Assembly (NCBI GenBank): GCA_944391705.1
Contig: CALXUN010000002.1
Location: 8,279-72,278, forward strand
Direction: 5' to 3'
DNA: 64,000 nt
Source of the DNA: an uncultured Alphaproteobacteria bacterium
Lineage (GTDB): Bacteria > Pseudomonadota > Alphaproteobacteria > RF32 > CAG-239
Notes under the pieces: model-generated
What the model saw: the letters and a program-made list of their open reading frames with translations, nothing else
Told to the model about the DNA's origin: nothing
Databases searched by the model: none
Program-made: the position numbers and the translations under genes
Part shown: one piece after another, positions 1 to 64,000 of the stretch
How positions within the stretch are numbered: position 1 is the stretch's first letter
Layout: the number at the start of each line of letters is the position of its first letter

Positions 1-120
1 ACGACAACAACTAAAACAATGGCAAATTCCATAAAAAATCTCCTTATAAAAAATTTCTTATAAGGAGATTGTGCCAACTTCTGACAATTATGCAACTTTA
101 AAACAAGTTGTTAACATCAT

Positions 121-1056
121 TTAGATTTTTAAGGCTTCCTGCACGGCCTCAGCCATAACCTCAGCGCTGTGTTTTAAAAGTTTTTCTTCTTCATCGCTTA
201 AATCCGGAACAGCTGTATAAACCGCACCGTTTTTTCCGATAACTGCCGGCAATGACAATGGTACGTTTTTAATACCTTCGACCTCATCATGCACAACCGA
301 AACTGTCAGTTCACGCCGTTCATTTTTGATAATAGCCTCGCAAATTTTTACAAGTGAACTGGCTATACCATAATATGTCGCTTTTTTACCGCGGTAAATT
401 TTGAAACCGGCGTCAATGACATCTGCAGACATTTGCTTTTTAAACGCGTCGTCTAACGTTTTTTTGCACTTAAATGCATATTTATCAAGCGCCATACCGC
501 CGATGGAAGCCGTAGACCAGGATACCAGCGACGATGCACCGTGTTCACCCAAAACATAAGCATGAACCGACTGTGGCGAGATGCCGAAATATTCACCCAG
601 CATTGCCCGAAAACGTGCCGTATCCAACACCGTTCCCGAACCGATGACTTTTTCTTTGGCAAAACCGGATAGTTTTAACGAAAGCGCCGTCATAACATCA
701 ACCGGATTGGTCGCCAGTAAAATAATGCTTTCTGACGCATGAGTTGCAATTTGCGGAATAATTTCTTTTAAAATTTTAGTATTGCTTTCCAATAATGCCA
801 TCCGATTATCGGTCAAAGCTTTTTGACTGTCCACCGTAACAATGACAATTCCGGCACCTTTTAAATCAGCATAACTTCCTTTATAAACCTTACAATCTGC
901 ATTTAAAGCCGCAGCATGCAGCACATCTAAAGCTTCTGCTTCGGCCTTGACCTCATTTATATCTACAAACACAATTTCCTGAACCAAACCTTTAACCACC
1001 AAAGTATATGCCGTGGTACTGCCGACAAATCCGGCGCCGATAATTCCGACCTTCAT
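121..1056 (-). CDS. LDH/MDH-family 2-hydroxyacid dehydrogenase, paralog 1
   Basis: N-terminal Rossmann MKVGIIGAGFVG and catalytic GEHG and NPVD motifs. The substrate loop VDSQKALTDNR keeps Gln and Arg but departs from the canonical AGxxQxxGETR. The start is the internal ATG at 1056, preceded by an AAGGAG RBS, rather than the ORF-track start at 1095. Confidence 0.8.
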   Translation of the reverse strand: MKVGIIGAGFVGSTTAYTLVVKGLVQEIVFVDINEVKAEAEALDVLHAAALNADCKVYKGSYADLKGAGIVIVTVDSQKALTDNRMALLESNTKILKEIIPQIATHASESIILLATNPVDVMTALSLKLSGFAKEKVIGSGTVLDTARFRAMLGEYFGISPQSVHAYVLGEHGASSLVSWSTASIGGMALDKYAFKCKKTLDDAFKKQMSADVIDAGFKIYRGKKATYYGIASSLVKICEAIIKNERRELTVSVVHDEVEGIKNVPLSLPAVIGKNGAVYTAVPDLSDEEEKLLKHSAEVMAEAVQEALKI

Positions 1057-1358
1057 TTTAATCAACTCCTTAAAATAAGTTATACTGGTTTCCATTTAAC
1101 CCTGATGGGAGCAATTGGCAAATAACATTGCATAACCGTTTGTTACAATCAGAGTTAAAATTTTTCCCTCCGGAAGGGGTTTTTTTGCCGCTTACTTTAA
1201 ATACGATTTCTGGATTAACATTGGAACATCTATTGCAGGTGGAGCTGACAGACTATATTGCTGCAAAAGCGAAAGTTTGGTTCCTAACGCACAATGTGGT
1301 TTATAATTCTTCATTATTACATCAAAAAACCTCCGATTTTTTATCGGAGGTTTTTCTT

Positions 1359-1958
1359 TTATCGCCGCCGGCGTGACCGTGATTTCTCTTTGCTAAACTT
1401 AAACAAGCCTTCATCAAGCGGTTTATCTTGAATAACATCATACAATGACAATGTTACTTCCACGCTTTGCGGATCAATAATTTTCCATTGTTTCAGCGCA
1501 AACGGATTGTTTGAAAACACCAGCGTAATCGGACCGACGTTTTTATCTTTGGCATATTCCAAAGTAACGGATGTTAAGCCGGCATCTTTGTAAAAATCCG
1601 TCACTTTAAGGTTTTCATCGCCGATTTTTATATCATTGGCCAAAATCATGGTTGCCGGAATATCTTCATAATCAATATTGGTTATTTGGTCGAGCTCTTT
1701 ATCATTAAACACGACATAATCCCCGTTGCCGACAATCAGAATATCAGCCGGTGGCGCATATTCCATGCGAATTTTGCTCGGTTTTTCTATATATAATTTC
1801 CCTTCCGAGGTTGTTCCGTTGCTGGCCATCTGCACGAACGAGGCTTCAAGCGTTTTAATATTGTTCAAATAGTTTTCGATTTTGCTTAAATCAGCTACTG
1901 TCTGGGCATGTGCCGTTCCGGCACAAAAACACAAAAGCCCTGCTATAAATTTTTTCAT
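1359..1958 (-). CDS. lolA: Outer-membrane lipoprotein carrier LolA-like periplasmic protein
   Basis: Signal peptide MKKFIAGLLCFCAGTAHA followed by a LolA-like beta-barrel-type sequence (LEASFVQ...). The start was moved to the ATG at 1958. A bidirectional terminator follows at 1327-1360. Confidence 0.55.
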   Translation of the reverse strand: MKKFIAGLLCFCAGTAHAQTVADLSKIENYLNNIKTLEASFVQMASNGTTSEGKLYIEKPSKIRMEYAPPADILIVGNGDYVVFNDKELDQITNIDYEDIPATMILANDIKIGDENLKVTDFYKDAGLTSVTLEYAKDKNVGPITLVFSNNPFALKQWKIIDPQSVEVTLSLYDVIQDKPLDEGLFKFSKEKSRSRRRR

Positions 1959-2172
1959 TGCCGTATATTCCTGTATGTTTTGTTTTTTATAATATAAGAG
2001 ACAATTTTTCAAAGAACAACTTTATTTATTATTTCTTTCACTAAATCTTTTATTAAATATCCGGCTTTTTATCGGCAGCGATTGTCTTTATCTTCCGGAT
2101 AATACTCTGTTTAAAACATAGTCTTTATTAAAAAAGCCTCCCTTCTTACCGGGAGGCTTGTGATCTTAAGTT

Positions 2173-2394
2173 TTAATCCTTATGGCGGAAGGTGATGCGC
2201 CCTTTGGTTAAATCATACGGGGTCATTTCTATATCAACCTTATCGCCGACCATGACCCGGATTCTGAACTTGCGCATCTTACCTGCCGTGTGTGCTAAAA
2301 TTTCCACCCCGTTTTCCAAGCGGACACGAAACATGGCATTAGGCAGTTTTTCAATCACTTCGCCGGTTAATTCCAGCAATTCTTCTTTACTCAT
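2173..2394 (-). CDS. infA: Translation initiation factor IF-1
   Basis: 72-aa S1-like fold. The sequence [33 protein letters not shown] is near-identical to IF-1 consensus. A terminator follows at 2125-2160. Confidence 0.95.
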
Positions 2395-2452
2395 AAACCA
2401 AACCTCTTTTCATTTTTATATTTTATTTTGCTATTTGTATAAACTTAATTTT

Positions 2453-4120
2453 TTAATTTTGCAATTTATTTCTTCTGGTTTTCGGGAATTTTATCATAAA
2501 TGTCGTCCCTTTGTTAACGGTACTATCGACACTTATCATACCCTGAAACTTTTCCACCAGCGACTTGACAATTGCCAAGCCCAGCCCCGTCCCCTGGTGT
2601 CGGCTGCTGCGCCCGTCCGAATAAAAAGGTTCAAAAATATGGCAAAGCTTTTCCGGCGAAATACCGACACCGGTATCGGAAATTTCAATTAATACATAAT
2701 TTTGATTTTTTGAAGTCCGGATTGAAAGCTCTCCGCCTGAAGGCATGGCTTTTAAAGCATTTTGTGCCAAATTCAAAATAATCATTTTAAAATCAGCTTC
2801 ATTACCGACAATGGTATTTTTTCCGCCGGCATTTTGCTGATGGACGACAACGCCGTTTCTTTTTGCCTCATAATCAAGTAATGACACAATTTCTGCTATA
2901 TTGATATCGGCATCAAAGCTGCCGTGTTCGCCGCCGCTGTTTCTGGCCAGTTTTAATAAGCGCTCCGGCATTTCAACGCTGTTTACAATCTGATTGTAAA
3001 TCATCAGCAAATATTTTTTTTCTTCTTTGTTATCCGGAACATCTTTGTAATAGTTATCCAAAAGGCCTTCCAAAATCATGCGGATTGAACCTAAATTGTT
3101 TTTCATTTCATGAGCAACGGAAGTTGCCAAAAAACCGAGCGAGGCAATTTTCTGCTCATGCGAAAAGCGTATATCATCGCTTAAATCACGGATAGATTCA
3201 ATAATATAAAAACCTTTTTTATCAGATGTATTCTGAATTTTTAACGGCGCGGCATTAATAGACAAAGGCCTTCCGGACATATTCTGAATAATACTGATAC
3301 CCTTTGACATACTGTTTTTAATTTCACGCAACGGACAGGTAAACATACCTTCCGAACAAGGCTTATCAAAGTTATATGCCTGATAGCATTTCCGACATTC
3401 TTCCATTCTTAATGTTTTTAACAGTTTTATATAGGCTTTGTTAGCCAGAACAACATTATAATCATGATCAATAACCCTGATCCCGTCCGGAATGGCATCA
3501 ATCAAAGACTGCAGGAAAATTTCCGTGTTTTTTATTTCGGCAATATTGTTTTCTATATTATCAATCATGGTATTAAAAGTTTTGGCCAAAGTATCAAATT
3601 CATCGAAAAAAATTTGTTTTTTGCCCAGCAAAACCCGGTGTGAAAAATCACCTTTTGCTACAAATTTGCTGGCATTGGTCAACCGGCGTATCGGGACAAT
3701 CACCCATTTATGAAGAAGCCAGCCCAAAACCACCACCAAAACCAAAGACAGCAATGAACTGATACCGATGATTTTAACACCCTCCACAAAAGCAACCGCC
3801 CGTTCATTATAATTTTGTTGCAAATCCTTATTTAATTTTTGCTCTCTGGACAGTTCTTCCTGCTTTTGGCCCAAGTCACCGCTTAAAGCGGTTTTGCTTT
3901 CTTTGGATAATTCTATTTTTGAGTTTGCCAATTCACGGCGCAGGGCAATATTTTCATACAAAAGTTCCATAACATATTGATTGCGCAAAATAATTGAGTT
4001 TTGATCCTCCTGATATTTTTTGCCGTAAATATTTAAAAATATGGTCAAAAACAGTATTGCCATAAAAATTAACAAGACAAAAACCGTATAAAAAATTTTC
4101 TTATTCAGGCTGAAATACAT
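2453..4120 (-). CDS. Membrane sensor histidine kinase with PAS domain; orphan, no adjacent response regulator
   Basis: N-terminal TM helices, coiled-coil or HAMP-like region, H-box SVAHEMKNNLGSI, HATPase G-boxes GTGLGLAIVKSLVE. No receiver-domain gene nearby. Confidence 0.85.
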   Translation of the reverse strand: MYFSLNKKIFYTVFVLLIFMAILFLTIFLNIYGKKYQEDQNSIILRNQYVMELLYENIALRRELANSKIELSKESKTALSGDLGQKQEELSREQKLNKDLQQNYNERAVAFVEGVKIIGISSLLSLVLVVVLGWLLHKWVIVPIRRLTNASKFVAKGDFSHRVLLGKKQIFFDEFDTLAKTFNTMIDNIENNIAEIKNTEIFLQSLIDAIPDGIRVIDHDYNVVLANKAYIKLLKTLRMEECRKCYQAYNFDKPCSEGMFTCPLREIKNSMSKGISIIQNMSGRPLSINAAPLKIQNTSDKKGFYIIESIRDLSDDIRFSHEQKIASLGFLATSVAHEMKNNLGSIRMILEGLLDNYYKDVPDNKEEKKYLLMIYNQIVNSVEMPERLLKLARNSGGEHGSFDADINIAEIVSLLDYEAKRNGVVVHQQNAGGKNTIVGNEADFKMIILNLAQNALKAMPSGGELSIRTSKNQNYVLIEISDTGVGISPEKLCHIFEPFYSDGRSSRHQGTGLGLAIVKSLVEKFQGMISVDSTVNKGTTFMIKFPKTRRNKLQN

Positions 4121-4136
4121 TTATTGCTCCCGAAAC

Positions 4137-4850
4137 TTAAAAAAGCTGTTCAAAAGTTTCTCTATCCTTAATACGCAAATACGGATTGCACTGTTTTTCC
4201 ATTTTCAAACTGACGGGCGCAACCGGTAAGCCTGCTGCCAGGCATTTTCGGGCATGCACGGCATAATCCTGCATGACCACGCTGTTTTCGCGCCTTACGG
4301 CATCTGCCAAACAATGCGCCGTATATTCATGCCCGGGATAAAAAAGAACATCATCCGGCAAAGCTTTTATTTTTTGCAGGCTTTCCCACATTTGTTCCGT
4401 CGTTCCTTCAAAAATTCCGCCAATACACAAATTAAACAAAACATCACCGGTAAATAATAGTTTTTCATCCGGAAAATACCATAAAACATGACCCAGCGTA
4501 TGTCCCGGCGCACTGATAACTTCAGTCTTTGTTTTACCCAGAAACAATGTTTCACCGCCGCCAACGCCTTTATCAATTCCGGGAATCAAATTTTTTTCTT
4601 CTTCCGGTCCGATAATTAAGAGATTATGAAGAGCTTTCAGTTCTTCATTGCCGCCGACATGATCAAAATGATGGTGGGTGGTTAAAATATACTGCGGTTT
4701 TAATCCGAGTTCCCGGCATTTAAGGATAACCGGCTCTGCTTCGGAAGCATCGATAACCGCACTCACGCCGGTTTCTTCATCGGTTATAATATAAGCATAA
4801 TTATCCATCACGCCGGCCCGGCATAATACGGGATTAACTTTCAAACTCAT
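4137..4850 (-). CDS. gloB: Hydroxyacylglutathione hydrolase (glyoxalase II), MBL fold
   Basis: THHHFDHVGG metallo-beta-lactamase motif and GloB-like length. Start moved to the ATG at 4850 (MSLKVNP). Confidence 0.8.
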   Translation of the reverse strand: MSLKVNPVLCRAGVMDNYAYIITDEETGVSAVIDASEAEPVILKCRELGLKPQYILTTHHHFDHVGGNEELKALHNLLIIGPEEEKNLIPGIDKGVGGGETLFLGKTKTEVISAPGHTLGHVLWYFPDEKLLFTGDVLFNLCIGGIFEGTTEQMWESLQKIKALPDDVLFYPGHEYTAHCLADAVRRENSVVMQDYAVHARKCLAAGLPVAPVSLKMEKQCNPYLRIKDRETFEQLF

Positions 4851-5832
4851 ATTCTTCCTCCAGTGTTGCTTCATCCAGGTAGAAAAATTTATAATAAGTC
4901 AGTGTATAATCAAGCAACCCGGCATAATTTTGCAGATTATTGTCCAAAACAAATGTCCAGTCCATGCGTTTGCCGTAGACAACCGAACCGCGCCGGCGGG
5001 ATTCTTTGCGCGAATTCCAAAACTGCTGATATTTTATATGGGAATTTATCCGCAAAATATAAGCTCTGATAGAATCTTCCATTGAAGGATAAATATGGTA
5101 ACGGTAAGAATCATCATCTTCACCTATCGGTTTTAAGCCTTCGTCAGTATACCAGTCGCGCGCTTTATATAAATTATTGCCCTGCACGGCAATCCTTGAA
5201 GTCCCCCAGTTGGTATAAACCGCAGCTGCAGCAATTAAAATCGACGGCGGAACAATATCAACCCGGCGCGTCAGCTCTTTTAAAAGTTTCATATGCCGGC
5301 GGGTGTCTTTAAACGGCGTTGTGACATCATACTTTTCTGCCAAAAGCTCCAGATAGTAAGTTTCAGCCTCGCCAAAATCATGATTTTGTTCAAAGCTGTA
5401 AGCAACGGCATCAAGATATGCCCTTTCTTCCAAAATTTCATTATTGACTTTCAACACCAGCGGCATCAAAATCTGCACGAACAAACGATTGCGCTCCGTC
5501 TGATTTTCAAAAGCGGCAAAATCATAGGGCATATTTTTTACAAAAATCCGCGGATAAACGTTTCCCGGTACTTTGATATACTCATCATATTCCAGATAGT
5601 GGAACATATCAATCAGTTCTGCAGTTGAAAAATCGCTCAAATAAGCCCCGCTGTTGTCAATAGCCATTTTTGCTTTGGATTTTTTAACAACAGGTTTAAC
5701 TTCCGGCGTTATATCTTGTTTGGCAGACATGGACGGTGCCGGCTCAGATATTTTGGTTTCATCCGCAAAACTTATTTCCGGCCAAAAGTTTAATAATGCA
5801 ACTATCAGTAAAAACCCTTTTGTTTTTCTCAT
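4834..5832 (-). CDS. Secreted Bax/FlgJ-like glucosaminidase-domain protein (COG2992-like)
   Basis: Signal peptide. Motifs TNWGTSRIAVQGNNLYKAR and YPSMEDSIRAYILRINS resemble the mannosyl-glycoprotein endo-beta-N-acetylglucosaminidase domain. Confidence 0.5.
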   Translation of the reverse strand: MRKTKGFLLIVALLNFWPEISFADETKISEPAPSMSAKQDITPEVKPVVKKSKAKMAIDNSGAYLSDFSTAELIDMFHYLEYDEYIKVPGNVYPRIFVKNMPYDFAAFENQTERNRLFVQILMPLVLKVNNEILEERAYLDAVAYSFEQNHDFGEAETYYLELLAEKYDVTTPFKDTRRHMKLLKELTRRVDIVPPSILIAAAAVYTNWGTSRIAVQGNNLYKARDWYTDEGLKPIGEDDDSYRYHIYPSMEDSIRAYILRINSHIKYQQFWNSRKESRRRGSVVYGKRMDWTFVLDNNLQNYAGLLDYTLTYYKFFYLDEATLEEEYEFES

Positions 5833-6374
5833 TCTTCACTGCCAACCGGTTTAACTTCATTAATTTCGGGAATATAACTTTTAAGTATTTTTTCAACACC
5901 GTCTTTTAAAGTCCGCATGGCATACGGGCAGCCGGCACATTTGCCGGTCAGTTCCACCCAGAGAATGCCTTTTTCAAAACCTTTTAGTTCAATATCGCCG
6001 CCATCGCGGTTTAAGGCCGGACGAATCCTGGCCGCGACCAGTCCGGAAATTTTTTTCATCAACGCATCTTTATCCTCTTTTGCCGGAGAGGCCAGCACCA
6101 CATCTTCGCCGGTGGCGGCAAAATCAAGAATTTCAGCCATAATCTGCGGGCTTAAATCTTCCCACAATGCCTCCGGCGTTTTGGTTACGGACACCATATC
6201 CGGCGAAATCAAAACGCTTTCAACGCCGCCCAAATCAAAAATAGCTTCAGCCAAAGGCGACTTGCGCAAAGATTTGGCATCGGCAAATTCCGAAACATCG
6301 GATTTTAAAATCCGTTTTTCAGGATAAAAGTTGCGAATATTTTCATCCGGCGTTGTCTGTATATTAATGAGCAT
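5829..6374 (-). CDS. NifU/Nfu-type Fe-S cluster assembly protein (Nfu_N + NifU C-terminal domain)
   Basis: C-terminal CAGCPYAMRTLKDGVE CxxC motif. Start moved to the ATG at 6374 (MLINIQTTPDEN). Overlaps the upstream gene by 11 nt. Confidence 0.75.
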   Translation of the reverse strand: MLINIQTTPDENIRNFYPEKRILKSDVSEFADAKSLRKSPLAEAIFDLGGVESVLISPDMVSVTKTPEALWEDLSPQIMAEILDFAATGEDVVLASPAKEDKDALMKKISGLVAARIRPALNRDGGDIELKGFEKGILWVELTGKCAGCPYAMRTLKDGVEKILKSYIPEINEVKPVGSEE

Positions 6375-7380
6375 TATTTTCTTCCTGTTGTGCCAAAGCA
6401 TTAATGATTTTATTAAGCTGCAATTCGGCTTTAGCCGTATACCAGCCCAAAACCAGCAGGTGATTCGGTGCAAAAGTACCGTCCGGACGGCCGTTGCGTA
6501 TGATAAGAGGATTTAGCATAAATCCGTTTTCCAGCATTTTATTAAGAGATGTCCAGTTCTCATATTGTCCGGCAGCCAATATCTGCGGCTGAAAATCCTC
6601 AGCCAGCGCTTTTAAGATGACATAAAAGCCGTATAAACGTCCCTGATTATAGTAAAATACGTTATCAGCCAAACCATCCGTCCAGTCAGAACTGTATTCC
6701 CGCACCTGTTTTTCAATATCAATGGTTATGCTGCCAAGATTTTTTGCAATATTTTCCAACAGAGCCGGTAAAATTTTATTTTGGGCGATTTTAGGCATTT
6801 GCGGTTTATCATTAAAACGAAGAAGCGCTTTTCGGGCTTTCCGGTACTGAGCACCGGAAGACGGAGCCAGAGCCAAATTCTCGGTTTTTGAAAGCAGCCA
6901 GATATTACCAGGATAACTTAACAGTTCGGCGGCTTTATTTAAATCCGGCGAATCGTAACAGCGTGCCAAAACCTGCACCGTAGATTTTAAAGACCGGATA
7001 ATGCCCAGCTGATACTGCGGCATATTATCCAAAACATAACCCGGGAAAACAAACGGCAGATTCGGCGTCCACATATGATTATCAACTTCACGCGTAATCA
7101 GCCCCGCAGCCGAATCGGCAACGGCCAGTCCTTTTTCCGGCCTGGATACATTATCAATCAGCGACTTATCAATATTATGTGTTGCCCAACTGCCGACGAC
7201 ATAATATAAAACCAGAAAAGTCGGCAGAAGAATCGCTATTGATTTCCATGACTTACGGATAAATTGCAAACTTAAAACAACCCGCTCCCTCGTCAGCGGA
7301 TTTATACGCCGGAGGACTTCCAAAATTTCTTTTATCCGGCGTCTAATTGTTTCCCACTGCGTTTTTTTTGGCATCGGCAC
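6364..7380 (-). CDS. Conserved hypothetical protein with N-terminal membrane anchor
   Basis: One TM helix (IAILLPTFLVLYYVVGSW) and then a roughly 280-aa soluble domain. No motif recognised. Translationally coupled between murJ and nfu. Confidence 0.5.
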   Translation of the reverse strand: MPMPKKTQWETIRRRIKEILEVLRRINPLTRERVVLSLQFIRKSWKSIAILLPTFLVLYYVVGSWATHNIDKSLIDNVSRPEKGLAVADSAAGLITREVDNHMWTPNLPFVFPGYVLDNMPQYQLGIIRSLKSTVQVLARCYDSPDLNKAAELLSYPGNIWLLSKTENLALAPSSGAQYRKARKALLRFNDKPQMPKIAQNKILPALLENIAKNLGSITIDIEKQVREYSSDWTDGLADNVFYYNQGRLYGFYVILKALAEDFQPQILAAGQYENWTSLNKMLENGFMLNPLIIRNGRPDGTFAPNHLLVLGWYTAKAELQLNKIINALAQQEENNAH

Positions 7381-8950
7381 CTCTTTTCTTTTTCATCAGT
7401 CTATATATTTCCGCAATATCCAGAACACAAGTTATTTTAGCCAGAATAAGAAAAGTTGCAAGCCCGAAAATGCCTAATCCGCCCAATATGCATAATTTTA
7501 GGATAATTCCAAGCTCAAGCCAGCTGCCGACGCTTAAATTCAGGCCGTATTCAGCACCATATACCGCAGCTCCCATTACCAGAGAACAAATGATAATTTT
7601 AAGGATTTTATAACCCAAGGCCCCGGATATCTGCCAAAACCCGCGTTTTTTCAAGCCGTGAATATATTGAAACAACGAAACAAAAGCGGCAATCGTGGTT
7701 GCGGCAGCAATGCCGACATGACCGAACGGACGCATTAAAATCAGGTTAAAAATAAAATTAGTCAGAAAAACAACGGCGCTGTATTTAACCGGCGTTACCG
7801 TATCGCCGCGGGCAAAGAAATTCGGCATCAGGGCCTTGACGATAACATAACAGGGCAACCCGACCGAATAAGCGACAACTGCATAAGCCGTCATCTGCGT
7901 ATCTGCAGCGGTAAACCTGCCGTGTTCAAACAAAATATTAATAACCGGATGCGCTAAAACAATCATCAGTACGGCAGCCGGAAAAGAAAGAAGGGCTCCG
8001 TATTCAACCGCCTTATCCTGCGTTTGCCGGCTTTCTTCAAGGGACCCGGCTTTCAGCTGCTTGGAAAGAATCGGCAAAAGCGCAACGCTTATGGCCGCCC
8101 CGACCACGCCCAAAGGCAGCTGCTGTAAACGGTTGGCATAATAAAGCCAGGAAATGGCTCCCGTTCCGACCAAAGATACCAAAATAGTATCTACCACCAT
8201 ATTAATCTGATAAATACCGGCACCGACCACGCCCGGGGCAATCCGTTTAAACAGGGTTTTAATTTCGGGATTGCGCAAAATTTTACCAACTTTAACATAT
8301 GGTTTTATTTTAACATTTTGACGTTTCAGAAAGTATCCGAGCCAAAGAATTTCCAAAAAACCGGCAACCGTAATGCCAAGGGCAAATCCGTGTGCCGGCG
8401 TAGGGCTGAACGGGACAAAAACAAACGCTGAGGCAATCATCACCAGGTTAAGAATTACCGGTGCTGCCGCCGGTGCGGCAAACTTTTCAAAAGAATTTAA
8501 AATACCGGCCTGAAAAGAAACAACCGAAATAAACAGCAAAAACGGAAAAGTAATCCGGCACAATGAGGTTGCCAATTCCATTTTACCGGCATCATGAACA
8601 AAGCCCGGCGCCAAAACGTCGACCACATACGGCATAAACAGTTCAAACAAAACAACAAAAATTAATAAGAAAAACACCAGAATCGAAATAGCCTCAGAAG
8701 CAAAATGCATGGATTTTTTTTTGCCTTCGCTTACCAACTTTTGAGAAAAAATCGGGACAAACGCACTGGTAAACGCCCCTTCGGCAAAAAGACTTCGAAA
8801 CAAATTCGGCAGTTTGAACGATACAAAAAAAGCGTCTGAAACCATGCCGGCACCCAACATGTTAGCCAAAACCATATCCCGCAAAAAACCGGTAATCCGG
8901 CTGACAAAAGTAAAACCGCCAAAAGTAGCAATTGATTTAAATAAAGACAT
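7343..8950 (-). CDS. murJ: Lipid II flippase MurJ (MviN)
   Basis: The N-terminus SLFKSIATFGGFTFVSRITGFLRDMVLANMLGAG is the classic MurJ signature, with about 14 TM helices. Start set at the ATG at 8950. Confidence 0.9.
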   Translation of the reverse strand: MSLFKSIATFGGFTFVSRITGFLRDMVLANMLGAGMVSDAFFVSFKLPNLFRSLFAEGAFTSAFVPIFSQKLVSEGKKKSMHFASEAISILVFFLLIFVVLFELFMPYVVDVLAPGFVHDAGKMELATSLCRITFPFLLFISVVSFQAGILNSFEKFAAPAAAPVILNLVMIASAFVFVPFSPTPAHGFALGITVAGFLEILWLGYFLKRQNVKIKPYVKVGKILRNPEIKTLFKRIAPGVVGAGIYQINMVVDTILVSLVGTGAISWLYYANRLQQLPLGVVGAAISVALLPILSKQLKAGSLEESRQTQDKAVEYGALLSFPAAVLMIVLAHPVINILFEHGRFTAADTQMTAYAVVAYSVGLPCYVIVKALMPNFFARGDTVTPVKYSAVVFLTNFIFNLILMRPFGHVGIAAATTIAAFVSLFQYIHGLKKRGFWQISGALGYKILKIIICSLVMGAAVYGAEYGLNLSVGSWLELGIILKLCILGGLGIFGLATFLILAKITCVLDIAEIYRLMKKKRGADAKKNAVGNN

Positions 8951-9129
8951 TTTAAATACTTCCACAGTCGTTTAAAATAATTGTTGTTAAGTTAGCCGAA
9001 AAAGGTTATCTTTGCATTAATTATTTCATGAATATGATGATTTGTTGCATAACCTGTGCAAAAAAACTCTTGACAAAACTTTGAAAATATGCTTAAGATA
9101 GACAAAACGACCCAAGAAAGGAAAAAGAA

Positions 9130-9285
9130 ATGAGTAAAGCAGTCATACAAGCCAAATTTGGCGGAAAGAAAATCGGAAGCGGCGAAAACCGTGAAATTCC
9201 GACGCCGAAAGCTTTGGAAAAATTTGTACAGAATACCGCTAAATCCAATACGGTTTCTATGCAAAAAGAACAGCCGATTCGTTAA
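9130..9285 (+). CDS. Small basic protein of 51 aa; not in the ORF track
   Basis: ATG at 9130 preceded by AAAGGAAA. Strong promoter upstream: TTGACA at 9071-9076, about 18 nt, then TAAGAT. An intrinsic terminator follows at 9322-9350. Translation: MSKAVIQAKFGGKKIGSGENREIPTPKALEKFVQNTAKSNTVSMQKEQPIR. Confidence 0.35.
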   Translation: MSKAVIQAKFGGKKIGSGENREIPTPKALEKFVQNTAKSNTVSMQKEQPIR

Positions 9286-9373
9286 GTTTTCCCCTACCCT
9301 TAAAAAATATTTCATAATAACAAGAACCGCCGTTAAGGCGGCTTTTTTATGCCTGATACGTCATTCTTCCCTT

Positions 9374-9814
9374 TTATTCCCGATGATAAGGATGACCGTT
9401 CAAAATGGTCTGGATTCGGTAAATTTGTTCGGTTAAAACCACGCGCATCAACATATGCGGCAATGTGAGCTTTCCAAAAGAAAGAACCATATCCGCCCGT
9501 TTGCGCGTCGATTCCAAGTGCCCGTCAGCACCGCCGATTAAAAAACAGATTTCCGAACAACCGGAAAGCATCCAGTTTTCAATTTTTTTAGCAAGCTCAA
9601 CACTTTTTACGTTTTCACCACGTTCATCTAAAACAACCACTTTAGCACCGGAGGGAATATTGCTTAATAAAAATTCAGCTTCTTCGGCCTGAGAAGAGTT
9701 TTCTTTTTCTTTAATAATCATTTCCCAGCCGGAACGTTTGACATATTCCGAAATTAAAGCCCATTCCGGTGAATTACGGCGGCATTTTCCGATAGCAAGG
9801 ATATAAACTTTCAT
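9374..9814 (-). CDS. rlmH: 23S rRNA (pseudouridine1915-N3)-methyltransferase RlmH (SPOUT)
   Basis: About 150-aa SPOUT fold with conserved C-terminal GHPYHRE-like end and the IGGADGH motif. Confidence 0.9.
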   Translation of the reverse strand: MKVYILAIGKCRRNSPEWALISEYVKRSGWEMIIKEKENSSQAEEAEFLLSNIPSGAKVVVLDERGENVKSVELAKKIENWMLSGCSEICFLIGGADGHLESTRKRADMVLSFGKLTLPHMLMRVVLTEQIYRIQTILNGHPYHRE

Positions 9815-10115
9815 GGTATTTACCTTTCGTTTTATTTATGTTTCATATTTATATAAAAGTAAATATCTTTTTAAAAGACATGTATCAGGCTCTTCCACAT
9901 CGTCGTGCCTTTAAAATGCCTCTTACCCCTTCCCTGTCATGCCTACGCAGCCGCATTAGCGTCTGAGTACTAGGCATCCACGAATCAAAAAAACATCATC
10001 TTTACAGCTGGGTGATAAAACTTCAGTCTGCTATGATTGTGTTTCCTGCAATAGCGCCAACTTCAAAAAAATTCCGTCTGGGGATTATGTCGAAATCGGC
10101 GATGATGCAACAGAG

Positions 10116-10316
10116 TTGTGCCGCAAACATAATTTTGCATCCTACGACATATATGAACAACAAATACTTAACTATACTCTTGAAGACAATGAAGGGCGGT
10201 CAGGAAAGTGCTATATCTGGAAGAATTCTGATTGTTCCAGAGCCAGTACCGAAACCGTTGTCGGCTGTAAAAACGGTGAAGAATTTGACTACCGTGATTA
10301 CTGCGGCATCATCTGA
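10116..10316 (+). CDS. Small Cys-rich protein. The frame is open back to 9960 with no canonical start before TTG 10116. Carries a CYxCxxC module like the 636-aa protein at 48913-50823.
   Basis: Ends 5 nt before a strong bidirectional terminator at 10325-10366. The upstream in-frame peptide SVCYDCVSCNSANFKK matches the GCYKCxxxCxxGY module of the large Cys-rich protein. The overlapping 123-aa frame (10012-10383) runs through the terminator and is rejected. Confidence 0.3.
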   Translation: MCRKHNFASYDIYEQQILNYTLEDNEGRSGKCYIWKNSDCSRASTETVVGCKNGEEFDYRDYCGII

Positions 10317-10365
10317 TTTCAACCAGAAAAAAAGCCTTTCTCCAATATTGGAGAAAGGCTTTTTT

Positions 10366-10701
10366 TCATTTAACGGCTTTTAGCGCTTTCAGATGATGCT
10401 TATATATCTGCCACTGCTTGCGCTCGGCTTTTTCCTGCAAGAACGAAACACTTTCATCACAACGGCGCCAGAAATTGTCAACGGTATCTTCAAGCCATTC
10501 CTTCAGACATTTTTGATATGCCCCGGGTTTATTCTTAACCATCCGGCAGAAAATATCAACCCTTGGCTGGTCATCATACAAAACGGCCACCGCTTCCGGT
10601 AAAAGTTCGTCAAGCTCTTGCCATAGTTCTTCACCTTTTTTGAGCCTGACTTTCCGTGAAGCCATGCCGCATAAAATTAAAAAATTTTCAGTCTTCTTCA
10701 T
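10366..10701 (-). CDS. Hypothetical helical protein
   Basis: 111-aa ORF ending exactly at the bidirectional terminator. No recognisable motif. Confidence 0.45.
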   Translation of the reverse strand: MKKTENFLILCGMASRKVRLKKGEELWQELDELLPEAVAVLYDDQPRVDIFCRMVKNKPGAYQKCLKEWLEDTVDNFWRRCDESVSFLQEKAERKQWQIYKHHLKALKAVK

Positions 10702-10752
10702 AATTGTTAAAATTAAAAATTTATTTTGTCAAAAGTGTAACAAAAAAAGTTC

Positions 10753-11742
10753 TTAAAGTAAAGACTTTTGCCTGACTTTCTTCATTAAGGTTGAGAAAGG
10801 ATACGATTCTAAATCCGAAACCTTAACAAAAAATCCGTCGGCAAACGCATCAGCATAAACAAAACAAATCTCTAACCGCATTTTAATATGCGTAAAAACA
10901 TGCGTGACCGTCAAACCGCTTTTCAGGGCATTTTCAAACAAATAACTTTCGCTCCACGGAAACTCATACAAACCGGAAAGCAGGCCTTTTTCAGTGCGTT
11001 TCCGGATTAAAACTTCGCCGTTTTTATTGCGGATAACATAAACAAAGCCGTTAATTTCTTTTTTTATTGCTTTAACCCGCCGGGGAATATCCTCAATATC
11101 ATCTTTTCCGTAAGACAAACACGCTTCCTGCCACGGACAAAGCCGACACTGCGGTTTTTTGGGCGTACAGATTAAAGCGCCCAGATCCATAATGGCCGAG
11201 GCATAATCGGCCGCATTTTCTTTATCGGTCAGCATCTCTGCTTTTTCCCGGATTAAAGGCATAATCTCTTCAACCGGCTGTTTAAGATGATACAAACGAC
11301 AGATAATACGTATAACGTTGCCGTCCACGACCGTTTCCGACTGGTTAAACGCCAACGCCAGGAAACTTGCCACAGTATAAGCACCGAGGCCTTTTAGTTT
11401 TTTGACATTTTCTTTATCGACAGGAAACTTCCCGCCAAAATCACGCACAATCATCTCTGCTGTTGTATGCAAAGAACGCGCCCGGGTATAATAACCCAGC
11501 CCCTGCCAACAAAGATACACTTCTTCCAACGGCGCGGCAGCCAGTGCCTCAACTGTCGGGAAACGGTTCATAAAGCGTTCAAAATACGGCAAAACCGTTT
11601 TAACGGTTGTTTGCTGGAGCATAATTTCCGAAACCAGAACGACATAGGGGGTTGGGTGAGCACCGCCTCTAACCCGCCACGGCAAATCCCGGCCGTAAAG
11701 GTCATACCATTGCAAAAGATTTTTTGTTAAATTAATGCTCAT
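10753..11742 (-). CDS. mutY: A/G-specific adenine DNA glycosylase MutY
   Basis: HhH-GPD domain (VSEIMLQQTTV, GLGYYTRARSL). 4Fe-4S cluster loop CTPKKPQCRLCPWQEAC. C-terminal NUDIX-like domain. Start set at the ATG at 11742. Confidence 0.9.
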   Translation of the reverse strand: MSINLTKNLLQWYDLYGRDLPWRVRGGAHPTPYVVLVSEIMLQQTTVKTVLPYFERFMNRFPTVEALAAAPLEEVYLCWQGLGYYTRARSLHTTAEMIVRDFGGKFPVDKENVKKLKGLGAYTVASFLALAFNQSETVVDGNVIRIICRLYHLKQPVEEIMPLIREKAEMLTDKENAADYASAIMDLGALICTPKKPQCRLCPWQEACLSYGKDDIEDIPRRVKAIKKEINGFVYVIRNKNGEVLIRKRTEKGLLSGLYEFPWSESYLFENALKSGLTVTHVFTHIKMRLEICFVYADAFADGFFVKVSDLESYPFSTLMKKVRQKSLL

Positions 11743-11985
11743 GTGCAAAGCTTTACACCAAAAAAAACAAAAGTACCAAGTGTTTTTAAAATATTTTATC
11801 ATCTGTTTTTTAGATGACGCTTTGAAACACTTAATTCACGGAAGCAAACATACTTGAGGAAGAACAGTAACAAACAGTAGGTTGTAACTTATCCCCTACA
11901 AGACTCTTTAAAATTGCAAAAAAAAAAAACAGTTTAGAATGACGGGCAAATCAGTATTTTTTGCAATTTTTCAGGAGTTCTTTGG

Positions 11986-12720
11986 ATGAAACATAATCTT
12001 TTTTCATTCTTATGCAGAGGGCTGCAGATGCGCCGTAACTTTTTAACGACGTGTACGATATCGGGTACACAAGGAAAAAAGTTACAAGCAGATATTGCTC
12101 TATGCGGAAGAAGCATGGTGGAGATGTTGGGGGTACTGGCAATTATTGGTGTGCTTTCGGTCGGCGCTATCTCGGGTTATTCCAAGGCGATGATGAAATA
12201 CAAACTCAACAAACAAGCCGAGCAATTAAGCTGGCTGTTTAACATTATCTATCAATACAAAGGACAGTTCGTTTTTGATAAGAAAACTTCCATGATACCT
12301 TTATTTACCAAATTAAATTTAATTGACCAAAATATGATACGTGCTGATAAAAAAGAAACAATCTACGATTCTTTCGGCAATGCCATCGCTATAGCCAACA
12401 ACAACGGCCCGAAGTTCAATGAAATTGTCTTGAATATGGGTTTACCGAAAAGCAGTTCTAACCGCTTGGCGATTTGTCAAAATGTTTTTAACGTTGCTAA
12501 AGCCCACAGTCCTTACCTGCTTTACATTCGCACCGACAACAGAGAAAGCCAAAGTGAGCCGGTAACCCCTTCCGATATGTATTACGGCGATAGCCTTTGC
12601 CAAAGTCGGGGAAATGGTGTAAATTGTATACGTTACGCAACTCTTGAAAACATTTATAATGTCTGCCAAAATTGTGATGAAATGCCAATTTGTTATTTTT
12701 CTATCACGTGGCGCATATAA
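11986..12720 (+). CDS. Prepilin-like protein (type IV pilin or pseudopilin N-terminal domain), paralog 1
   Basis: Class-III signal: ...ALCG|RSMVEMLGVLAIIGVLSVGAISGY, with Glu at +5 after the conserved Gly and a hydrophobic alpha1 helix. C-terminal Cys cluster (CQNCDEMPICY). Unusually long 40-aa leader. Terminator at 12748-12781. Confidence 0.65.
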   Translation: MKHNLFSFLCRGLQMRRNFLTTCTISGTQGKKLQADIALCGRSMVEMLGVLAIIGVLSVGAISGYSKAMMKYKLNKQAEQLSWLFNIIYQYKGQFVFDKKTSMIPLFTKLNLIDQNMIRADKKETIYDSFGNAIAIANNNGPKFNEIVLNMGLPKSSSNRLAICQNVFNVAKAHSPYLLYIRTDNRESQSEPVTPSDMYYGDSLCQSRGNGVNCIRYATLENIYNVCQNCDEMPICYFSITWRI

Positions 12721-12790
12721 TAGTATCATAAAACATTTATAGCATAAAAAAAACGCCTGATTAGGCGTTTTTTTTATAAATCTTCAAAGA

Positions 12791-14059
12791 CTACGCTTCA
12801 AACTTTTTTAAGACCAATGACGAGTTTGTACCGCCAAAACCAAAGGAATTGGACATTGCCGCCTTAATGGCCTTTTTCTTAGCCTTTAAAGGCACCAAAT
12901 CCATATCGGCAACCTCATCTTCAACCTCTTCCAGGTTAAGCGTCGGCGGACAAATCTGGTCGCGCAAAGCCAAAACCGTATAAACCGCCTCAACCGCACC
13001 GGCTGCACCCAGCAGATGCCCGATGGCTGATTTGGTGGAAGACATCGAAACATATTTGATATCATCACCAAACAGACGTTTAACCGCCAAAGCCTCACCC
13101 ACATCGCCGGCAGGCGTCGATGTGCCGTGGGCATTGATATAATTGATGTCTTTTAATTCAACACCATGTTCTTTGGCATGATCTGCGGCCATCTTCATGG
13201 CACGGTAAGCCCCGTCGCCGGAAGGCGCGGTAATATGATAGGCATCACCACTCATACCGTAACCGACAACCTCGGCATAAATTTTAGCGCCTCTTTTCTT
13301 AGCATGCTCTAATTCTTCCAACACAACGGCACCGGAACCTTCACCCATAACAAAACCGCTGCGATGTTTATCCCACGGGCGCGAAGCCTTTTCCGGTTCA
13401 TCGTTAAATTCGGAAGTTACCGCACGCATACGGGCAAAACCGGCCAGCCCTAAAACATTAACCGCCGATTCTGCACCACCGGCAACCATAACATCGGCAT
13501 CATTCATGGCAATAATTCGTGCCGCATCGCCAATAGCGTGTGTTCCGGTTGAACAAGCCGTGACACAGGCATGATTCGGACCTTTCAAACCAAACATAAT
13601 TGACAAATTGCCTGAAATCAGGTTTATCAGCGAAGCCGGAATAAAAAATGGCGAAATACGTTTAATACCGGATTCGTTAAACGATAAGGAATTTTCATAA
13701 ATAGTTTCCAAACCGCCAATTCCCGATCCCATCATCACGCCAAAGCGATTCTTTTCTTCTTCCGTTTCGGGAACATAACCGGCATCGCGGATGGCATCAC
13801 TGCCGGCAGCCAGCCCGTAAAGAATAAAACGGTCGTTTTTCTTTTGATCTTTCGGCGGCAAAACGCTGTCCGGGTTAAATTCCCCCTCGCCTTCGCCCCA
13901 TGGCACACGCCCGGCAATTCTGACCGGAATGTCTTTTAAATCAATGTCTTCAATTTTTGTAATGCCGGATTCCCCGTTGAGCAGACGTTTCCAGTTATGT
14001 TCCACGCCCCGTCCCAAAGGAGAAACAACGCCTAAGCCGGTTATCACAACTCTTCTCAT
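12791..14059 (-). CDS. fabF: 3-oxoacyl-ACP synthase II (KAS II)
   Basis: MRRVVITGLGVVSPLG start, active-site Cys region ACSTG, and the HGTSTPAGD and GHLLGAAG motifs. Confidence 0.95.
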   Translation of the reverse strand: MRRVVITGLGVVSPLGRGVEHNWKRLLNGESGITKIEDIDLKDIPVRIAGRVPWGEGEGEFNPDSVLPPKDQKKNDRFILYGLAAGSDAIRDAGYVPETEEEKNRFGVMMGSGIGGLETIYENSLSFNESGIKRISPFFIPASLINLISGNLSIMFGLKGPNHACVTACSTGTHAIGDAARIIAMNDADVMVAGGAESAVNVLGLAGFARMRAVTSEFNDEPEKASRPWDKHRSGFVMGEGSGAVVLEELEHAKKRGAKIYAEVVGYGMSGDAYHITAPSGDGAYRAMKMAADHAKEHGVELKDINYINAHGTSTPAGDVGEALAVKRLFGDDIKYVSMSSTKSAIGHLLGAAGAVEAVYTVLALRDQICPPTLNLEEVEDEVADMDLVPLKAKKKAIKAAMSNSFGFGGTNSSLVLKKFEA

Positions 14060-14077
14060 TTACATACCTCTTCAACC

Positions 14078-14110
14078 TAACACGATACGAAAAAACTCGC
14101 CTGATAGCAG
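14078..14110 (-). terminator. Intergenic hairpin between acpP and fabF (attenuator or terminator)
   Basis: AACTCGC-loop-GCGAGTT followed by a T-run on the minus strand. Confidence 0.5.
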
Positions 14111-14142
14111 CGAGTTCTTACACTTAATCTAAGCCACAAGAC

Positions 14143-14376
14143 TTACGCATTCTTGGAAAGATAGTCAATAGCATCTTTAACGGTAAGAATTTTTTCAGCG
14201 GCTTCATCAGGAATTTCGCAACCGAATTCTTCTTCAAATGCCATAACCAATTCAACGGTATCCAAGCTGTCGGCACCCAAATCATCAATGAAGCTTGCGC
14301 TTTCGGTAACTTTGGATTCTTCAACGCCAAGGTGCTCGGCAACGATCTTTTTAACGCGATTAGCGGTATCAGTCAT
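14143..14376 (-). CDS. acpP: Acyl carrier protein
   Basis: [21 protein letters not shown] phosphopantetheine-attachment motif. Confidence 0.95.
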
Positions 14377-14649
14377 GTATTTAAACCTCTATAAATATTA
14401 AAAACAAATTTTCAGGCCTCTAAGAACCTTGATTAGGTTGTTAGCATAATTTTGCACCTTTTGACAAGCTTTTTTTTCAAAAACCAGCAAAAAAATACCA
14501 CAAACCACATATAACACATTGATTCTAAATAATTTTATGTCTGTAACAAATTGTTATAAATAGTGTATAAAAGCAATTGTTATTTTAAAGTTTATAACTA
14601 TATTTTATATGGAATTCATAAAAAGGTATAATATTGAAGGAATAAATAA

Positions 14650-15576
14650 ATGAAAGTAGGAATTATCGGTGCCGGACAAGTCGGCAGCGCCACCGCATTT
14701 GCGCTTATCCTGCGCGGCGTAGCCCGGGAAGTTGTTTTAATCGACAGCAATGAAAAAAAAGCAGAAGCCGAAGCTTTGGACATTTCACATGCAACAACGT
14801 TTGCTTATGCCAGCAAAGTCCGGGCCGGCTCATATCATGATCTTGATAACGCCGACGTCGTTATCATCACCGCCGGCGCCAACCAGCGCCCGGGTGAAAC
14901 CCGGATTGACTTAATGGAACGCAACGCCGCCATTTTCAAAAGCATCGTCCGTCAGATTGTCGAAAACGCCCCGAATGCCATTATTTTGGTAGCTTCCAAT
15001 CCGGTTGACATTTTAACCGAATATACCCTAAAGCTTTCAGGACTGCCCAAAAACCGTGTTTTCGGCAGCGGTACCATTTTGGACACTTCCCGTTTCCGCA
15101 CTCTTTTGGGTGAACATCTGGGCATTTCTTCAAAGTCGATTCACGCCAACGTTTTGGGCGAACACGGCGACAGTGAAGTTCTCATCTGGTCAAACGGCGA
15201 TGCCGGAACTCTGCCGATTGCCACTTTAGGCGTTGATTTAAACCGCCCGATAACGCCTGAAGTTAAAGCCAGAATTGATGACAATGTTCGCAATGCGGCA
15301 TATAAAATCATTGACGGCAAAGGCGCAACTTTTTATGGCATTGCCGGCGGCCTGACCCGCATCTGCCAGGCCATAGCCACCAATGAAAATGCCATTTTGA
15401 CGGTTTCTTCATTCCATGAAGATGTTGAAGGTATTAAAAACATCTGTCTTTCTTTACCGACAATTATCAATAAAAACGGCATTGAAAAAGTTATTTACCC
15501 GCGTTTATCGGATGAAGAACATGCACTTTTGCGCGCCAGCGCCCAGAAATTGAAAGATTATGTGCAGATGCCATAA
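14650..15576 (+). CDS. ldh: L-lactate dehydrogenase (canonical LDH-type substrate loop)
   Basis: MKVGIIGAGQVGS, ITAGANQRPGETRIDL (Gln at the LDH specificity position), and catalytic GEHGDS. Extended -10 TATAAT at 14626-14631. Terminator at 15597-15636. Confidence 0.9.
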   Translation: MKVGIIGAGQVGSATAFALILRGVAREVVLIDSNEKKAEAEALDISHATTFAYASKVRAGSYHDLDNADVVIITAGANQRPGETRIDLMERNAAIFKSIVRQIVENAPNAIILVASNPVDILTEYTLKLSGLPKNRVFGSGTILDTSRFRTLLGEHLGISSKSIHANVLGEHGDSEVLIWSNGDAGTLPIATLGVDLNRPITPEVKARIDDNVRNAAYKIIDGKGATFYGIAGGLTRICQAIATNENAILTVSSFHEDVEGIKNICLSLPTIINKNGIEKVIYPRLSDEEHALLRASAQKLKDYVQMP

Positions 15577-15715
15577 TCTTCGGCAGAAAAGCCCGAAACA
15601 GCGGTTGCGCTTATAAAACAGCCGCTGTTTTTTTGTGCTGATTTAATATTTTAATTGCATTTTTAAACAACTCCGTCCATAATTGCCTTAACAATCAATC
15701 CTTGAAAGGAAACAG

Positions 15716-16990
15716 ATGATGGAAAACCAAACTGAAGAAAAAACTCTTTCTGCGGCAGAGCCTGTCGTAAAGACAAATTCTGCCGGCCGTAAAACAACAA
15801 CGGCCAAAACAAAAAAACAAACGGAGACGACTGCCAAAAAAACATCAACCGCCAAACGCAGCAGTAAAACGGCTTCCAAAGCTGCCATGAAAAAAACGGC
15901 GGCAACAACTAAAAAAGCAAACCCGGCAGCCAAGAACCGCAATGCCGATATTAGCGCAGACATGGCCGTCAAAGACACTCCGTCAGCAGCCGCAGAACCT
16001 ATGGAAACCGGCATTTGGAAAAACTTTTGGAAATGCTTAAAAAAATACTTCACGTTTTCCGGCCGTGCATCCCGGTATGAATATTTTTCTTTCGGACTGT
16101 GTTTTTTCTCTATCACACTCGTAACGTCGATTCTCGGCGCTTTTTCCCAGTTTTTATCCTGGGTTTCAACCTTGTGTTATCTGCTTTTGATTATCCCGAT
16201 GTTTGCCGTTTTAAGCCGGCGTTTTCATGACATCGGCAAAAACTTATGGAACGGATTTTTTAACTGGATTGTATACGGCCTTATTTCCGCGCTTATCGTC
16301 GGAACCGTTTTTGTTATTTTTTCTGCCGCACCGGTCAAACTGGCTGTCCTCGGTGCCTTGTCATATGCTTTAATAACTTTTGTCTTATTTGGTATTGCCG
16401 TTTCGCTGCGCTGTCTGGTATATGTCTGCCGCCGCGGCCAGACCGAAACCAACCAATACGGCGATGTCCCGGTTCTTAACAACCCGGCAACCGAAAAAAC
16501 GGCATTTTGGATAATCGTCTTTTATTTCAGCTTAAACATCTTCTTTTATGTACTGATGACGGTTTTAACCTATACATACCAAAAAGATTTGCAGGAAAAT
16601 ACCTTAAAAACCGAGGCTCAATTTATTCTTTCGCAAAGAGCTATTGATAAAATATATACCGAAGAACTCTCTTATACCTGGTTAAACAACCAATCTGCGC
16701 TTGACTTGCAGTTACTTCCGCCGGACATGCCGGTTACCGGCGGTACGGGTATTGTTTCTGCCTTAGGGCTGCCGGTAAATTTCTACGGCTTTTTGGAATC
16801 ATACCTGATTGTGATGTGGAACGTTGATACCGACACCTGCCATACAATCCTGAACACGCCGTGGCGTTTACACGGGCTGCAATTAGTACAGATTCGGCAA
16901 AATCAGGCACCGGCCGTTGCCCTGACAAACTCATCGCAATGCTACCCATGCATGGATGGAAATTGTGAAATTGCCTGGCTCATACAGTAA
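15716..16990 (+). CDS. DUF805 (YhaH-like) inner-membrane protein with an N-terminal tail of about 100 aa rich in Lys, Thr and Ala, plus a C-terminal extension
   Basis: DUF805 signature FSGRASRYEYFSF...RRFHDIGKNLW, preceded by the low-complexity tail KTTTAKTKKQTETTAKKTSTAKRSSKTASKAAMKKTAATTKK. Good RBS AAAGGAAACAG. Terminator at 17003-17040. Confidence 0.6.
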   Translation: MMENQTEEKTLSAAEPVVKTNSAGRKTTTAKTKKQTETTAKKTSTAKRSSKTASKAAMKKTAATTKKANPAAKNRNADISADMAVKDTPSAAAEPMETGIWKNFWKCLKKYFTFSGRASRYEYFSFGLCFFSITLVTSILGAFSQFLSWVSTLCYLLLIIPMFAVLSRRFHDIGKNLWNGFFNWIVYGLISALIVGTVFVIFSAAPVKLAVLGALSYALITFVLFGIAVSLRCLVYVCRRGQTETNQYGDVPVLNNPATEKTAFWIIVFYFSLNIFFYVLMTVLTYTYQKDLQENTLKTEAQFILSQRAIDKIYTEELSYTWLNNQSALDLQLLPPDMPVTGGTGIVSALGLPVNFYGFLESYLIVMWNVDTDTCHTILNTPWRLHGLQLVQIRQNQAPAVALTNSSQCYPCMDGNCEIAWLIQ

Positions 16991-17134
16991 TTTATTAACA
17001 TACTGGAAATCCCCCGGAAAAAAACGGGGGACTTTTTTTTACATTTCACGCTAAGACTTTGGCAAAATCTGCCGGAAATAATGGATTTTAAAATTTTTCC
17101 TTGCAATATCCTCACAATTCCTTAATATAAATAC

Positions 17135-17290
17135 TACCGTCGTTTGACGGTGGTGTCCGTAAGACATCTTCATACCAAAAACTCCTTGTTTGGGGAGTGG
17201 AGGAAATAAGGCTTTGCTCGAATAACTCTGACTGTGGTATGACAGTTTTACGGCTCCCCACCTTAAAGTTTTTAAGGTGGTTTTGTTTTA
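17135..17290 (+). ncRNA. Candidate structured small RNA or cis-acting leader, copy A. Has a paralog at 56500-56655 on the minus strand.
   Basis: Promoter TTGCAA (17101-17106), 16 nt, then TAATAT (17123-17128). 5' hairpin CCGTCGTTTGACGG, internal ACUGU...ACAGU hairpin, anti-SD-like ACUCCUUG and GGAGG segments. Ends in an intrinsic terminator, CCACCTTAAAGTTTTTAAGGTGG followed by a T-run. Nearly identical in sequence to the copy at 56 kb. Confidence 0.45.
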
Positions 17291-17318
17291 ATTTATAAAC
17301 AAAGATGGAGTTAATAAA

Positions 17319-17627
17319 ATGATTTATTCTTTTAAACCCGGAAACGATGAATATATTCATCTTGTCAGCGGACTTATCCGCGAAGAACTCGGAAAAACCT
17401 TAACCCGAATTCGCAAAGAAAAAAATTTAACTATCCGTGAAGTCTCGGAAACAAACAGGCTTAATCTACCCATGTTGCATTCTCTGGAACAAAATACCAA
17501 ACGCAACGGGTGGATAAATTTTAAGAAAACCGCTGAAAAATACGGCTATGATTTAATGATACGCCTTAAATTCTCGGTTGATGTGGCAGCCCTTGAAAAG
17601 CCCAAACCCAGAGAGCATAACCGGTAG
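17319..17627 (+). CDS. XRE-family HTH transcriptional regulator (paralog A)
   Basis: HTH_XRE: ELGKTLTRIRKEKNLTIREVSETNRLNLPMLHSLEQN. The C-terminal YGYDLMIRLKFSVD is shared with the 56185-56460 paralog. Lies immediately downstream of RNA element A. Confidence 0.7.
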   Translation: MIYSFKPGNDEYIHLVSGLIREELGKTLTRIRKEKNLTIREVSETNRLNLPMLHSLEQNTKRNGWINFKKTAEKYGYDLMIRLKFSVDVAALEKPKPREHNR

Positions 17628-17744
17628 ATTTGCTATCCTGCCGTACTAATATAACCGGCATCGGTATGGCTATTTGCTCTGTTTATTTAAATAATACGAA
17701 ACTCCACTGGCATTCACCGGTGGAGTTTCGTTTTAAAAACCGGT

Positions 17745-20363
17745 TTACATATTGAAGTTATAATTTCCTTCGTATGCCAGCCAATAAAGCTTTTCGATTT
17801 CCTCAATCAGCGGATAACGCGGGTTGGTACCGGTGCACTGGTCATCAAAGGCCAGTGTCGGCAGCGTTTTCATCGCTTCGGTGAAATCTTCTTTGGAAAT
17901 ACCCCATTCCTTAATGGAAAGCGGAATATTCAGTTCTTTTTTCAACCCTTCAATGGCTTTAATCAGGTTATCGACCTTTTCATCGTCGGTTTTGCCTTTA
18001 AGCCCGATTCCCTCGGCAAAAGCAGCATAAGCGGCTTTGGCGTTCGGATAACGGTACTGCGGGAAAGCACATTGCTTAACCGGGCAATCCGTTGCATTAT
18101 AGCGGATAACCTGCGAAATCAGCAACGCATTGGCAAAGCCGTGCGGAATATGGAAAGCAGCACCCAGTTTGTGCGCCATGGAATGACAAACGCCTAAGAA
18201 AGCATTGGCAAATGCCATACCGGCAATGGTCGCCGCATGATGAACATGCTCACGGGCCTTGGCATCTCCTGTCTTATAAGAAGTCGGCAGATAGTTCAAA
18301 ATCAAACGGCCGGCTTCAACCGAAAGCCCGCGGGTATATTCAGTTGCCATAGATGACACATACGATTCCAAAGCATGCGTCATCACGTCAATACCCGATG
18401 CCGCACACAAACCTTTCGGCATGGTCAAGACCAAATCGGTATCAACAATTGCCATGGAAGGTGTCAAAGCATAATCGGCAATCGCATATTTAATACCGGT
18501 TGAATCATCGGTAATAATCGAAAACGGCGTCACTTCCGAACCGGTACCCGAAGTTGTCGGGATAGCCACCAACTCGGCTTTCTGCCCCAATTGCGGAAAT
18601 TCAAAAATACGTTTGCGGATATCCATAAAGCGCATCGCCAGATCTTCAAATTTTAATTCCGGATGTTCATACATAATCCACAAAATTTTGGCTGCGTCAA
18701 TCGGCGAACCGCCGCCCAAAGCAATCAGCACATCAGGGGCAAAAGAATCAACCATGGCCTTGGCCTTGTTAATCGTTGTCAAATCCGGATCCGGACGCAC
18801 GTCACTGAAAATTTGGCATTGAATGCCTAAAGGTTCCAGAATATCGGTTACTTTGCGGGTATAGCCTAAATCAAACAGCGATTTATCGGTAATGATAAAG
18901 GCGCGTTTTTTGCCTTCCAGCTCTTTTAAGGCAAAGGAAAGGCTTCCCGGCTTGAAATAAACTTTCGGCGGAACTTTGAACCACAACATATTTTCTTCTC
19001 TTTTTGCAACATTTTTAATATTCATCAGATGTTTTACTCCCACATTTTCACTAACCGAGTTTCCGCCCCATGAGCCGCAGCCCAAAGTCAACGACGGTTC
19101 AAGCCTGAAGTTGTAAATATCGCCGATAGCACCCTGCGATGACGGACAGTTAATCATCACGCGGCCGGTATGCAAACGGTGACCGAAAGTTTTAATTCGT
19201 TCATCATTGGCAGGATCGGTATAAAGAACCGAAGTATGTCCGTTGCCGCCGAATGTGACCAGCTCTTTGGCACGCTTGGTTGCCGCTTCAAAGTCATCAA
19301 CTTTGTACATAGCCAGAACCGGCGAAAGTTTTTCGGCCGAAAACGGTTCTTCTTTGCCGACTTTGGAAACTTCCGCAATCAGGACTTTGGTTTCGGGAGC
19401 CACTTTAATATCAGCCATAGCGGCAATTGTTGCGGCTTTCTGGCCGACGATGCCTGAATTTAACTTGCCGTCAATCATAATAACTTTGGCAAGCTTTTCT
19501 TTTTCTTTGGCCGACAAAATATAAGCACCGCGTTTTAAGAATTCAGCCTTAACGGCATCATAAATTTCTTTAACAACCACGACGGATTGTTCGGAAGCGC
19601 AAATCATGCCGTTATCAAAAGTCTTGGACATCAAAATTGAGCTGACAGCCATCTCAATATCTGCCGTCTCATCAATCACAGCCGGTGTATTGCCTGCGCC
19701 CACGCCCAACGCCGGTTTTCCGGAAGAATAAGCGGATTTCACCATTCCCGGACCACCGGTTGCCAAAATAATGTCAACTTTCGGATGCTGCATCAGATAT
19801 TGCGTACGCAAAATCGTCGGCTCGTCAATCCAGCCGATAATATCTTCCGGCGCACCGGCTTTAACAGCTTCTTCAAGCATAATACGCGCTGTTTCAACCG
19901 TGCATTTTTTGGCCCGCGGATGCGGTGAAAAGATGATACCATTGCGGGTTTTCAAAGCAATCAAAGTCTTAAAAATCGCCGTTGAAGTCGGATTGGTTGT
20001 CGGTATAACGCCGGCAATCACACCCAAAGGTTCGGCCATTTTAATCAGACCATTGTCCTTATCTTCTTCAATAATCCCACAGGTTTTAGTATGTTTGAAT
20101 TTATTATAAATATATTCCGAGGCAAAATGGTTTTTAATAACCTTGTCTTCGACAACGCCCATACCGGTTTCTTCTACTGCCATTTTAGCCAGCGGAATTC
20201 TCAAAGAACTCATTTTCAAAGCCACGCGGCGGAAAATATAATCCACCTGTTCTTGAGAATACTCTGCAAATTTCTTTTGCGCCTGGCTGACTTTTTCAAC
20301 CAATTCATCAATATATTTTTTTTCAGCCGTTTCATCAACGGCCTTAACTTCTTTCTGAGCCAT
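17745..20363 (-). CDS. adhE: Bifunctional acetaldehyde-CoA/alcohol dehydrogenase
   Basis: 872 aa. N-terminal ALDH domain and C-terminal Fe-ADH domain with GGGSPIDAAK and the His-rich iron site. Confidence 0.95.
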   Translation of the reverse strand: MAQKEVKAVDETAEKKYIDELVEKVSQAQKKFAEYSQEQVDYIFRRVALKMSSLRIPLAKMAVEETGMGVVEDKVIKNHFASEYIYNKFKHTKTCGIIEEDKDNGLIKMAEPLGVIAGVIPTTNPTSTAIFKTLIALKTRNGIIFSPHPRAKKCTVETARIMLEEAVKAGAPEDIIGWIDEPTILRTQYLMQHPKVDIILATGGPGMVKSAYSSGKPALGVGAGNTPAVIDETADIEMAVSSILMSKTFDNGMICASEQSVVVVKEIYDAVKAEFLKRGAYILSAKEKEKLAKVIMIDGKLNSGIVGQKAATIAAMADIKVAPETKVLIAEVSKVGKEEPFSAEKLSPVLAMYKVDDFEAATKRAKELVTFGGNGHTSVLYTDPANDERIKTFGHRLHTGRVMINCPSSQGAIGDIYNFRLEPSLTLGCGSWGGNSVSENVGVKHLMNIKNVAKREENMLWFKVPPKVYFKPGSLSFALKELEGKKRAFIITDKSLFDLGYTRKVTDILEPLGIQCQIFSDVRPDPDLTTINKAKAMVDSFAPDVLIALGGGSPIDAAKILWIMYEHPELKFEDLAMRFMDIRKRIFEFPQLGQKAELVAIPTTSGTGSEVTPFSIITDDSTGIKYAIADYALTPSMAIVDTDLVLTMPKGLCAASGIDVMTHALESYVSSMATEYTRGLSVEAGRLILNYLPTSYKTGDAKAREHVHHAATIAGMAFANAFLGVCHSMAHKLGAAFHIPHGFANALLISQVIRYNATDCPVKQCAFPQYRYPNAKAAYAAFAEGIGLKGKTDDEKVDNLIKAIEGLKKELNIPLSIKEWGISKEDFTEAMKTLPTLAFDDQCTGTNPRYPLIEEIEKLYWLAYEGNYNFNM

Positions 20364-20716
20364 AATCGCTTTTCTCCATAATTAAATTTTCCTGCGCCAT
20401 ATAATGACAGCACCTTATAAAATACACAACCTAAATTATAGGACAATCCAATCAACAATTATTTCTAAATTGTCGTAAACACAAACGCCATAACACAGAT
20501 TCCTTAAAAAAATGGTATACAGACACCTGATTAAATCAAAACAAAAATCTTCCTGATTTCCCGGAGCAAGACCTGTTTAAAGAGAGCAAAAAAACGTACC
20601 GGAAGTATGCTCTCCTTTGCGCCAAAAGAATCTTTAAAGTTGCAAAAAAAAAAACGGTTTAGAATGACGCGTAAATCTTATTTGTTTTGTAATTTTTGTA
20701 ACTTTGGAGATTTTTT

Positions 20717-21553
20717 ATGAAACCTTGGTTTTCTTTATTCTTACGCAGAATGTTGCAGATGCGCCGTAACTTTCTGACGACGTGTACAACATTAGGTACA
20801 CGAGGAGAAAAGTTGCAAGCAGATGCGACTTTTTCCGGAAGAAACGAACGACCGCAGAACCGGACAGATGCGAAGCCTTGTTTGAGCGACGTGTACAAAA
20901 TGAGTACACGAGCGAAAAGAAGGCAAACAGATGTTCGGTTATCCGGTCGTTCTATGGTGGAGATGTTGGGAGTTTTAGCAATTATTGGAGTTTTAAGTGT
21001 TGGCGTTATCTCGGGCTATTCCAAAGCCATGATGAAGTATAAACTCAACCGACAAACAGAACAAATCGGTAGTATTCTAGATTATGTTCTGATTAATTCT
21101 GATAAGTTTAATCACGATACTTCCATAGCATTTATTTCATTATTATATAAATTGAATGCCATTCCGGTGGAAATGATAAGGGAAGATTGGATCTACGGCT
21201 ATGCTTATGACATATTCGGCAATAAAGTATATCTGAATGACAATAATGATGGAAATAATATTTATTATAGTTTATCCGTTTCCATCAGTAAATACTCGCG
21301 CGAAATTTGTATGAATTTATACCAAATGGCCAAGCTCCGTTCTGCCAATTTATGGCAAACCGTGTTTAATAAAGACACCCAAAGTTCTTCCATGGAACAC
21401 ACCAACAGAGTATGGGGCGATTCTTATTGCAGCAAATCAGTTACTTGCCTCAAAGATTTAAGCTTAACACAAATGGACGAACTTTGTTCAGCATGTGACG
21501 ATTCTCAAACCTATTGTAGATTTTATATTTTATGGGGTCGGATCAAACCTTAA
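20717..21553 (+). CDS. Prepilin-like protein, paralog 2, with a duplicated leader module
   Basis: Identical mature N-terminus G|RSMVEMLGVLAIIGVLSVGVISGYSKAMMKYKLN. The 77-aa leader contains a tandem duplication of the leader module. Divergent C-terminal domain with a Cys cluster (CSACDDSQTYC). Confidence 0.6.
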   Translation: MKPWFSLFLRRMLQMRRNFLTTCTTLGTRGEKLQADATFSGRNERPQNRTDAKPCLSDVYKMSTRAKRRQTDVRLSGRSMVEMLGVLAIIGVLSVGVISGYSKAMMKYKLNRQTEQIGSILDYVLINSDKFNHDTSIAFISLLYKLNAIPVEMIREDWIYGYAYDIFGNKVYLNDNNDGNNIYYSLSVSISKYSREICMNLYQMAKLRSANLWQTVFNKDTQSSSMEHTNRVWGDSYCSKSVTCLKDLSLTQMDELCSACDDSQTYCRFYILWGRIKP

Positions 21554-21661
21554 AATTAAACATGAATATCACACAAGTCCATTTATAAATTTTGCAAAAT
21601 TGCAACCTCGCTTCTTATCAAGTCATTAAAAAAACAAAGACATTCTTACGTGTTATACCAA

Positions 21662-22125
21662 CCACCATCCGGTCAAGCCGCTTAAAAAGTTCGGATAACG
21701 AGTCAGATACGACGAACCCCTTTTTACATAAGAAGCACAAAGAATTAGACAGTTACGAAGAAAGCTTTCTTGTACCGCCAAACCAACGCCTGATTAAGCC
21801 GCTAAAAAAACAACAACCGCCCAAACACAAAGTCCGCCACCATTCCGTCAAGCCGCTTAAAAAGTTCGGATAACGAGTCAGATACGCCCCCTTTTTACAT
21901 AAGAAGTTCAGAGAATTAAACTGATACGAAGAAAGCTTTCTTGCACCGCCAAACTAACGCCTGATTAAGCCGCTAAAAAAAACAACAACCGCCCGGACAC
22001 AAAGTCCGCCACCATTCCGTCAAGCCGCTTAAAAAGTTCGGATAACGAGTCAGATACGACGAACCCCTTTTTACGCAGTGTACCCAAAATAGTACATAAG
22101 TAAAAAGGGGTTCAAGTAGATGACC
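21662..22125. repeat. Tandem direct repeat of about 175 bp, about 2.4 copies, ending in a hairpin
   Basis: Units begin at 21662, 21837 and 22009 (CCACCATYCCGTCAAGCCGCTTAAAAAGTTCGGATAACGAGTCAGATACG...). The last unit carries a 21-nt insertion containing GTGTAC-N8-GTACAT inside the hairpin AACCCCTTTTTAC...GTAAAAAGGGGTT. Confidence 0.85.
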
Positions 22126-22139
22126 GTTAGACGAACTTT

Positions 22140-23150
22140 TTAGAAGTGGTCGTCACATTTTTTAATCAACTCTTCAATATTTTCCGGCGGCCAACCCGGG
22201 GTTTCCATACCAAGATGAATGCCCATCTTAGCCAGAACTTCTTTGATTTCATTCAAAGACTTGCGGCCAAAGTTCGGTGTGCGAAGCATTTCGGCTTCGG
22301 TCTTCTGAACCAAATCGCCGATATAGACGATGTTATCATTTTTAAGGCAGTTTGCTGAACGAACGGAAAGTTCAAGCTCTTCAACCTTCTTCAAAAGATT
22401 ACGATTGAACGGCAGTTCTTCCTTAACATCTTCAACTTCATTTTCCGGTTCATCAAAGTTAATGAACGGTTTGAGCTGATCTTGCAAAATACGAGCCGCA
22501 TAAGCAACTGCATCTTCCGGAGAAACAACACCGTTGGTTTCAACAGTCAATGTCAGTTTATCGTAATCGGTAATCTGTCCGACACGGGTATTGTCTACTT
22601 TGTAAGAAACTTTTTTAACCGGTGAATAAATTGCATCAACCGCAATCAACCCAATCGGAGCATCTGCCGGTTTGTTCTGATAAGCCGGAACATAACCTTT
22701 ACCGGTATCCACGGTTAATTCCATGGAAATTTTTGCACCGGCATCCAGATTGCAGATAACATGATCCGGATTCATGATTTCGACATCATGACCGGTCTCA
22801 ATCATCGCAGCCGTTACCGTGCACGGACCTTCGGCTTTCAAAGTCATCATTTTCTGACCTTCGCTGTGAACGGCAACAGCCAGCCCTTTAACATTCAGGA
22901 CGATATCCGTCACGTCTTCGCGGACACCCGGAATAACTGAAAATTCATGCAGCACGCCGTCAATTTTGATAGCCGTTACCGCGCCACCCTGTAAAGATGA
23001 AAGCAAAACTCTGCGCAGAGCATTGCCCAAAGTCAGACCAAAACCTCTCTCCAGGGGTTCTACCACTATCTTAGCCTTATTTCCGCCTTCGCCGGAAGTA
23101 ACTTCTAAATTAGTTGGTTTAATAAGTTCTTGCCAATTCTTCTGAATCAC
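22140..23150 (-). CDS. rpoA: DNA-directed RNA polymerase alpha subunit
   Basis: 336 aa. NTD and CTD are typical of RpoA. Lies downstream of rpsK in the alpha operon. Confidence 0.95.
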
Positions 23151-23247
23151 CGGTATACCCTCTTTTCTAAGTTATATATGCATATATATTTATAAAAAAA
23201 ACATTGAAGCGGCGGAGATAAAAAACCTCCGCCAGCCAAAACTTATT

Positions 23248-23640
23248 TTAAACGCGACGTCTTTTTCTCAAACGGCAGCCGTTATGTGGAATCGGGGTAA
23301 CATCACGAATTGATGTGATTGTAAACCCGACAACCTGCAATGCTCTGATTGCCGATTCTCTGCCCGAACCCGGACCTTTGACTTCGACTTCCAAAGTTTT
23401 CATACCGTTTTCCTGGGCTTTTCTGCCGGCTTCTTCAGCGGCAACCTGTGCGGCATACGGGGTGGATTTACGAGAACCTTTAAAACCCTGTGCACCGGCT
23501 GTCGACCAGGCAACTGTGTTGCCCTGGGCATCGGTAATTGTTACTCTGGTATTGTTAAACGTAGAATTCACGTGGGCAACGCCGGAAGTGATATTCTTTT
23601 TTTCTTTTTTCTTAACACGTTGTGTTACTGCTTTAGCCAT
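23248..23640 (-). CDS. rpsK: 30S ribosomal protein S11
   Basis: Conserved S11 sequence and operon position. Confidence 0.95.
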
Positions 23641-23651
23641 TGCAACCTCGC

Positions 23652-24020
23652 TTACTTCTTCTTATTCGCAACTGTCTTGCGTTTACCTTTACGGGTACGG
23701 GCATTTTGCTTGGTGCTTTGTCCGCGTACCGGTAAACCTTTACGATGCCTTAAACCTCTGTAACATCCAAGATCCATCAATCTTTTGATGTTAACGCCAA
23801 CTTCGCGACGCAGTTCACCTTCCACCAGATAATCACGATCAATTACTTCGCGGATTTTGGCAACTTCTTCATCATTTAAGTCCTGCACGCGACGGTCAAC
23901 AGAAATTCCCGATTTTGCACAAATGTCTTGAGCAGTTTTTCTTCCGATGCCGAAAATATACGTCAGTGCGATTTCTATTCTCTTGGCCGTCGGAATATTT
24001 ACGCCAGCTATACGAGCCAA
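23652..24020 (-). CDS. rpsM: 30S ribosomal protein S13
   Basis: [10 protein letters not shown] start and conserved S13 sequence. Confidence 0.95.
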
Positions 24021-24181
24021 ATTAACTCTCCATTTTCAATAAAATTAAAACATTTAAAAAGTTGATCACCACTTTTCAAAATTAAGCGGATTATATTCGA
24101 ATAATTCTTAGAGTCAAGAGCGTTTTTAACAAAAAATTCATTTTTTTCAAAAACAACCTCTGACCTGACTTTTCCGGCCGC

Positions 24182-24871
24182 TTATTCGGCAGCCTCATTG
24201 CCTTCCAACCCGAGAACCCGGGCAATTTTATGCGCCGTTGCCTCAATCGTGCCGGTTCCGTCAACACAGCTGAGAAGCCCCTTTTTCTCAAAGTACGGAA
24301 TCGTCGGATATGTCAACGAACGGTAATTAACAAGCCTGTTCTGCACCGTTGTCCGGTTATCATCCGCCCGGCGCGAAAATTCCGTGCCGCCGCAGACATC
24401 GCACACACCATATACTTTGGGCTTTTGAAATTTATCATGATAACCCTGTCCGCATTTCATACAGGTATAACGCCCCAAAATACGTTCCATAATGATTTCA
24501 TCCGGCACCTGAATTTCAACCACACGGTCAAGTTTCAAGCCCTTTTCCTGCAAAATACCTTCCAAAGCCTCTGCCTGCGGCAAGGTCCTTGGAAAACCGT
24601 CCAAAATAAAACCATTTTTGCAGTCACTTTCATCAATACGGTTGGAAACCATCTGAATAATCATTTCATCGGTGGCAAATTCACCGCGGTCAAGAGCCGC
24701 TTTTAAATCCCGCCCCAAAGGCGTATCTTTGGCAGCCTCACCCCGCAGCATTTCACCGGTCGACAAATGGCAGATATGCGCTTTTTCTTTCAAAATCCGC
24801 GCCTGCGTACCTTTACCGCAGCCCGGTGCTCCGGTAAAAACCACATGCAACCCTTGTCTGTTTTTATCCAT
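24182..24871 (-). CDS. adk: Adenylate kinase (long form with zinc-lid Cys4)
   Basis: P-loop GAPGCGKGTQ and lid CMKCGQGYH...CDVCG. Confidence 0.9.
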   Translation of the reverse strand: MDKNRQGLHVVFTGAPGCGKGTQARILKEKAHICHLSTGEMLRGEAAKDTPLGRDLKAALDRGEFATDEMIIQMVSNRIDESDCKNGFILDGFPRTLPQAEALEGILQEKGLKLDRVVEIQVPDEIIMERILGRYTCMKCGQGYHDKFQKPKVYGVCDVCGGTEFSRRADDNRTTVQNRLVNYRSLTYPTIPYFEKKGLLSCVDGTGTIEATAHKIARVLGLEGNEAAE

Positions 24872-24873
24872 GG

Positions 24874-26223
24874 TTATTTTCTTTTCTTATGGACGAGCGC
24901 TGCTTTTTTAATCAGCCCTTCATATTGATAGGCAATCAGATGTGACTGAACCTGCGTCACAAAATCCATCGTCACCTGTACCACGATGAGCAAAGTTGTG
25001 CCGCCCAAAACAAACGGAACGGATAATTTCGAAATCAGAATTTCCGGCAAAATGCACAAAGCCGTCAAATAAGCCGCACCCAGAACCGTTAAACGGGTGA
25101 TGACGTAATCTAAGTATTCGGCCGTATTTTTACCCGGACGGATACCGGCGATAAAACCGCCGTGCTTTTTCAAATTATCTGCCGTTTCTTCAGGATTAAA
25201 CACCACAGCCGTATAGAAAAAGGCAAAAAAGATAATCAAAAATGCATACAAAGCCAGATACAGCGGCTGACCGTGCCCGAGCCACTGGCTCATAGTCTGT
25301 GCCCAAGACGGACCGTTTTGAGCCGATAAATTGGCAATGGTTACCGGTAGCAACAGCAAAGAACTGGCAAAAATCGGCGGGATAACCCCGGTCGGGTTGA
25401 TTTTAAGCGGCAGGTGCGAACTTTCAGCCGCCGTCATCCGCATACCCATTTGGCGCTTCGGATACTGAATGACGATTTTACGCTGGGCGCGTTCAACAAA
25501 GACAATGATGTAAATCAATGCCAGAGCCATCACCAACAACATCAGGATAACCCCGAGCGACATTGAACCGATGCGGCCCAATTCAAACGTCTGCGCCAAA
25601 GCATTCGGGATGTTGGCAATAATACCGACGGTAATAATCAAAGACGAACCGTTGCCTACCCCGCGGGAAGTAATCTGATCACCGAGCCAGACCACAAACA
25701 TTGTACCGCCCACCAAAGAAACGATGGTCGTAAATTTGAACACAAAACTCGGAATAACCACCACCGATGCACCGGCGCCGGCACTCATGCTTTCCAGACC
25801 GACAGCGATACCGTAACCCTGGATAATCGTGATAAAGACCGTTAAAATCTTCGTATAGTGCGTTACCTTGCGGTGCCCGGCTTCACCCTCTTTCTTCAAC
25901 GCTGCCAATGACGGAATAACCGACTGACCGAGTTGAATGATAATGGAAGCAGAAATGTAAGGAAAGATGTTTAAGGCAAAAATCGTCATACGCGACAAAG
26001 CACCGCCGGAAAACATATTAAACATACCCAATATGCCGCCCGAATGCTGGGAAAAAATCTCCGACAAAGCTCTGGCGTCAATTCCCGGCAGCGGGATAAA
26101 CGTGCCCAAGCGGAACACAATCAGCGCCAAAATCGTAAACCATAACCTTCTTTTCAGTTCGTCAGCTTTGCTAAATGCGGACATATCCATATTTGCCGCC
26201 ATTTTTTCTGCCAATGATACCAT
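24874..26223 (-). CDS. secY: Preprotein translocase subunit SecY
   Basis: 10-TM SecY with the conserved N-terminal IPLPGID region. Confidence 0.95.
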   Translation of the reverse strand: MVSLAEKMAANMDMSAFSKADELKRRLWFTILALIVFRLGTFIPLPGIDARALSEIFSQHSGGILGMFNMFSGGALSRMTIFALNIFPYISASIIIQLGQSVIPSLAALKKEGEAGHRKVTHYTKILTVFITIIQGYGIAVGLESMSAGAGASVVVIPSFVFKFTTIVSLVGGTMFVVWLGDQITSRGVGNGSSLIITVGIIANIPNALAQTFELGRIGSMSLGVILMLLVMALALIYIIVFVERAQRKIVIQYPKRQMGMRMTAAESSHLPLKINPTGVIPPIFASSLLLLPVTIANLSAQNGPSWAQTMSQWLGHGQPLYLALYAFLIIFFAFFYTAVVFNPEETADNLKKHGGFIAGIRPGKNTAEYLDYVITRLTVLGAAYLTALCILPEILISKLSVPFVLGGTTLLIVVQVTMDFVTQVQSHLIAYQYEGLIKKAALVHKKRK

Positions 26224-26372
26224 TTCTTCTTCCTTAAATTAATTTTAAAACACACATAAGAAGGGCGTTAAAACCCTTTTTGCATACTCTAATACACAAA
26301 TTAAAAATTTATTGCAACAATTTTCTCTTTATCCTCAGTTTTTTACCGGAAGCTTACCAAGCGCTGTTGAGA

Positions 26373-26891
26373 CTATCCGTTTTCCGCCTGTTTGCCATGT
26401 TCCTCAGCCAAACGGACAAGTTTGGGGTCAGCACCGATAATCCGCCAACGTCTCACACCGGGCATAATCATATAATCCAAGGCGTTGCCTAAAAAAATAA
26501 AATGATACCACCCTTTCGGAATAACAAAATGGCGGCAGCCTTCCAAAAAGAGTTTGCCGACAGTAACCCCGGGGGCAATCTCAAATCCGGAAGCACCACT
26601 TAAATTAACCTCATCATATTTCAAGGCCGGAACCCGGGCATTGCGTGACGAACTTAAAATCAGACTGTTGATTTTGGCCTCCTCATCAATATGAAATTCA
26701 TCAGCCTGGTTAAGAAAAATCCGGCCGTATTTGCCTTTGGGAATATTGGCGCGATAGGTATTGTTTAAAATAAGGACATTGATTTTGACGCCGGGTTCAA
26801 TGTAAAAGCCTTTGGCACGACTTAAATCCACCCTTTCATAAGAGCCTTTTTCAATCGTCACGCCAAAAGTATCCTGCAGACTGAGCTTCAT
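26373..26891 (-). CDS. Hypothetical protein with an internal tandem repeat of about 60 aa, inserted between rplO and secY
   Basis: Repeat ERVDLSRAKGFYIEPGVKINVLILNNTYRANIPKGKYGRIFLNQ versus DEVNLSGASGFEIAPGVTVGKLFLEGCRHFVIPKGWYHFIFLGN. No known domain recognised. Confidence 0.5.
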   Translation of the reverse strand: MKLSLQDTFGVTIEKGSYERVDLSRAKGFYIEPGVKINVLILNNTYRANIPKGKYGRIFLNQADEFHIDEEAKINSLILSSSRNARVPALKYDEVNLSGASGFEIAPGVTVGKLFLEGCRHFVIPKGWYHFIFLGNALDYMIMPGVRRWRIIGADPKLVRLAEEHGKQAENG

Positions 26892-27409
26892 TTCCTTTCT
26901 CCCGCACGTCTGACATTATCAGAATATAAAAAAAACACCTGTTCGTCAATAATTTTATTAATTTTTAATCCGTCTCACCGCAAAGCAAGACGGATTAAAA
27001 GTTTTCCATTTACATACCGGATTTTTTATTTTGGCACAACGGCTTTCGGGGCTTCCGTTTGAGAGGTTGGAGCCGTTTGAAGCTGAGTTTGTTCTTCACT
27101 TTCCTCTTCTGCCTCAAGCTCCCCTTCTTCCGGCTCGTATTGTTTCTCGTCAATTAATTTGACCGAAAACCATTGCCGTCGCCAAAGGTGCCGAGTATAT
27201 CCCCGCAAACCCCGAATTGCTGGAAACGTATTTTGCTTTTTATTTCAATGTATCGTTATGGGGCGGCTTGTTGGCAATCGTACTGGCATTTTTGTATATA
27301 ATAAAACAACACCTTGCCAAAACCAAAACTTCATAAAACTAAGAGTACACTGTTCGCTGACAGTCTTTAGCAACACTTATCCTTAAAAAAAACAAGGATA
27401 TGCAACACA

Positions 27410-27447
27410 AAAAAGCGGAAGTTTTTCTTCCGCCTTTTTTATTGTAT
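27410..27447. terminator. Bidirectional intrinsic terminator immediately downstream of rplO
   Basis: GCGGAAG-TTTTT-CTTCCGC with T-runs on both strands. Confidence 0.7.
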
Positions 27448-27465
27448 CTGCCTGTAAGCTTTCGC

Positions 27466-27921
27466 TTAGGCAATAACGTTAACTTTGCCGCCGGCTTTTT
27501 CAACAGCAGCAACAGCAGCTTTGGAAGCTGAATTAACCGAAATGTTAACACTGCTGGTGATAGCACCGCGGGCAAGCAAACGAACACCGTCCATTTTCTT
27601 GGAAATAACACCGGACTTCAACAAAGCCTCAACATCAATGGCATCGGCAGTCAATTTGCCGGCATCAATGGCTTTTTGAATAGTGTCCAGATTAACAACC
27701 GCAAAATGAAGTGCAAACGGGTTTTTAAAACCACGTTTCGGCAAACGACGGTATATCGGCATCTGTCCGCCTTCAAAACCGTACTTGGCACCGCCGGAAC
27801 GGGATTTCTGACCTTTAACGCCGCGGCCGGCCGTTTTGCCTTTACCGCTGCCGATACCGCGTCCGACACGGATACGGTCTTTGGTCGCTCCCGGATTATT
27901 TTTCAATTCATTAAGTTTCAT
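27466..27921 (-). CDS. rplO: 50S ribosomal protein L15
   Basis: Conserved L15 sequence with the [15 protein letters not shown] region. Confidence 0.95.
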
Positions 27922-28079
27922 TGTTCTTCACCTAACTAATTTTTAATTTTACTATAAAAAGTCTTGTCATAAACAGGTTTCGATAAGCAGGCCTGCTGTT
28001 GTCCAAACTGTAAGCGCCGTATACAAATAGATACACAAGCAATCAAATCAGACAACTTGAAGCCTGCTTTATAAAACCG

Positions 28080-28262
28080 TTATTCCTCGACTTTAACGAG
28101 GTGGCTCACCTTCTTAATCATGCCGCGAACAGCCGGTGTATCTTCCAGCACAGCGGTACGATTCATCTTGTTTAAGCCTAAGCCGATTAAAGTTGCTCTC
28201 TGGTCTTTCGGTTTGCCGATCGGGCTTGCGATCTGAGTAACTTTTAATGTCTTCTTAGCCAT
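28080..28262 (-). CDS. rpmD: 50S ribosomal protein L30
   Basis: 60 aa with conserved L30 sequence. Confidence 0.9.
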
Positions 28263-28265
28263 GGA

Positions 28266-28826
28266 TTAAGCCTCCTCTTTTTCCATTTTTACATTTGAAG
28301 AATTTTCGCGGCGGCTGACGATATCCCCGACTTTTTTACCGCGTTTGGCGGCAATCATGCGCGGAGAATTAATCGACTGCAGGGCATTGAAAGTTGCTTT
28401 AATCATATTGTACGGATTGTTTGAACCCAATGATTTGGCAACCACATCCTGCACGCCCAAAACTTCAAACACGGCACGCATCGGACCGCCGGCAATAACA
28501 CCGGTACCGGCCGGAGCTGTTCTCAAAATAACTTTTCCGGCGCCGAAACGGCCTTCAACATCATGGTGAAGCGTTCTGCCTTCACGCAGCGGAATGCGAA
28601 CCATATTTTTCTTTGCCTCGTTGGTCGCTTTAACAATGGCTTCCGGAACTTCGGCGGCTTTGCCGGAACCAAATCCGACACGCCCCTTCTGGTCGCCGAC
28701 GACAACGACTGCCGCAAAAGACATCGTGCGGCCGCCTTTAACCGTCTTGGCAACACGGTTGACGTGAACCAGTTTTTCGACCAATTCTTCGGTTTTTTCT
28801 TTTTTATTATGACGATCTACTGCCAT
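28266..28826 (-). CDS. rpsE: 30S ribosomal protein S5
   Basis: Conserved S5 sequence. Confidence 0.95.
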
Positions 28827-28836
28827 CTTACTTCTC

Positions 28837-29199
28837 CTAGAATTTCAATCCGGCTGCACGGGCAGCATCGGCCAAAGCTTTTACACGGCCATGATAGATA
28901 TAACCGCCTCTGTCAAAGACAACTTCGCTTACACCTGACTTGACTGCTCTTTCAGCAATTAATTTACCGATGAAGCCGGCGGCTTCAACCGTAGATGACT
29001 TTTTGATGCTGTCACGGACTTCTTTATCCAAAGTGGAAGCAGAAGCAACCGTTGCACCTTTGGCATCGTCAATAATCTGCGCGTAGATGTGCTTGCCGCT
29101 GCGGAAAACGGACAATCTCAGCTTTCCGTTGGCGGCTTTTTTCAAAGCGGTTCTGACGCGCGCCTTTCTTTTTTCAAACAATTTTCTTGGTGTATTCAT
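28837..29199 (-). CDS. rplR: 50S ribosomal protein L18
   Basis: Conserved L18 sequence. Confidence 0.95.
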
Positions 29200-29213
29200 C
29201 TTAAGCCTATCCC

Positions 29214-29750
29214 TTACTTCTTCTTGCCTTCTTTACGACGTACGTATTCGCCTTCATACTTGACACCTTTACCTTTATACGGTTCCGGCTTTCTGTACTT
29301 GCGAATTTCCGCAGCAACCTGTCCGACAAGTTGTTTATCCACACCAAAAACTTTAATCTGAGTCGGTGATTCGCAGGAAATCTTAATACCTTCCGGAGCC
29401 GGAAAGTTAACATCATGCGAAAAGCCTAAAGAAAGAACGAGCTTGTTGCCTTCCGTACGGGCTTTGTAACCGACGCCGACCAATTCCAAATTCTTAGTGA
29501 AGCCTTCGCTGACACCTTTTACCAGAGTATTGATGTTAGCGCGGGTTGTTCCCCACAAAGCGCGAGCCGTCTGGCTGCCTGACAACGGGGAAACGACAAT
29601 CTTATTGTCTTCCAGTTTGGCTGCAACATGACTATCGTCAAAAGTGCAGCTGAGTTCACCTAATTTTCCTTTAATGGTAACAACATTGCCTTCAATGGCT
29701 GCTGTTACGCCAGCCGGGATAATAACCGGATATTTACCTATTCTTGACAT
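29214..29750 (-). CDS. rplF: 50S ribosomal protein L6
   Basis: Conserved L6 sequence. Confidence 0.95.
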
Positions 29751-29762
29751 CCGTTTTCTCCC

Positions 29763-30161
29763 TTAAAATACCTGACACAAAATTTCACCGCCGACATTGG
29801 CCTTGCGGGCATCATTGTCGCTCATCACACCCTGCGGGGTGGAAACAATCGAAATACCCAGACCGTTGTAAACTCTCGGCAGGTCCTTAACGCTTGAATA
29901 AACACGACGACCCGGCGTTGAGACGCGGTAAATTTCAGTTATAACCGAAGCACCTTCATGGTACTTTAATTTAATAACGAGTTCATCAATACCCGGCTTA
30001 ACATTGCGCTTTTCATAGCCTTCAATGTAGCCTTCTTTTTTCAGAACTTCCAAAACATTTTCACGCAGGCGAGAGGCCGGTGATACAACATCACTTTTCT
30101 TCGCTCTTTGTGCGTTTCTAATGCGTGTGAGCATATCGCCCAAAGGATCAGTCATTGACAT
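29763..30161 (-). CDS. rpsH: 30S ribosomal protein S8
   Basis: Conserved S8 sequence. Confidence 0.95.
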
Positions 30162-30173
30162 AATATCTCCTCC

Positions 30174-30479
30174 TTACCAGCTTGATTTTACCAAACCCGG
30201 AATTTCACCGAAACTGGCCATGTTTCTTAATTCCACACGGCTCAAACCGAACTTCCGGTAATAACTACGTGAGCGGCCAGTCAGCTTGCAGCGGTTTCTA
30301 ACTCTGATTTTGGCAGAGTTGCGCGGCAGGGCGGCCAACTTCAAAGTCGCCTGGAATCTTTCTTCCGGAGAAGCATTCTTATCCATAACGACATTCTTTA
30401 ATTTCTGACGGCGATTAGCATACTTCTCGGCCATCTTTACTCTTTTCAAGTTTCTATATACTGAACTTGTTTTCGACAT
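30174..30479 (-). CDS. rpsN: 30S ribosomal protein S14 (long form)
   Basis: 101 aa with conserved S14 sequence. Confidence 0.95.
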   Translation of the reverse strand: MSKTSSVYRNLKRVKMAEKYANRRQKLKNVVMDKNASPEERFQATLKLAALPRNSAKIRVRNRCKLTGRSRSYYRKFGLSRVELRNMASFGEIPGLVKSSW

Positions 30480-30493
30480 CGTAAAATCTCCGC

Positions 30494-31033
30494 TTATTTC
30501 TTGTAAGGCAGGTTAAATGAAGTGAGCAAAAACTTTGCTTCTTCATCTGTTTTGGCCGAGGTGCAAATAACAATGTCCATTCCGCGGACGTCTTCAACTT
30601 TTTCATAGTTGATTTCCGGGAAAATAACCTGTTCTTTAATGCCAAAAGCAAAATTGCCTTTGCCGTCAAAGTTTTTGCCGGATATGCCGTGGAAGTCCCT
30701 GATGCGCGGCAAAGCCATATTAATAAGTCTTTCCAGAAACTCATACATTCTGGTCGAACGCAGTGTAACTTTGCAGCCAATCGGCATACCTTCTCTGAGC
30801 TTAAACGTTGCAATAGATTTGCGGGCCGTTGTCATAACCGGCTTCTGTCCGGCAATCAAAGCCAGCTCTTCCATCGCATTGTTGAGCTTTTTCTTGTCGG
30901 TAACGGCATCGCCGATACCCATGTTCAGTACAATTTTCGTCAGCTTCGGAATCTCATGTGGGTTCTTGTAACCGAATTTTTCCACAAGAGATTTCTTTAT
31001 GACGTCATTGTAAAGTTTTTCAAAATTTGTCAT
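30494..31033 (-). CDS. rplE: 50S ribosomal protein L5
   Basis: Conserved L5 sequence. Confidence 0.95.
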
Positions 31034-31044
31034 AAAATTTTCTC

Positions 31045-31359
31045 CTATTTATCGATTACTTCACCGGATTTACGTGCAACCCGCACTTTAGTCCCTTTGT
31101 CATCCTTGTAACCGATACGGGAAGCCTTGCCTTCCGAGGTTACAATCGCGACGTTTGAAACGTGAATGGCTGCTTCTTTGGTTACAATGCCGCCCGGAGT
31201 GGTCTGGCTGGGCTTGGTGTGTCTTTTAACCAGATTGACACCTTGAACAACCACCTTACTCTCTTTGGGCATTGCTTTCAAAACTTCGCCGGTTTTACCT
31301 TTGTCATCGCCAGACAAGATAATAACTTTATCACCTTTTTTAATTTTCATTTTAGGCAT
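31045..31359 (-). CDS. rplX: 50S ribosomal protein L24
   Basis: KOW motif and conserved L24 sequence. Confidence 0.95.
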
Positions 31360-31727
31360 TACAATACCTCCGGTGCTAATGAAATGATTTTCATAAATTT
31401 CTTTGCGCGCAGTTCTCTTGTGACAGGGCCGAAGATACGGGTACCAATCGGCTCGCCGTCTTTATTAATCAGAACTGCCGCATTGCTGTCAAAACGGATA
31501 ACGCTGCCGTCTTTGCGACGGATATCGCTGGCGGTTCTGACGATGACGGCTTTGCAGACATCACCTTTCTTCACGCGCCCTTTGGGCATCGCTTCTTTAA
31601 TTGAAACAACAATAACATCACCTACGGAAGCATGCATTCTCTTGGACCCGCCAAGAACTTTAATGCACTGCACCTGACGTGCTCCAGAATTATCTGCAAC
31701 ATCTAGGTTGGTTTGCATCTGTATCAT
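31359..31727 (-). CDS. rplN: 50S ribosomal protein L14
   Basis: Conserved L14 sequence. Confidence 0.95.
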
Positions 31728-31745
31728 TTTCTAATTCCTTCTTTT

Positions 31746-31982
31746 CTAGGCGTTATCAACTAATACAGTCCAACTTTTCGTTTTTGAATAAGGTTTGGAT
31801 TCAATAATCGAAACCTTATCGCCGACTTTGAACTGGTTATTTTCGTCGTGAGCAGCATATTTTTTGCTCTTCTTCACGAACTTTTTGTAAACGGGATGCA
31901 TAACCTGACGCTCAACGCTGACCACGACGGTTTTATCCTGTTTATCGCTAACAACAACACCTTGAAGAATTCTTTTAGGCAT
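31746..31982 (-). CDS. rpsQ: 30S ribosomal protein S17
   Basis: Start set at the internal ATG at 31982 ([14 protein letters not shown]), preceded by AGGAGA. The ORF-track start at 32015 would overlap rpmC. Confidence 0.9.
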
Positions 31983-31992
31983 ATCTTTTCTC

Positions 31993-32190
31993 CTAACTAT
32001 TCTTCTTGCGCTCACTTAAGAGCGTGTTGATTTTGGCTATTTCACGGCGGACTTTACGGATTTGTGCCGTATTCGTCAGCTGACCGGTTGACTGCTGAAT
32101 GCGCAAGTTAAACTGTTCCTTTTTATTTTCGGTCAGTTTTGCCTCTAATTCATCAATCGTCATAGCGCGCAAATCTTTTGTTTTAACCAT
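31993..32190 (-). CDS. rpmC: 50S ribosomal protein L29
   Basis: 65 aa with conserved L29 sequence. Confidence 0.9.
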
Positions 32191-32618
32191 TATGCTTCTC
32201 CTTTATCCGAATTCAAGCGCTGAACAAATTTGCTTTTAACCGGCAATTTTGCAGCACCAAGGGCAAATGCACGGCGGGCGGTATCTTCATCAATGCCTTC
32301 CGCTTCAAACATAATGCGACCCGGTTTAACTCTTGCAACCCAGAATTCGACAGCACCTTTACCTTTACCCATACGAACCTCGGCCGGTTTGTCCGACACC
32401 GGAACGTCAGGGAAGATTCTGATCCATAAGCGGCCGGCTCTTTTCATCTCACGGGTAATTGCGCGACGGGCTGCCTCAATCTGGCGGGCCGTAACGCGTT
32501 CCGGAGACAAAGCCTTCAGGCCGTATGTACCGAAACTCAATGTTGATCCGCCTTTGGCCAGGCCGTGAATACGACCCTTATGCTGTTTGCGGAACTTCAT
32601 ACGTTTTGGACTTAACAT
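32190..32618 (-). CDS. rplP: 50S ribosomal protein L16
   Basis: Conserved L16 sequence. Confidence 0.95.
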
Positions 32619-32636
32619 CTTATTCTAACCTCTTTA

Positions 32637-33308
32637 TTATTTCTGTTCAGCCAGCTTCTTGTCCTGAGCCATCGGATCATGAGCCATAATTTCGCCTTTA
32701 TAGATCCAGACTTTAACGCCGCAGGCACCATAAGTGGTATGAGCCGTTGAGGTAGCATAATCAATGTCTGCACGCAGCGTATGCAAAGGAACGCGTCCTT
32801 CGCGGTAAGATTCGGTACGGGCAATTTCGGCACCGCCCAAACGACCGCTGCAGCAAACCTTGATGCCTTCCGCGCCCAAACGAAGCGCAGACTGCATAAC
32901 CCTCTTCATAGCCCGGCGGAAAGCAACACGTCTTTCCAACTGCTGGGCAACCGAATCAGCCACAAGTTTTGCATCCAGTTCAGGTTTTCTGACTTCCAGA
33001 ATGTTCAACTGAACTTCAGAAGATGTCAGTTTCTGAATTTCTTTTCTCAAATTCTCGATATCCTGACCCTTTTTGCCGATAACAACACCGGGTCTGGCCG
33101 AATGAATGGTAACTCTGGCTTTTTTGGCCGGACGCTCAATAACGATGCGGCTGACCCCTGCCTGAGCCAATTTTTCTTTCAAGAATTCTTTAATTTTTAA
33201 ATCTTCGTGGAGATAGTCGGTAAACTTGTCATCATCAGCATACCAACGAGAGTCCCAGGTGCGGTTAACGCCCAAACGAAGACCTGTAGGATTTACTTTC
33301 TGTCCCAT
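32637..33308 (-). CDS. rpsC: 30S ribosomal protein S3
   Basis: KH domain and conserved S3 sequence. Confidence 0.95.
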
Positions 33309-33313
33309 TTAAC

Positions 33314-33688
33314 TTACTCCCCACGCTCGGTGACGACGACAGTCAGGCTGGAAAACGGTTTTAAAACCCGTGCCCCGCGCCCGCGACCGCGTGCGTGCAT
33401 ACGTTTCATAACTAAGCCTTTTCCGACAAACGCTTCGCTGACAACGAGTTTGTCAATATTCAGGCTGTGATTGTTTTCGGCATTGGCAATTGCAGATTGC
33501 AGCAATCCCAACGCAACTTTGGCAATTCTCTTCTTAGAGAAAGAGAGCTCAGCAACAGCTTTTTCGGCCGACAGACCACGGATAGACTGGGCAACCAAGT
33601 TCAGTTTACGCGGGCTGGTGCGGATAGAGCGGCAAACGGCCATCGCCTGATTTTGAGCTACTCTTCTTGCATCTTTAGTTTTTCCCAT
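33314..33688 (-). CDS. rplV: 50S ribosomal protein L22
   Basis: Conserved L22 sequence. Confidence 0.95.
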
Positions 33689-33690
33689 AA

Positions 33691-33969
33691 TTAACCTCTC
33701 TTCGCTGTCTTGTCTGCGGCGTGCCCGTAGAAAGTACGGGTCGGCGCGAATTCACCAAACTTATGGCCGACCATATCCTCGGTAACCAGTACCGGAATAA
33801 ATTTGTGGCCGTTGTGAACGCCGAACGTTAAACCGACGAACTGCGGCAACATTGTCGAACGACGTGACCAGATTTTAATCACTTCATTACGCCCTGAAGC
33901 TCTGGCTGCATCAGCCTTCTTAAGAAGATAACCGTCAACAAAAGGTCCTTTCCATACGGAACGTGTCAT
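33691..33969 (-). CDS. rpsS: 30S ribosomal protein S19
   Basis: Conserved S19 sequence. Confidence 0.95.
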
Positions 33970-33984
33970 TAGTTTTTCTCCTTA

Positions 33985-34818
33985 TTACTTCTTGTTATCA
34001 TGACGGGATCTCATAATAAAGCGATCCGTCTTCTTGTTAGAACGAGTCTTGGCGCCCTTGGTCGGCTTACCCCACGGCGTAACCGGATGACGGCCGCCCG
34101 AGGTTCTGCCTTCACCACCACCGTGCGGGTGGTCAACCGGGTTCATTGCAACACCGCGGACAACCGGTCTGATACCCATCCAGCGGGAACGGCCGGCCTT
34201 GCCGAGCGACTTGTTTTGATTATCCGGATTGGAAACGGCACCAACCGTTGCCAGACATTCCTCACGAACGATTCTTAATTCGCCGGAGCTTAATTTTAAC
34301 TGGGCATAACCGGCATCTTTACCGACAACCTGAGCATAGCAGCCTGCAGAACGGGCCAGCTGGCCGCCCTTGCCTGCCTTCATCTCAACGTTGTGGACAA
34401 TCGTACCGACCGGCATGCTCTTCAAAGGCATAGCATTACCCGGCTTAATGTCAGCTTTTGCCGAAGCAATCACTTTATCGCCGGCTTTCAGTCTTTGCGG
34501 AGCCAGAATATAAGCCAGCGTACCGTCTTCATACTTGATTAAAGCAATAAAAGATGTACGGTTCGGATCATATTCAATCCGTTCAACTGTTGCCTCGCAG
34601 TCGAATTTATTGCGTTTGAAGTCGATAACTCTCAGCTTGCGTTTATGACCGCCGCCGATTCTCCGACTTGTAACATGTCCAAAATTATCACGCCCACCGG
34701 TTTTGGTCAGACCGACCGTCAACGTCTTTTCCGGTGCACCTTTGTACAAATCGCTTCTGTCAACGATAATCAGCTGACGAAGCCCCGGAGATGTGGGCTT
34801 AAATGTTTTCAAAGCCAT
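33985..34818 (-). CDS. rplB: 50S ribosomal protein L2
   Basis: Conserved L2 sequence with the GGGHKRKLR region. Confidence 0.95.
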
Positions 34819-34820
34819 GA

Positions 34821-35141
34821 CTAAATTCCTGTTGTAACATCAATATTTTGACCCTCGGCAAGCGTAACAACGGCTTTTTTGTAATCAGAGCGAACACCCT
34901 GACGGCCGCGGAATACTTTAACCTTGCCGAACTGACGAATGGTATTTACCTTATTGACCTTAACGTTAAAGATGCTTTCAACCGCTGCTTTAACGTCGTC
35001 TTTGGAAGCAGATAAGGGCACCATAAAAGTAACCTTGCCGGCTTCTGACGAAACCATGGACTTTTCGGTAATTACCGGACGAACCAATGTATCATACATT
35101 TTTGCGGTAACATTGTTTGATTTTTTAAGATTTTTTACCAT
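34821..35141 (-). CDS. rplW: 50S ribosomal protein L23
   Basis: Start set at the ATG at 35141 (MVKNLKK), preceded by GAAGGAGAG. Overlaps the end of rplD by 7 nt. Confidence 0.9.
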
Positions 35142-35767
35142 GTCAATCTCTCCTTCAAGCATTCAACCGCATCTTTGGTCAACACCAGTTTGTCCCTTCT
35201 CAAGATGTCATATACATTGGCACCGATTGTCGGCAGAACGTCAACGCCTGCGATATTGCGGCTGGCCAATGCAAAGTTTGCATCTACTTCCTTGCCGTCA
35301 ATGAACAAGCAGTTTTTCAACCCGCAAACATCCAATTTGGCTTTCAAATCTTTTGTTTTCGGAGCCGACAACTTTGCTTCGTCAATGATGACGAGGTTGC
35401 CCTCTTTGGCTTTCGCGGAGAGAGCCGTTTTTAAACCGAGTTTTCTGAATTTTTTGGTCAAATCGTGCGAATGGTCGCGGACAACCGGACCGAACACGAT
35501 ACCGCCCTTGCGGAACTGTGTCCCTTTACGGGAACCCTGACGGGCATTGCCGCTGCCTTTCTGCTTAAACGGCTTAGCCGGTGTCAGAGCAACATCAGAA
35601 CGGCCTTTGGTCTGGTGAGTACCAGCCTGCTGGCGGGCGAGCTGCCAAACAACAACACGGTGTAAAATGTCAGGACGGACTTCAAGCCCGAAAATCGAGT
35701 CGTCAAGTTCAATCGTACCGACATTTTTATTATCTAAATTTAAGATGTCCTGTTTCATAATTTTCAA
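35135..35767 (-). CDS. rplD: 50S ribosomal protein L4
   Basis: Conserved L4 sequence. Confidence 0.95.
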
Positions 35768-35778
35768 TCCTTACAATC

Positions 35779-36507
35779 TTATGCATTTTCAGCCGGAGCA
35801 GCTTCTTCGGCTTTAACTGCAACAGGTTCATCAACTTTCTTTAATCCGGCAGGCATCGGCAGCTGGACGGAAGCTGTTTTCTTAACGGCATCGGTTACCC
35901 GAACCCAGGCGTTTTCACTGCCCGGAACGGCACCTTTAACCATAATCAGCCCCTTGGCTGCATCAACGGCAACAACCTTAAGATTCTGAACGGTAACCCG
36001 TTTGGCACCCATGTGGCCGGCCATCTTTTTGCCTTTAAACACTTTACCCGGATCCTGTCTTTGACCGGTAGAACCGTGTGAACGGTGTGAAACCGAAACG
36101 CCGTGCGTGGCTTCCAGACCGGCAAAGTTGTGGCGCTTCATAACGCCGGCAAAACCTTTACCGATTGAAGTAGCACAAACATCAACATACTGTCCCGGCA
36201 CAAAATGTTCGGCCGACAGTTCGTTTCCAACCGAAAGCAGGCAGTCTTCAGAAACTCTGAATTCACCCAGCTTCTTTTTCGGTTCAACATTAGCTTTTGC
36301 GAAATGTCCTTTCATAGGTTTGGATACATTCTTGGCCTTAACAGCGCCCGTTCCCAGTTGAACGGCTGTATATCCATTCTTCTCCGCAGTTTTGACAGCA
36401 ATAACTTTCAGCCCGTCTACGCTTAAAACCGTAACCGGAACATGAACGCCGTTCGCTTCAAAAATGCGGGACATTCCTAATTTTTTTGCGATCAGACCTG
36501 TACGCAT
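35779..36507 (-). CDS. rplC: 50S ribosomal protein L3
   Basis: Conserved L3 sequence. Confidence 0.95.
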
Positions 36508-36574
36508 TATTATTTTTTCCTTTTCTAATTGGTTGACGCCTCATATTTCAAAACGCCAACATTAAAATCATTAA

Positions 36575-36886
36575 TTACAATTTAATTTCGACATTAACAC
36601 CGGCGGCCAAATCAAGCTTCATCAAAGCATCAACCGTTTGCGGCGTCGGGTCGACAATATCCAGAAGTCTTTTGTGGGTACGGATTTCAAACTGCTCGCG
36701 GGATTTTTTATTAACGTGCGGCGAACGGTTTACCGTAAACTTTTCGATTCTGGTCGGCAGAGGAATGGGTCCTCTTACGTTTGCCCCTGTTCTTTTGGCC
36801 GTATGCACAATTTCTTTGGTAGAAAGATCGAGCAGACGATGGTCAAAAGCCTTGAGGCGAATTCTGATATTTTGGGTTTCCATCAT
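36575..36886 (-). CDS. rpsJ: 30S ribosomal protein S10
   Basis: Conserved S10 sequence. First gene of the cluster. Confidence 0.95.
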
Positions 36887-37225
36887 TTTTTTATTTTTCC
36901 CTATAACTAAACGGCAAAAGCCACCTTAACGGAACCCTGCCATTTAACTTGTTAAAACTCAAACAAAACGTTCTATAGCAACGCCTTGCCTTATATTTTA
37001 TATTTAACATCACCGGAACTTGTTAAAGGCTCCGAACAAACGTTGTGAGGGGCTTATAACATAGCAAAACAAACATTGCAAGTAAAAAATGCACAAAAAA
37101 TCAAAAAAAAGTTAACGCCGCCAACCCTTGTCCAGACTCTGTTTGAGTCATTTCCCCGATTCGCGGCATTAACCATTTTGAGTCTAAATTGCCTATTTTG
37201 AGTCCAGCGGCATGCCTGTTTCATT

Positions 37226-37582
37226 TTACCTGGAATAACTCATATCCTTTTTAGTACTGCGCTGATTTTCTTTTTCGATATACACTCCCAGTTTTCCTTG
37301 AGCTTTTTTAAGAATTTCCGCACCCATTTGCTGTTTCGGATTTTGACCTTCCGCTGAAATATTCAGACTTTTAAGATTCTGGGCAAAATTCTCCCCTTCC
37401 TTCCACGGAGCCTGACAGGCCAAAACCTTTTCTCCCTTTTCGTTATAAAGTTCGGCATGAACAGAGGAAACCATATTTTCAGAAGTTAGCGAGCCATGCG
37501 GACCAAATGAATTATGGCGTTTGAAAACCGTCCCTTCTGATTCTTTATAAAACTTAGCCGTTACCGCCCCTGTCTGCTCCAC
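37226..37582 (-). CDS. Hypothetical protein upstream of the S10 operon; start uncertain
   Basis: The ORF-track start at 37684 is a TTG inside an AT-rich promoter-like tract. The complex part of the sequence begins near GIAVEQTGAV, so a downstream GTG or ATT start is possible. No domain recognised. Confidence 0.3.
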   Translation of the reverse strand: MEQTGAVTAKFYKESEGTVFKRHNSFGPHGSLTSENMVSSVHAELYNEKGEKVLACQAPWKEGENFAQNLKSLNISAEGQNPKQQMGAEILKKAQGKLGVYIEKENQRSTKKDMSYSR

Positions 37583-37706
37583 AGCAATACCGAAAATTCT
37601 CTTTATGCGAAATGTTAAAAAAAATAAATTAATGGTTGCAAAATTATACTTTCTATTATAAGTATATATGTAGATATTAATCAACTGTTTATAGAGGGAG
37701 AGTCAA

Positions 37707-38000
37707 ATGACCAAATTAGCTAATCGCGTTATTTCTATCTTTGACCGCAAAACCAGCATGCGCCTGGCCATGCCGGAATGGACTGCCGTTGATGATATTT
37801 GCCGGCGGGAAAACATCAAACGTAAACACCTCTTTGAAATCATTGAAAGCAATAAAGACCCCAAACTCGGTTTTACCTGCTCGGTACGGCTTTTTGCCAT
37901 TACATACATGCATAATCATATGCCTAATTATATTCCGAAACAAAAAAACGGCAAAAATGATTATAAAGGAATTTTTGATACCATAAAAACCATGTCATAA
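37707..38000 (+). CDS. Ribbon-helix-helix (RHH_4, COG4321-like) DNA-binding protein
   Basis: RKTSMRLAMPEWTAVDDICRRENIKRKHLFEII matches the alphaproteobacterial RHH family. RBS GAGGGAGAG. Confidence 0.55.
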   Translation: MTKLANRVISIFDRKTSMRLAMPEWTAVDDICRRENIKRKHLFEIIESNKDPKLGFTCSVRLFAITYMHNHMPNYIPKQKNGKNDYKGIFDTIKTMS

Positions 38001-38071
38001 AGACCTCTTGTAAATCAAAAATCTCTGCTTATCTATGAAAATACAGTCAAACGATAACATGGAAAGTACAG

Positions 38072-38533
38072 ATGAAAAAAATAATTGTTTTGTTACTGCT
38101 CTCTGTTTACCCGGCATCGGCGCAAACCCCCACCGTTGTTTACGGCGCTGCTGAAACAGCGGTCGGAAATGAAAATCAGTTTATGGTTATCCAGCCTGAA
38201 AACGCCCCCAACCCTTTGGGTAACCCGATTGTCACGATCCCGGACACCCAAACTTCCATGCCGGCCGCCACACCGCAGGAAATTCCACAGCCACAAAGCA
38301 CCGTCAGCACTCAAAACAAAAAACAACCGGCCGAAAATGTTATTAATCAAACCGCAGAACAAAACCCCGAACCTTTTTCGGAAACACCCCGACAGGAACA
38401 AAATCAAATCCAAAACACATTATACCAGGGCGGAAACCGCATATATGATGTTCAGTCTTTTCCAATAAATGATATTAAAACCATCACCGAACCGAACATT
38501 CAGCCGACAATTACCACTTACCCGGAATATTAA
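38072..38533 (+). CDS. Secreted low-complexity protein rich in Pro, Gln and Thr
   Basis: Signal peptide MKKIIVLLLLSVYPASA. The mature part is rich in P, Q, T and N. No domain recognised. Confidence 0.55.
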   Translation: MKKIIVLLLLSVYPASAQTPTVVYGAAETAVGNENQFMVIQPENAPNPLGNPIVTIPDTQTSMPAATPQEIPQPQSTVSTQNKKQPAENVINQTAEQNPEPFSETPRQEQNQIQNTLYQGGNRIYDVQSFPINDIKTITEPNIQPTITTYPEY

Positions 38534-39276
38534 ACCCGTTCATATTCAAAAAAGACTGGTTTTCGACCCTCCCGGAGAGCCTTCCGCTGATATTTTGTTT
38601 CCACCCAGTCTGCCGGCGGACAGCGCCAGTCGGCCGAAGTTTTTGCCGTCCATCTAAAGTCCGGGGAACCATGCATCATCCGCATTGTCCAGGCCTTATA
38701 AATTTTATGATCGGTTGCAATCTGTAAAATACCGCCGTGCCGGATAATACGAGCCAGTTCTTTTAAATTTTCCGGATTAACAAACCGGCGTGCCGCATGT
38801 CTTTTTTTGGGCCACGGATCCGGAAACAACAAAAAAACTTTATCAACAAAACCATCCGGAATTTTAGAAAACAACAACCGGGCATCATCATCATAAACCC
38901 GGACATTATCCGTTCTTTCCGGTCGTAAATTAATATTTTCCGGGACATTGTTTCCATCCGCCACACCGGTCAAAAGTTTCAGCAGATTAGCCACACCGTT
39001 TTGAAAAACTTCAATTCCGATAAAACCGATATCCGGATTTTTTAAAGACATACCTGCCAAATGTTCCCCGTCACCGAAACCGATTTCCAGATAAATTTTT
39101 TGAACCGGAAAACCAAACATTTTTTCTTTATCAAAAACCGTATTTTCCCCTATCTTGATTTTCGGTAAAAACCGTGCCAATAAAGTACTTTTTGCTTTAT
39201 GGATAACCCGGCCTTTCCGTCGACCGAAAAACTTTGGCAACATTGTTGTCCCGGTTGAATTTTGTTTCTGCTGCAT
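38530..39276 (-). CDS. trmB: tRNA (guanine46-N7)-methyltransferase
   Basis: SAM-binding EIGFGDGEHL and conserved TrmB C-terminal region (FPDPWPKKRH). Confidence 0.85.
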   Translation of the reverse strand: MQQKQNSTGTTMLPKFFGRRKGRVIHKAKSTLLARFLPKIKIGENTVFDKEKMFGFPVQKIYLEIGFGDGEHLAGMSLKNPDIGFIGIEVFQNGVANLLKLLTGVADGNNVPENINLRPERTDNVRVYDDDARLLFSKIPDGFVDKVFLLFPDPWPKKRHAARRFVNPENLKELARIIRHGGILQIATDHKIYKAWTMRMMHGSPDFRWTAKTSADWRCPPADWVETKYQRKALREGRKPVFFEYERV

Positions 39277-39343
39277 AAAATAAAGTTCCCGTTATTACTT
39301 ATACGGGAACTTCTTTATCTTAAAAAAAGCAAATAATCAAGAA

Positions 39344-39835
39344 TTATTCATCTGCCATAGTTGAATTTGATTTTGACATACTGACGATTAAATCAAATAA
39401 ATGCTTGGCAATCTTACGGTTTGAAATCCGGTAATATGCACGAACCAACTCCAGGGTTTCTTCCCTTTTCATCGGATCCAAATCCATATCATCAGCTTCT
39501 TCAGCCAGCATACCGGCCTCTTCATTATCCGGCATAGTCAGCATCATCGGACTTTGGCTTTCGACTGATTTATCCATATCTTCAAAGAAAAAATCCATCG
39601 GTACTTTTAAGACCTTACTGATATCCCACAACCGGCTTGCACCAACACGGTTACACCCCTTTTCATATTTTTGTACCTGCTGAAACGTTAATCCGAGTTT
39701 ACGCGCCATAAACTGCTGGCTGTAACCTAAAATAGTCCGGCGCAGGCGAATACGGTTTCCGACATGAACATCAACCGGGTTAGGCACACCGTCAGCCACT
39801 CTTCCCCGAACAGATTTTTCTTTTTTAAATTCCAT
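39344..39835 (-). CDS. XRE-family HTH regulator with acidic C-terminal tail (the conserved HTH gene next to lnt)
   Basis: HTH: GNRIRLRRTILGYSQQFMARKLGLTFQQVQKYEKG. Start set at the ATG at 39835 (MEFKKEK). Confidence 0.7.
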   Translation of the reverse strand: MEFKKEKSVRGRVADGVPNPVDVHVGNRIRLRRTILGYSQQFMARKLGLTFQQVQKYEKGCNRVGASRLWDISKVLKVPMDFFFEDMDKSVESQSPMMLTMPDNEEAGMLAEEADDMDLDPMKREETLELVRAYYRISNRKIAKHLFDLIVSMSKSNSTMADE

Positions 39836-39894
39836 AGTTCCATAGTCCCCCATAAAATGTGATATTATTATAAATAAACGATTATACAAAAAAG

Positions 39895-41418
39895 TCAACT
39901 ATTTTTTGCACAATATTGTTTTATCAACCTTTCATATATACACAAAACACACAAAATCAATACAATAAAAGATATAACATATATGTTTTTATTTTTTCCA
40001 TAAGATGTCTGCAATTCTAAATTGCGAGGAAGCGAAACATCAAGAAAACCTTTTGCATTCAAAGGCAAACTACCGACAATCCGTCCCAACGGATCTATAA
40101 CGGCGCTGATGCCTGAATTGGCACTGCGTACAATCGTCAAACCTTCTTCAACCGCACGCATCTGCGCCGCCGCCAAGTGCTGATACGGACCGGCACTATT
40201 ACCGTACCAGCCGTCGTTTGTCAACACGACCAGCCATGACGGGCGATTTGTTCGTCCCGTGACCTCACCCGGAAATATAATTTCATAACAAATCAAAGCA
40301 CCGAATGCCGGATAAGCAGCAACTTCAATATTCTTATATTTTTTACCGGCACCGAAATCCGACACATTTGCGGCTACCGGCTTAATCCATTCCGGCAGAT
40401 AATTTCTTAACGGTATATACTCTCCAAACGGCACCAGATGGCTCTTATCATAGACTCCTTCTACGCCGCCGTCCGGATTAAAAACATATAATGAATTATA
40501 TGCTTTTTTACCATCAAAACGCACCATGCCGGTAATCAGATACCCTTGAGGCGGAACAGCTTCCATGATTTTATTCAGATGATGCCAGTCCCTGTCCAAA
40601 TCAAACGGCACGGCCGTCTCGCCCCAAACGATAAAATCAATCTCATCTGCCGGCTGCATCCGGCTCATGCGGATATAGGTTTCAAAGTTATCTTCCAGCA
40701 CCTGCCTGTCCCATTTCATTTGCTGGGGAATAGAGGGCTGTACCAACCGGACTTTAATATCCCCCGGGCGTGCATCAAAGTTTGTTATTCTCCAAAAACC
40801 GAACCCGGCCATAAAAAGCATTATACAAAAGAAAACAACCATACCTGATTTGTGTCCGCGCAAAAACATATAAACTCCGCCGGACAAAAAAGCAGCCAGA
40901 AAACTCAGGCCGTAAACACCCCACAGGCTTGCTGTCTGCATGAACATCGGCTCAAAAACAAAAACCGAACCGAGAGGATTCCAGGGAAACCCGGTTAAAA
41001 TAAAACTCCTTATCCACTCCAAAAGCACCCAGGAACAGGCAAAACCCGATACTTTTTGCCATAAACCGGAAAAGTAGTGCCATACCATAAACGGTATAAC
41101 CGTAAACAGACCAAAAAAAGCTCCCGTACCCAATAAAACAATCGGATAAAGCCAGCCGAAAGTTTCGGCATCAACCAGCAACGCATTGCCTATCCAGTAA
41201 AAACCGGCGGCAAACATCCCGAAACCATACCAATACCCTATGGCAGCCGCCTGCCGGAAGTTTTGTGCGGCATCGGTTAAAAAAAACACGGCAGCCAATG
41301 TACCAACTGTTGCCCAGACGGCATAAACCGGCGCAAATCCTGCCGCTGATATCAAACCCAAAAGCAGCGCCGTCCATTTATAATGTTTATAAAAAAATTC
41401 CGTTGTTTTTTTTATCAC
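39895..41418 (-). CDS. lnt: Apolipoprotein N-acyltransferase
   Basis: N-terminal multi-TM region and C-terminal CN-hydrolase domain, 507 aa. Confidence 0.9.
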   Translation of the reverse strand: MIKKTTEFFYKHYKWTALLLGLISAAGFAPVYAVWATVGTLAAVFFLTDAAQNFRQAAAIGYWYGFGMFAAGFYWIGNALLVDAETFGWLYPIVLLGTGAFFGLFTVIPFMVWHYFSGLWQKVSGFACSWVLLEWIRSFILTGFPWNPLGSVFVFEPMFMQTASLWGVYGLSFLAAFLSGGVYMFLRGHKSGMVVFFCIMLFMAGFGFWRITNFDARPGDIKVRLVQPSIPQQMKWDRQVLEDNFETYIRMSRMQPADEIDFIVWGETAVPFDLDRDWHHLNKIMEAVPPQGYLITGMVRFDGKKAYNSLYVFNPDGGVEGVYDKSHLVPFGEYIPLRNYLPEWIKPVAANVSDFGAGKKYKNIEVAAYPAFGALICYEIIFPGEVTGRTNRPSWLVVLTNDGWYGNSAGPYQHLAAAQMRAVEEGLTIVRSANSGISAVIDPLGRIVGSLPLNAKGFLDVSLPRNLELQTSYGKNKNIYVISFIVLILCVLCIYERLIKQYCAKNS

Positions 41419-41421
41419 GCT

Positions 41422-41934
41422 TTACTCCCGGTATGGATTATCAATGCCAAGCCCGGCTAAAACTTCTGTTTCACGTTGTTCCATTTCTGCAGCATCTTCC
41501 GGCTCAATATGATCGTAACCTAAAATATGCAACAGCCCGTGCGCCCATAAATGACAAAAGTGGTCATGCAAAGATATCCCCTGTTCCCGGGCTTCGCGCT
41601 GCATAGTTTCAAAAGCGACGATAACATCACCGAGTTCCACCAGGTCTTCACATTCCAAAACTTCTTCAAAATCAGGATCGTCAATATTGGCAAACGATAA
41701 GACATTCGTCGGCTTGTCTATGCCGCGGAATTCAAAATTCAATTTATGAACAGCCTCATCATTGCTTAAGCAAAGGTTGACGCTAAACAGCCGGGGCGGC
41801 ACCCAAAAATCAATTTCACCTGCCACCCGGCCGATAACGGCCTCTTTGACCTGTTCAACAACGGCAGCGATGTTCTCCACCGCCGCCGTCCATTTTGCCT
41901 CTTCAATATCAACAAATACTTTAATCTCTGTCAT
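41422..41934 (-). CDS. ybeY: rRNA maturation endoribonuclease YbeY
   Basis: HGLLHILGYDH zinc-binding motif. Start set at the ATG at 41934 (MTEIKVF). Confidence 0.85.
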   Translation of the reverse strand: MTEIKVFVDIEEAKWTAAVENIAAVVEQVKEAVIGRVAGEIDFWVPPRLFSVNLCLSNDEAVHKLNFEFRGIDKPTNVLSFANIDDPDFEEVLECEDLVELGDVIVAFETMQREAREQGISLHDHFCHLWAHGLLHILGYDHIEPEDAAEMEQRETEVLAGLGIDNPYRE

Positions 41935-42892
41935 TTTCCTGCAGCTTTTTATTTTTTTCCTCATAAGCTTTCACGATTTTGGCAACCAGCCCGTGGCGGA
42001 CAACATCAGCTGCGCTGAACGAAACGGCACTGACATTGCTGATATTTTTTAACGTATCCAGCGCATCGCGTAAGCCTGAAACCGTGCCGCGCGGCAAATC
42101 GACCTGGCTTAAGTCGCCATTGACCACCATACGCGAATTTTCACCCAGACGGGTCAAAAACATTTTCATCTGCATCGGCGTGGTATTTTGCGCCTCATCC
42201 AAAATGACAAAGGCGTTTGAAAGTGTCCGGCCGCGCATAAACGCCAGCGGCGCAATTTCAATTTCACCCAGAGCAAGCTTTTTATCAACCTGTTCGGCCG
42301 GCAGCATTTCATACAATGCATCATATAAAGGCCTTAAATACGGATCGACTTTTTCTTTTAAATCACCCGGCAGAAAACCAAGATTTTCTCCGGCTTCCAC
42401 TGCCGGACGCGATAAAATAATCTTGTCAACCGCACCTTCCAGCATCATGGAAACCGCCAGCGCCACCGCCAGATAAGTTTTACCCGTACCGGCTGGGCCA
42501 AGACCGAACACCAGTTCGTTTTTCATCATTTCCTGAATATATTTGGCCTGCGTTGCCGAACGCGGATAAATATATCTTTTTTTGGTTTTCAAAACAATCT
42601 CATTTAAATTTTGTACTTCTTCGTCATCATGACAGTCGCTGCAAATCCGTACCGCAGCTTTTACTTCCTGCTCACTGACTTCAATGCCCTTGCTGACTTT
42701 GTCATACAAAACATTGATTGCGGCTTTTGCCTCTTCAGCCTCTTTAGGATTACCTTTAATCGTAATCTGATTGCCGAAACTCAGGATTTCCACATTCAGC
42801 ATTTTTTCAATCAGCCTCAGATTGGCATCCGAAACGCCGACCAGTTTTTGCACCAGTTGATTATTAAAAAGTTCCAGTTCAATTTCAGCCAT
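41921..42892 (-). CDS. ybeZ: PhoH-like ATPase (YbeZ)
   Basis: Walker A GPAGTGKTYLAVA. Conserved ybeZ-ybeY-lnt neighbourhood. Confidence 0.9.
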   Translation of the reverse strand: MAEIELELFNNQLVQKLVGVSDANLRLIEKMLNVEILSFGNQITIKGNPKEAEEAKAAINVLYDKVSKGIEVSEQEVKAAVRICSDCHDDEEVQNLNEIVLKTKKRYIYPRSATQAKYIQEMMKNELVFGLGPAGTGKTYLAVALAVSMMLEGAVDKIILSRPAVEAGENLGFLPGDLKEKVDPYLRPLYDALYEMLPAEQVDKKLALGEIEIAPLAFMRGRTLSNAFVILDEAQNTTPMQMKMFLTRLGENSRMVVNGDLSQVDLPRGTVSGLRDALDTLKNISNVSAVSFSAADVVRHGLVAKIVKAYEEKNKKLQENDRD

Positions 42893-42893
42893 A

Positions 42894-44225
42894 TTATATT
42901 ACCTCTCCGCTTAAAGAATTTGTGGTTGCGTCCGTTACCCGGACTTTAACGATATTATTTAACATATTTTTATCAGCCTTCGCATGCAGGTTTTGCATAT
43001 ACGGTGTCCGGCCGATAAGCTGTCCTTTGTGCCGCCCTTTTTGTTCAAACAGCACCTCAAAAACTTTTCCGATGCATGATTCATTAAATTTCGTCTGATA
43101 ATCAAATAAAAGATTTTGCAAAATATCCAGACGCTCCTTTTTAACCTTTTCTTCCACCTGCCCGGGCATTACGGCAGCAGGCGTTCCCGGCCGACGGCTG
43201 TATTTGAAAGAAAAGGCCTGAATATATTCAACTTCTCTGACCAGGCTCAAAGTTTTATTAAAATCCTCATCGCTTTCACCCGGAAAACCGACGATAAAAT
43301 CCGAAGAAAAGCGAAGTTTGTCATTTGCTTTTTTCAGTTTTTCAATAACCTCCAGATACAGCTTGCGGTCATGACGCCGGTTCATTGCTTTAAGAATTTT
43401 ATCCGCCCCCGACTGCACCGGCAAATGCAAATAAGGCATCAGCTGTCCCAAATCCCGGTGGCAGGCAATTAAATCATCATCGACATCAGCCGGATAAGAT
43501 GTTGTATAACGCAAACGTTTCAAACCGTCCAACTCGGCCAGACGCCGCAAGAGATAAGCCAGATTGCGTTCTTTACCGGATTCATCCTCCCCGTGGTATG
43601 AATTGACATTCTGACCCAGAAGATTAATTTCAAGCGTTCCGGTTTCAAGCAAATGCTTAGCTTCATCAACAACCTCAGCCACCGGACGCGAATATTCCGC
43701 CCCGCGGGTATACGGCACCACGCAATAGGTACAAAAATTATTACATCCTTCCTGCACTGCTAAAAATGAACAGCCGCCCTCCGAGCGGTTTTCAGGCAGA
43801 AAATCAAACTTTGCCTCCGCCGGAAAATCCGTATCAATAATTGTTTCCCCGCGTTTGCGGCCGATTTTAGTTAAAATTTCCGGCAAGCGATGATACGTCA
43901 AAGGCCCCAGGGCAAAATCGACATACGGCGCCCGTTTGGCAATCTCTTCATCTTCGGCCTGCACCACACAGCCGGTTACCCCGATAACGGTATTTTGCCC
44001 CTTTTCGGCTCGTTCCTGTTTGATTAAATACGCCCGTCCCAGATCTGAGAAAACTTTCTCGGCGGCTTTTTCCCGGATATGACAGGTATTAAACAGCACC
44101 AAATCCGCATCAGCCTGATTTGCTGCCGGCTCATATCCGAAATTTTCCAAGATAACTGCCATCCGATGTGAATCATATACATTCATCTGACAGCCGAAAG
44201 TTTTAATAAAATATTTTTTTGACAT
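42894..44225 (-). CDS. miaB: tRNA-i6A37 methylthiotransferase
   Basis: UPF0004 domain, radical-SAM CxxxCxxC (CNNFCTYC), and TRAM domain. Confidence 0.9.
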   Translation of the reverse strand: MSKKYFIKTFGCQMNVYDSHRMAVILENFGYEPAANQADADLVLFNTCHIREKAAEKVFSDLGRAYLIKQERAEKGQNTVIGVTGCVVQAEDEEIAKRAPYVDFALGPLTYHRLPEILTKIGRKRGETIIDTDFPAEAKFDFLPENRSEGGCSFLAVQEGCNNFCTYCVVPYTRGAEYSRPVAEVVDEAKHLLETGTLEINLLGQNVNSYHGEDESGKERNLAYLLRRLAELDGLKRLRYTTSYPADVDDDLIACHRDLGQLMPYLHLPVQSGADKILKAMNRRHDRKLYLEVIEKLKKANDKLRFSSDFIVGFPGESDEDFNKTLSLVREVEYIQAFSFKYSRRPGTPAAVMPGQVEEKVKKERLDILQNLLFDYQTKFNESCIGKVFEVLFEQKGRHKGQLIGRTPYMQNLHAKADKNMLNNIVKVRVTDATTNSLSGEVI

Positions 44226-44393
44226 TCTTCTTTCTGTTTTTTATAAATTGGTTTGCTATTATGCTATGCCAATCCTTAACAATTTTCAAACATTTTTTTA
44301 GTTTTGCATAAATAACAAAATCTGTCTTTTTATGTTGAAAAAATCAGAAATCCGGTTATGATGTAATTAAACAATCAGGAGGTGCTGATAATT

Positions 44394-44834
44394 ATGACTT
44401 ATACTGAAACCCTCGAAGCCAACGGTTATATTTTAAAACTAACCGAAGAACAGAAAATTATTTTCTTAAAAGCTCTGGCTTATATGGCAAAAATCGACGG
44501 CCATCTTGACGAAGAAGAAATCAAATACATTAAAGATGTTGCAACAAATTACCACATTACCCAGCCGGGCCGGATTTTTGAATTTAAAAACGAAGAAGAA
44601 ATTTTAAATGAAATCAAAAAGTTGGGTAACCGCCGGATTTATCTGGAACTGATTAAAGAACTGTGCCTTCTTGGACATTCCGACAGCGATTTGAGCAATG
44701 ATGAAGTTGCCTTTATCGGCAATGTCGGCAAAGCCACCGGCATTGAACTTGAAAAAGTTGAACAAATCAGCAATTGGGTCATTGACAAACTTATGTGGCT
44801 TGAACAGGGAAAAATCATTTTTGAAGACGCCTGA
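44394..44834 (+). CDS. TerB-like / DjlA-N-like domain protein
   Basis: Two helical repeats with conserved D-G/E patterns (LKALAYMAKIDGHLDEEE; LIKELCLLGHSDSDLSNDE). Start set at the ATG at 44394 after AGGAGG. Confidence 0.45.
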   Translation: MTYTETLEANGYILKLTEEQKIIFLKALAYMAKIDGHLDEEEIKYIKDVATNYHITQPGRIFEFKNEEEILNEIKKLGNRRIYLELIKELCLLGHSDSDLSNDEVAFIGNVGKATGIELEKVEQISNWVIDKLMWLEQGKIIFEDA

Positions 44835-44850
44835 ACACGGGAGATAAAAC

Positions 44851-45843
44851 ATGGATAAATATGATGTACAACACACCGAAGAAGCCATAAAAAAAGAAAA
44901 AGAAACCGAGATTATCAAACGTGCCTTGCTTGCGACATACAATAACCTTAACGAAAGAGCGCTTCGTCAGGCAACGCGGGAAACGATTTTTGCCCCGTCA
45001 AACCGACCGGTTAAGATTGGCGGCCGGAAAGTTTTGGCTTCGGATTTACGTTATGAAGTGGCTAATACAATTGAAAATTTAAGCAGCGGCAAGAGTGTTG
45101 AACACGCACAGGATTTACAATCCATGATTGCTCAAAGCATAGAAAACATCAATAGCGAAACATCTTCATCACAGGAATATTTCCGCTGGCTTGATGAAAC
45201 GACCGACATTTTAAAAAACATGAATGACGGTTTCGTGACCGATGACGATCTTGCCAAAAGAAATGAATTTCTGGATTTCAGCCACCAGCGGGAAGCAGAA
45301 CTTTTGGTTTGTTTAGGTTTGTATCAAAGCAGCAAAAACCCGGAAGCTCAGGAAAAAGCAAAGATGATCCGCTACAAGCTGATCAAATTGCGCGAGATGC
45401 GCTCAGCCATTGAAAACCGCACCCGTAACAAAGCAGATGTGGAAATTTCCCGGGCCGAATATGAAGCGGCAATCCCATACTATAAATTGTACCGCGGACT
45501 TGCCAAACTTCCTTTTGGTTACGACATTGCCCGCCAGCAGAAAATCAATTTGAACATAAATCATGATGACGATGATGATTTGGATGAAGATTTTAACTAC
45601 TATGACAATCTTTTAAATGTCGTTCTTGACCAGATGGAAGAAGAAGACCGGGGAATAGTTGCCCGGGAATACCAGCTGGCGCATGATATGGCCCGCGAAC
45701 CGGATACTTTTACCCCCTTTGAGACACCGAACAGACAAGAAATTGCTGATAAACTGCAAGAATTATCTGGACGTAAAAATACATTTCGTGTAAAATACGA
45801 CATCGTGAATGCGAAATTGAATGAAAACGTGAACGAATATTAA
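44851..45843 (+). CDS. Hypothetical acidic helical protein, co-transcribed with the TerB-like gene
   Basis: 330 aa, helical, with a DDDDDLDEDF acidic patch. No known domain recognised. Confidence 0.5.
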   Translation: MDKYDVQHTEEAIKKEKETEIIKRALLATYNNLNERALRQATRETIFAPSNRPVKIGGRKVLASDLRYEVANTIENLSSGKSVEHAQDLQSMIAQSIENINSETSSSQEYFRWLDETTDILKNMNDGFVTDDDLAKRNEFLDFSHQREAELLVCLGLYQSSKNPEAQEKAKMIRYKLIKLREMRSAIENRTRNKADVEISRAEYEAAIPYYKLYRGLAKLPFGYDIARQQKINLNINHDDDDDLDEDFNYYDNLLNVVLDQMEEEDRGIVAREYQLAHDMAREPDTFTPFETPNRQEIADKLQELSGRKNTFRVKYDIVNAKLNENVNEY

Positions 45844-45862
45844 TTTATAAAGGAGAAAAATA

Positions 45863-46162
45863 ATGGGAATGCTGTTAATCCCTTTCTTTGATACACTGGC
45901 TTTGGTTGTTGATATTTATTTTAAAATTGTTGTGGTGGAAATTGTTTTATTCTGGCTGCTGCACTTTAAGATTATCAGCATTACCAACAAATATGCCCAG
46001 AAATTTATGGACATCTTAAAAATGGCAACCGAACCGGTTTATAAAAAAATCCGTGAAAAAGTTCCGCCATTTGCCGACTTTGACGCATCGCCGTTTATTT
46101 TGCTGCTGGCATTGTTTTTTGTTGCCCGCCTGATTTATGTGTTAAAAGAAATGGTTTTATAA
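45863..46162 (+). CDS. yggT: YggT-family membrane protein
   Basis: Two TM helices around a TEPVYKKIREKVPPFADFDASPFILLL core typical of YggT/Ycf19. Confidence 0.6.
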   Translation: MGMLLIPFFDTLALVVDIYFKIVVVEIVLFWLLHFKIISITNKYAQKFMDILKMATEPVYKKIREKVPPFADFDASPFILLLALFFVARLIYVLKEMVL

Positions 46163-46180
46163 GCCGGATATTTTTTTATC

Positions 46181-46486
46181 GTGTTTTTCGAGAAAAAAGA
46201 CAATCAGTACCTGTTAAGAGTTAGGTTAACGCCTAACTCTTCTTCTTGCCGGATAAACGGCATATTTTTTGATGAAAACAATCAGGCCTATTTAAAAATA
46301 AATGTCGTTTCCATCCCTGAAAAAGGTAAAGCCAACAAAGAACTTATTGACTTTCTTTCCAAAACGCTTAAGATGCCGAAATCATCCATTACGATTGTCA
46401 CCGGATTGCAGGACAGACTAAAAAAGGTATGCATTGCCGGTGCTGATGAAAAAACAATCTTAAAACTGACGGAGGGAGAGGAATGA
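46181..46486 (+). CDS. yggU: DUF167 (YggU/UPF0235) protein
   Basis: The ...EKGKANKELIDFLSKTL...ITIVTGLQDRLKKV pattern and the yggT-yggU adjacency. Confidence 0.6.
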   Translation: MFFEKKDNQYLLRVRLTPNSSSCRINGIFFDENNQAYLKINVVSIPEKGKANKELIDFLSKTLKMPKSSITIVTGLQDRLKKVCIAGADEKTILKLTEGEE

Positions 46487-47328
46487 ACGCTCAAATCATT
46501 GACGGCCGGAAAATTGCGGCAGACATTCAAAACACCCTCAAAGAAAAAATAAAAAAGCAAACCGGCATACCGGGGCTGGCCATTATTCAGGCCGGTGACG
46601 ATGAAGCCAGCACCATCTACGTCCGCAACAAGCTCCGGGCTGCGGCCGACGTCGGCATTAAGGCCGTTTTGTACAAATTTCCGGAAAGCGTGACTGAACA
46701 AGAGCTTTCGGCATTAATTTCTTCCTTAAACAAGGATAAAAACATTAACGGCATGATTATCCAGCTGCCTTTACCCGCTCACTTAGATGAAGAAGCCCTC
46801 ATTGACAGTATTGACCCTGAAAAAGATGTCGACGGCTTTCATCCGTTAAATATCGGAAGATTACAGAACAATTCGCCGCAAGCACTCATTGCCGCAACGC
46901 CGAAAGGAATTTTATACCTGTTAGAAAACACACACATCAGCTTAGCCGGTAAAAACGCTCTTGTCATCGGCTGTTCCAAAATTGTCGGCCGGCCTGCAGC
47001 CATGATGCTAATCCAAAAAGGCTGCACGGTAACCATGGCCCATATTCAAACCAAAAATCTGCCCGAACTTGTAAAAATGGCAGATATCGTCATTTCAGCC
47101 TGCGGCTGTCCGGAAATGGTCAAAGGCGAATGGATAAAAGAAGGTGCCGTTTTAATTGATGTCGGCATTAACCGTTTAAACGGCAAACTCTGCGGCGATA
47201 TTGAATTTGCCTCAGCCATAAACAAAGCCTCATATATCACCCCCGTCCCCGGCGGCGTAGGGCCGATGACGGTTGCCATGCTTTTGCAAAACACTTATGA
47301 AGCTTATTTAAAACAAAATCAGAATTAA
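46483..47328 (+). CDS. folD: Bifunctional methylene-THF dehydrogenase/methenyl-THF cyclohydrolase
   Basis: Conserved FolD sequence: YVRNKLRAA, GxSxIVGRP and PGGVGPMTVAML. Confidence 0.9.
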   Translation: MNAQIIDGRKIAADIQNTLKEKIKKQTGIPGLAIIQAGDDEASTIYVRNKLRAAADVGIKAVLYKFPESVTEQELSALISSLNKDKNINGMIIQLPLPAHLDEEALIDSIDPEKDVDGFHPLNIGRLQNNSPQALIAATPKGILYLLENTHISLAGKNALVIGCSKIVGRPAAMMLIQKGCTVTMAHIQTKNLPELVKMADIVISACGCPEMVKGEWIKEGAVLIDVGINRLNGKLCGDIEFASAINKASYITPVPGGVGPMTVAMLLQNTYEAYLKQNQN

Positions 47329-47396
47329 CCTACAAAAAATCAAAAAAAGAAATATATCAGTCCCCGAAAACGGCAAAGCAACCTTTTGGAGATAAA

Positions 47397-47771
47397 ATGA
47401 CTGATTTCGGCAAAGTGCTTATTTTTGAAAACCGGCCGGAACTATTAAAACCCTTCCGGGAAGATTTGGAAGCTCAGGGTTTCTTTGTGTTCGGATTTAA
47501 CAATCTCTACCAGTTTTTGCAATATGCCAGGGAAATCAACCCCGATATTGTCATTATGAATTTTGATGATAACTTCAGCCCTGATGCCAAAACCTGGGAA
47601 ACTGTTGAAAAAAGTTTATGCAAGAAAAATTGTCCGGAAATATATCTTAATGCCGCCGCCAAATTCCAAAACCGAACCAATTTCCACTATGTTGAATTTA
47701 ATTCGGACATATTAAAAAAAGACCAGATTTTAAGCATCATTAAAAAAAATCCGAAAAACTATCTGCATTAA
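47397..47771 (+). CDS. Pseudo-receiver (CheY-like fold lacking the phospho-acceptor Asp)
   Basis: KVLIFENRPE...PDIVIMNFDDNF. The acidic pocket and the Asp57-equivalent position are replaced. Confidence 0.35.
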   Translation: MTDFGKVLIFENRPELLKPFREDLEAQGFFVFGFNNLYQFLQYAREINPDIVIMNFDDNFSPDAKTWETVEKSLCKKNCPEIYLNAAAKFQNRTNFHYVEFNSDILKKDQILSIIKKNPKNYLH

Positions 47772-47846
47772 AACAAATAAGCTGTTGTCAAAACAAAAAA
47801 TATACGGCATAAATTGGAAGTATTTCAATTTTAACCGGGGAAAGAT

Positions 47847-48443
47847 ATGCAACGGATACATCAGCTTTTACATCAAATGTATGACTTAATGTTAAGACTT
47901 TCGGCACACAACAAAGCCATGTTCTTTTTATTTTTGGTATCTTTTGCCGAAAGTTCGTTTTTCCCGATTCCCCCGGATGTCATGATTATCCCGATGGTTT
48001 TAGCCACACCAAATAAAGCTTGGCGGATTGCAGGTTTGGCTACGGTTGCCAGCGTTTTAGGCGGATATTTCGGCTATATCATCGGCGCCGGATTTTTTGA
48101 TTTGATTGCCAAACCGATTTTGGAAATGTATAACGCACTCGAACAATTCAAAGAATTTGAAGACTACTACCACAAATTCGGCGCGTGGATTGTTTTTGCT
48201 GCCGGCTTAACCCCGTTTCCCTATAAAATCATCACTATTGCCAGCGGTGTTGTTCATTTGGATTTGTTTGTCTTTACCGTTGCCTCAATTTTGGCGCGCG
48301 GCATGCGGTTTTTCTTTGTTGCCTGGCTCTTGAAAAAATACGGCGAACCGATGAAAATCTTTATTGAAAAGAATTTGGGCTGGCTTTCGGTTTTGTTTTT
48401 AATTCTCTTAATCGGTAGTTTTATGCTGATTAAATGGTTGTAA
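47847..48443 (+). CDS. YqaA/DedA-family (SNARE-associated domain) membrane protein
   Basis: FFPIPPDVMIIPMVLA motif and 4-5 TM helices. Confidence 0.7.
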   Translation: MQRIHQLLHQMYDLMLRLSAHNKAMFFLFLVSFAESSFFPIPPDVMIIPMVLATPNKAWRIAGLATVASVLGGYFGYIIGAGFFDLIAKPILEMYNALEQFKEFEDYYHKFGAWIVFAAGLTPFPYKIITIASGVVHLDLFVFTVASILARGMRFFFVAWLLKKYGEPMKIFIEKNLGWLSVLFLILLIGSFMLIKWL

Positions 48444-48876
48444 GAAAACTCAGCCTATAAAAATCATATAAATATCGCCAGGTAGCCCAGGATTCTGTGC
48501 AGCCACGGACCTACAGTTTGACTTTTGCTCTTAGGGCATGACGAACTGAGAGGCCGTCGCACATGTTGTCACCCCTATGAGGACGCATAGCGTCCGAATA
48601 CCAGGGGTCCACAAAAACTAAAGCAATAACATTTGATTTGTGGATGCCTGATACTCACTCGCTTACGCTTGTTCTTAAGCCATGACAGAAAGGGAGAAGA
48701 GATACTCGTAGCATAAAGCGGTGTTGCAATAGATATCCCCCAGTAAACTGGGGGTTCTATAACAGCTACAAACCTTACGGTTTGACCAAGCTCGTTGGCG
48801 TGGAGCGGTGTTGTTCCAACACCTTGGCATTCAGCCCCGAGTAAACTCGGGGTTTTCTGTAAGGCAACTAAATAAA

Positions 48877-48915
48877 CCAACCCCCGCATTGGGATGCGGG
48901 GGTTGGTTTGATTTA
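48877..48915. terminator. Strong bidirectional terminator
   Basis: AACCAACCCCCGCATTGGGATGCGGGGGTTGGTTT. Confidence 0.8.
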
Positions 48916-50823
48916 TTGTTTTTTAGTTGGTGCTTTGGTTACGTAGTTGTGATTACTGTTATAATCATAACATAGCTCAAAGCATCCATCTGTAACCATA
49001 ACATATGGAACAGAATTGGGATTTGGATTTTTCTTACCGGGTGTCCAGTGGTTATCCTCAGGCTTGGTGAAACATTCATATTCAGCGGTATGGTATTGTC
49101 CATCCGGGCACAATTGACATTTGTAACAAGTGTCATTACCTGCATATCCAACTGTACTTTCATAACCATAATATGGTGAATTATAGCATTCCGAACGGTT
49201 TGTCGTAATACCAGGTCCGGTCGGACAGGTTTTGGCTTTACATTTGTAACAACTTACATCACCTGAGCCGTTTTCATTAGCTTCAATAATGCTTGTATCC
49301 AATTCCCATCCGCCACTTTGGCCGCATTCTGAAACATCTTTAACAAAGCCGTCTATGCAAATACATTTATAACACTGTCTATCACCCCGATAAGAATCAC
49401 CCAATGTTGAACTCATATTCACGCCACAGAACCTTAGCACTGAATTCATACCAAATTCGTCTGTTGCGCATGACTTAGTTTCACATTGATAACACCCTGC
49501 CTCATCGGTATCCGTACCAAGCTTCCAGCCCTTTGTTCCGGTTTTCCCGCAATCAGCTGCCGTTTTTGCATAACCATCCGTACATTGAAGCGTTACGCAT
49601 TTATAACAACCCTTAACTGTAGCGTGTTCTTGAAGCGTTTGTCCGACAAAACAGGCTTGGAGCCGATTTGCAGAATAACCGGCAGGACAATCTTTAACAC
49701 ATCGATAACATCCTGTATCGCCGGCATAAGCCGTCGAATGATATTCCGCCTTATAATCACTACGGCAAATACCTAAATCTCCGGCAGTATATCCTGTAGG
49801 ACAGGATTTGGCTGCACAAGCACCGCAAACAATTACTTTATTGCCGCTGACAACCTTTTTAGTGTATATATTCCATCCGGCGCTCCCTGAATCACCGCAA
49901 TCTTCAACTTTTTGATACTTGGAAGAAGAACCAGCCGGACACACATCATCGTCGGTTTCTTCTTGACCTGGACAATACATATAACTTGAATCAAACGGGC
50001 ATTTAACCCCGGTTGTTCCGTCATCACATTTTGTTGCCTTGACATAACCAAGGGTTGCACAATCCGTAACCGTTGTTTGCGTCACATTGCACCAATATGC
50101 TTCCAGATTAATCTGTCCTTCTTCGCTGCAGGTTTCTGCACTGCAAAGATAGCAATTATCATGACCGTTATAAACCTGTTCGACCAGCGTTGTACAACCA
50201 TCTGTCCGGGAGCTGCATTCTTCGGTCGAATAGCTGTCATCGCAAATACAATAAGGATACCAGCGGCTGCCGTCCGGTTCCTCGCAATAATCCGTACCGC
50301 TTGGTTCTTTTAAACCTCTCTCATCGCAGCTATACGGATAAACAGTTCGGGAACAAGCACATTCCTCATATCTGATAGATCCATCAGCAGGGCTCCTACA
50401 GGAATCTCCGCTGCCGGATGCATTAGTATAGTCAGCACAACTTTCATACGGATAACGAGCCGGATTGCAAATGGTTTCAGAACCGGCACAGCCGCACACC
50501 GAATTAAAAGTTCCGGTACAAATATATTTACCATTTTCCAAATCCAAAACATTATCGCTGTTACAGCTGCAACGATAATATGTTTTGTCATTATAAATAC
50601 AAGTTTGCTCCTGATAACCTTCCGGACATGGCGTTGTCCGATCATATCCCTGACATCCCGTACCAAGCCAGCTGCTGTTGTCAATACAACCGTCACCATT
50701 TAAAACGCCGGGCAAAAAGCAGACTTTGGCTTCTGCATCTGCTGCCGCGATTAGTATAACCAACAGTAAAAATTTCGCCAATGTCCGCATACTCTTAAGC
50801 CCTTCAGATAACTTGCCGTTCAT
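48913..50823 (-). CDS. Secreted, extremely Cys-rich repeat protein, 636 aa
   Basis: Signal peptide MRTLAKFLLLVILIAAADAEA. About 7 tandem modules of 35-45 aa of the form C-[PT]-x-G-[YF]...G..GCY[KRQ]C... (GCYRCVKDCPAGY, GCYKCVTLQCTDGY, GCYQCETKSCATDEF, QCYKCICIDGF, SCYKCKAKTCPTGPG, TCYKCQLCPDGQY). Own promoter and an AGGAAAG RBS. Confidence 0.7.
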   Translation of the reverse strand: MNGKLSEGLKSMRTLAKFLLLVILIAAADAEAKVCFLPGVLNGDGCIDNSSWLGTGCQGYDRTTPCPEGYQEQTCIYNDKTYYRCSCNSDNVLDLENGKYICTGTFNSVCGCAGSETICNPARYPYESCADYTNASGSGDSCRSPADGSIRYEECACSRTVYPYSCDERGLKEPSGTDYCEEPDGSRWYPYCICDDSYSTEECSSRTDGCTTLVEQVYNGHDNCYLCSAETCSEEGQINLEAYWCNVTQTTVTDCATLGYVKATKCDDGTTGVKCPFDSSYMYCPGQEETDDDVCPAGSSSKYQKVEDCGDSGSAGWNIYTKKVVSGNKVIVCGACAAKSCPTGYTAGDLGICRSDYKAEYHSTAYAGDTGCYRCVKDCPAGYSANRLQACFVGQTLQEHATVKGCYKCVTLQCTDGYAKTAADCGKTGTKGWKLGTDTDEAGCYQCETKSCATDEFGMNSVLRFCGVNMSSTLGDSYRGDRQCYKCICIDGFVKDVSECGQSGGWELDTSIIEANENGSGDVSCYKCKAKTCPTGPGITTNRSECYNSPYYGYESTVGYAGNDTCYKCQLCPDGQYHTAEYECFTKPEDNHWTPGKKNPNPNSVPYVMVTDGCFELCYDYNSNHNYVTKAPTKKQ

Positions 50824-50912
50824 ACTTTCCTATATTTTAAAGAGTATAACATAAAAGCTCAACCGTCAAGATTTTTCAAAAAAAAACAGCCATGATAATT
50901 TATCCGACCAAA

Positions 50913-51440
50913 CTAACCGTACTTTGCCTTCAACTGATAAATATATTCAATCACATCATCGCTGTCCCACTTGGCGCTGCCGCGGATACGCCCGATTTCT
51001 TCACCGTTTTTGTTAATCAGAACCGTATGCGGACTGGTAAAAATTCCCAAATCGGAAGCCACGGCCCCGTTTTCATCAACATAAAAATCGACATCCGGCG
51101 CTCCGTAACGTTTCAAAAAACGTTTTTGTTCGGCTACCGTTGCCCACTCTTCATTAGGGGAAATCAAAAGCAATTTGATGCCGTTTCCTTTTACGGCCTT
51201 ATAAAAGCCGTTAAGACTTTTAAGTTCTGCCAGGCACGGACCACAGTCGCGCGACCAGAAAACCGCCACCACAAAATCGCCTTTAAAATCCGAAAGACGG
51301 TAGTTTTTGCCGCTTTCATGAATAATTTTATGCGCCGGCGCCGGCCGCGGCTTGTCATAAATATTAACGCTGTCCTTGGCATAGGCCGGAGCCGCCAGTA
51401 AAAACAGAATAAAAGCCGCTTTCAAAACAAGTTTCAACAT
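50913..51440 (-). CDS. TlpA/ResA-like periplasmic thiol-disulfide oxidoreductase (thioredoxin fold)
   Basis: Signal anchor MLKLVLKAAFILFLLAAPAYA. WSRDCGPC CxxC active site. Start set at the ATG at 51440. Confidence 0.75.
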   Translation of the reverse strand: MLKLVLKAAFILFLLAAPAYAKDSVNIYDKPRPAPAHKIIHESGKNYRLSDFKGDFVVAVFWSRDCGPCLAELKSLNGFYKAVKGNGIKLLLISPNEEWATVAEQKRFLKRYGAPDVDFYVDENGAVASDLGIFTSPHTVLINKNGEEIGRIRGSAKWDSDDVIEYIYQLKAKYG

Positions 51441-51529
51441 CCCTGTTAAAATCCTTAATTTTACTTTGTATTTTACAATCGTTTTGAATATAATTATCAT
51501 CAATGTAAATACAACAAAAAGGTTAAAAA

Positions 51530-51664
51530 ATGAGATATGTTTTTAAATTTTTTTCAATTCTGCTGCTTGCCACGGCAATTCTCGGCACAACCGCCTGCGG
51601 CAAGGTTTCCGCTCCCGTTCCGCTTGAAGACAGCGGCTATCCGCACAGTTACCCGCGGCGTTAA
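51530..51664 (+). CDS. Tiny putative lipoprotein of 44 aa; not in the ORF track
   Basis: MRYVFKFFSILLLATAILGTTACGKVSAPVPLEDSGYPHSYPRR. Hydrophobic signal plus a Cys with a loose lipobox. Sits immediately upstream of the vWA gene. Confidence 0.3.
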   Translation: MRYVFKFFSILLLATAILGTTACGKVSAPVPLEDSGYPHSYPRR

Positions 51665-51681
51665 ATAAAGGATATCAGACC

Positions 51682-52368
51682 ATGAATGAACAAAAAAAAC
51701 CAACTGATGATACCATTCCTTATGTCGAATTTGCCGACAATGCCAATGAACGTACCCCCTGTGTGCTGGTTTTGGATTGCTCCGGCTCCATGCGCGGTGA
51801 ACCCATAAAACAGTTAAACGCCGGCTTAAGCGCTCTGGAAAAAGAACTGAAAGAAGACATTGATGCCAGCTCACGCGTTCAGCTTTTAATCATTAAAGCC
51901 TGCGGCAAAGACGAAGCCGTCATCAGCTCGGACTGGGTTGATGCCATGAACTTTACCGCGCCGGTTATGGAAGCCGGCGGTTTAACGCCGCTTGGCAAAG
52001 CCATGGAACTGGCTTTACAGAAAATCGAGGAACAAAAATGCCTTTACGACAGCTGCGGCGTTACCTCCAAACGTCCCTGGATATTTTTAATCAGCGACGG
52101 GGAACCCACCGACTACGGCTGGGAGCAGGCTGCCGAAAAATGCCGTTATGCCCAGCAGAATAAAAAAGTTATTATCCATGCCGTCGGCACTCAGGGGGCC
52201 AATTTGGAAAAGCTGGCAAAATTTTCCCTGATGTCGCCCAAACGCTTAACCGGGCTGAAATTTACCGAATTTTTCTTATGGCTGAGCCGCAGCGTTTCCT
52301 GTATTTCCAAAGCCGCCCCGAACGCGGATGATTTGCTTGAGGACATTAACGACTGGAATGATGAATAG
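51682..52368 (+). CDS. vWA-domain protein (TerY-like)
   Basis: MIDAS VLVLDCSGSMRGEP, ...T..., ISDGEPTD. RBS AAAGGA. Confidence 0.75.
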   Translation: MNEQKKPTDDTIPYVEFADNANERTPCVLVLDCSGSMRGEPIKQLNAGLSALEKELKEDIDASSRVQLLIIKACGKDEAVISSDWVDAMNFTAPVMEAGGLTPLGKAMELALQKIEEQKCLYDSCGVTSKRPWIFLISDGEPTDYGWEQAAEKCRYAQQNKKVIIHAVGTQGANLEKLAKFSLMSPKRLTGLKFTEFFLWLSRSVSCISKAAPNADDLLEDINDWNDE

Positions 52369-53107
52369 AAAACAGAACATACATATTGTTGCCGCCAGCG
52401 TAACCGGAACATATCACCGTGCCAAAAATCTTCCCTGTCAGGATTTTCATGCTCATGCCTGCCGGGGGAACAAGCTGGTTGCGGTTGTTTCCGACGGCGC
52501 GGGTTCGGCAAAATATGGTAAAATCGGTGCCAAAACCGTTTGCAGCACTTTATGCGATATTCTGATTTCCTGCCCGCTGGACGATATCCGCCAAAAAATT
52601 ATCGACGCTTTGGAAATTGCCCGCCAAAAGCTGATATATCACCGTTTTAACAAAACCAAAAGTGAAAACGGACTGGTTGATTTTGCCGCCACGGTTGTCG
52701 GTGCCGTCTATACCGGCAGCCGCGGCATATTTTTTCATATCGGTGACGGGGCCGCCATAGCTCTGGGAGATACAGCACAAAGCACCGTGGTTTCGCGCCC
52801 GGAAAACGGTTTGTTTTCCTGTGAAACTTATTTTTTTACCATGGACGACTGGAAAGACAGCCTGCGCTTCACCCCGTTTGAAAAAGCGCAAAGCCTGATG
52901 TTAATGACCGATGGTGTGACCGGTTTTGCTTTCACCAAAGATTACGACTGCCTGGAAAACAGGTTTATAGAACCGATTAACCGCTTTTTACGGGCTGAAC
53001 CCAACCGCCGCAAAGCCGTCCGTGCTTTAAACAACACATTGGGCACGCCGCGCGCCTGCCAATTAAATCCCGATGACAAAACGCTTTTATGGGTCGGTCT
53101 GAAATGA
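52358..53107 (+). CDS. PP2C-family Ser/Thr phosphatase
   Basis: VAVVSDGAGSAKYG and FHIGDGAAIAL metal-binding Asp motifs. Start overlaps the end of the vWA gene. Confidence 0.7.
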   Translation: MMNRKQNIHIVAASVTGTYHRAKNLPCQDFHAHACRGNKLVAVVSDGAGSAKYGKIGAKTVCSTLCDILISCPLDDIRQKIIDALEIARQKLIYHRFNKTKSENGLVDFAATVVGAVYTGSRGIFFHIGDGAAIALGDTAQSTVVSRPENGLFSCETYFFTMDDWKDSLRFTPFEKAQSLMLMTDGVTGFAFTKDYDCLENRFIEPINRFLRAEPNRRKAVRALNNTLGTPRACQLNPDDKTLLWVGLK

Positions 53108-54579
53108 ATCAAAACATAACTTCACAGGAAGCGGAATTTTTGTATTTTAACGCCATTTACGGCGACGGGCATTTTGAGCGTGAAAAGCTGGGCGAACTCT
53201 TAAACAAAGGTGGTGCTGCCGGCAAAATATATCGTGATGTCATTCACCCCGGGTTGGTAGCCAAAATCTTTCATGACCGCAGCAAAAGCCACACCAACCG
53301 CCAGAAGCTGGAAGCCATGCTGCACAACCGCCCGAACATTCCGCCGATTGTATATGACGGAAAAACTTATGTACAGATTGCCTGGCCGGAAGCGGTTTTG
53401 GAAGATGACGACGGCTTTTGCGTCGGCTATCTGATGCCGCTGATTAATATGAACGAGGCCGTTTCCTTAGACCACCTGATGCAAAAGGCCGTCCGTAAAA
53501 AACTGGGGCTTTCCGAAAGTTACAGCAACCGGCTGTATGCCGCTTATAATGTGGCCTCTATGGTTGCGGCATTGCACAAATGCGGCCATTACATTGTTGA
53601 CTTGAAACCGGCCAATGTTTCCGTTTACAAAGAAAACATGATTGTTGCCATGTTTGACTGCGACGGTTTTTCCATTAAGGGCGAAAAAGGGCGTTATCCG
53701 GCAGAATTTGTCAGTGAAGAATATATTTATCCGGAAGGAATGCAGCAAAATTGTGAGGAAATGGGCGAAGAACAGGATAAATTCGCTTTAGCCGTCATCA
53801 TATTCAAACTTTTAAACAACGGCATTCACCCCTTTTCCGGCACGCCGCGCAAATCTGGCAGCGAAATGCTGACCATTCAGACGCGGATTGAACAGTATCA
53901 TTACGCTTACGGCCTGTGGCCGGATTCTTATCAGGCGCCTAATCCTTACAGCATACACAATTATTTTGATAAAAAAACTTTGGAATTGTTTGACCGTGCC
54001 TTTTTAAAAGGCCAGAAACGTCCGTCTGCCAAAGAATGGCAGGAACACATGGAATATCTTTTCCGCAATTTAAAAACCTGCAAACAAAACCCGGATCATG
54101 TGTATTTTACATCCAGAGGCTGCGGTTTATGCGCCATTGAGGAAAAATTTAAGCAGAACATGGCCGCCGTCAAAGAAGAAAAAGCCATGCCGGTCAAAAT
54201 CCGCGGACTGGAAATATCCGAGCTTTCAACCGAAAAAACCGAACGTTTAAAACAAGAAAAACGCTTGAAGTTCATTAAACTGAACAAACTGACCTTAGCC
54301 GGCATCGTGCTATATCTTTTATTTTTCGGCAGCCTGTCGTTTATCCTAAAACCGGCGAAAGAGTTTCTGACATCGGGCGGTTATGCGCTGCAGCTGATTA
54401 TGATGGCCCTGCTTGTTAAAGTATTGTATACGGCAGGAAATCGCTTACAAGCCACTCTTCCGCTTTTAAAAAACCAGTCTTTGCTTAACATGCTTAAAAT
54501 TTATGCCCTGATTAACATCATTGTCGCATTTATTATCATAAACAATCTCGGTTTTGAAATTTTCCGGCCGGCCGGTTAA
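53104..54579 (+). CDS. Hanks-type Ser/Thr protein kinase with C-terminal coiled-coil and 2 TM helices
   Basis: Gly loop GGAAGKIY, VAKIF Lys, catalytic loop YIVDLKPANV, FDCDGF (DFG-like), YPE. ATGA start-stop overlap with the PP2C gene. Confidence 0.75.
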   Translation: MNQNITSQEAEFLYFNAIYGDGHFEREKLGELLNKGGAAGKIYRDVIHPGLVAKIFHDRSKSHTNRQKLEAMLHNRPNIPPIVYDGKTYVQIAWPEAVLEDDDGFCVGYLMPLINMNEAVSLDHLMQKAVRKKLGLSESYSNRLYAAYNVASMVAALHKCGHYIVDLKPANVSVYKENMIVAMFDCDGFSIKGEKGRYPAEFVSEEYIYPEGMQQNCEEMGEEQDKFALAVIIFKLLNNGIHPFSGTPRKSGSEMLTIQTRIEQYHYAYGLWPDSYQAPNPYSIHNYFDKKTLELFDRAFLKGQKRPSAKEWQEHMEYLFRNLKTCKQNPDHVYFTSRGCGLCAIEEKFKQNMAAVKEEKAMPVKIRGLEISELSTEKTERLKQEKRLKFIKLNKLTLAGIVLYLLFFGSLSFILKPAKEFLTSGGYALQLIMMALLVKVLYTAGNRLQATLPLLKNQSLLNMLKIYALINIIVAFIIINNLGFEIFRPAG

Positions 54580-54732
54580 AATATTTTTCACACCAATCCT
54601 TGCCTAAAACCCGCAGAATAGCTATTTAGTTTCTTTAAGGAAACTATAGGTATCTAAAGTGCCTACTTTTCTTTTTGCAAAAAAACGCATAAATAAATTC
54701 TAACAGAATTTTTTAGTTTTAAGGAAAAAACA

Positions 54733-56121
54733 TTGAAAAAATTAAATCCCATTATTTTATCAGGCAAAGAAGTCCTGCCCTTAATTGAAGGCGGCAAAGG
54801 CATTAACGGCAGCAACGGATACAGCTCCGGCGCCTGGGCAAGAGAAAACTGCGTCGGCACGTTTTCGGCTGTCAGCCCGGATACACTTGACAATAACGGC
54901 AACGTTATCATCGAAACATTTAAGAAGAAAATCCGTGCCGAACGCCATGAAGAAATGGTGCAATATGCCATTCAGGGCGGCATAGACCAGGCAAAAGTGG
55001 CACATGAAGTTTCCGGCGGCAACGGCCGCATCCACATGAATATGCTTTGGGAAATGGCCGATTCCGAACGGATTATTGCCGCCATCTTGGAAGGAAGCAA
55101 AGGCCTGATCCACGGTGTCACCTGCGGTGCCGGGCTGCCTTATCATTTAGGTGAGCTGGCCTCAAAATTCAAAGTTTATTATTACCCGATTATCTCCTCG
55201 GCCCGGGCCTTTCAGGTATTGTGGAAACGTGCCTATTCCAAATGCTCGGAATATTTGGGCGGCGTTGTTTATGAAGATCCGTGGCTGGCAGGCGGACACA
55301 ACGGTTTATCCAATGCCGAAAACCCCTTAGAACCGCAGTCGCCATACAACCGGCTGGTTGAATTACGTAAGCTCCTGCGTGAACTGGGGCTTGAAAAAAC
55401 ACCGATTATCATTGCCGGCGGAGTTTGGAAATTAAGTGAATGGGAAGATTATATTGACAACCCGGAAATCGGTGACGTTGCCTTCCAGTTCGGTACACGC
55501 CCGATGATTACCAAGGAAAGCCCGATAAGTGCAGCCTGGCAAAATGTTATGATGCACGTCAAAAAAGGCGATGTCATTTTACAAAGATTCAGCCCGACGG
55601 GGTTTTTCTCCTCGGCCATTAAAAACACTTTCTTAGAAAAACTGATTGAACGTAAAAAAGGCGAAATCGCTTTCAAAAACGAACCGGACAACGAATATTC
55701 TCATGCTTTGCCCATGAATGCCAACCGTACGGTTTACATCAAACCGGAAGACGCCGAAAAAGCCGACAACCAAATCAATGCCGGATTAAGCGTTATTCAG
55801 GAAACCCCTGATCAAACGGTTGTCTTTATGAGCCAGGAAGACTACAAAAAAATGAAGCAAGACCGTGCCGAATGCGTCGGCTGTTTGTCGCAGTGCCAGT
55901 TTTCAACCTGGTCGCGCGCTAACGGTACCACCGGCAAACTGCCGGATCCGCGCACATACTGCATTCATAAAACGCTTTATGAAGTCGGCCACGGCGGCAG
56001 CGTTAAAGACCATTTGCTGTTTGCCGGCCACCAGGTTTACCGCTTTGCAACCGATCCGCTGTATCGCAACGGTATTCCGACAGTAAAAGAACTGATTGAA
56101 AAAATCAAAGTCGGCGAATAA
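54733..56121 (+). CDS. FMN-dependent NMO (2-nitropropane dioxygenase/enoyl reductase-like) family oxidoreductase with C-terminal extension
   Basis: TIM-barrel motifs GVTCGAGLPY and IIAGGVW. TTG start with an AAGGAAAAAA RBS. Confidence 0.55.
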   Translation: MKKLNPIILSGKEVLPLIEGGKGINGSNGYSSGAWARENCVGTFSAVSPDTLDNNGNVIIETFKKKIRAERHEEMVQYAIQGGIDQAKVAHEVSGGNGRIHMNMLWEMADSERIIAAILEGSKGLIHGVTCGAGLPYHLGELASKFKVYYYPIISSARAFQVLWKRAYSKCSEYLGGVVYEDPWLAGGHNGLSNAENPLEPQSPYNRLVELRKLLRELGLEKTPIIIAGGVWKLSEWEDYIDNPEIGDVAFQFGTRPMITKESPISAAWQNVMMHVKKGDVILQRFSPTGFFSSAIKNTFLEKLIERKKGEIAFKNEPDNEYSHALPMNANRTVYIKPEDAEKADNQINAGLSVIQETPDQTVVFMSQEDYKKMKQDRAECVGCLSQCQFSTWSRANGTTGKLPDPRTYCIHKTLYEVGHGGSVKDHLLFAGHQVYRFATDPLYRNGIPTVKELIEKIKVGE

Positions 56122-56184
56122 CAATAACCTGTTTTGACTGATAAATTTTAACCCCACTCTTTTAAGAGCGGGGTTTTTGTTTTA

Positions 56185-56460
56185 TTATTCTTTATCCTTA
56201 TTTTTATCCTTGGCCGGAGAATAATCAACGAGTTCGATTTTAACCCGCTTGTCATAAAACGCTGCCAGCTGCGCCAGATAGCCGCCGTTAATCTGGCCGC
56301 GGCCGCATATCAGATAATCCAATTGCCATTCCGGTATGCGAGAAAGCACTGATAAATCTTTTAACGGCATATCGTGTCTTTGGCGTAATTCCCATAACAG
56401 CTTTCGGGTTTCACGCCGGGTTAATCTTAAGGCCGCGCGCTTTTGTTGTTTATTAAGCAT
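56185..56460 (-). CDS. XRE-like small regulator, paralog B of 17319-17627
   Basis: Start set at the ATG at 56460 (MLNKQQKRAALRL...), preceded by AAAGGAG. The C-terminal FYDKRVKIELVD aligns with YGYDLMIRLKFSVD of paralog A. Confidence 0.55.
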   Translation of the reverse strand: MLNKQQKRAALRLTRRETRKLLWELRQRHDMPLKDLSVLSRIPEWQLDYLICGRGQINGGYLAQLAAFYDKRVKIELVDYSPAKDKNKDKE

Positions 56461-56499
56461 TTTTATAAGCTCCTTTCTTTTGTTCATACTAAAATTAAA

Positions 56500-56655
56500 A
56501 ACAAAACCGCTTTAGAAAATTCCAAAGCGGGGAGCCAAAAAACTGTCACAATGCAGTCAGAGTTATTCGTGCCAAAGGCCTTATTTCCTCTACTCCCCCA
56601 AAGAAGGAGTTTTATTGTGAAGATGTTTTTTGGACACCACCGTCAAACGACGGCA
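56500..56655 (-). ncRNA. Candidate structured small RNA or leader, copy B (paralog of 17135-17290)
   Basis: Promoter TTGCAA (56684-56689), 16 nt, then TAATAT (complement of 56662-56667). Terminator CCGCTTTGGAATTTTCTAAAGCGG followed by a T-run on the minus strand. Sequence is near-identical to copy A, with compensatory substitutions in the stems. Confidence 0.45.
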
Positions 56656-56747
56656 GTGCTTATATTAAAGAAATTCCCCATTTTTGCAAGTGTTTTTTAA
56701 AAGCTCCCTCAAACGGGAGCTTTTGTTAATTACTCTCATTTGTTGAC

Positions 56748-56776
56748 AATTTATATTGCAGGTATTATATTTTTTA
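56748..56776 (+). promoter_or_regulatory. Sigma70-like promoter TTGACA-N17-TATATT, with a second one (TTGACT-N17-TATATT) about 150 nt downstream
   Basis: Near-consensus hexamers. Together they precede a short non-coding stretch that ends at the terminator at 57030-57062. Confidence 0.4.
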
Positions 56777-57062
56777 TAAGGGCAATGAAGAGTGGAAAGG
56801 TTTGCCGCCGCCATGTGTGTTTATTAAAGCACCTTGAAGAGATGTATGATAGAGATGACCGCCTATCCATTGTCCTTATTTTTTAAATCCTGTTTTCACA
56901 AAAATATTATCCCCACTTGACTTTTTTATTTTACAATGTTATATTTAATTAACCAACCGGTGGGAATGAAAGATGGTAATCGCCTGCTGTGTATCCTTAA
57001 AAGGGGAGCTGCTCTTTTAAGAGACTTGGTAGAAAAGCCCGAATTTTTCGGGCTTTTTTGTT

Positions 57063-57749
57063 TTATCTTTCTATTTTATACATTGAAGATATTGTCCTTC
57101 CATTTTCAGTTGGCGAAACAACAATTCTATATCTGCCGTCAGGTCTTGATACCTCATAAACAGATTGACCTCTTGGCGATATTTCAACAGGTTGTTCTTT
57201 GATATATCGAGGTATTTGTGTTGTTTCATTTCTAGGAACATCATGTTTATAGATAGCTTTATTTAAGCCATAATTTCTTTTGGTTCCATATTCTCGCAAC
57301 AAAGGTTTTCCTGCCGCAATAATTTCTCCGTTTTCCCCTCGTATAGCCTCGCCACGTTGGAGAATAACCGGTTCACCATTATGGTTCTTCATCCTTGTAA
57401 TAACATCTTTACCGCTACCTTGAAACGGGTTTTGTTTCAACCTGTCATAAGCCCGCCCGATTTGCCAACTGTTATAATAGGGACGCATGATGTTTACGCC
57501 GGTACTACCCAGACCATACATACCTAACCCCATACCGCCGAATTGTGTCATATTTCCCAAATTCTGGGCAAGATTACCGGTACCTTCCTCATCTTTAAGA
57601 CTTAAATAATCATTCATGCGGGTATCAATCCCGTACTTCTCACCCAGATAATCCAGTCCGCCGCCGCTCAGGCCGTTTATGGTTCGACCGGCGCCGTATA
57701 CCATGTCGGCGACATTTTCCGCCAGATAATCCGTAAACATATTCGGCAT
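57063..57749 (-). CDS. Hypothetical Gly-rich protein
   Basis: 228 aa with G-rich segments (GGGLDYLG, FGGMGLGMYGLGSTG). No known domain recognised. Terminator immediately downstream. Confidence 0.45.
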   Translation of the reverse strand: MPNMFTDYLAENVADMVYGAGRTINGLSGGGLDYLGEKYGIDTRMNDYLSLKDEEGTGNLAQNLGNMTQFGGMGLGMYGLGSTGVNIMRPYYNSWQIGRAYDRLKQNPFQGSGKDVITRMKNHNGEPVILQRGEAIRGENGEIIAAGKPLLREYGTKRNYGLNKAIYKHDVPRNETTQIPRYIKEQPVEISPRGQSVYEVSRPDGRYRIVVSPTENGRTISSMYKIER

Positions 57750-57761
57750 TTGAGGTCTTAT

Positions 57762-58127
57762 TTATCTTGCCAATGCTTCCTCCTCTTCCTTTTGCCTTTC
57801 TGTCATCGGCTGCAATGATGTTGAATATTGCTCCTGATATGGCGCTTCTTCTTTTTCCCATTCATCTTCATCCTCATATTCAAACCCGTACCATTGCCGA
57901 AACTTTGCACCGTTTTCTTTGACATATGCTTCAAGCTGCTCTTCAACTTCTTTCATGTCTTTGGCCTCCCTGATAATATCGGCCATATCCCTTATTTCTC
58001 TTTCACTTAATTTATAGGCTTCCGGGTATTTGTATTTGATATATCCGTATTTATCTCCAAAACGCCGCGACAGCTCCTCGTCATGCTCGTTTTCATAGAT
58101 TTTACCGTTTATACTTTGATAGGGCAT
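57762..58127 (-). CDS. Hypothetical acidic protein, upstream partner of 57063-57749
   Basis: 121 aa, rich in Glu, Asp and Tyr, 12 nt upstream of the Gly-rich gene. Confidence 0.45.
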   Translation of the reverse strand: MPYQSINGKIYENEHDEELSRRFGDKYGYIKYKYPEAYKLSEREIRDMADIIREAKDMKEVEEQLEAYVKENGAKFRQWYGFEYEDEDEWEKEEAPYQEQYSTSLQPMTERQKEEEEALAR

Positions 58128-58369
58128 GTTGTCTCCTTTCTTTGTTGGTTAAAAGTTAATCTTCAAAGAAAGGTTATCATCTTTGATATGCTTTTGTCTT
58201 GTATCGCGTTGTATCTTTTTGCCCACTCTTGCACTCTTTTGCACAAACTTGCTTAAAGTTGCTCAATCTTGTATCGCTTGGCGCAAAGCGGGCATACTCG
58301 CCCGAAATTTTCCAGTATACAAAAAAGCACTGCTGACAAGCAACAGTGCTTTGACCGACTTTGGCAAAA

Positions 58370-59428
58370 TTATTTCAAAAGTGAGTTACCGTTAAAATAA
58401 TTAATCCCCATGGCGGTTTTAACCTCCTGCAGCGTCTGTTCGGCAACAGCCCGCGCTTTATGGCTTCCCTTTTCAAGCATGGCAAAAACGCCGCCCAGAT
58501 CTTTGGCAAATTCCTCGCGTTTTTCACGGATAGGCTTTAATTCATTTTGCAAAATCTCATTTAAAAACTTTTTAACGGTTCCGTCGCCCAAACCGCCGCG
58601 TTGATAATGCGCCTTCATCTCGTCCAGGTTCTGATATGCCGGCAAAAACGCAGCAAAATGTTCATCTTTGCAAAATGCATCAAGATAAATAAAGACCGGA
58701 TTGTTTTCCGTATGTCCCGGATCCTCAATCCGTAAATGTGTAGGATCGGTAAACATACTCTGCACTTTTTTCTTTATTTCGTTTGCCGTATCGGAAAGAT
58801 AAATGCAATTGCCCAAAGACTTGCTCATTTTCGCCGCACCGTCAAGCCCCGGCAGACGCGAACAGCGGCTGTTTTCCGGCAGCACGGCTTCCGGCTCGAC
58901 CAAAACTTCCTTATACTGCTGATTAAATGAACGCACAATCTCACGGGTTTGCTCAATCATCGGCAATTGGTCATCACCGACCGGCACCAGATTAGCCTTA
59001 AACGCGGTTATATCTGCGGCCTGGCTGATCGGATAAGTAAAAAAGCCGACCGGAATGCTTTGTTTAAATCCCCGCATCTGAATTTCATTTTTAACCGTAG
59101 GGTTTCTCTGCAAACGGGAAACCGTCACCAGATTCATATAATAAAACGATAACTCGCACAACTCCGGAATTTGTGACTGAATAAAGATTGTCGACTTTTC
59201 GGGATCCAGCCCGCAAGCCAGATAATCCAGCGCCACTTCGGAAATATTGTCGCGTACTTTGGTAATATTTCCGGCATTATCGGTTAAAGCCTGAGCATCG
59301 GCAATCATAATATAAATTGTATCGTATTTTCCGCTGTTTTGCATTTCCACCCGGCGCTTCAGGGAACCGACATAATGTCCCAGATGAAGCCTGCCGGTCG
59401 GGCGGTCGCCTGTCAAAATCACATCCAT
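58370..59428 (-). CDS. trpS: Tryptophanyl-tRNA synthetase
   Basis: HIGH-type motif [12 protein letters not shown] and KMSKS. Start set at the ATG at 59428 ([12 protein letters not shown]) after GGAAGGA. The track start at 59461 is GTG. Confidence 0.9.
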
Positions 59429-59496
59429 TTTCTTATCCTTCCAGTTTTTTTGAAATAACACAGCCCCGGACGCTTGTCAAGCACCGCTGAATTTCC

Positions 59497-59545
59497 CTTG
59501 TATAAAAGCCCCGCCGGGGTTTCTCCCGAACGGGGCTTTTTTTCA
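59497..59545. terminator. Bidirectional terminator between the acrB-like gene and trpS
   Basis: GCCCCG...CGGGGC hairpin with T-runs on both strands. Confidence 0.6.
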
Positions 59546-59554
59546 TGAGCCTGC

Positions 59555-62500
59555 TTATTTGCTCTTGGTTTTAGGGGTTTCTGTCTGCACTTTTTTGCTA
59601 AGGTGTTCCATCACTGTCTCTATCAAAACATACAACAACGGAATAACAATCAATCCCCCGGCCGTACCAATCAGCATGCCGTAAAACACCGGAACACCAA
59701 TGGCAACACGGCTGCCGGCACCGGCACCGCTGGCAATAATCAACGGAAACACACCCAAAATGAAAGTAAAAGCTGTCATCAGCACGGCACGGAATCTTTC
59801 ACGCGTTCCGGCAACCGCTGCTTTCTGGATGCTCATGCCTTTCTCACGTTCATCTTTGGCAAATTCCACAATCAAAATGGCGTTTTTACTTGCCAAACCC
59901 ACCAGCAGCACCAGACCCAGCTGAGCATAAATACTCAAAGGCATACCGGTAATGAGCAAACCTAAGAAAGCTCCCAAAACCGCCACCGTAACCGAGGTCA
60001 AAACCGATACCGGCAGCATCCAGCTCTCATACTGGGCAACCAGGAACAAATAACCAAACACAACAGCCAACGCTATCAGCATACCGACCTGACCGCTGTT
60101 TTGACGCTCCTGCAAGCTCATGCCCGACCATTCATAACTGTATCCTTCCGGCAAAGCTTCATCAGCAAGTTCTTCCAGAGCCGCCATAGCCTGACCGCTA
60201 CTCACGGAAGGGCTGGCCATAGCCGTAATGGTAGCACTCGGATATTGGTTATAACGCTCAATGCTTCGCGGCGCCTGAATAACTTTAACCGATATCAGGC
60301 TGCCCAAAGGCACCATATTGCCGGTAGAACTCTGGACATAAAGTTTGCCGATACTGTCAATATCCTTACGATACGGCCAGTCAGCCTGTATCATAACCTT
60401 ATTGACCTGCGTACCGATATTGATATCGTTGACATAACTTGAACCCAGGTAACTTTGTAAAACCGAATAAATGCTGCTTATCGGCACATTCATAACTTCG
60501 GCTTTTTCTTTGTTGATTTCAATGTAAGCATGAGGCGTTTCTGCCGTATACGTTGAAAAAGCATATGAAATTTCCGGCAATTGTTGTGCTTTACTTAAAA
60601 AGCTGCGCAAGACCGATTCCAAATGTTTCGGATCCGTATCATCCAAAGCCTGTAAACGGAAATCCATACCGCCGGTTGTCCCCAGCCCCGGAATAGCCGG
60701 AAATTCAAACAGGTTGATTTCCGCATCCGGAATTTGCGAAAACTTGGCACTTAAACGATTGAGAATATTGGTCGAATATTCAGAATCTTCCTTACGGTCA
60801 CCCCAGGTTTTCAGACTGATAACCGACATGGCAACGTTTTCGCCCTGACCGGACAACATACTAAATCCCATAATCGTCATAACAGACTGAACGCTTTTTT
60901 CTTCTTTGATAATCGGCAGAATTTCATCCATAACCTTTTCAACACGCGGCTGGGTAGCGCCTTCCGGCAGCTGAATATTTGCCAGAATAACACCTTGGTC
61001 TTCTGCCGGAATAAACGTCGTATTGCTGATTTTTAAGAAGATGCCGTTAAATAACAGCAACAATCCCAAAAACAACGCAATAACACTGACCTTTCGGGCA
61101 AAATAAGCCACAATTGCCAAATATTTATTACGGGTTTTGGACAGCATTTTGTTAAACCATGCCAGCGGTCCGTGCTTAACCGGCGTTAACGGACGAAGCA
61201 AAGTCGCACATAAAGCCGGCGACAAAGTCAGAGCATTAATACCTGAGAATAAAACCGCAAATGAAATGGAAATAGCAAATTGCTGATAAATTTTACCGGT
61301 AATACCGCCCAAAAAAGCAATTGGCACGAAAATCGCCATCAACACCAGAGTTGTTGCGATAACCGCGCTTGAAACCTGTTCCATGGCTTTAATGGCGGCT
61401 TCTTTTGGCGCCAGATGTTCTTCTTCCATCAGCGTCAAAACACGTTCGACCACCACGATGGCATCATCAACCACCAAACCGATAGCCAAAACCAGACCGA
61501 ACAAAGTCAAGATGTTCAAGCTGAAACCAAGAGCCAGCATAACGGCAAAAGTAGCCAACAATGACACCGGAATGGCAATTGACGGGATAAGGGTTGAACG
61601 CCAGTCTTGCAAAAAGACATAACACACACCGATAACCAAAGCAAAGGTCAACACAAGCGTCAAAACCACTTCTTCAATGGAAGCAACGATATACTCCGTC
61701 GCATCATAAAAGATGGAAACTTCAAAATCATCCGGATAAAAATGAGACAATCTTTCCAATTCTGCTTTCAACGCCGTCATGGCCTGAATGGCATTTGCAC
61801 CGGACAGCGTATTTAAAGAAATGGCCACGGAAGGCGCACCGTCGCGCTCGGATTTAACCATGTAAGTTTCAGTTCCGATTTCAACCTTGGCAATATCTTT
61901 TAAACGCACCAAACCACCGTCTTGCTCGGTGCGGACAATAATATTCTCAAAATCTTTTGCCTCGTTTAAACGTCCCTGTGTTTGCAAAGAATACATCATC
62001 TGCTGACCGCCGTCGCCCGGCATCGCACCGACCGAACCCAAAGACGGCTGATAGTTTTGGCTTTCAATCGCTGCCTGAACGGTACTGATTGGAATATTCA
62101 AAGCCGTAATTTTATCGGCATCCAGCCATACGCGCATACTCAAAGGCGCAGCGTGAACGCTGACATCACCCACACCATATACGCGGCTTAAGTTGTTTTT
62201 AATATTGTTTTCAACATAGTTGCTTAAAAACTGCGTATCATGTGTGCCTTTCGGCGAACGTATATTTAAGAACCCCAAAATATCCGATGAACGACGGCGC
62301 ACGCTGATACCATATTGCTGCACCTCGGCCGGAAGTTTATTTACCGCCTGTTGTACGCGGTTTTGCACTTTAACTTGTGCCATATCAGGATCAGTACCAA
62401 CTTCAAAGCTGACCGTCAAACTATAATCACCGGAGTTGGAAGAGGTAGATTCCATATAAAGCATATCTTCCACCCCGTTGACTTCCTGTTCAATTGGGAT

Positions 62501-62689
62501 ACCGATGGTACTGGCCACCACATCCGCACTGGCGCCTGTATAGTTTGCCGAAACATAAACCTGCGGCGGCGTAATCTGCGGATACAAGGAAATTGGCAGT
62601 GAGAAAAGAGAGATAACGCCGGCAATCGTCATCACGATGGCAATAACCATCGCAAAACGCGGACGCTCAATAAAAATCTTTGAAAACAT
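59555..62689 (-). CDS. RND multidrug efflux transporter (AcrB/HAE1 family)
   Basis: 1044 aa, 12 TM helices with two large periplasmic loops. Conserved AcrB sequence throughout. Confidence 0.9.
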
Positions 62690-62707
62690 TGTCTTGCTTT
62701 CTCCTTT

Positions 62708-63862
62708 TTACTCGGCCGGCTGAATAACGGCTGAGCGGACTTTTGTACCATCCTGGACTTTCTGTAAGCCTTGAATAATCACCTTATCACCGGCTTTTAA
62801 GCCTTCTTTAACAATCTGGTTGGAACCGATAACATCACCCAAAACCAGGCGGCGTTCTTCGGCAACTTCATCATCATTAACGATAAAAGTATAAAAACCA
62901 TGCTCATCCTGGGCAAGGGAGGCTTGCGGAATAACCACGTTGGTATCCGGCTCACCTTTAAACAAAGCTATCTGGACATAGTTGCCCGGCAGCAGTTTTT
63001 CATCAATATTGGCAAAATCTGTATAAATCGAAACCGTTGCCGTATCGGTGCTGACTTCATTATCGGCAAAACGCGAACTGAAGTCTTCTATCATATCTTT
63101 GCCGTCCGGCAATGTGATTCTTGCTTTCATATCGACATCAGAATCGGCCTCATACTGTTCTTTAAGATTTAAAAATTCACGGTCGGTAAGTGAAAAGGTC
63201 ACACGAACCGGGCTGACCTGAACAATCCTTGCCAAAACCTGTGAAGAAGTTGTCACATAGTTGCCTTTGGTAACCAGAGCCTTGCCGATATAACCGCTGA
63301 TCGGAGCCTTAACTTCGGTATAGCCCAAATCGATTTTAGCCAGTTCCAAATTGGCCTCAGCCTGTTTCACGGCTGCCTGCCCTTGCAAATAAGCACTTTC
63401 CGCCGCATCAAAAGTTGCTTTGGAGGCAATGTTTTGCTTGCTTAATTTAAGCTGGCGGTTATAGTTGCGTTCGGCTTCAATAAGATTTGCTTTGGCACTG
63501 GCCAGCTCCGCTTCTCTTAAATTAAACGTCGCCTGATAACGGTCGCGGTCAATAACAAACAACACATCGCCGGCTTTAACAAAGCTGCCTTCTTTAAACA
63601 AAACATCATCAACCGTACCGGTTACCTGCGGCTGCAGATTGACGCTGTTAATTGCTTCGACATGGGCAATATGCTCTTTAGCCTGCATTGTATTCTGGGC
63701 CTGAATTTCCTGAACCAGAACATAAGGCTCCTGCTGGCCGCCCATATTTGCGCCGTAATCCGGGCTTAAACGCCCTTTTAAGTACCAGCCGATACCGACA
63801 CAAATCAAAAAATACGCCAAATTTTTTAAAATAACACTTTTCTTCGGTTTACTTACTCGCAT
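62708..63862 (-). CDS. RND efflux periplasmic adaptor (membrane fusion protein, AcrA-like)
   Basis: Signal anchor, coiled-coil hairpin, and the lipoyl, beta-barrel and MP domains typical of the HlyD/AcrA family. Confidence 0.85.
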   Translation of the reverse strand: MRVSKPKKSVILKNLAYFLICVGIGWYLKGRLSPDYGANMGGQQEPYVLVQEIQAQNTMQAKEHIAHVEAINSVNLQPQVTGTVDDVLFKEGSFVKAGDVLFVIDRDRYQATFNLREAELASAKANLIEAERNYNRQLKLSKQNIASKATFDAAESAYLQGQAAVKQAEANLELAKIDLGYTEVKAPISGYIGKALVTKGNYVTTSSQVLARIVQVSPVRVTFSLTDREFLNLKEQYEADSDVDMKARITLPDGKDMIEDFSSRFADNEVSTDTATVSIYTDFANIDEKLLPGNYVQIALFKGEPDTNVVIPQASLAQDEHGFYTFIVNDDEVAEERRLVLGDVIGSNQIVKEGLKAGDKVIIQGLQKVQDGTKVRSAVIQPAE

Positions 63863-64000
63863 CTTCAGTCCTTTCCTTTTTAAGACCGTTAAATATTAAA
63901 TTAAAACTTTCTTCAATCATAACCTTTAAATCTACCGTGCAGCGTTTGCTCATATAAGCATTCAAAATCCCCGTCCACATATTCATAATAATGGACACCA
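63849..64000 (-). CDS. 3' end of a gene cut off by the window edge, upstream of acrA; possibly a cognate regulator
   Basis: Frame open from the window edge to the TAA at 63849-63851, overlapping the acrA start. Helical C-terminal peptide ...MSKRCTVDLKVMIEESFNLIFNGLKKERTEDASK. Confidence 0.25.
   Translation of the reverse strand, partial: VSIIMNMWTGILNAYMSKRCTVDLKVMIEESFNLIFNGLKKERTEDASK

Follow-up and report, generated by a model that had tools for sequence, protein, structure and literature searches.

The 3' flank of rpoA

In the 64-kb stretch of DNA analysed here (hereafter the window), the minus strand carries an operon in the order secY-adk-rpsM-rpsK-rpoA, with the 3' flank of rpoA at the lower coordinates. 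The region under study (21560-22130) is this flank, which lies between rpoA and a convergent plus-strand pilin-like gene. A search of the 64-kb window for tRNA and tmRNA genes found none. The features of the locus are listed below, with bit scores from R1, a covariance model built from 13 copies of the element described here; a slash in peptide sequences marks the leader cleavage site.

22140-23150, minus strand: rpoA, with the Pfam domains RNA_pol_A_bac, RNA_pol_L and RNA_pol_A_CTD
22029-22145, plus strand: intact three-tier hairpin module of 117 nt (R1, 107.8 bits, E = 6e-23)
22125-22142, unstranded: 3' arm of the outer stem, CGTTAGACGAACTTTTTA, 18 nt, pairing with 22030-22047 at 89% complementarity
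22100-22113, unstranded: 3' arm of the inner stem, GTAAAAAGGGGTTC, pairing with 22061-22074
22078-22097, unstranded: apical stem-loop GTGTAC-N8-GTACAT, the core of a 21-nt segment (pattern search)
22061-22074, unstranded: 5' arm of the inner stem, GAACCCCTTTTTAC, pairing with 22100-22113
21662-22074, unstranded: tandem array of 2.4 copies with a period of 172-175 nt (Tandem Repeats Finder and repeat search)
21857-21945, plus strand: decayed module copy in the middle repeat unit (R1, 14.9 bits, E = 1, model positions 1-116)
21682-21774, plus strand: decayed module copy in the distal repeat unit (R1, 19.4 bits, E = 0.084; folding z = -0.13)
21592-21873, plus strand: 93-aa ORF, judged spurious, which crosses the non-triplet repeats and is absent from the gene calls of related contigs
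20717-21553, plus strand: pilin-like gene convergent with rpoA, with a 77-aa leader before G/RSMVEMLGVLAIIGVL

Both repeat searches recovered the array that the sequence-only reading had described as about 2.4 tandem units of about 175 bp. Tandem Repeats Finder placed it at 21662-22074 (period 172, 2.4 copies, 91% matches), and the repeat search found 83-nt copies starting at 21629, 21804 and 21976, spaced by 175 and 172 nt. The 93-aa ORF had been suspected of being spurious, and we agree: a Pfam search gave no match, the single NCBIfam match scored 15 bits against a family cut-off of 450 and was treated as noise, the repeat period is not divisible by 3, and the ORF is uncalled in relatives. 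A coding reading of the repeat units themselves was rejected on the basis of 4-nt indels between units and unconserved ORFs, and a promoter scan of the repeats gave no excess of sites over chance.

The intact hairpin begins at the rpoA stop codon and has a minimum free energy of -54 kcal/mol on the rpoA-sense strand (z = -10.4) and of -60 kcal/mol on the opposite strand (z = -13.7). The module is named for its 'CAGAT' strand, which at this locus is antisense to rpoA. The outer stem (AAAAAGTTCG/CGAACTTTTT) includes the rpoA stop codon (22140-22142) in its 3' arm, and the next tier is a TAACG/CGTTA stem. In the box, GUCA/UGAC and UAC/GUA helices stand on either side of an unpaired G-A/G-A loop, for which a K-turn was rejected on geometry, by inspection. 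The inner stem has two arms of 14 nt with 100% complementarity, and the apex is a GUGUAC/GUACAU stem with an 8-nt loop. These perfectly complementary arms around the apex confirm that the palindromic motif sits in the loop of a long hairpin. The same motif occurs in the pilin leaders, as had been proposed: GTGTAC-N8-GTACAY is found at 12051, 20782 and 22078 and its N7 form at 20891, and the pattern search over both strands of the window gave 6 matches against a chance expectation of 0.09. The 21-nt segment GCAGTGTACCCAAAATAGTAC (22075-22095) is indeed confined to the rpoA-proximal copy and has TAC on both sides; its interpretation as an insertion into a repeat unit has to be abandoned, since it is the conserved apex of the intact module, which also stands at the rpoA stop in L016, L017, L018, L020, L094 and L107.

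The remaining repeat units are derived, decayed copies of the 117-nt module that have lost the apex. Compared with the intact copy, both retain the 5' outer arm, the box and the inner 5' arm, have no apex between their two TAC triplets and are degraded in the 3' half; in the middle unit the apical hairpin is gone and the 3' arm is degenerate. They fold no better than shuffled sequences (z = -0.84 for the middle unit), against z = -10.4 for the intact copy, and R1 scores run at 108, 15 and 19 bits from the gene-proximal to the distal copy. The units of 172-175 nt may have been born by unequal recombination or slippage between short repeats in the module and its flank. They no longer fold and are probably functionless, and their copy number and length therefore drift between strains. 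Next to rpoA stands a single intact copy of an imperfect palindrome, about 117 nt long, that is interspersed and clade-specific; two decayed tandem copies of it lie further out.

A clade-specific family of hairpin modules

We compared the window with contigs whose encoded RpoA is identical (L001-L010) and with related MAGs titled uncultured Alphaproteobacteria, 'Azospirillum' or 'Rickettsiales' (L011-L021). Across related MAGs and metagenomes, the family found comprises 52 aligned modules; a pattern scan of metagenome contigs returned 36 stretches, 2 of which look like chance, and R1 picks up copies on which it was not trained in the other species L018 and L019 (73-78 bits). Standard pairs fill 93.9% of the alignment cells, versus 72% after shuffling and about 40% when the partners are slid, and 304 cells of the 52-module alignment changed on both sides, versus 78 in shuffles. 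From base to tip, the consensus consists of an A-run/T-run outer stem that takes in the stop codon of the gene, the TAACG/CGTTA stem, a box in which CAGATRCG lies opposite AAGYAGATG with the G-A/G-A dinucleotides unpaired, a copy-specific inner stem of 12-14 bp, and the conserved apex GTGTAC-N7/8-GTACAY, whose stem is near-invariant among 50 distinct family members. The modules at the rpoA stop of other species have wholly different yet paired inner stems and keep the box and the apex.

Besides the copy at rpoA, the window holds the following module copies and a second pilin-like gene:

20843-20957, plus strand: module copy in the pilin leader ORF (R1, 112.7 bits; minimum free energy -55 kcal/mol, z = -8.8)
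20739-20842, plus strand: distal module copy in the pilin leader ORF (R1, 82.5 bits)
11986-12720, plus strand: second pilin-like gene, with a 41-aa leader
12003-12118, plus strand: module copy in the 41-aa leader of the second pilin-like gene (R1, 97.8 bits)
27970-28085, plus strand: degenerate module between rpmD and rplO, on the strand antisense to the operon (R1, E = 0.16)

By gene tables, strong copies stand between rpmD and rplO in L001 and L133; those of L018 and L019 are placed by distance, some 5 kb upstream of their rpoA, in or beside the ribosomal-protein cluster. The family itself is new: the whole 64-kb window has no Rfam match at gathering score, and a search of 20400-22400 at E up to 10 gave chance-level miRNA and Plasmodium families only. 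Viral contigs gave no match to the module, and a literature search for the motif returned nothing relevant. A phage or mobile-element origin was set aside on the lack of viral-contig matches and of transposase or integrase domains in the 38 window ORFs scanned.

Most copies outside the pilin genes mark gene ends. In 27 modules, the stop codon of the opposite-strand gene falls at an offset of -6 to +16 from the module start, most commonly +3, and the stop is TAA in 25 of these 27. The genes (rpoA, ileS, dnaK, thyA, recR, nusG, mutL, ftsK, trpS, accD, fabZ, rlmE and holA, with names assigned by reading sequences and lengths) are unrelated housekeeping genes, and the module has a single polarity throughout. 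All five window copies lie on the plus strand, which is C-rich over the whole window, and in 26 of 28 loci the C-rich strand is the one that carries CAGAT; copies in pilin leaders follow this orientation even though they are sense to their gene. An orientation rule set by replication skew covers both gene-end and pilin-leader copies, whereas a transcript rule needs opposite orientations. The placement of the CAGAT strand on the C-rich strand in these loci, an observation against a terminator, is better explained by a replication-linked rule at the level of DNA than by one at the level of the transcript.

Arrays recur in the family (L115, L118, L096, L119, L114 and L091), and in every array the top-scoring intact copy adjoins the gene while distal ones are weaker or truncated (93, 86 and 57 bits in L115; 94 and 69 in L096; 95 and 85 in L119). 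Copy number had been expected to vary between strains, and both number and unit length do differ among contigs with identical RpoA: 172 nt x 2.4 in the window, 122 nt x 3.4 in L001, 176 nt x 1.9 in L005, 174 nt x 2.2 in L008 and about 1.3 copies in other such strains, with a gap of Ns at this place in L004. The two units of the window, A and B, are found as single units in L002 and L006, which is the expected outcome of unequal crossing-over. The intact module varies as well. Between L002 and the window, rpoA differs at 2 of 1011 nt and the module at 18 of 125 positions, all of them within a swapped patch of about 60 nt that covers the inner stem and the apex. In L002-L010 the inner stem is GCAAGCCCTGTCAC with GTGACAGGGCTTGC, whose pairing is perfect in L002, L003, L009 and L010 and has one mismatch in L005-L008.

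In the two pilin-like genes of the window, a Shine-Dalgarno sequence and an ATG are followed by 41 or 77 codons that run through one or two modules before G/RSMVEMLGVL. The sequence G/RSMVEMLGVLAIIGVLSVG has the marks of a type IV pilin or pseudopilin (a leader ending in G, a hydrophobic N-terminal helix and Glu at +5), and the gene at 20717-21553 has no Pfam or NCBIfam match. Homologues number in the thousands, one of them named pseudopilin PulG by JGI; many begin MKSENG/RSMVEML with a leader of 6 aa, classic for prepilins, and others carry about 40 or 55-70 extra residues resembling translated modules, several of these without an in-frame start nearer the cleavage site. Called lengths cluster near 205, 242-251 and 257-272 aa. 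Because the module frame is open in the pilin copies and closed by stops in the rpoA copy, the pilin-leader modules are very probably translated within the cleavable leader, judging from reading frames. The 3' outer arm of the copy at 20843-20957 encodes the G-R-S cleavage motif, and the outer stem is made of the G-R-S codons.

The missing rplQ and the duplicated 15-mer

The absence of rplQ after rpoA was upheld, with no L17 similarity found in the window by tblastn; the search took in the 64-kb window and L001-L010, used the L17 proteins of E. coli, B. subtilis and a close relative as probes, and found no rplQ in any of them. In all distant Alphaproteobacteria sampled, rplQ directly follows rpoA, and within the clade it does so in L014, L015, L016 and L018 and in the species behind L127, L133, L138 and L141. 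It does not follow rpoA in the window species, L011, L012, L013, L017, L019 and L020. On a neighbour-joining tree of RpoA, these uncoupled species except L019 form one clade, and the separation of rpoA and rplQ is therefore old rather than local. This contradicts a reading of the missing rplQ as the footprint of a local rearrangement, the uncoupling being clade-wide on the RpoA tree. The data show in part that the absence of rplQ is a separate and much older relocation common to the whole subclade. In L016 and L018 the module lies between rpoA and rplQ, and one related lineage has the order galU-rplQ-X-rpoB with no module nearby. Searches for the rplQ of this species, a check that had been proposed, led to other species only, most of which have rplQ directly after rpoA. 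Most likely, the repeats beside rpoA have nothing to do with the missing rplQ.

The resemblance to the rpsM/rpsK junction is the following feature:

21599-21613, minus strand: exact 15-mer AAGCGAGGTTGCAAT, also present at 23639-23653 at the rpsM/rpsK junction, with no start codon after it

A copy of this junction matching at 18 of 19 positions had been reported, and the exact 15-mer is real, while the longer match needs a 1-nt gap. For a 570-nt region against the window, we estimate a chance expectation of about 0.07 for a 15-mer match, so that its significance is modest. The 15-mer, shared with the ribosome-binding region of rpsK, is missing from L001, a strain with a different pilin allele. 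Its proposed role as a rearrangement footprint is not supported: in relatives, the region upstream of rplQ does not look like it.

Relation to known elements and possible roles

REP/BIME elements and REPINs of Enterobacteria and Pseudomonas are clustered, interspersed imperfect palindromes at gene 3' ends, whose hairpins protect upstream mRNA. REPs are 20-40 nt long, have a conserved GTAG head and occur in both orientations, and REPIN copies are near-identical within a genome and linked to RAYTs. The module resembles these elements in being interspersed, in its place in transcribed spacers and at gene 3' ends, in compensatory pairing and in its clusters, but it differs in its length of about 117 nt, single polarity, registration to the stop, conserved apex and copy-specific inner stem. 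The module is no 20-40-nt palindrome with a GTAG head in inverted doublets; its conserved parts are CAGATRCG, AAGYAGATG and GTGTAC/GTACAY, and a search for a RAYT/Y1 transposase found no transposase domain among the 38 window ORFs scanned. ERIC (127 bp) and the Correia/NEMIS elements of Neisseria are hairpin repeats of 100-150 bp that alter mRNA processing or stability and are sometimes terminator-like; they occur in different phyla, in either orientation and with copies alike over their full length, those of the Correia type with terminal repeats of 26 bp and a duplicated TA. By description, the module is likewise a hairpin repeat of similar size in transcribed spacers, whereas its copies are not alike over their full length and its orientation is fixed. 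MITEs such as Correia are near-identical copies with terminal inverted repeats and a target-site duplication. The module is an inverted repeat over its whole length, and its inner stems differ completely between copies; its ends, TA...TA, lie inside A/T runs, where a target duplication cannot be scored, and a single near-identical pair of modules at different loci was seen.

The palindromic elements of Rickettsia, also Alphaproteobacteria, lie in frame within mature protein regions of many genes. The module, too, stands in frame inside ORFs (the pilin leaders) with the frame kept open, again a likeness by description; unlike the Rickettsia elements, it stands in frame solely within a cleavable leader, that of a single protein family, and the majority of its copies lie between genes, at stops. 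Integron attC sites, such as the Vibrio VCRs, are palindromes of about 60-140 bp at or near the preceding stop, in one orientation and with structure conserved over sequence, all of which the module shares. However, attC keeps its ends (RYYYAAC and GTTRRRY) and varies in the centre, and the module keeps its centre; GTTRRRY occurs solely in the window copy, the family consensus at that position being ATTAT, ATTAA or GTTAG. An integron reading was rejected on this mismatch, the lack of a cassette array, the core housekeeping flanks in conserved order and the lack of an integrase in the window. The kind of element is already known, and its unusual traits are the fixed polarity, the stop-codon register, the copy-specific inner stem and the in-frame use in pilin leaders.

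Bidirectional intrinsic terminators are the remaining comparison. The module has an A-tract, a hairpin and a T-tract right after the stop, in the same position as the terminators of sister species; it departs from them in a stem of about 50 bp versus 5-14 bp, conserved internal loops and apex, fixed polarity and occurrence within an operon. Several observations weigh against a plain terminator: at about 50 bp the hairpin is far longer than usual ones, and the fixed polarity, the conserved unpaired G-A/G-A loop and the invariant apical stem would all be needless. The copies in the rpmD-rplO spacer would do harm if they terminated efficiently.

On balance, we lean towards the reading that the module at rpoA is a bidirectional terminator or 3'-end hairpin, the repeats being its decayed copies and the loss of rplQ a separate event; the assignment of function draws on position and shape. 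The main reason is that the module stands where sister species have canonical terminators. Module-less sisters have an A-tract/GC-hairpin/T-tract terminator at the same spot after rpoA (L011-L015, L019 and L141), and the end of thyA has a canonical terminator in L138 and L139 versus a module in L101 and L114. The outer stem presents an A-run and a T-run in both directions. A consensus terminator scan called nothing at 22029-22145, because the hairpin exceeds the limits of the scan. The intact copy would act as a transcript-end hairpin in both directions, between rpoA and the pilin-like gene convergent with it; its effect would be to end transcription, to shield the 3' end of the mRNA or both, like that of REP, ERIC and Correia elements in other bacteria. 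At only about five copies in 64 kb, the module does not serve this genome as its general terminator.

The polarity of the module and its conserved G-A/G-A loop keep alive a reading as a mobile element of single-stranded DNA, which we hold to be rather unlikely. The modules would then be selfish, non-autonomous hairpins of the REP/REPIN-RAYT or IS200/IS605 kind, with the transposase elsewhere, their orientation set by the replication fork and any terminator role incidental. One rule for both contexts, with the CAGAT strand on the C-rich (lagging-sequence) side in 26 of 28 loci, would follow from this, as would the fixed register of the TAA stop, the position of the newest-looking array copy next to the gene and the differing presence of modules between sister species. 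Modules after rpoA and fabZ in one assembly are 94% alike over 125 nt and have the same inner stem; yet this assembly (JAEEGL) is a metagenome assembly, and the two copies are not provably from one genome. Against this reading, the window copies share no inner-stem sequence, unlike recently active repeats, gene orientation and replication direction are confounded, no inverted pair of modules around a gene was seen, and the 38 window ORFs scanned against Pfam contain no transposase, recombinase or integrase domain. Quite doubtful, in our view, is a functional RNA on the CAGAT strand, acting as a cis-regulatory hairpin after the pilin start codon (on translation or stability) and as an antisense hairpin RNA at gene ends. 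In its favour, the minimum free energy is lower on the CAGAT strand in every intact-hairpin copy, the conserved tandem G-A loop is structurally sensible on that strand only, one L003 polymorphism stays paired only there, as G-U, and the pilin's own G-R-S codons build the outer stem. Pilin-type copies also hold 22 G-U pairs and no A-C mismatch, but these 22 cells stem from few independent, related sequences; gene-end copies have 20 of each and so no strand preference, and no promoter for an antisense RNA is evident.

Still less probable is that the modules are recombination sites, at which crossovers, site-specific or homologous, would move pilin cassettes and rearrange the chromosome, including the separation of rplQ and rpoA. 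Downstream content does vary at identical RpoA (a pilin gene with alleles of 273-282 aa, an ORF of 180 aa, or nothing), the inner hairpin has been exchanged, as the patch of about 60 nt, between strains with 99.8% nucleotide identity in rpoA, and the 6-bp inverted arms with 7-8 nt between them look like the core site of a recombinase. L095 and L098 match at 99.8% identity as far as the last bases of a module and then continue into fabZ and rpoA, respectively, although the L098 junction could be that of a chimeric metagenome contig. The boundaries of pilin presence and absence, however, lie off the modules (about 20521 in the window, and inside a repeat unit), and a pilin cassette bounded by modules was rejected on these indel boundaries. 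Inverted variants were not seen, all apical loops have one orientation, the window has no recombinase, and the loss of rplQ is clade-wide, with relocated rplQ loci in relatives lacking the module. We give almost no credence to an assembly artefact or a degraded rplQ: a related scaffold (L004) has its gap of Ns inside the repeat and short-read assemblies can miscount repeats, but the module and the repeats, in different unit variants, recur in independent assemblies from at least 10 samples, the units are about 9% divergent and can thus be assembled, and no frame has L17 similarity.

Beyond the preferred reading of a 3'-end hairpin, an unlikely and more speculative one is that the modules, instead of being passive terminators, would form a new class of strand-polar, stop-registered hairpins, with orientation set by the fork and the inner stem replaced as a cassette between near-identical strains, recruited to the coding leaders of a large pilin family as an RNA switch. 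If true, it would link a mobile single-stranded DNA hairpin to pilus control and to chromosome rearrangement, the break-up of the alpha operon among it. Should a dedicated protein or a replication-coupled mechanism lie behind the polarity and the G-A loops, the family would offer a clean system for following the spread of hairpin repeats and their conversion into terminators. With modules in frame, the implied prepilin leaders come to 41-77 aa, well beyond the usual length. Strains with identical RpoA differ in both array length and inner-stem allele, which can serve as strain-level markers. Uncultured gut and rumen Alphaproteobacteria are known almost solely from MAGs, and a recurrent 117-nt hairpin gives rise to spurious ORFs, scaffold gaps and possibly chimeric joins; awareness of it improves annotation and assembly.

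Gene content 3' of rpoA and around rplQ

The 3' flank of rpoA is a hot spot for insertions across the clade. We found that the interval separating rpoA from rplQ in the related contig L141 (3619-5000) holds an insertion, made up of a gene of 248 amino acids and a purine-rich repetitive stretch; the gene is without a Pfam match and the insertion is strain-specific, being missing from the sister strain L142. In the species that retain rplQ after rpoA (L014, L015, L016 and L018), a leader bearing a hairpin (TTATCCGCTTTGCC...GCAAAGCA) is conserved about 100 nt upstream of the rplQ start codon and may represent a regulatory leader specific to rplQ. Another related lineage (L144-L153) has rplQ flanked by a galU-like gene and rpoB/rpoC, with a gene on the opposite strand between rplQ and rpoB that varies among strains (231-757 amino acids) and had no Pfam match.

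The spc operon and other genes of the window

We further observed that the spc operon is broken up at the junction of rplO and secY, both in the window (26224-27465) and in L001 (3863-6932), a strain encoding an identical RpoA protein. This gap and two other loci of the window hold the following features:
26373-26891, ORF of 172 amino acids in the rplO-secY gap of the spc operon
48913-50823, ORF of 636 amino acids
51682-54579, plus-strand cluster that comprises a von Willebrand factor A protein, the ORF next to it and a protein resembling Ser/Thr protein kinases

Searches of Pfam and NCBIfam returned no match for the 172-amino-acid ORF, besides which the gap contains about 900 nt of non-coding sequence; the L001 gap carries a zeta-toxin gene and three further ORFs, and that of a sister species (L127) spans merely about 120 nt. 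The 636-amino-acid ORF likewise had no Pfam match. Plus-strand GC skew was below zero in all 8-kb bins of the window (-0.06 to -0.14), even where the genes lie on the plus strand; the minus strand is thus the leading strand throughout.

Junctions at the module and the 5' region of pilin-like genes

In a comparison that also took in L094, two metagenome contigs, L095 (1-1803) and L098 (645-2445), share 99.8% identity until the final bases of a module, the 117-nt hairpin repeat, past which L095 runs into fabZ and L098 into rpoA. Either a rearrangement mediated by the module accounts for this divergence, or one of the metagenome contigs is chimeric. The related species L012 (region 11030-11240) has a same-strand pilin-like gene 3' of rpoA, with a leader of 12 amino acids and, upstream, two copies of a perfect palindrome (AAAATGTCCGAAAAAAGGGATCCCTTTTTTCGGACAT) that differs from the module. 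The two pilin-like genes of the window have a near-identical 5' region (11900-11990 and 20630-20720), in which CTTTAAARTTGCAAAAAAAAAAA-CRGTTTAGAATGACG is followed by a Shine-Dalgarno sequence and ATG. Given this near-identity, the pilin seems to be passed on together with its promoter, start codon and module as a single unit.

Follow-up and report, generated by a model that had tools for sequence, protein, structure and literature searches.

Predicted spc-type and secY transcription units with a variable slot between them, and a clade-specific repeat-protein gene in that slot, in uncultured gut Alphaproteobacteria

Gene order at the rplO–secY junction

The window, a 64-kb stretch of DNA from an uncultured alphaproteobacterium, carries on its minus strand the gene order rplE-rpsN-rpsH-rplF-rplR-rpsE-rpmD-rplO, a gap of 1,242 nt, and then secY-adk-rpsM-rpsK-rpoA. 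Within each of these two strings, on a single strand, the order of the canonical spc and alpha operons of E. coli is kept. In E. coli rplO and secY are adjacent and co-transcribed. The canonical spc operon (rplN ... rpmD-rplO-secY) has no terminator between these two genes, whereas in the window a terminator follows rplO, and secY is preceded by a promoter and leader of its own; the same holds throughout the related genomes described below. In contrast to the canonical alpha operon (rpsM-rpsK-rpsD-rpoA-rplQ), rplQ does not follow rpoA. The features of the region are listed in Table 1, and the coordinates originally given for the terminator and the two ORFs were all confirmed. The promoters, the terminator and the transcriptional read-through discussed here are predictions from sequence.

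Table 1. Position, strand and basis of the features in and around the rplO–secY gap
Feature	Position	Strand	Basis
rplO (ribosomal protein L15), final gene of the spc-type cluster	27466-27921	-	Pfam Ribosomal_L27A 6e-20
Two-way intrinsic terminator	27410-27447	both	A6, GCGGAAG, 5-nt loop, CTTCCGC, T6; stem 27415-27433
Decayed 3' remnant of a membrane-protein gene, convergent with rplO	27163-27339	+	Final 54 codons, no usable start codon
ORF60, 60-aa acidic ORF, not a gene	27026-27208	-	TTG start, no homolog
Window-specific spacer	26957-27169	-	No blastn match in relatives
Hairpin in the spacer	26960-27003		16-bp arms; -21.4 kcal/mol, z -6.6
ORF172 promoter-like site, sigma-70 type (predicted)	26921-26949	-	TTGACG, 17 nt, TATTCT
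ORF172, clade-specific basic cytoplasmic beta-solenoid repeat protein with C-terminal helix	26373-26891	-	12 orthologs, AlphaFold
secY autonomous promoter and leader (predicted)	26224-26338	-	Conserved 5' of secY in about 80 genomes
Box upstream of secY	26338-26326	-	CTGAGGATAAAGA (also given as TTGAGGATAAAGA)
secY promoter-like element, -35	26317-26312	-	TTGCAA, 17 nt before the -10
secY promoter-like element, -10	26294-26289	-	TATTAG
secY leader hairpin	26278-26261	-	GC-rich, followed by a T-rich tract
secY Shine-Dalgarno	26235-26231	-	AAGGA
secY, leading gene of secY-adk-rpsM-rpsK-rpoA	24874-26223	-	Pfam SecY 4e-107; ORF order
Match to Alpha_RBS (Rfam RF00140), before rpsM	23988-24082	-	30.6 bits, E 8e-4; gathering score 38

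Relatives were collected by scanning one genome per species with the SecY sequence of the window, giving 80 loci with SecY identities of 83–99 %. All 80 derive from metagenome-assembled genomes, from human, ruminant, rabbit, horse and chicken gut, and belong to a clade which we take to be RF32 in GTDB. Their records are titled 'uncultured Alphaproteobacteria', 'Azospirillum sp.' or 'Candidatus Scatocola faecigallinarum', and a few are evidently mis-binned.

Terminator after rplO and predicted promoter of secY

The terminator element begins 19 nt past the rplO stop codon. As minus-strand RNA it folds at -18.5 kcal/mol (z -6.1) and as plus-strand RNA at -14.3 kcal/mol (z -4.9), and on neither strand did any of 200 shuffles equal it. 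The original prediction had placed a strong bidirectional terminator directly after rplO, and the hairpin, its A6 and T6 flanks and the strong folding on both strands bear this out. An A-tract, GC-rich hairpin and T-tract were found 20–40 nt 3' of the rplO stop codon in 26 of the 27 relatives examined that have a visible rplO. Among these relatives the stems are unrelated in sequence from genome to genome, indicating that it is the function of the terminator, and not its sequence, that is conserved.

Approximately 115 nt 5' of secY are conserved in about 80 genomes regardless of which gene lies upstream. This region comprises the box, the promoter-like element and a leader in which the hairpin and T-rich tract precede the Shine-Dalgarno sequence. 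The spacer between the two hexamers is constant in length, at 17 nt, and variable in sequence. Conservation of both hexamers and of this spacing in about 80 genomes strengthens the earlier proposal of a probable promoter in front of secY.

The leader hairpin has more than 20 differing stem cores across the relatives, all of them complementary, which represents compensatory change. Of 70 distinct leaders, 90 % fold at -6 kcal/mol or lower within their first 40 nt, and the mean for the leaders is -9.0 kcal/mol against -4.8 kcal/mol for shuffles that preserve mononucleotide composition only. The 67-nt leader of the window, folded whole, showed no excess of stability over shuffles (z -0.56), and the case for the hairpin is therefore one of conservation across genomes. 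RNAalifold predicted no structure from a MAFFT alignment of 50 leaders because the covarying stems were misaligned; structure was assessed by folding each sequence separately and cataloguing the stem sequences in place of alignment folding. An Rfam E-value scan of positions 20000-34000 returned no match inside the rplO–secY gap.

Linkage of rplO and secY in related genomes

Sixty-nine species were informative for the linkage of the two genes. In 11 of them rplO lies directly before secY, at a distance of 188–375 nt, and in a further 25 the genes are separated by inserts of 0.4–4.8 kb. Linkage has been lost in the remaining 33 (no rplO over at least 3 kb upstream of secY), four of which have rplO downstream of secY on the opposite strand. 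Many unrelated genes, lepA among them, are found next upstream of secY in the unlinked genomes; some resemble alaS, ileS and secE-nusG on a reading of the sequence only. The terminator and the secY promoter are already present in the genomes with gaps of 188–375 nt, even where the spacer is an empty 190–200 nt, indicating that the transcriptional split predates any insertion.

No rplQ was detected anywhere in the 64-kb window by tblastn with the E. coli L17 protein (best E 0.001, to an unrelated stretch), while the same search found rplQ 3' of rpoA in 20 related loci (E 1e-20 to 1e-39). The reported absence of rplQ after rpoA was thus confirmed. It had also been proposed that this lineage has remodelled the boundaries of the spc and alpha operons. 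The predicted terminator and secY promoter in about 80 species, the interruption or loss of rplO–secY linkage in 58 of 69 informative genomes and the lack of rplQ here agree with this proposal, which is supported for the whole lineage and not just for the present genome.

Contents of the slot

Reading from rplO towards secY, positions 28000-27170 of the window align with a related locus (L003) and comprise rplO, the terminator and the DNA that follows. The membrane-gene remnant in this part corresponds to residues 92–145 of an intact 158-aa gene of L005 (4139-4615), with 93 % amino acid identity (tblastn, E 1e-28). Acting in both directions, the terminator would have ended transcription of this convergent gene and of rplO alike. 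The DNA of the remnant is 92–97 % identical to L003, L004 and L005, compared with only 82–87 % for rplO. Against L005 the values are 97 % for the remnant, 87 % for rplO (Fisher P=2e-4) and 84 % for the ORF172 block; against L004 they are 93, 84 and 82 %, respectively. Across these contrasts between remnant and flanks, Fisher P values ranged from 2e-4 to 4e-3. This excess identity suggests recent exchange of cargo between species, as judged from sequence comparison.

The spacer that follows is specific to the window and replaces 0.9–1.3 kb of zeta toxin and XRE-like cargo in L003-L005. It is flanked by a 14-nt direct repeat (27147-27160 and 26943-26956), which may be due to chance. From 26956 onwards the DNA is again shared with the relatives and consists of the ORF172 promoter, ORF172, the secY leader and secY.

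ORF60 was rejected as a gene on the grounds of its TTG start, its lack of a homolog in the relatives and its position, the 5' part (codons 1–13) being antisense to the membrane-gene remnant and the rest lying in the unique spacer. No tblastn match was found in 82 related loci, and the original description of this ORF as dubious can be sharpened to spurious. Its acidic tail might derive by decay from the 3' end of the XRE-like gene found in the relatives, with which it shares a weak 12-aa match (E 0.12).

The cargo of this slot in the relatives is diverse. It includes a Zeta_toxin gene (Pfam 6.5e-44 in L004; truncated in L003), an XRE-like gene of 100 aa, membrane proteins, type IV pilin-like genes with the N-terminus GRSMVEMLGVLAIIGVL (a weak N_methyl match), and tandem arrays of two unnamed families. 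The Zeta_toxin gene has no counterpart in the window, where 26957-27169 stands in its place. No recombinase or integrase gene, tRNA gene or tmRNA gene was detected in the slot of the window, and no convincing att-like repeats were found. Homologous recombination through the conserved flanks is assumed as the mechanism of slot variation.

Distribution and conservation of ORF172

ORF172 was present in every examined genome with a SecY at least 93.3 % identical to that of the window and was absent from all other genomes examined. It is carried by L001 and L003-L013 and by the metagenome contigs L084 and L085, and the nearest genome without the gene (L073) has a SecY identity of 92.65 %. Twelve orthologs span the full length of the gene and are free of frameshifts and stop codons. 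The copy in L002 is short by exactly one 20-residue coil, and that in L001 is frameshifted, on a contig with a coverage of 3.8x. Pairwise dN/dS values of 0.04–0.15, at dS values from 0.25 to >1.5, indicate strong purifying selection, and the base composition (GC 44.7 %, GC3 46 %) is typical of the genome.

All 15 copies with visible context lie upstream of secY, 13 of them directly so, with the ORF172 stop codon 7–35 nt from the secY box in these 13. In two genomes from separate subgroups, L006 and L008, ORF172 and the secY promoter are parted by an unrelated gene, of 422 or 759 aa. Upstream of ORF172 are rplO and cargo in L003-L008; in L009-L013 ORF172 is still beside secY although lepA has taken the upstream place of rplO. 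A promoter-like TTGACG or TTGACC, a 17-nt spacer and TATATT or TATTAT, located about 35 nt 5' of the ATG, was found in 14 of 15 copies, the window included. In the window a Shine-Dalgarno sequence, GGGAGAAAGGA, precedes the ATG. No terminator was found between ORF172 and the secY promoter or box in the copies examined.

Judged by this conservation, ORF172 is a real gene. Since all relatives with SecY identities of at least 93.3 % carry it, and it is under purifying selection with native GC and GC3, it is on the same comparative grounds ancestral to the genus-level clade, and its absence from the sister clades points to a single gain at the base of that clade. The gene had been described as a foreign insertion into the present genome. 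A synteny comparison had been proposed alongside that description, with the same gene in close relatives taken as evidence for ancestry; the comparison found the gene upstream of secY in every relative above this identity. Because ORF172 is ancestral to its clade, the foreign-insertion reading is unsupported.

Repeat structure and predicted fold of the ORF172 protein

The 172-aa ORF had been reported to contain two repeats of about 60 aa. The ORF and an internal repeat exist, but the period is 37 aa, in about 3.5 copies (BLOSUM self-score 1.27, compared with a maximum of -0.10 in 300 shuffles). Each period consists of alternating coils of 18 and 19 residues, with the patterns YxxVxLSxAxGFxIxPGV and KIxxLILxxxxxAxIPxGK. 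An AlphaFold2 model built with five sequences as input (pLDDT 88.7, pTM 0.84) shows a beta-solenoid with about eight coils and a capping helix at residues 156–171; each repeat contributes one parallel beta-strand, as in LRR-type solenoids. Computed pI values for 13 family members were basic, at 7.7–9.7. The protein lacks both a signal peptide and any transmembrane segment; its N-terminus, MKLSLQDTFGVTIEKGSYERVD, is without a hydrophobic core. From these data we infer a soluble and basic beta-solenoid of eight coils that ends in a helix, for which the most likely role, judged from fold class only, would be that of a rigid protein-binding scaffold or adaptor.

Searches with ORF172 returned no family in Pfam-A (hmmscan, E ≤1), NCBIfam (E ≤10), PADLOC, PHROGs or a profile search of PDB sequences (E up to 10), in agreement with the original statement that the protein belongs to no recognisable family. 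Foldseek comparison of the model with the PDB and with the viral models of BFVD gave no match at E ≤0.001. A word-indexed search of 5.8 billion proteins returned four fragments only, and an exhaustive phmmer search of 1.8 billion representatives returned four matches, one of which (P0007) is a distant relative. Two further loci of the same type were obtained by scanning metagenome contigs. The only distant relatives detected among these representatives are P0007 and the gene in tandem with it, which share a 2.3-kb contig (L083); the pair adjoins a gene read as hemolysin-III-like, and P0007 and ORF172 have in common the coils and a C-terminal I-x-G-x-x-P-helix cap. A search with P0007 alone returned only itself, and a profile of the ORF172 orthologs, P0007 and its neighbour found no new member.

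Two known classes of repeat protein were considered and rejected. Assignment to the LRR proteins (Pfam LRR clan, with LxxLxLxxN/CxL repeats of 20–30 residues) failed on the absence of an LRR profile match and on the coil lengths of 18 and 19 residues. Assignment to the pentapeptide-repeat proteins (PF00805) failed on the absence of a Pfam match at E ≤1 and on the period of 37, made up of 18 and 19. Pentapeptide-repeat proteins have four A(D/N)LXX repeats per 20-residue coil, unlike the shorter coils of ORF172, and aligned structures of AlbG, MfpA, Qnr and EfsQnr are only 4–9 % identical to ORF172 in sequence. Qnr and MfpA proteins are acidic DNA mimics that protect gyrase. In contrast, ORF172 is basic by computed pI (about 9), and the basic character of the whole family argues against Qnr-like DNA mimicry.

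Literature searches on a split between rplO and secY or on an LRR protein returned only a preprint on FlrP, an LRR protein of the Vibrio polar flagellar motor (PDB 8Z5U) that has a Sec signal peptide (M1-A19) and acts on the flagellar rod from the periplasm (bioRxiv 10.64898/2025.12.04.692373). ORF172 differs from FlrP in having neither a signal peptide nor a flagellar gene context, and FlrP was not returned by the ORF172 profile search of PDB sequences (E up to 10).

Interpretation of the locus

The locus is probably best explained by two insulated transcription units, one of spc type and one led by secY, with a variable slot between them in which ORF172 became fixed at the origin of a genus-level clade. 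By comparison across these gut Alphaproteobacteria, the spc-type cluster would end at rplO with an intrinsic terminator, and secY-adk(-rpsM-rpsK-rpoA) would start from its own promoter, followed by the hairpin-containing leader. Because the two units are thereby predicted to be insulated, the stretch from terminator to promoter is a tolerated slot, in which accessory genes have been gained, swapped and lost, and rearrangements have parted the two genes in about half of the species. The slot of the window holds decayed cargo (the 3' fragment of the membrane gene, the non-coding spacer and the spurious ORF60) and one intact gene, ORF172, kept upstream of the secY promoter since its fixation. A sigma-70-type promoter of its own is predicted to drive ORF172. 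Since no terminator follows the gene, transcription probably continues into secY, which would give the secY unit a second, upstream promoter.

A recent acquisition of ORF172 as a foreign gene, breaking a continuous rplO–secY operon in the present genome, is very improbable. An external source for the gene is conceivable, since sister clades with SecY identities of 83–92.7 % lack the family, since it is almost absent from the 5.8 billion proteins and 1.8 billion representatives searched, and since a distant paralog pair lies on the unrelated contig L083. However, all examined genomes with SecY identities of at least 93.3 % have the gene upstream of secY and under purifying selection, its GC and GC3 are native, and the operon was split before any insertion, as the terminator and secY promoter also occur in genomes with an empty 190–200-nt spacer. 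That the gap is an artefact of assembly or binning, or ORF172 a chance ORF, is scarcely credible. The window is probably metagenome-assembled, as all of its closest relatives are, but assemblies made independently from a range of samples and hosts share the order rplO ... ORF172-secY, the protein is modelled with confidence and the 12 intact orthologs contain no stop codons at dS values up to >1.

The remaining alternatives concern function. ORF172 might be tied to SecY or to the translation genes that follow, serving for instance as an adaptor in the cytoplasm that associates with the translocon or the ribosome, with selection keeping the genes adjacent. It has kept its place upstream of secY while the DNA further upstream was replaced (rplO and cargo in L003-L008, lepA in L009-L013), co-transcription is likely in that no terminator separates it from the secY promoter, and a basic, soluble repeat scaffold would suit such a role. 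Direct adjacency is nevertheless dispensable, a 422-aa or 759-aa gene intervening in L006 and L008, and the clade is so shallow (SecY at least 93 % identical) that shared ancestry alone can account for the linkage. Because insertions are tolerated and the clade is shallow, the functional tie is weak; in addition, relatives without ORF172 have the same secY leader, and no similarity of ORF172 to known SecY partners was found. We consider this explanation unlikely, and regard as equally doubtful the broader proposal that ORF172 founds an undescribed family of cytoplasmic beta-solenoids with short coils of 18 and 19 residues and works with a co-transcribed secY unit, selection maintaining the adjacency as the remainder of the junction changes. 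It is highly unlikely that ORF172 is conflict-type accessory cargo (immunity- or antitoxin-like, anti-phage or a secreted effector) and simply the most persistent cassette of the slot. The zeta toxin, XRE-like and pilin-like genes and the repeated arrays of membrane and unknown genes in the slot of the relatives would fit this origin. Against it, ORF172 has no PADLOC or PHROGs match and no signal peptide, it persists with no constant partner gene as neighbouring cassettes turn over, its low dN/dS is atypical of arms-race genes, and its basic pI speaks against DNA mimicry of the Qnr/MfpA type.

Significance and relation to accessory-gene hot spots

Under the preferred explanation of insulated units and a variable slot, a whole clade of uncultured gut Alphaproteobacteria would insulate rplO from secY and reuse the interval for accessory genes and rearrangements. 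This provides a natural test case for how transcriptional insulation frees gene order from constraint, together with a conserved secY leader element that is open to testing and an orphan protein family that is well folded in the model and whose evolutionary origin is clear. The components are of known kinds, namely a split ribosomal-protein operon, an accessory-gene hot spot and an orphan beta-solenoid, and current understanding is not overturned.

Accessory-gene hot spots between conserved core genes are a known concept. The slot resembles them in holding cargo that varies between species, including a toxin-antitoxin module and pilin genes, and shares with them a cargo fragment that is more alike between species than its flanks. 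It differs in that no integrase, tRNA or att repeats were found. It also differs in lying inside the string of ribosomal-protein genes and secY, and the adjacency of L15 and SecY is among the most stable gene orders in prokaryotes. Under the doubtful broader proposal that ORF172 works with the secY unit, the terminator-to-promoter spacer within the ribosomal gene string would more generally be a landing pad at which species exchange accessory genes.

Possible exchange of cargo in the slot between rplO and secY

The interval between the predicted rplO terminator and secY promoter (the slot) was compared across loci of related gut and rumen Alphaproteobacteria (L001–L082); features are collected in the table below. 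In the window, the slot holds the 3′ remnant of a membrane-protein gene. This remnant shares 92–97 % identity with three other species, compared with 82–87 % for the flanking rplO, and this excess over the neighbouring gene suggests that slot cargo has recently been exchanged between species.

Other cargo was found in relatives. The epsilon/zeta-like cassette, in which a 143-aa ORF precedes the Zeta_toxin gene, fills the slot between rplO and ORF172 (the gene upstream of secY for a predicted 172-aa beta-solenoid protein) in the close relatives L004 and L003, the L003 copy being truncated. In 12 genomes from several subclades, type IV pilin-like genes directly precede ORF172 or the secY promoter. 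The tandem arrays resemble toxin/immunity arrays in layout, and neither member had a Pfam match. The large gene between ORF172 and the secY promoter had no Pfam match and a weak match to phrog_3921; it was present in two genomes (L006 and L008) that belong to different subgroups, which implies either two insertions or a transfer borne by recombination. The only distant homologues of ORF172 were the paralogue pair on L083, an unrelated 2.3-kb contig from run SRR24653929.

The spacer specific to the window (26957–27169) is flanked on both sides by the 14-nt direct repeat, with one copy overlapping the −35 hexamer in the predicted promoter of ORF172. This repeat may be a scar left by deletion or recombination, or it may have arisen by chance.

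Features of the slot and of the flanking operon junctions, with the distant ORF172 homologues
Feature	Location	Strand	Remarks
Epsilon/zeta-like toxin-antitoxin cassette	L004 4001–5183; L003 3908–4556		Zeta_toxin match 6.5e-44
Type IV pilin-like genes	L007 4601–5287, L008, L009, L035/36/38/43, L058, L077, L078–L080		N-terminus GRSMVEMLGVLAIIGVL
Tandem arrays, ~200-aa multi-pass membrane protein and 250–295-aa soluble protein	L052, L053, L059, L081		upstream of secY
Large gene without a name, encoding 422 or 759 aa	L006 4602–5870; L008 3587–5866		between ORF172 and secY promoter
Two tandem paralogues (distant ORF172 homologues), 284 and 208 aa	L083 385–1978		adjoin hemolysin-III-like gene
3′ remnant of 158-aa membrane-protein gene	window 27163–27339	+	intact copy in L005 (4139–4615)
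14-nt direct repeat	window 26943–26956 and 27147–27160		minus-strand copies AAATTAATTGACGA / AAAATTATTGACGA
Strong hairpin, 16-bp arms	window 26960–27003		inside window-specific spacer
secY promoter-like element and 5′ leader hairpin	window 26224–26338	-	same position in L003–L082
Alpha_RBS match (RF00140)	window 23988–24082	-	30.6 bits, sub-threshold (gathering score 38); E 8e-4
278-aa ORF, no Pfam match	window 20717–21553	opposite to rpoA	downstream of rpoA
adhE-type gene	window 17745–20363		downstream of rpoA
rplC-like gene of S10-type cluster	window 35779–36507

Conserved secY leader and operon boundaries

The secY promoter-like element is conserved in ~80 genomes, with a conserved box, TTGAGGATAAAGA, on its upstream side, and the stem of the leader hairpin shows compensatory changes across them. 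No Rfam family matched the element. The hairpin could act as a stabilising 5′ stem-loop or as an attenuator.

At the end of the alpha operon, rplQ was found neither after rpoA (window 21554–22139) nor elsewhere in the 64 kb, and no terminator-like site was detected after rpoA in the window. In L007, rpoA is followed by an extra spacer or insert and then by rplQ. The sub-threshold Alpha_RBS match lies just upstream of rpsM and across its start, and the adk–rpsM interval may still carry an S4-type autoregulatory leader. The genes found upstream of the S10-type cluster (window 36507–39276) are not tuf/fusA but a 152-aa ORF that matched no Pfam family and a Methyltransf_4 (trmB-like) gene; this genome may therefore have a broken str-S10 junction as well.

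Follow-up and report, generated by a model that had tools for sequence, protein, structure and literature searches.

Legionella Lcl and other stalk-plus-tip adhesins are exported, extracellular proteins in which a constant N-terminal part is followed by a stalk of repeats whose copy number varies and then by a binding tip; Lcl itself is an extracellular GAG-binding adhesin [PMC11162425]. Autotransporter passengers, phage tail fibres, and polymorphic toxins share a comparable plan, in which a sharp recombination boundary separates a conserved N-terminal part from a variable C-terminal one. A Cys-rich protein encoded in the 64,000-nucleotide stretch of DNA analysed here (the window) resembles all of these in outline, and members of its family can even carry an Lcl_C domain as the C-terminal cassette, as Lcl does. 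However, its stalk consists of four-Cys hairpin modules, whereas that of Lcl consists of collagen triplets, and its binding activity is something that we infer. Furthermore, no Lcl_C domain (PF07603) was found in the window protein by Pfam scan, its N-terminal domain is unlike anything in Pfam or the PDB, and, in contrast to autotransporters, tail fibres, and polymorphic toxins, it has no beta-barrel, phage context, toxin domain, or immunity gene. The features of the locus are as follows.

48873..48910, minus strand: terminator-like hairpin just past the stop codon, with a 16-17 bp stem and 9 GC pairs.
48913..50823, minus strand: gene for the Cys-rich, predicted secreted protein, a listed ORF with 61 Cys and 40 homologs in which Cys positions are conserved.
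48916..49110, minus strand: degenerate eighth module (C572, C584, C614, C618), a marginal HMM match, and a basic tail ending in APTKKQ.
49111..49941, minus strand: seven four-Cys modules (residues 295-340, 341-378, 379-413, 414-451, 452-488, 489-532, and 533-571), from regex, module HMM, and AF2.
49972..50061, minus strand: 'C-x2-LGY ... CPFD ... C' knot with invariant residues, residues 255-284, at the end of the N-terminal domain.
49972..50727, minus strand: conserved N-terminal Cys-rich domain (N-domain), residues 33-284, with 29 Cys, opening with an invariant K-V-C-F-L-P-G.
50728..50823, minus strand: signal peptide, residues 1-32, as read from the sequence, with a predicted signal peptidase I cut between AEA and KVC.
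50834..50885, minus strand: promoter-like hexamers between the TlpA-like gene and the Cys-rich gene, TTGAGC-17-TAAAAT and TTGACG ... TGTTATACT, consensus matches only.
50913..51440, minus strand: TlpA/ResA-like periplasmic thioredoxin-fold protein, 175 aa from Met22, with WSRDCGPC, assigned by Pfam and listed as a neighbour only.

The initial annotation had described a real and very Cys-rich ORF, and this description holds: Cys accounts for 61 of the 636 residues (9.6%), compared with at most 4.5% in every other ORF of the window, and a public protein collection contains an identical protein (P0001). The product is 636 aa long from Met1 and 625 aa long if translation begins at Met12 (50790), which may be the likelier start given that homologs begin with MRTLAKF; Met1, however, has the better Shine-Dalgarno sequence (AGGAAAG, located downstream of the promoter-like hexamers). 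A multihaem c-type cytochrome can be ruled out, since none of the eight CxxC motifs is followed by His (CxxCH count 0). The strong terminator that had been reported is borne out by the hairpin past the stop codon, which is palindromic, readable on both strands, and located at the edge of a repeated element. The claim of a dedicated promoter fared less well: hexamers are present upstream, but six were found where 7.5 are expected in shuffles, and so there is no enrichment. Across the window, scans for Rfam families and tRNAs gave no matches.

A signal peptide had also been proposed, and the N-terminus, MRTLAKFLLLVILIAAADAEA followed by KVCFLPG, does read as a Sec-type signal peptide, in agreement with a small-x-small site that is kept before [KR]-[VI]-C-F-L throughout the family. 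The protein would consequently be exported by the Sec system. Residues 12-38 form its sole hydrophobic segment, with no second one after the signal peptide. A bacterial lipoprotein was considered and rejected, as judged by eye: there is no lipobox ([LVI][ASTVI][GAS]C), the sequence being A-K-V-C, where Lys occupies -2 and Val occupies -1. Relatives with K-I-Y-W-L-P-D-Y have Tyr, Trp, or Ser in place of this Cys. A Pfam scan did not find the autotransporter C-terminal beta-barrel (PF03797) in the window protein, and with neither barrel nor lipobox, no outer-membrane translocation or anchoring domain can be recognised in it.

It had been suggested that the whole protein is built from about seven tandem modules. 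This is correct for the C-terminal half (residues 295-636), but residues 33-284 are a separate domain of about 250 aa with 29 Cys that is not made of four-Cys modules. Within the C-terminal half, modules of the pattern given earlier, 35-46 aa each, are indeed present far above chance. A full-module regex gives eight matches (seven non-overlapping), compared with a mean of 0.04-0.10 in 5000 shuffles. In addition, a module HMM of 42 positions, made from 101 modules of distant proteins with the window protein left out, matches at residues 295-340, 341-377, 379-412, 414-451, 466-489, 489-532, and 533-570, for a total of 100.4 bits, whereas the best of 200 shuffles scored -8.5 bits. Two types can be distinguished, type A (C-x-DGYAKT-x2-DCG-x2-G-x2-GW...GCY-x-C) and type B (CPTGY...C...YAGD-x2-CY[KR]C). 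Each module contributes four Cys, for 32 across the array, which ends with the eighth module (residues 572-618, with C-x3-C). Plain self-BLAST of the protein reveals no internal repeats, and regex and HMM were needed to detect them; what is repeated is therefore a Cys framework with few other conserved residues. AF2 models one beta-hairpin per module, with pLDDT of about 75-90 in the first five and low confidence across the eighth module and the C-terminal tail. The N-domain is also modelled with confidence. Its terminal knot is invariant across the alignment at L258, G259, Y260, C266, C275, P276, and C284, and the small LGY...CPFD module occurs singly or in tandem behind signal peptides in many distant matches as well. 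The N-domain, which is the defining part of the family, can also stand alone, as in a 279-aa ortholog at the same syntenic locus. No relative of it was found in Pfam, NCBIfam, or the PDB.

Database searches gave 40 family matches among 5.8 billion proteins and 235 at E<=1e-3 among 1.84 billion representatives; in neither set is any match named or assigned a Pfam domain. When genomes were scanned for homolog loci with the N-domain alignment as query, 11 of 12 loci were located in MAGs labelled Alphaproteobacteria, Rhodospirillaceae, or Proteobacteria, and the remaining one (L008) is titled Lachnospiraceae and is probably mis-binned. As far as these searches reach, the family thus appears to be an undescribed one from uncultured gut and rumen Alphaproteobacteria. 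The earlier statement that it resembles no characterised bacterial family agrees with the Pfam, NCBIfam, and PDB sequence searches, the last of which, with the single sequence and both profiles, gave nothing significant; the best PDB sequence match, alphavirus E2 at E 0.11, was taken as noise. Literature on this lineage and cysteine-rich proteins yielded microbiome surveys only. A phage structural protein was also considered and rejected: the window protein has no match among PHROG families, a Foldseek search of the N-domain against viral structures (BFVD) gave nothing significant (best E-value 0.12), and the chromosomal neighbours are core genes (MiaB, FolD, DedA, and ribosomal operons).

The initial annotation did not mention the mosaic two-part architecture, which we rank as the more interesting feature of the protein. 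The window protein and P0004 are 94% identical in the N-domain and have unrelated tails, as do P0008 and P0010 (96% in the N-domain). The reverse is seen with P0004 and P0006, which are 63% identical in the N-domain and 99% in the tail, and with P0022 and P0032 (53% and 93%); for the window protein and P0025, the values are 35% and 55%. The jump in identity lies at the knot boundary, placing the recombination breakpoint just past the knot. In comparisons in which the N-domain shows 36-70% identity, the genes around it show 75-98%. At the same syntenic locus, the shortest ortholog has 279 aa and consists of the N-domain alone, and the longest has 663 aa; distant relatives reach 2902 aa, and module number differs even between close orthologs (eight in the window protein, ten in P0003). 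The C-terminal tail is an exchangeable cassette, of which the module array is one of several kinds. Lcl_C is present in the tails of five of 77 relatives (42.5 bits in P0168 and 39.8 bits in P0191, with a cutoff of 34.9), a pectate-lyase-like adhesive domain in that of P0143, and a phage tail collar domain in that of P0150. The autotransporter P0131, which has a PF03797 barrel, carries at least 11 type-A modules, the same as those of the window protein, in its passenger. Syntenic orthologs that carry other tails, among them P0008, P0022, and P0030, had no Pfam matches; this includes the P0008 tail, which had given the impression of being DUF1566-like. In the tail of the window protein itself, no ligand-binding domain can be recognised.

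Taken together, these results have led to a model to which we assign a probability of roughly 0.5, in which the protein is a two-part, Sec-exported, disulfide-stabilised surface stalk or binding (adhesin-like) protein with a constant N-domain and an exchangeable cassette. In this model, the first part is the 29-Cys domain that extends from the mature K-V-C-F-L-P-G to the LGY...CPFD knot, and would supply a constant function, either anchoring or export. In the second part, seven to eight four-Cys beta-hairpin modules would line up as a rod, each most likely closed by two disulfides. Recombination just behind the knot swaps cassettes between lineages, and host immunity, phages, or changing ligands would exert diversifying pressure on the tail, which would face outward. 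Whereas the sequences themselves show the gene with its Cys content and modules, the two-part conservation with its cassette exchange, the taxonomic source, and the absence of known-family matches, we infer export, the disulfide bonds, the surface location, and the binding function, and the adhesin reading draws on the domain company of distant relatives (Lcl_C, pectate-lyase-like, tail collar, and autotransporter).

Several other explanations have to be weighed against this model. Because no outer-membrane translocation or anchoring domain can be recognised behind its Sec signal peptide, the protein could remain in the periplasm and act there as a buffer, for thiol/disulfide or for metal, or else play a structural part. 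Its very high Cys content, the odd number of Cys in the N-domain, and the adjoining gene for a periplasmic reductase would all fit such a role. Nevertheless, fast cassette exchange and lengths from 279 to 2902 aa would be unusual for a housekeeping buffer, the same modules occur within an autotransporter passenger, the tails of relatives are of the adhesin or tail-fibre type, and the regular four-Cys framework with its predicted beta-hairpins suits structural disulfides; a periplasmic role is thus rather unlikely. A conserved N-terminus with mobile, non-homologous C-terminal cassettes is also the classic pattern of polymorphic toxins, and the sharp boundary seen here, with cassettes moving between lineages, could point to a toxin- or bacteriocin-like protein with an N-terminal delivery domain and a variable C-terminal effector. 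However, no toxin domain was found in any tail scanned, the tails being repeats, beta-helix, or lectin-like domains. Furthermore, no small gene of the immunity type is conserved downstream, where the next gene follows after 28-80 bp in L001-L003, and orthologs consisting of the N-domain only exist, leaving this explanation very improbable. The modules might instead be true homologs of eukaryotic furin-like, TNFR, or ephrin-receptor-like repeats (PF00757, PF00020, and PF07699), through an ancient shared origin or horizontal transfer. The initial annotation had noted a likeness to furin and TNFR repeats, and there is a similar 'C-x2-C-x3-5-CP-x-G-Y' spacing. In the window protein, this likeness finds no echo in Pfam, where none of these models matches at E<=1 and the sole match at that level is DUF7279 (E 0.02, below cutoff). 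A weak one is seen in three distant relatives, in which Ephrin_rec_like reaches the cutoff (P0172 and P0182) or falls just under it (P0177), in segments that adjoin type-B modules but differ from the modules themselves. Like those repeats, the Giardia VSP-type CXXC proteins give no HMM match here; the modules of the window protein have a different spacing (C-x10-13-C-x15-25-C-x2-C) and come from a bacterium, and their type-A signature, DCG-x2-G-x2-GW, is peculiar to this family. In addition, the PDB sequence profile search was empty at E<=10, and convergence is easy for small disulfide-rich hairpin modules, so that common descent seems distinctly improbable.

The remaining explanation concerns the upstream gene, which had been taken as a dedicated, membrane-anchored partner of the Cys-rich protein. 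That a thioredoxin-fold gene with WSRDCGPC lies upstream on the same strand is correct (Redoxin at 6.5e-17 and AhpC-TSA at 5e-16 in Pfam), and like TlpA/ResA/CcmG oxidoreductases its product combines a CxxC site with an N-terminal segment for export or anchoring and is about 175 aa long. It is a generic member of this family rather than an assigned ortholog: its NCBIfam scores of 64.7, 61.3, and 34.5 bits are far under the TlpA, ResA, and DsbE equivalog cutoffs of 230, 170, and 123. Characterised TlpA/ResA/CcmG proteins have a CVPC or CEPC active site rather than the CGPC found here. The membrane anchor is in doubt. The N-terminus is hydrophobic (MLKLVLKAAFILFLLAAPAYA), but because this stretch ends in AYA followed by K, it may be a cleaved signal peptide instead. 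Orthologs are 173-181 aa long, and NCBI gives one relative the name 'TlpA family protein disulfide reductase'. A dedicated disulfide handler (reductase or isomerase), forming one functional unit with the Cys-rich protein, would be consistent with the short distance of 89-122 nt between the genes and with the presence of the TlpA-like gene directly upstream of the Cys-rich homolog at nine of 12 genome loci. CGPC active sites are typical of thioredoxin/TlpA-family reductants that could reshuffle wrong disulfides, and with 29 Cys in the N-domain, one thiol may need to be kept reduced. However, all nine cases of adjacency come from a single clade, and in this clade synteny extends over the whole 15-kb region. 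In three genomes (L019-L021), TlpA orthologs (49-57% identity) occupy the same position beside a block of small-lipoprotein, vWA, PP2C, kinase, and NMO genes; the next gene downstream is a phosphoribosyltransferase, and a Cys-rich gene is absent from this place. In addition, a TlpA gene is missing from the surrounding 5-8 kb at seven homolog loci (L010, L011, L012, L013, L014, L016, and L017), and TlpA relatives far outnumber the Cys-rich family. The homologs named among the TlpA-less loci are P0025, P0039, P0035, and P0058. A dedicated partnership is thus not supported and seems quite improbable; the TlpA-like gene is rather a conserved resident of the vWA-PP2C-kinase block whose product may give general help in folding such Cys-rich proteins. 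The attractive idea of a private folding factor is consequently set aside.

If the model of an adhesin-like, two-part surface protein is taken further, gut Alphaproteobacteria might possess a surface-display system that has so far gone unrecognised, in which the 29-Cys N-domain would serve as the constant module and present interchangeable binding cassettes, a tentative proposal that we regard as unlikely as it stands. Here the N-domain would direct outer-membrane export or attachment, possibly through one unpaired Cys, and the cassettes would be four-Cys hairpin rods, Lcl_C, beta-helix, or tail-collar domains. Recombination of cassettes between strains would then alter host-, mucus-, or phage-facing specificity.

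These gut Alphaproteobacteria are uncultured, and their interaction with the host is almost unexplored. Two domains without a relative in Pfam, NCBIfam, or the PDB, together with cassette exchange at a fixed breakpoint, make this family a strong candidate for their variable host- or phage-facing surface component. The domain definition, the module HMM, and the recombination boundary provide usable targets for metagenomic strain typing, metaproteomics, IgA-binding studies, and structure determination.

The Cys-rich protein has 61 Cys residues (9.6%), with Gly, Thr, Ser, Tyr, and Asp likewise abundant; the Cys content of all other ORFs of the 64-kb window stays at or below 4.5%. The gene, its flanks, and the parts of its product (residues numbered from Met1) are as follows.

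48913..50823, minus strand: Cys-rich protein gene, 636-aa ORF
48873-48910: GC-rich hairpin of 16-17 bp, 3' of the stop codon
next gene upstream, same strand: thioredoxin-fold protein with WSRDCGPC (Redoxin, 6.5e-17), here called TlpA
residues 295-571 of the protein: seven four-Cys modules, 35-46 aa each
residues 572-618 of the protein: degenerate eighth module

The only hydrophobic segment of the protein is N-terminal and reads as a predicted Sec signal peptide, MRTLAKFLLLVILIAAADAEA, ahead of KVCFLPG; a small-x-small site invariably precedes [KR]-[VI]-C-F-L throughout the family. The claim in the initial annotation that the protein is secreted was judged, from sequence, to be right. The start of the homologs corresponds to Met12, the Shine-Dalgarno sequence is better at Met1 (AGGAAAG), and the mature protein is identical from either start. 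In P0126, P0143, P0148, P0151, P0193, and P0118, all relatives, the K-V-C-F-L-P-G motif after the signal peptide becomes K-I-Y-W-L-P-D-Y-like, which suggests that a hydrophobic motif is conserved at the N-terminus of the mature protein.

The tandem Cys-rich modules proposed earlier are borne out. Each has the spacing C-x(10-13)-C-x(15-25)-C-x2-C-x(2-4), in a type A (C-x-DGYAKT-x2-DCG-x2-G-x2-GW-x-LG...GCY-x-C-x-K) or a type B (CPTGY...C...Y-x-YAGD-x2-CY[KR]C). A whole-module regular expression matches the protein 8 times versus 0.04-0.10 expected from shuffles, and a 42-position HMM, trained on 101 modules from distant proteins only, recovers all seven modules with 100.4 bits; none of 200 shuffled controls scored above -8.5 bits. 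Since self-BLAST of the protein detects no repeats, the repeat consists mainly of a Cys framework. In AlphaFold2, run on an alignment of 21 sequences, each module is predicted to form one beta-hairpin, with pLDDT of ~75-90 in the first five and low values toward the C-terminal end. Module number differs between the window protein (8, 32 Cys) and its close ortholog P0003 (10, 40 Cys). The window protein contains no CxxCH motifs.

Alignment of 16 homologs reveals that residues 33-284 are a separately conserved domain (the N-domain), nearly all of whose 29 Cys are invariant. It opens at C35-F-L, closes in a small knot (D-C-x2-L-G-Y...C...C-P-F-D...C), makes up 43% of the query, and is the sole part covered by most database matches; its mean AlphaFold2 pLDDT is 77, exceeding 83 across model residues 31-170. 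In 60 of 95 family members, N-domain-only proteins included, its Cys count is exactly 29, and because this number is odd, at least one Cys should be a free thiol or engaged in an intermolecular disulfide. The odd count concerns window 49972-50727 and family members P0062, P0065, P0074, and P0090.

The C-terminal part, in contrast to the N-domain, is not conserved as one unit, as comparisons within the family reveal.

Identity of the N-domain and of the tail (exchangeable C-terminal part) in pairs of family members
Window protein and P0004: N-domain 94%, tail unrelated
P0004 and P0006: N-domain 63%, tail 99%
P0008 and P0010: N-domain 96%, tail unrelated
P0022 and P0032: N-domain 53%, tail 93%
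Window protein and P0025: N-domain 35%, tail 55%

The tails thus pass from lineage to lineage independently of the N-domain, and the breakpoint is directly after the LGY-CPFD knot. Orthologs at syntenic loci range from 279 aa (L001, N-domain only) to 663 aa, and more distant members reach 1071, 1602, and 2902 aa. In an alternative architecture, a signal peptide is followed by a lone knot and modules (P0035, P0056, P0058, and others), and in P0125, P0137, and P0155 the knot is itself in tandem. Both the conserved N-domain and this cassette exchange were overlooked in the initial annotation.

When one genome per species was scanned, 12 homolog loci emerged, every one in uncultured MAGs whose source was human gut, rumen, or reindeer, labeled Alphaproteobacteria, Rhodospirillaceae, or Proteobacteria with the single exception of a 'Lachnospiraceae bacterium' (L008, CAVBCV010000004.1). 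This locus has the same alphaproteobacterial synteny as the others, its neighbors are 81-89% identical to those in the window (vWA 89%, NMO 84%), and mis-binning of the contig is probable. HMMER, run exhaustively against 1.84 billion cluster representatives, yielded only 235 proteins at E<=1e-3, 55 of them at E<=1e-30. Family proteins listed with source annotation carried neither a name nor a Pfam domain.

The thioredoxin-fold gene was correctly placed directly upstream; its TlpA, ResA, and DsbE matches fall under curated cutoffs, and the length of its orthologs (173-181 aa) supports a start at Met22 (51440). It had been postulated that TlpA is a dedicated partner of the Cys-rich protein. TlpA does lie directly upstream of the homolog at 9 of the 12 loci, but at each of these nine, synteny extends over the whole region, with NMO-kinase-PP2C-vWA on one side and, in six, DedA-FolD on the opposite side or close by. 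At the three more distant loci, aspartyl-tRNA synthetase or ClpB is upstream instead, and four further homologs are flanked by unrelated housekeeping genes without TlpA. Conversely, in three other genomes (L019-L021), TlpA orthologs (49-57% identity) hold the same slot: the vWA-PP2C-kinase-NMO block and a small lipoprotein gene adjoin them, the genes that follow encode a phosphoribosyltransferase and a T2SSE ATPase, and the Cys-rich gene is absent. Thus, the conserved linkage of TlpA is to the vWA block, the dedicated partnership is unsupported (TlpA alone in three genomes, the Cys-rich gene alone at seven loci), and the Cys-rich gene is a variable occupant of the adjacent position. As a CGPC reductase, TlpA may have a general role in periplasmic thiol chemistry.

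In the window, the vWA-PP2C phosphatase-Ser/Thr kinase-nitronate-monooxygenase-like block (51682-56121, plus strand) is divergent from TlpA, and a conserved ORF of 44 aa with lipobox LSAC (51530-51661, plus strand) lies ahead of it; block and TlpA are conserved together down to ~50% TlpA identity. The block resembles the vWA-PP2C-kinase triads known from Ter-type stress systems, and a TerB-domain gene lies nearby (44382-44834). Type IVb-pilus-like genes (Bundlin/PilS pilins, T2SSE and T2SSF ATPase and platform) cluster close to the TlpA-vWA block of L019-L021, at a distance of a few kb; none was seen in the window. Elsewhere, two ORFs without a Pfam match, 11986-12720 and 20717-21553 (both plus strand), are nearly identical over an N-terminal stretch (...LQMRRNFLTTCT..G..G.KLQAD...), possibly as a duplicated gene or a repeated element.

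The strong terminator attributed to the Cys-rich gene corresponds to the terminator-like hairpin at 48873-48910. Promoter-like hexamers also exist 5' of the gene, but they are no commoner than in shuffled sequence. The interval from the DedA stop to the Cys-rich stop (48444-48912) is 470 bp here versus 28-80 bp at orthologous loci, and ~150 bp of it (especially 48713-48876) is 92% identical to two sites in L017, one directly 3' of another Cys-rich family gene and adjoining a Y1 (IS200/IS605- or RAYT-type) transposase gene; the stretch is also weakly similar to 9920-9989. The interval, without an Rfam match, resembles a REP/MITE-like repeat rich in hairpins, with the terminator-like hairpin at its edge.

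As proposed initially, the protein belongs to no known family: Pfam, NCBIfam, and PHROGs searches, PDB searches (single sequence and both profiles), and Foldseek against viral models all lacked a significant match. Given these null searches, the suggested furin/TNFR likeness does not go beyond a similarity in general character, echoed by a genuine Ephrin_rec_like segment adjoining type-B modules in three distant relatives; true homology of the modules to eukaryotic repeats is ranked lower. Also ranked lower are a periplasmic buffer and a polymorphic toxin; toxin domains are absent, as is an immunity-like gene downstream. Among 77 distant relatives scanned for domains, Lcl_C occurs in five (two above the Pfam cutoff), a pectate-lyase-like adhesive domain in one (P0143), and a phage tail collar domain in one (P0150), which also matches PHROG tail-fibre families strongly. 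Lcl_C is the domain at the C-terminus of the Legionella collagen-like protein, which is itself extracellular and recognises sulphated glycosaminoglycans (PMC11162425). P0131, a 2120-aa autotransporter (PF03797, 3.5e-17), has at least 11 type-A modules in its passenger with the same DCG-x2-G-x2-GW...CGKC signature. All of these contexts are extracellular binding, and together with the cassette exchange, they best support a stalk or binding protein that is extracellular or located at the surface. We put the probability of this reading at about one half, because outer-membrane export is inferred and no anchor can be recognised in the window protein.

The window protein represents a new family among the mosaic secreted or surface proteins, a type of system already familiar. 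Its interest is moderate, chiefly as a handle on the host-facing biology of uncultured gut Alphaproteobacteria.

Follow-up and report, generated by a model that had tools for sequence, protein, structure and literature searches.

The TerY-P triad, which goes back to Anantharaman et al. 2012, is defined by a TerY-like vWA protein with a MIDAS, a PP2C phosphatase and an STK with a C-terminal zinc ribbon (definition after PMC11090510 and PMC4978471). It often, though not always, occurs together with Ter genes or with DNA-processing/restriction modules. Such vWA-PP2C-kinase triads are widespread: E. coli, Ter plasmids and restriction islands carry them, and one version is a defence system. In E. 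coli, the triad is encoded by yegL, pphC and yegI. YegI spans the inner membrane twice and has its kinase domain on the cytoplasmic side (10.1101/819920). The kinase is active, prefers Mn2+, is activated by oligomerisation-dependent autophosphorylation and is dephosphorylated by PphC (10.1101/819920, 10.1101/303594). No organism is known to have a substrate for YegI or PphC, and what the E. coli module does physiologically was still unsolved in 2026. In the TerY-P defence system of Gao et al. (2020), the kinase domain is followed by an OB-fold (PMC11090510). TerY-P-like modules protect against T7-like phages (PMC7699616, PMC11090510).

The locus studied here occupies positions 51530-54579 on the plus strand of the window, that is, of the whole 64-kb stretch of DNA analysed, which comes from a gut alphaproteobacterium; this bacterium and the other hosts of the locus are uncultured. 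It comprises four tightly packed co-directional genes encoding a small lipoprotein, a vWA protein, a PP2C phosphatase and a Hanks-type Ser/Thr kinase. Judged by homology, the locus is a relative of the E. coli yegL-pphC-yegI module that carries a clade-specific lipopeptide gene not annotated before. The vWA-PP2C-kinase order is shared with E. coli, and all three proteins are homologous to their counterparts there. The E. coli genes are, however, barely expressed and split by yegJ in K-12, whereas this locus is core and very conserved; it also differs in having a lipoprotein gene at the front of the operon and a divergent TlpA-like gene beside it. An earlier note on this DNA had described a TerY-P-type triad with coupled starts and stops behind a 44-aa putative lipoprotein ORF, and had proposed domain searches and a neighbourhood comparison as checks. 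All of its ORFs were present as described, its overlaps held when the junctions were re-read, domain searches supported VWA, PP2C_2 and Pkinase, and the three genes co-occurred in every related genome examined.

The stop codon of the lipoprotein gene is followed after 17 nt by the vWA ATG at 51682. The vWA stop codon (TAG, 52366-52368) is overlapped by in-frame PP2C ATGs at 52358 and 52361, and the kinase ATG at 53104 runs into the PP2C stop codon (TGA, 53105-53107) as ATGA, an arrangement also seen between the phosphatase and kinase genes of E. coli B strains (REL606). The lipoprotein gene has an AAAGG ribosome-binding site ~9 nt 5′ of its ATG. A candidate promoter, by consensus match alone (TTTACA-17-TATCAT, 51472..51500, plus strand; consensus scan, 10/12 matches), lies ~30 nt 5′ of the same ATG, inside an 89-bp divergent intergenic region. 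Among the clade loci, a TATAAT/TATATA box recurs 30-45 nt upstream together with the AAAGG ribosome-binding site. The scan found no terminator-like site 3′ of the lipoprotein gene. The 17-nt spacing and the kept adjacency suggest that this gene is co-transcribed with the triad.

The vWA gene (51682..52368, plus strand) encodes a YegL/TerY-like cytoplasmic protein of 228 aa that has no hydrophobic segment and matches PF00092 with an E-value of 6e-7, above the gathering score. Its MIDAS was already read as intact in the earlier note, in agreement with the conserved DxSxS...T...D pattern (D32-x-S34-x-S36 at 51775-51789, T102, D139). The clade alignments show no variation at D32, S34, S36 or D139, and at T102 they show Ser in a single sequence. 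The protein is 41% identical to E. coli YegL over its full length (E 2e-50) and ~30-31% identical to annotated plasmid TerY over ~82% of the protein. AlphaFold2 predicted a vWA fold (pLDDT 78.6), and Foldseek with this model returned vWA/I-domains. The sole solved structure with sequence-level similarity was ArnB (PDB 8s05, E 1e-3), which is also a fold neighbour.

The PP2C gene (52358..53107, plus strand) encodes a PphC(YegK)-like phosphatase of 249 aa when read from the ATG at 52358. Other in-frame starts are at 52361 and 52328, and the vWA stop is overlapped by 8-11 nt. The PP2C assignment is borne out by a match to PF13672 (PP2C_2, E 3e-38) and by conserved catalytic Asp residues: the metal-binding acidic residues D29, D46, D130, D185 and D239/D240 are at least 97% conserved among 83 sequences including E. 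coli PphC. Identity to PphC is 27% over the full length (E 4e-15), and the PP2C region of a Ter-plasmid protein was matched with an E-value of 4e-10. A sequence search of the PDB gave no match for this protein.

The last gene (53104..54579, plus strand) encodes a YegI-like Hanks-type kinase of 491 aa (Pkinase PF00069, E 4e-10), with the kinase domain at about aa 30-320 (53191-54063). Residues G36/G37/G40, K54, D166, K168, N171, D185/D187 and E211 are invariant. The domain is followed by C326-x5-H332-x7-C340-x2-C343 (54079-54132), predicted ligands of a Zn-knuckle, then by a helical linker and by C-terminal hydrophobic helices (aa 398-479, 54295-54540). The hydrophobic segments at aa 398-416, 426-444 and 461-479 are consistent with the C-terminal membrane anchor that had been read from the sequence earlier, their number as TM helices and their topology being predicted. 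In the AlphaFold2 model (mean pLDDT 82.6), these segments form helices and the Zn-knuckle a β-hairpin. The kinase family comprised 614 representatives at 50% identity with E < 1e-30, and 142 of 149 family representatives carry the Zn-knuckle motif, in most cases with a TM segment after it.

Identity to E. coli YegI is 28% (E 1e-27), with the alignment running through the C/H/C/C motif, whose residues C326, H332, C340 and C343 are invariant and align with YegI. Both kinases share the C-x5-H...CxxC motif and D-x-D in place of DFG; YegI is membrane-anchored after its kinase domain, and the kinase of this locus is predicted to be. They differ in length (491 vs 648 aa), in the number of TM helices (three predicted here, two in YegI) and in the long cytoplasmic C-terminal tail, which the present kinase does not have. 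Its catalytic loop is the canonical D-L-K-P-x-N, whereas YegI has VGDxxQxS. YegI also has D-S-D with an essential adjacent phospho-Ser; here the D-x-D is retained (D185, D187), but the two key Ser positions are taken by the invariant Cys186 and Gly188, so the activation mechanism may differ from that of YegI. Residues 350-491 had matches only within the clade.

The locus is a TerY-P-type triad, as the earlier note had proposed, because its three large proteins are homologous to YegL, PphC and YegI and, more distantly, to TerY, PP2C and kinase of Ter plasmids. A TerY-like vWA protein with a MIDAS and a PP2C phosphatase are present in one operon, and the C-terminal zinc ribbon of the kinase has its counterpart in the conserved predicted Zn-knuckle. 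The Ter-plasmid homologues are ~25-31% identical to the proteins of the locus, and those plasmids carry three or four vWA genes and a PP2C protein of 544 aa, compared with a single vWA gene and 249 aa here. Unlike the TerY-P genes of Ter plasmids and of CoCoNuT/McrBC islands, the locus has no Ter, DNA-processing or restriction neighbours and lies in a chromosomal housekeeping context.

At the head of the operon, the lipoprotein gene (51530..51664, plus strand) encodes 44 aa with a signal peptide and a lipobox, which is TTAC here and LSAC, LAGC or similar in relatives. The mature peptide of 21 aa is CGKVSAPVPLEDSGYPHSYPRR, and the clade pattern is CG[KR]x[SA]xPxPxEGSGYPHxYP[RK]x. The gene was found directly 5′ of the vWA gene in 77 of the 78 clade species. 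In these the mature peptide is near-invariant around an invariant core, S-G-[YF]-[PA]-H-x-Y-P, while the signal peptide drifts. The family comprised 345 protein clusters of ~44 aa, in which all given names were "hypothetical", and Pfam and NCBIfam searches with E-values up to 10 placed it in no Pfam family. Homology to LptM was considered and dropped, as the LptM_cons match was insignificant (E 0.48) and fell on the signal peptide and lipobox. On the strength of its protein-level conservation, the ORF is thus a real gene, and its product represents a previously unannotated family of putative lipoproteins. Both this family and the C-terminal membrane module of the kinase were found in this clade only; in one locus used for tracking the two together (L078), the kinase is cut by the contig end.

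The clade sample consisted of 78 gut and rumen alphaproteobacterial species, 75 of them with complete loci. In these 75, the triad was always colinear and always at a fixed chromosomal position among housekeeping genes. The conserved unit runs from a TlpA-like gene on the minus strand through the lipoprotein, vWA, PP2C and kinase genes, and the outer flanks are rearranged. A gene order identical in 75 of 75 complete loci is far beyond chance, and the unit is a vertically inherited, fixed core-genome feature of this clade of gut and rumen Alphaproteobacteria. A phage or mobile origin was rejected: phage GenBank records and an IMG/VR scan returned only chromosome-like fragments with the same gene order. 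A scan of genome contigs gave almost only the close clade, so the view of more distant contexts draws on two marine loci, Azospirillum, E. coli and one Ter plasmid. The marine relatives (L085 and L086), which are more distant, have GIY-YIG, DUF559 and KAP-NTPase genes as neighbours, much as in a defence island.

The vWA protein was the most conserved of the neighbourhood, with a median identity of 86% over the 78 species, compared with 74% for MiaB, 61% for the kinase and 55% for PP2C. Third-position identity was ~0.38 for all genes compared, and the synonymous sites of the vWA gene are saturated. Recent horizontal spread was rejected as the cause of the high identity, since the synonymous sites of this gene are as saturated as those of its neighbours. 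Purifying selection acts more strongly on the vWA protein than on MiaB, and the constraint on it exceeds that on tRNA-modification and folate enzymes.

The divergent gene (50913..51440, minus strand) encodes a TlpA/ResA-like periplasmic thiol:disulfide oxidoreductase of 175 aa when read from the ATG at 51440; the mechanical ORF reaches a TTG at 51503. The protein starts with a signal sequence, contains a CGPC active site and matches Redoxin and AhpC-TSA with E-values of 1e-16 to 1e-17. Against NCBIfam, it matched TlpA (1e-17) and ResA (1e-16), both under the equivalog cut-offs. The gene was divergently adjacent to the operon in 73 of 75 clade species and had no counterpart next to the triads of E. 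coli, Azospirillum and the marine relatives. The earlier note had also raised the possibility of an envelope-stress or secretion-linked signalling island shared with this gene and with an opposite-strand gene for a Cys-rich secreted protein. Both genes are present in the window beside the operon, and a connection to the envelope through the TlpA-like gene is possible, but the part involving the Cys-rich protein fell away, its gene being nearby in only six of 78 species.

From this arrangement we infer a physiological role, and hold with moderate confidence that the locus is a lipoprotein-vWA-PP2C-kinase operon for a reversible Ser/Thr phosphorylation switch of the YegL-PphC-YegI/TerY-P family. 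A cue from the membrane or envelope would activate the kinase, which is predicted to be membrane-anchored, and PP2C would reset it. The cytoplasmic vWA protein would be the output, either as a substrate of the kinase or as an adaptor that uses its MIDAS metal site to bind a phosphorylated or acidic partner. That the vWA protein is phosphorylated is an assumption, given the lack of any known substrate for YegI and PphC. A precedent for such an output of a kinase and phosphatase pair is ArnB, a vWA protein that Hanks-type kinases phosphorylate. The Sulfolobus system (ArnA/ArnB with ArnC/ArnD) is archaeal and very distant, has a different phosphatase, and has an FHA/Zn-ribbon partner protein where the present locus has a Zn-knuckle on the kinase; the likeness is one of analogy and not of membership. 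The very strong purifying selection suggests that the vWA protein contacts conserved cellular machinery. The 21-residue lipopeptide, and possibly the TlpA-like thioredoxin, would be periplasmic accessories to a kinase without a sensor domain. That the module is core-fixed in this clade, with a strongly constrained vWA protein and its own lipopeptide gene, argues that it can serve housekeeping signalling beyond conflict and stress.

A purely cytoplasmic or membrane phospho-switch, with the lipoprotein, TlpA-like and FabX-like genes unrelated to it and adjacent through shared clade ancestry, is a possible alternative, though we consider it rather unlikely. In E. coli, Azospirillum and the marine relatives, the triad stands without any of the three, and 15 of 75 species lack the FabX-like gene or have it elsewhere. 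TlpA-type proteins are well known for roles of their own in cytochrome maturation. Because the lipoprotein and TlpA associations are confined to one clade, common descent by itself could account for them. Against this, the lipoprotein gene lies on the same strand as the vWA gene, a mere 17 nt from its start and with no terminator-like site in between, and 77 of 78 species have kept it through repeated rearrangements of both outer flanks. Its family is also restricted to the same clade as the C-terminal membrane module of the kinase.

A more specific form of the switch, in which the lipopeptide serves a sensor-less, membrane-anchored YegI-type kinase as its periplasmic input or co-sensor and this minimal pair, possibly coupled by the TlpA-like protein to envelope redox, controls an essential and extremely conserved cytoplasmic vWA hub, appears doubtful at present. 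In NlpE-CpxA, RcsF-Rcs and MgrB-PhoQ, a tiny envelope protein acts on, or is encoded with, a membrane kinase that has little or no periplasmic domain. Those kinases are histidine kinases with no sequence relation to the locus, and the comparison is by analogy only. If this more specific form of the switch holds, the YegL-PphC-YegI/TerY-P module would be a core envelope-to-cytoplasm signalling pathway in gut Alphaproteobacteria.

We regard it as very unlikely that the locus is a stand-alone anti-phage TerY-P system in the sense of Gao et al. (2020), acting through abortive infection or restriction that depends on phosphorylation. Both combine the three domain types in one operon, related modules confer the protection against T7-like phages noted above, and the marine loci L085 and L086 have a defence-island-like setting. 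Yet the kinase ends in a Zn-knuckle, helical linker and TM helices instead of the OB-fold of the defence kinase (PMC11090510). The neighbours in the window are housekeeping genes with no nuclease, helicase or McrBC among them, the position is fixed in 75 of 75 species, and "viral" records with the module are chromosomal fragments only. Constraint on the vWA protein above that on MiaB is the opposite of typical defence-gene turnover. In PADLOC, the TerY model did not match the vWA protein, nothing was found for PP2C, and the kinase gave weak generic matches only; this is a weak point, as the narrow TerY model also misses E. coli YegL and plasmid TerY, and gives a weak match to the marine L085 vWA protein only. 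Most likely, then, the locus is no phage-defence cassette.

A further reading, that the triad is the phosphorylation arm of a Ter (tellurite/metal stress) system and works with the TerB-like gene that the earlier note had placed about 7 kb upstream, is scarcely credible: although TerY-type vWA, PP2C and kinase genes flank terZABCDEF on Ter plasmids and a TerB Pfam match exists at 44382-44834, this match covers residues 20-59 only, plasmid TerB does not match the 44382 ORF by tblastn, the TerB-domain gene belongs to and moves with a miaB/yggT/yggU/folD housekeeping block (within 10 kb of the triad, on either side, in only 17 of 78 species), and tblastn of a full Ter cluster (AP022275.1) matched the triad only, with no TerZ/A/B/C/D/E/F/W homologue in the 64-kb window, so that by gene content the locus is no part of a tellurite-resistance system.

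On the other side of the operon, 153 nt 3′ of the kinase gene, lies a gene for a FabX-like (NMO-family) flavoenzyme of 462 aa (54733..56121, plus strand). The protein matches NMO PF03060 weakly. Its match to PDB 7e1q and related entries has an E-value of 3e-19; these are structures of H. pylori FabX (PMC8626469). The gene is probably outside the switch. It has promoter-like sites of its own at 54512-54582, by consensus match, and it stands immediately 3′ of the kinase gene in 60 of 75 species.

Judged by sequence, the stretch at 51530–54579 on the forward strand of the window encodes an intact kinase, a PP2C phosphatase and a MIDAS-bearing vWA protein of the YegL/PphC/YegI family (hereafter the triad), the kinase with predicted membrane helices. 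It holds four consecutive ORFs: a small lipoprotein ORF (51530–51664, 44 aa), the vWA ORF (51682–52368, 228 aa), the PP2C ORF (ending at 53107, 249–259 aa depending on the start) and the kinase ORF (ending at 54579, 491–496 aa depending on the start), all on the forward strand. A gap of 17 nt separates the lipoprotein ORF from the vWA ATG. The vWA stop codon (TAG, 52366–52368) is overlapped by in-frame PP2C ATGs at 52358 and 52361, and the PP2C stop (TGA, 53105–53107) and the kinase ATG at 53104 share an ATGA; reading the junctions bore out the overlaps proposed in the earlier note. A putative promoter matching the consensus (TTTACA-17-TATCAT, 51472–51500) lies in the 89-bp gap between these genes and a divergent TlpA-like gene, and a site scan found no convincing terminator-like sites inside the four-gene run. 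Ahead of the small ORF, relatives retain a ribosome-binding site (AAAGG) and, 30–45 nt upstream, a TATAAT/TATATA box. By this layout, the four genes probably form a tightly coupled operon.

The closest characterized relative of the triad, by protein comparison, is yegL-pphC-yegI of E. coli. Full-length alignments were obtained between the vWA protein and K-12 YegL (41% identity, E 2e-50) and between the PP2C protein and PphC (YegK; 27%, E 4e-15), and the alignment of the kinase with YegI (28%, E 1e-27) extends across a C/H/C/C motif. E. coli B strains have the order yegL-pphC-yegI (bioRxiv 10.1101/819920, 10.1101/303594), with the same ATGA overlap between pphC and yegI as in the window. Similarity to annotated TerY of enterobacterial Ter plasmids was lower for the vWA protein (~30% identity over ~82% of its length), and the PP2C and kinase matched proteins encoded beside TerY-TerX-TerY on a Ter plasmid (E 4e-10 and 4e-9). 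The TerY-P triad has been defined as a TerY-like vWA, a PP2C and a Ser/Thr kinase fused to a C-terminal zinc ribbon (PMC11090510). All three features are present here, the zinc ribbon judged from its motif, and the label of a TerY-P-type triad given previously is thus correct at the family level.

Pfam searches supported all three domain assignments: VWA (E 6e-7), PP2C_2 (E 3e-38) and Pkinase (E 4e-10), the last matched in the C-lobe portion of its profile. The vWA protein has a predicted structure of the standard vWA fold (pLDDT 78.6), and its MIDAS, already read as intact, is kept in alignments: D32-x-S34-x-S36 and D139 do not vary in the clade of related gut and rumen species or in E. coli YegL, and T102 is replaced only once, by Ser. 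Median identity to the window protein over the clade was 86% for vWA, 74% for both the FabX-like protein and MiaB, 66% for VTT, 61% for the kinase, 55% for PP2C, 54% for FolD and 51% for the TlpA-like protein. Third-codon-position identity at conserved residues was 0.38 for vWA, like that of the other genes (0.33–0.42 for all genes); this rules out recent transfer as the source of the high vWA identity, which therefore reflects purifying selection. Residues 12–26 (IPYVEFADNANERTP, window 51715–51759) are invariant across the clade, partly kept in YegL and predicted to be disordered (pLDDT <50), and are a candidate linear docking or modification/phosphorylation motif, with T25 as a candidate phosphosite. 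The final helix, with invariant S202, S204, S206 and S209, may likewise be a docking or phosphorylation element.

In the PP2C protein, D29, D46, D130, D185 and D239/D240 were at least 97% conserved among 83 sequences including PphC; D46 is the position mutated to obtain catalytically dead PphC (bioRxiv 10.1101/819920, 10.1101/303594). Little or no variation was seen at the kinase residues G36, G37, G40, K54, E70, D166-L-K168-P-x-N171, D185-C-D187 and P210-E211. YegI crosses the inner membrane twice and is catalytically active, with a preference for Mn2+; its autophosphorylation follows second-order kinetics, the D-S-D replacing DFG is indispensable, and PphC dephosphorylates and resets it (bioRxiv 10.1101/819920, 10.1101/303594). 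The catalytic loop of the window kinase (D-L-K-P-x-N) is more canonical than that of YegI, and residues 185–190 (window 53656–53673) read D-C-D-G-F-S in the place of DFG. The YegI phosphoserines Ser-160 and Ser-162, the latter essential, align with invariant Cys186 and Gly188, whereas the window kinase has an invariant Ser190 two residues past Gly188.

Downstream of the kinase domain, all four residues of C326-x5-H332-x7-C340-x2-C343 are invariant, and AlphaFold2 (mean pLDDT 82.6) modelled this motif as a small β-hairpin knuckle, followed by two helices, the second long and juxtamembrane, and by hydrophobic helices at 398–416, 426–444 and 461–479. These three predicted helices agree with the C-terminal membrane anchor suggested earlier. 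An exhaustive search showed the kinase family to be large (614 representatives at E<1e-30), all members aligning to query residues ~20–350 only. The C/H/C/C motif was found at about residue 315–330 in 142 of 149 family representatives, and most motif-bearing relatives have a hydrophobic segment 60–90 residues further on, then tails of widely differing length. Matches to the membrane module of the window kinase (350–491) were confined to its own clade. Given this pattern, the window kinase is a short member of a family composed of kinase, Zn-knuckle, TM segment and variable tail.

The conservation of the locus was assessed in loci from 78 representative species, each taken with 10 kb on either side, on which window proteins were placed by tblastn. 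The triad was complete in 75 loci and colinear in every one, so that the grouping described in the earlier note recurs across species; the three further loci were truncated at contig ends. The TlpA-like gene was divergently adjacent in 73/75 and the FabX-like gene immediately downstream in 60/75. On the 1.88-Mb contig of a relative (kinase only 63% identical), the order TlpA, lipoprotein, vWA, PP2C, kinase, FabX-like was intact, with outer flanks wholly unlike those of the window: one carries cmk and rpsA, the other pilus genes. Homologues came from uncultured gut and rumen Alphaproteobacteria, a group that we take to be GTDB RF32, with titles including 'Proteobacteria bacterium CAG:495', 'uncultured Azospirillum sp. 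MGYG-HGUT-03859' and 'Acetobacter sp. 46_36'. Two loci from GTDB species genomes are titled 'Lachnospiraceae bacterium' (L009) and 'uncultured Eubacteriales bacterium' (L019), yet have the full synteny of the alphaproteobacterial locus, which suggests mislabelled or contaminated bins. Two records classed as viral, MT836238.1 ('UNVERIFIED: Bacteriophage sp.') and the IMG/VR entry IMGVR_UViG_3300024268_003428, have the chromosomal TlpA-lipoprotein-vWA-PP2C-kinase(-FabX-like) order; most likely these are pieces of bacterial genomes wrongly assigned to phage.

The small lipoprotein gene was located directly 5' of the vWA gene in 77 of the 78 loci. Its signal peptide varies freely, and the lipobox Cys and mature peptide (C-G-[KR]-x-[SA]-x-P-x-P-x-E-G-S-G-[YF]-P-H-x-Y-P-[RK]-x) are strongly conserved; an alignment of 21 sequences showed no change at S35, Y37, P38, H39, Y41 or P42. 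A profile search yielded 345 clusters of ~40–50 aa, those with a name all being 'hypothetical protein' of alphaproteobacterial MAGs, and a Pfam search found no matching family. The ORF noticed earlier at the operon head is therefore genuine and represents a family that is undescribed and restricted to the clade. Because of its gene position and the kinase's having no periplasmic domain, the most attractive hypothesis is that the lipoprotein is a kinase accessory.

That the triad is a TerY-P-type phage-defence system is a weak reading. The validated defence version carries an OB-fold (PMC11090510), whereas the window kinase has a Zn-knuckle and predicted TM helices in that place. The reading also sits poorly with a fixed, syntenic locus among housekeeping genes, and the few 'viral' records carrying the locus appear to be chromosomal fragments. 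The PADLOC TerY model did not match the window vWA, a miss of little weight by itself because the model also fails on E. coli YegL and plasmid TerY. The Ter-system association raised earlier fared worse: the full protein set of a complete Ter cluster (AP022275.1) was compared with the 64-kb window by tblastn, and matches fell at the triad only. The supposed Ter partner, a TerB-domain gene (44382–44834, forward strand), has a partial Pfam TerB match (residues 20–59) and was within 10 kb of the triad in 17/78 loci, with variable side and orientation. It always accompanies one block, adjoining miaB, followed by p330 (an uncharacterized protein of 330 aa), yggT, yggU, folD and a VTT-domain gene; this membership, and the absence of a tblastn match between plasmid TerB and the 44382 ORF, rule it out as part of a Ter system. 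A shared island with the Cys-rich secreted protein (48913–50823, reverse strand, 636 aa) was not upheld, as its gene was near the triad in just 6/78 species; the protein had no match in Pfam, NCBIfam or PADLOC, and is apparently fast-evolving, since close relatives have far shorter genes at this place (437 and 368 aa).

We favor a membrane-associated kinase switch. The membrane would be the site of kinase activation, the PP2C would counteract the kinase, and the vWA protein would be a kinase substrate or phospho-dependent adaptor through which the switch reaches conserved machinery of the cell. On the periplasmic side, kinase activity may be modulated by the lipopeptide, perhaps with TlpA. Hydrophobic segments are absent from the vWA and PP2C proteins, which are thus probably cytoplasmic. 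The vWA output step is the weakest link, because no physiological role had been established for the E. coli module in the literature as of 2026. The triad family is already known from TerY-P and E. coli yegL-pphC-yegI; new is the clade-specific form, with its core-genome status, exceptionally constrained vWA, operon-head lipopeptide gene and stably paired TlpA-like gene.

The FabX-like ('NMO-like') protein (54733–56121, forward strand, 462 aa) is related to H. pylori FabX (PDB 7e1q, E 3e-19). FabX is the [4Fe-4S]/FMN dehydrogenase-isomerase that acts in making unsaturated fatty acids (PMC8626469), compared with which the window protein has an additional C-terminal ~150 aa with ECVGCLSQC.

Outside the clade, the bare triad was found in Azospirillum brasilense (42/36/35% identity), E. 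coli and two marine MAGs. In the latter (L085, 9341–9928; L086, 9330–9917), a conserved membrane protein of 195 aa, without a Pfam match and with two TM segments at its C-terminus, is encoded directly upstream of the vWA gene, in the lipoprotein's place. The surroundings are defence-island-like (GIY-YIG, DUF559 and a KAP NTPase with EF-hand), and one of the two marine kinases ends in an SH3_3 domain.
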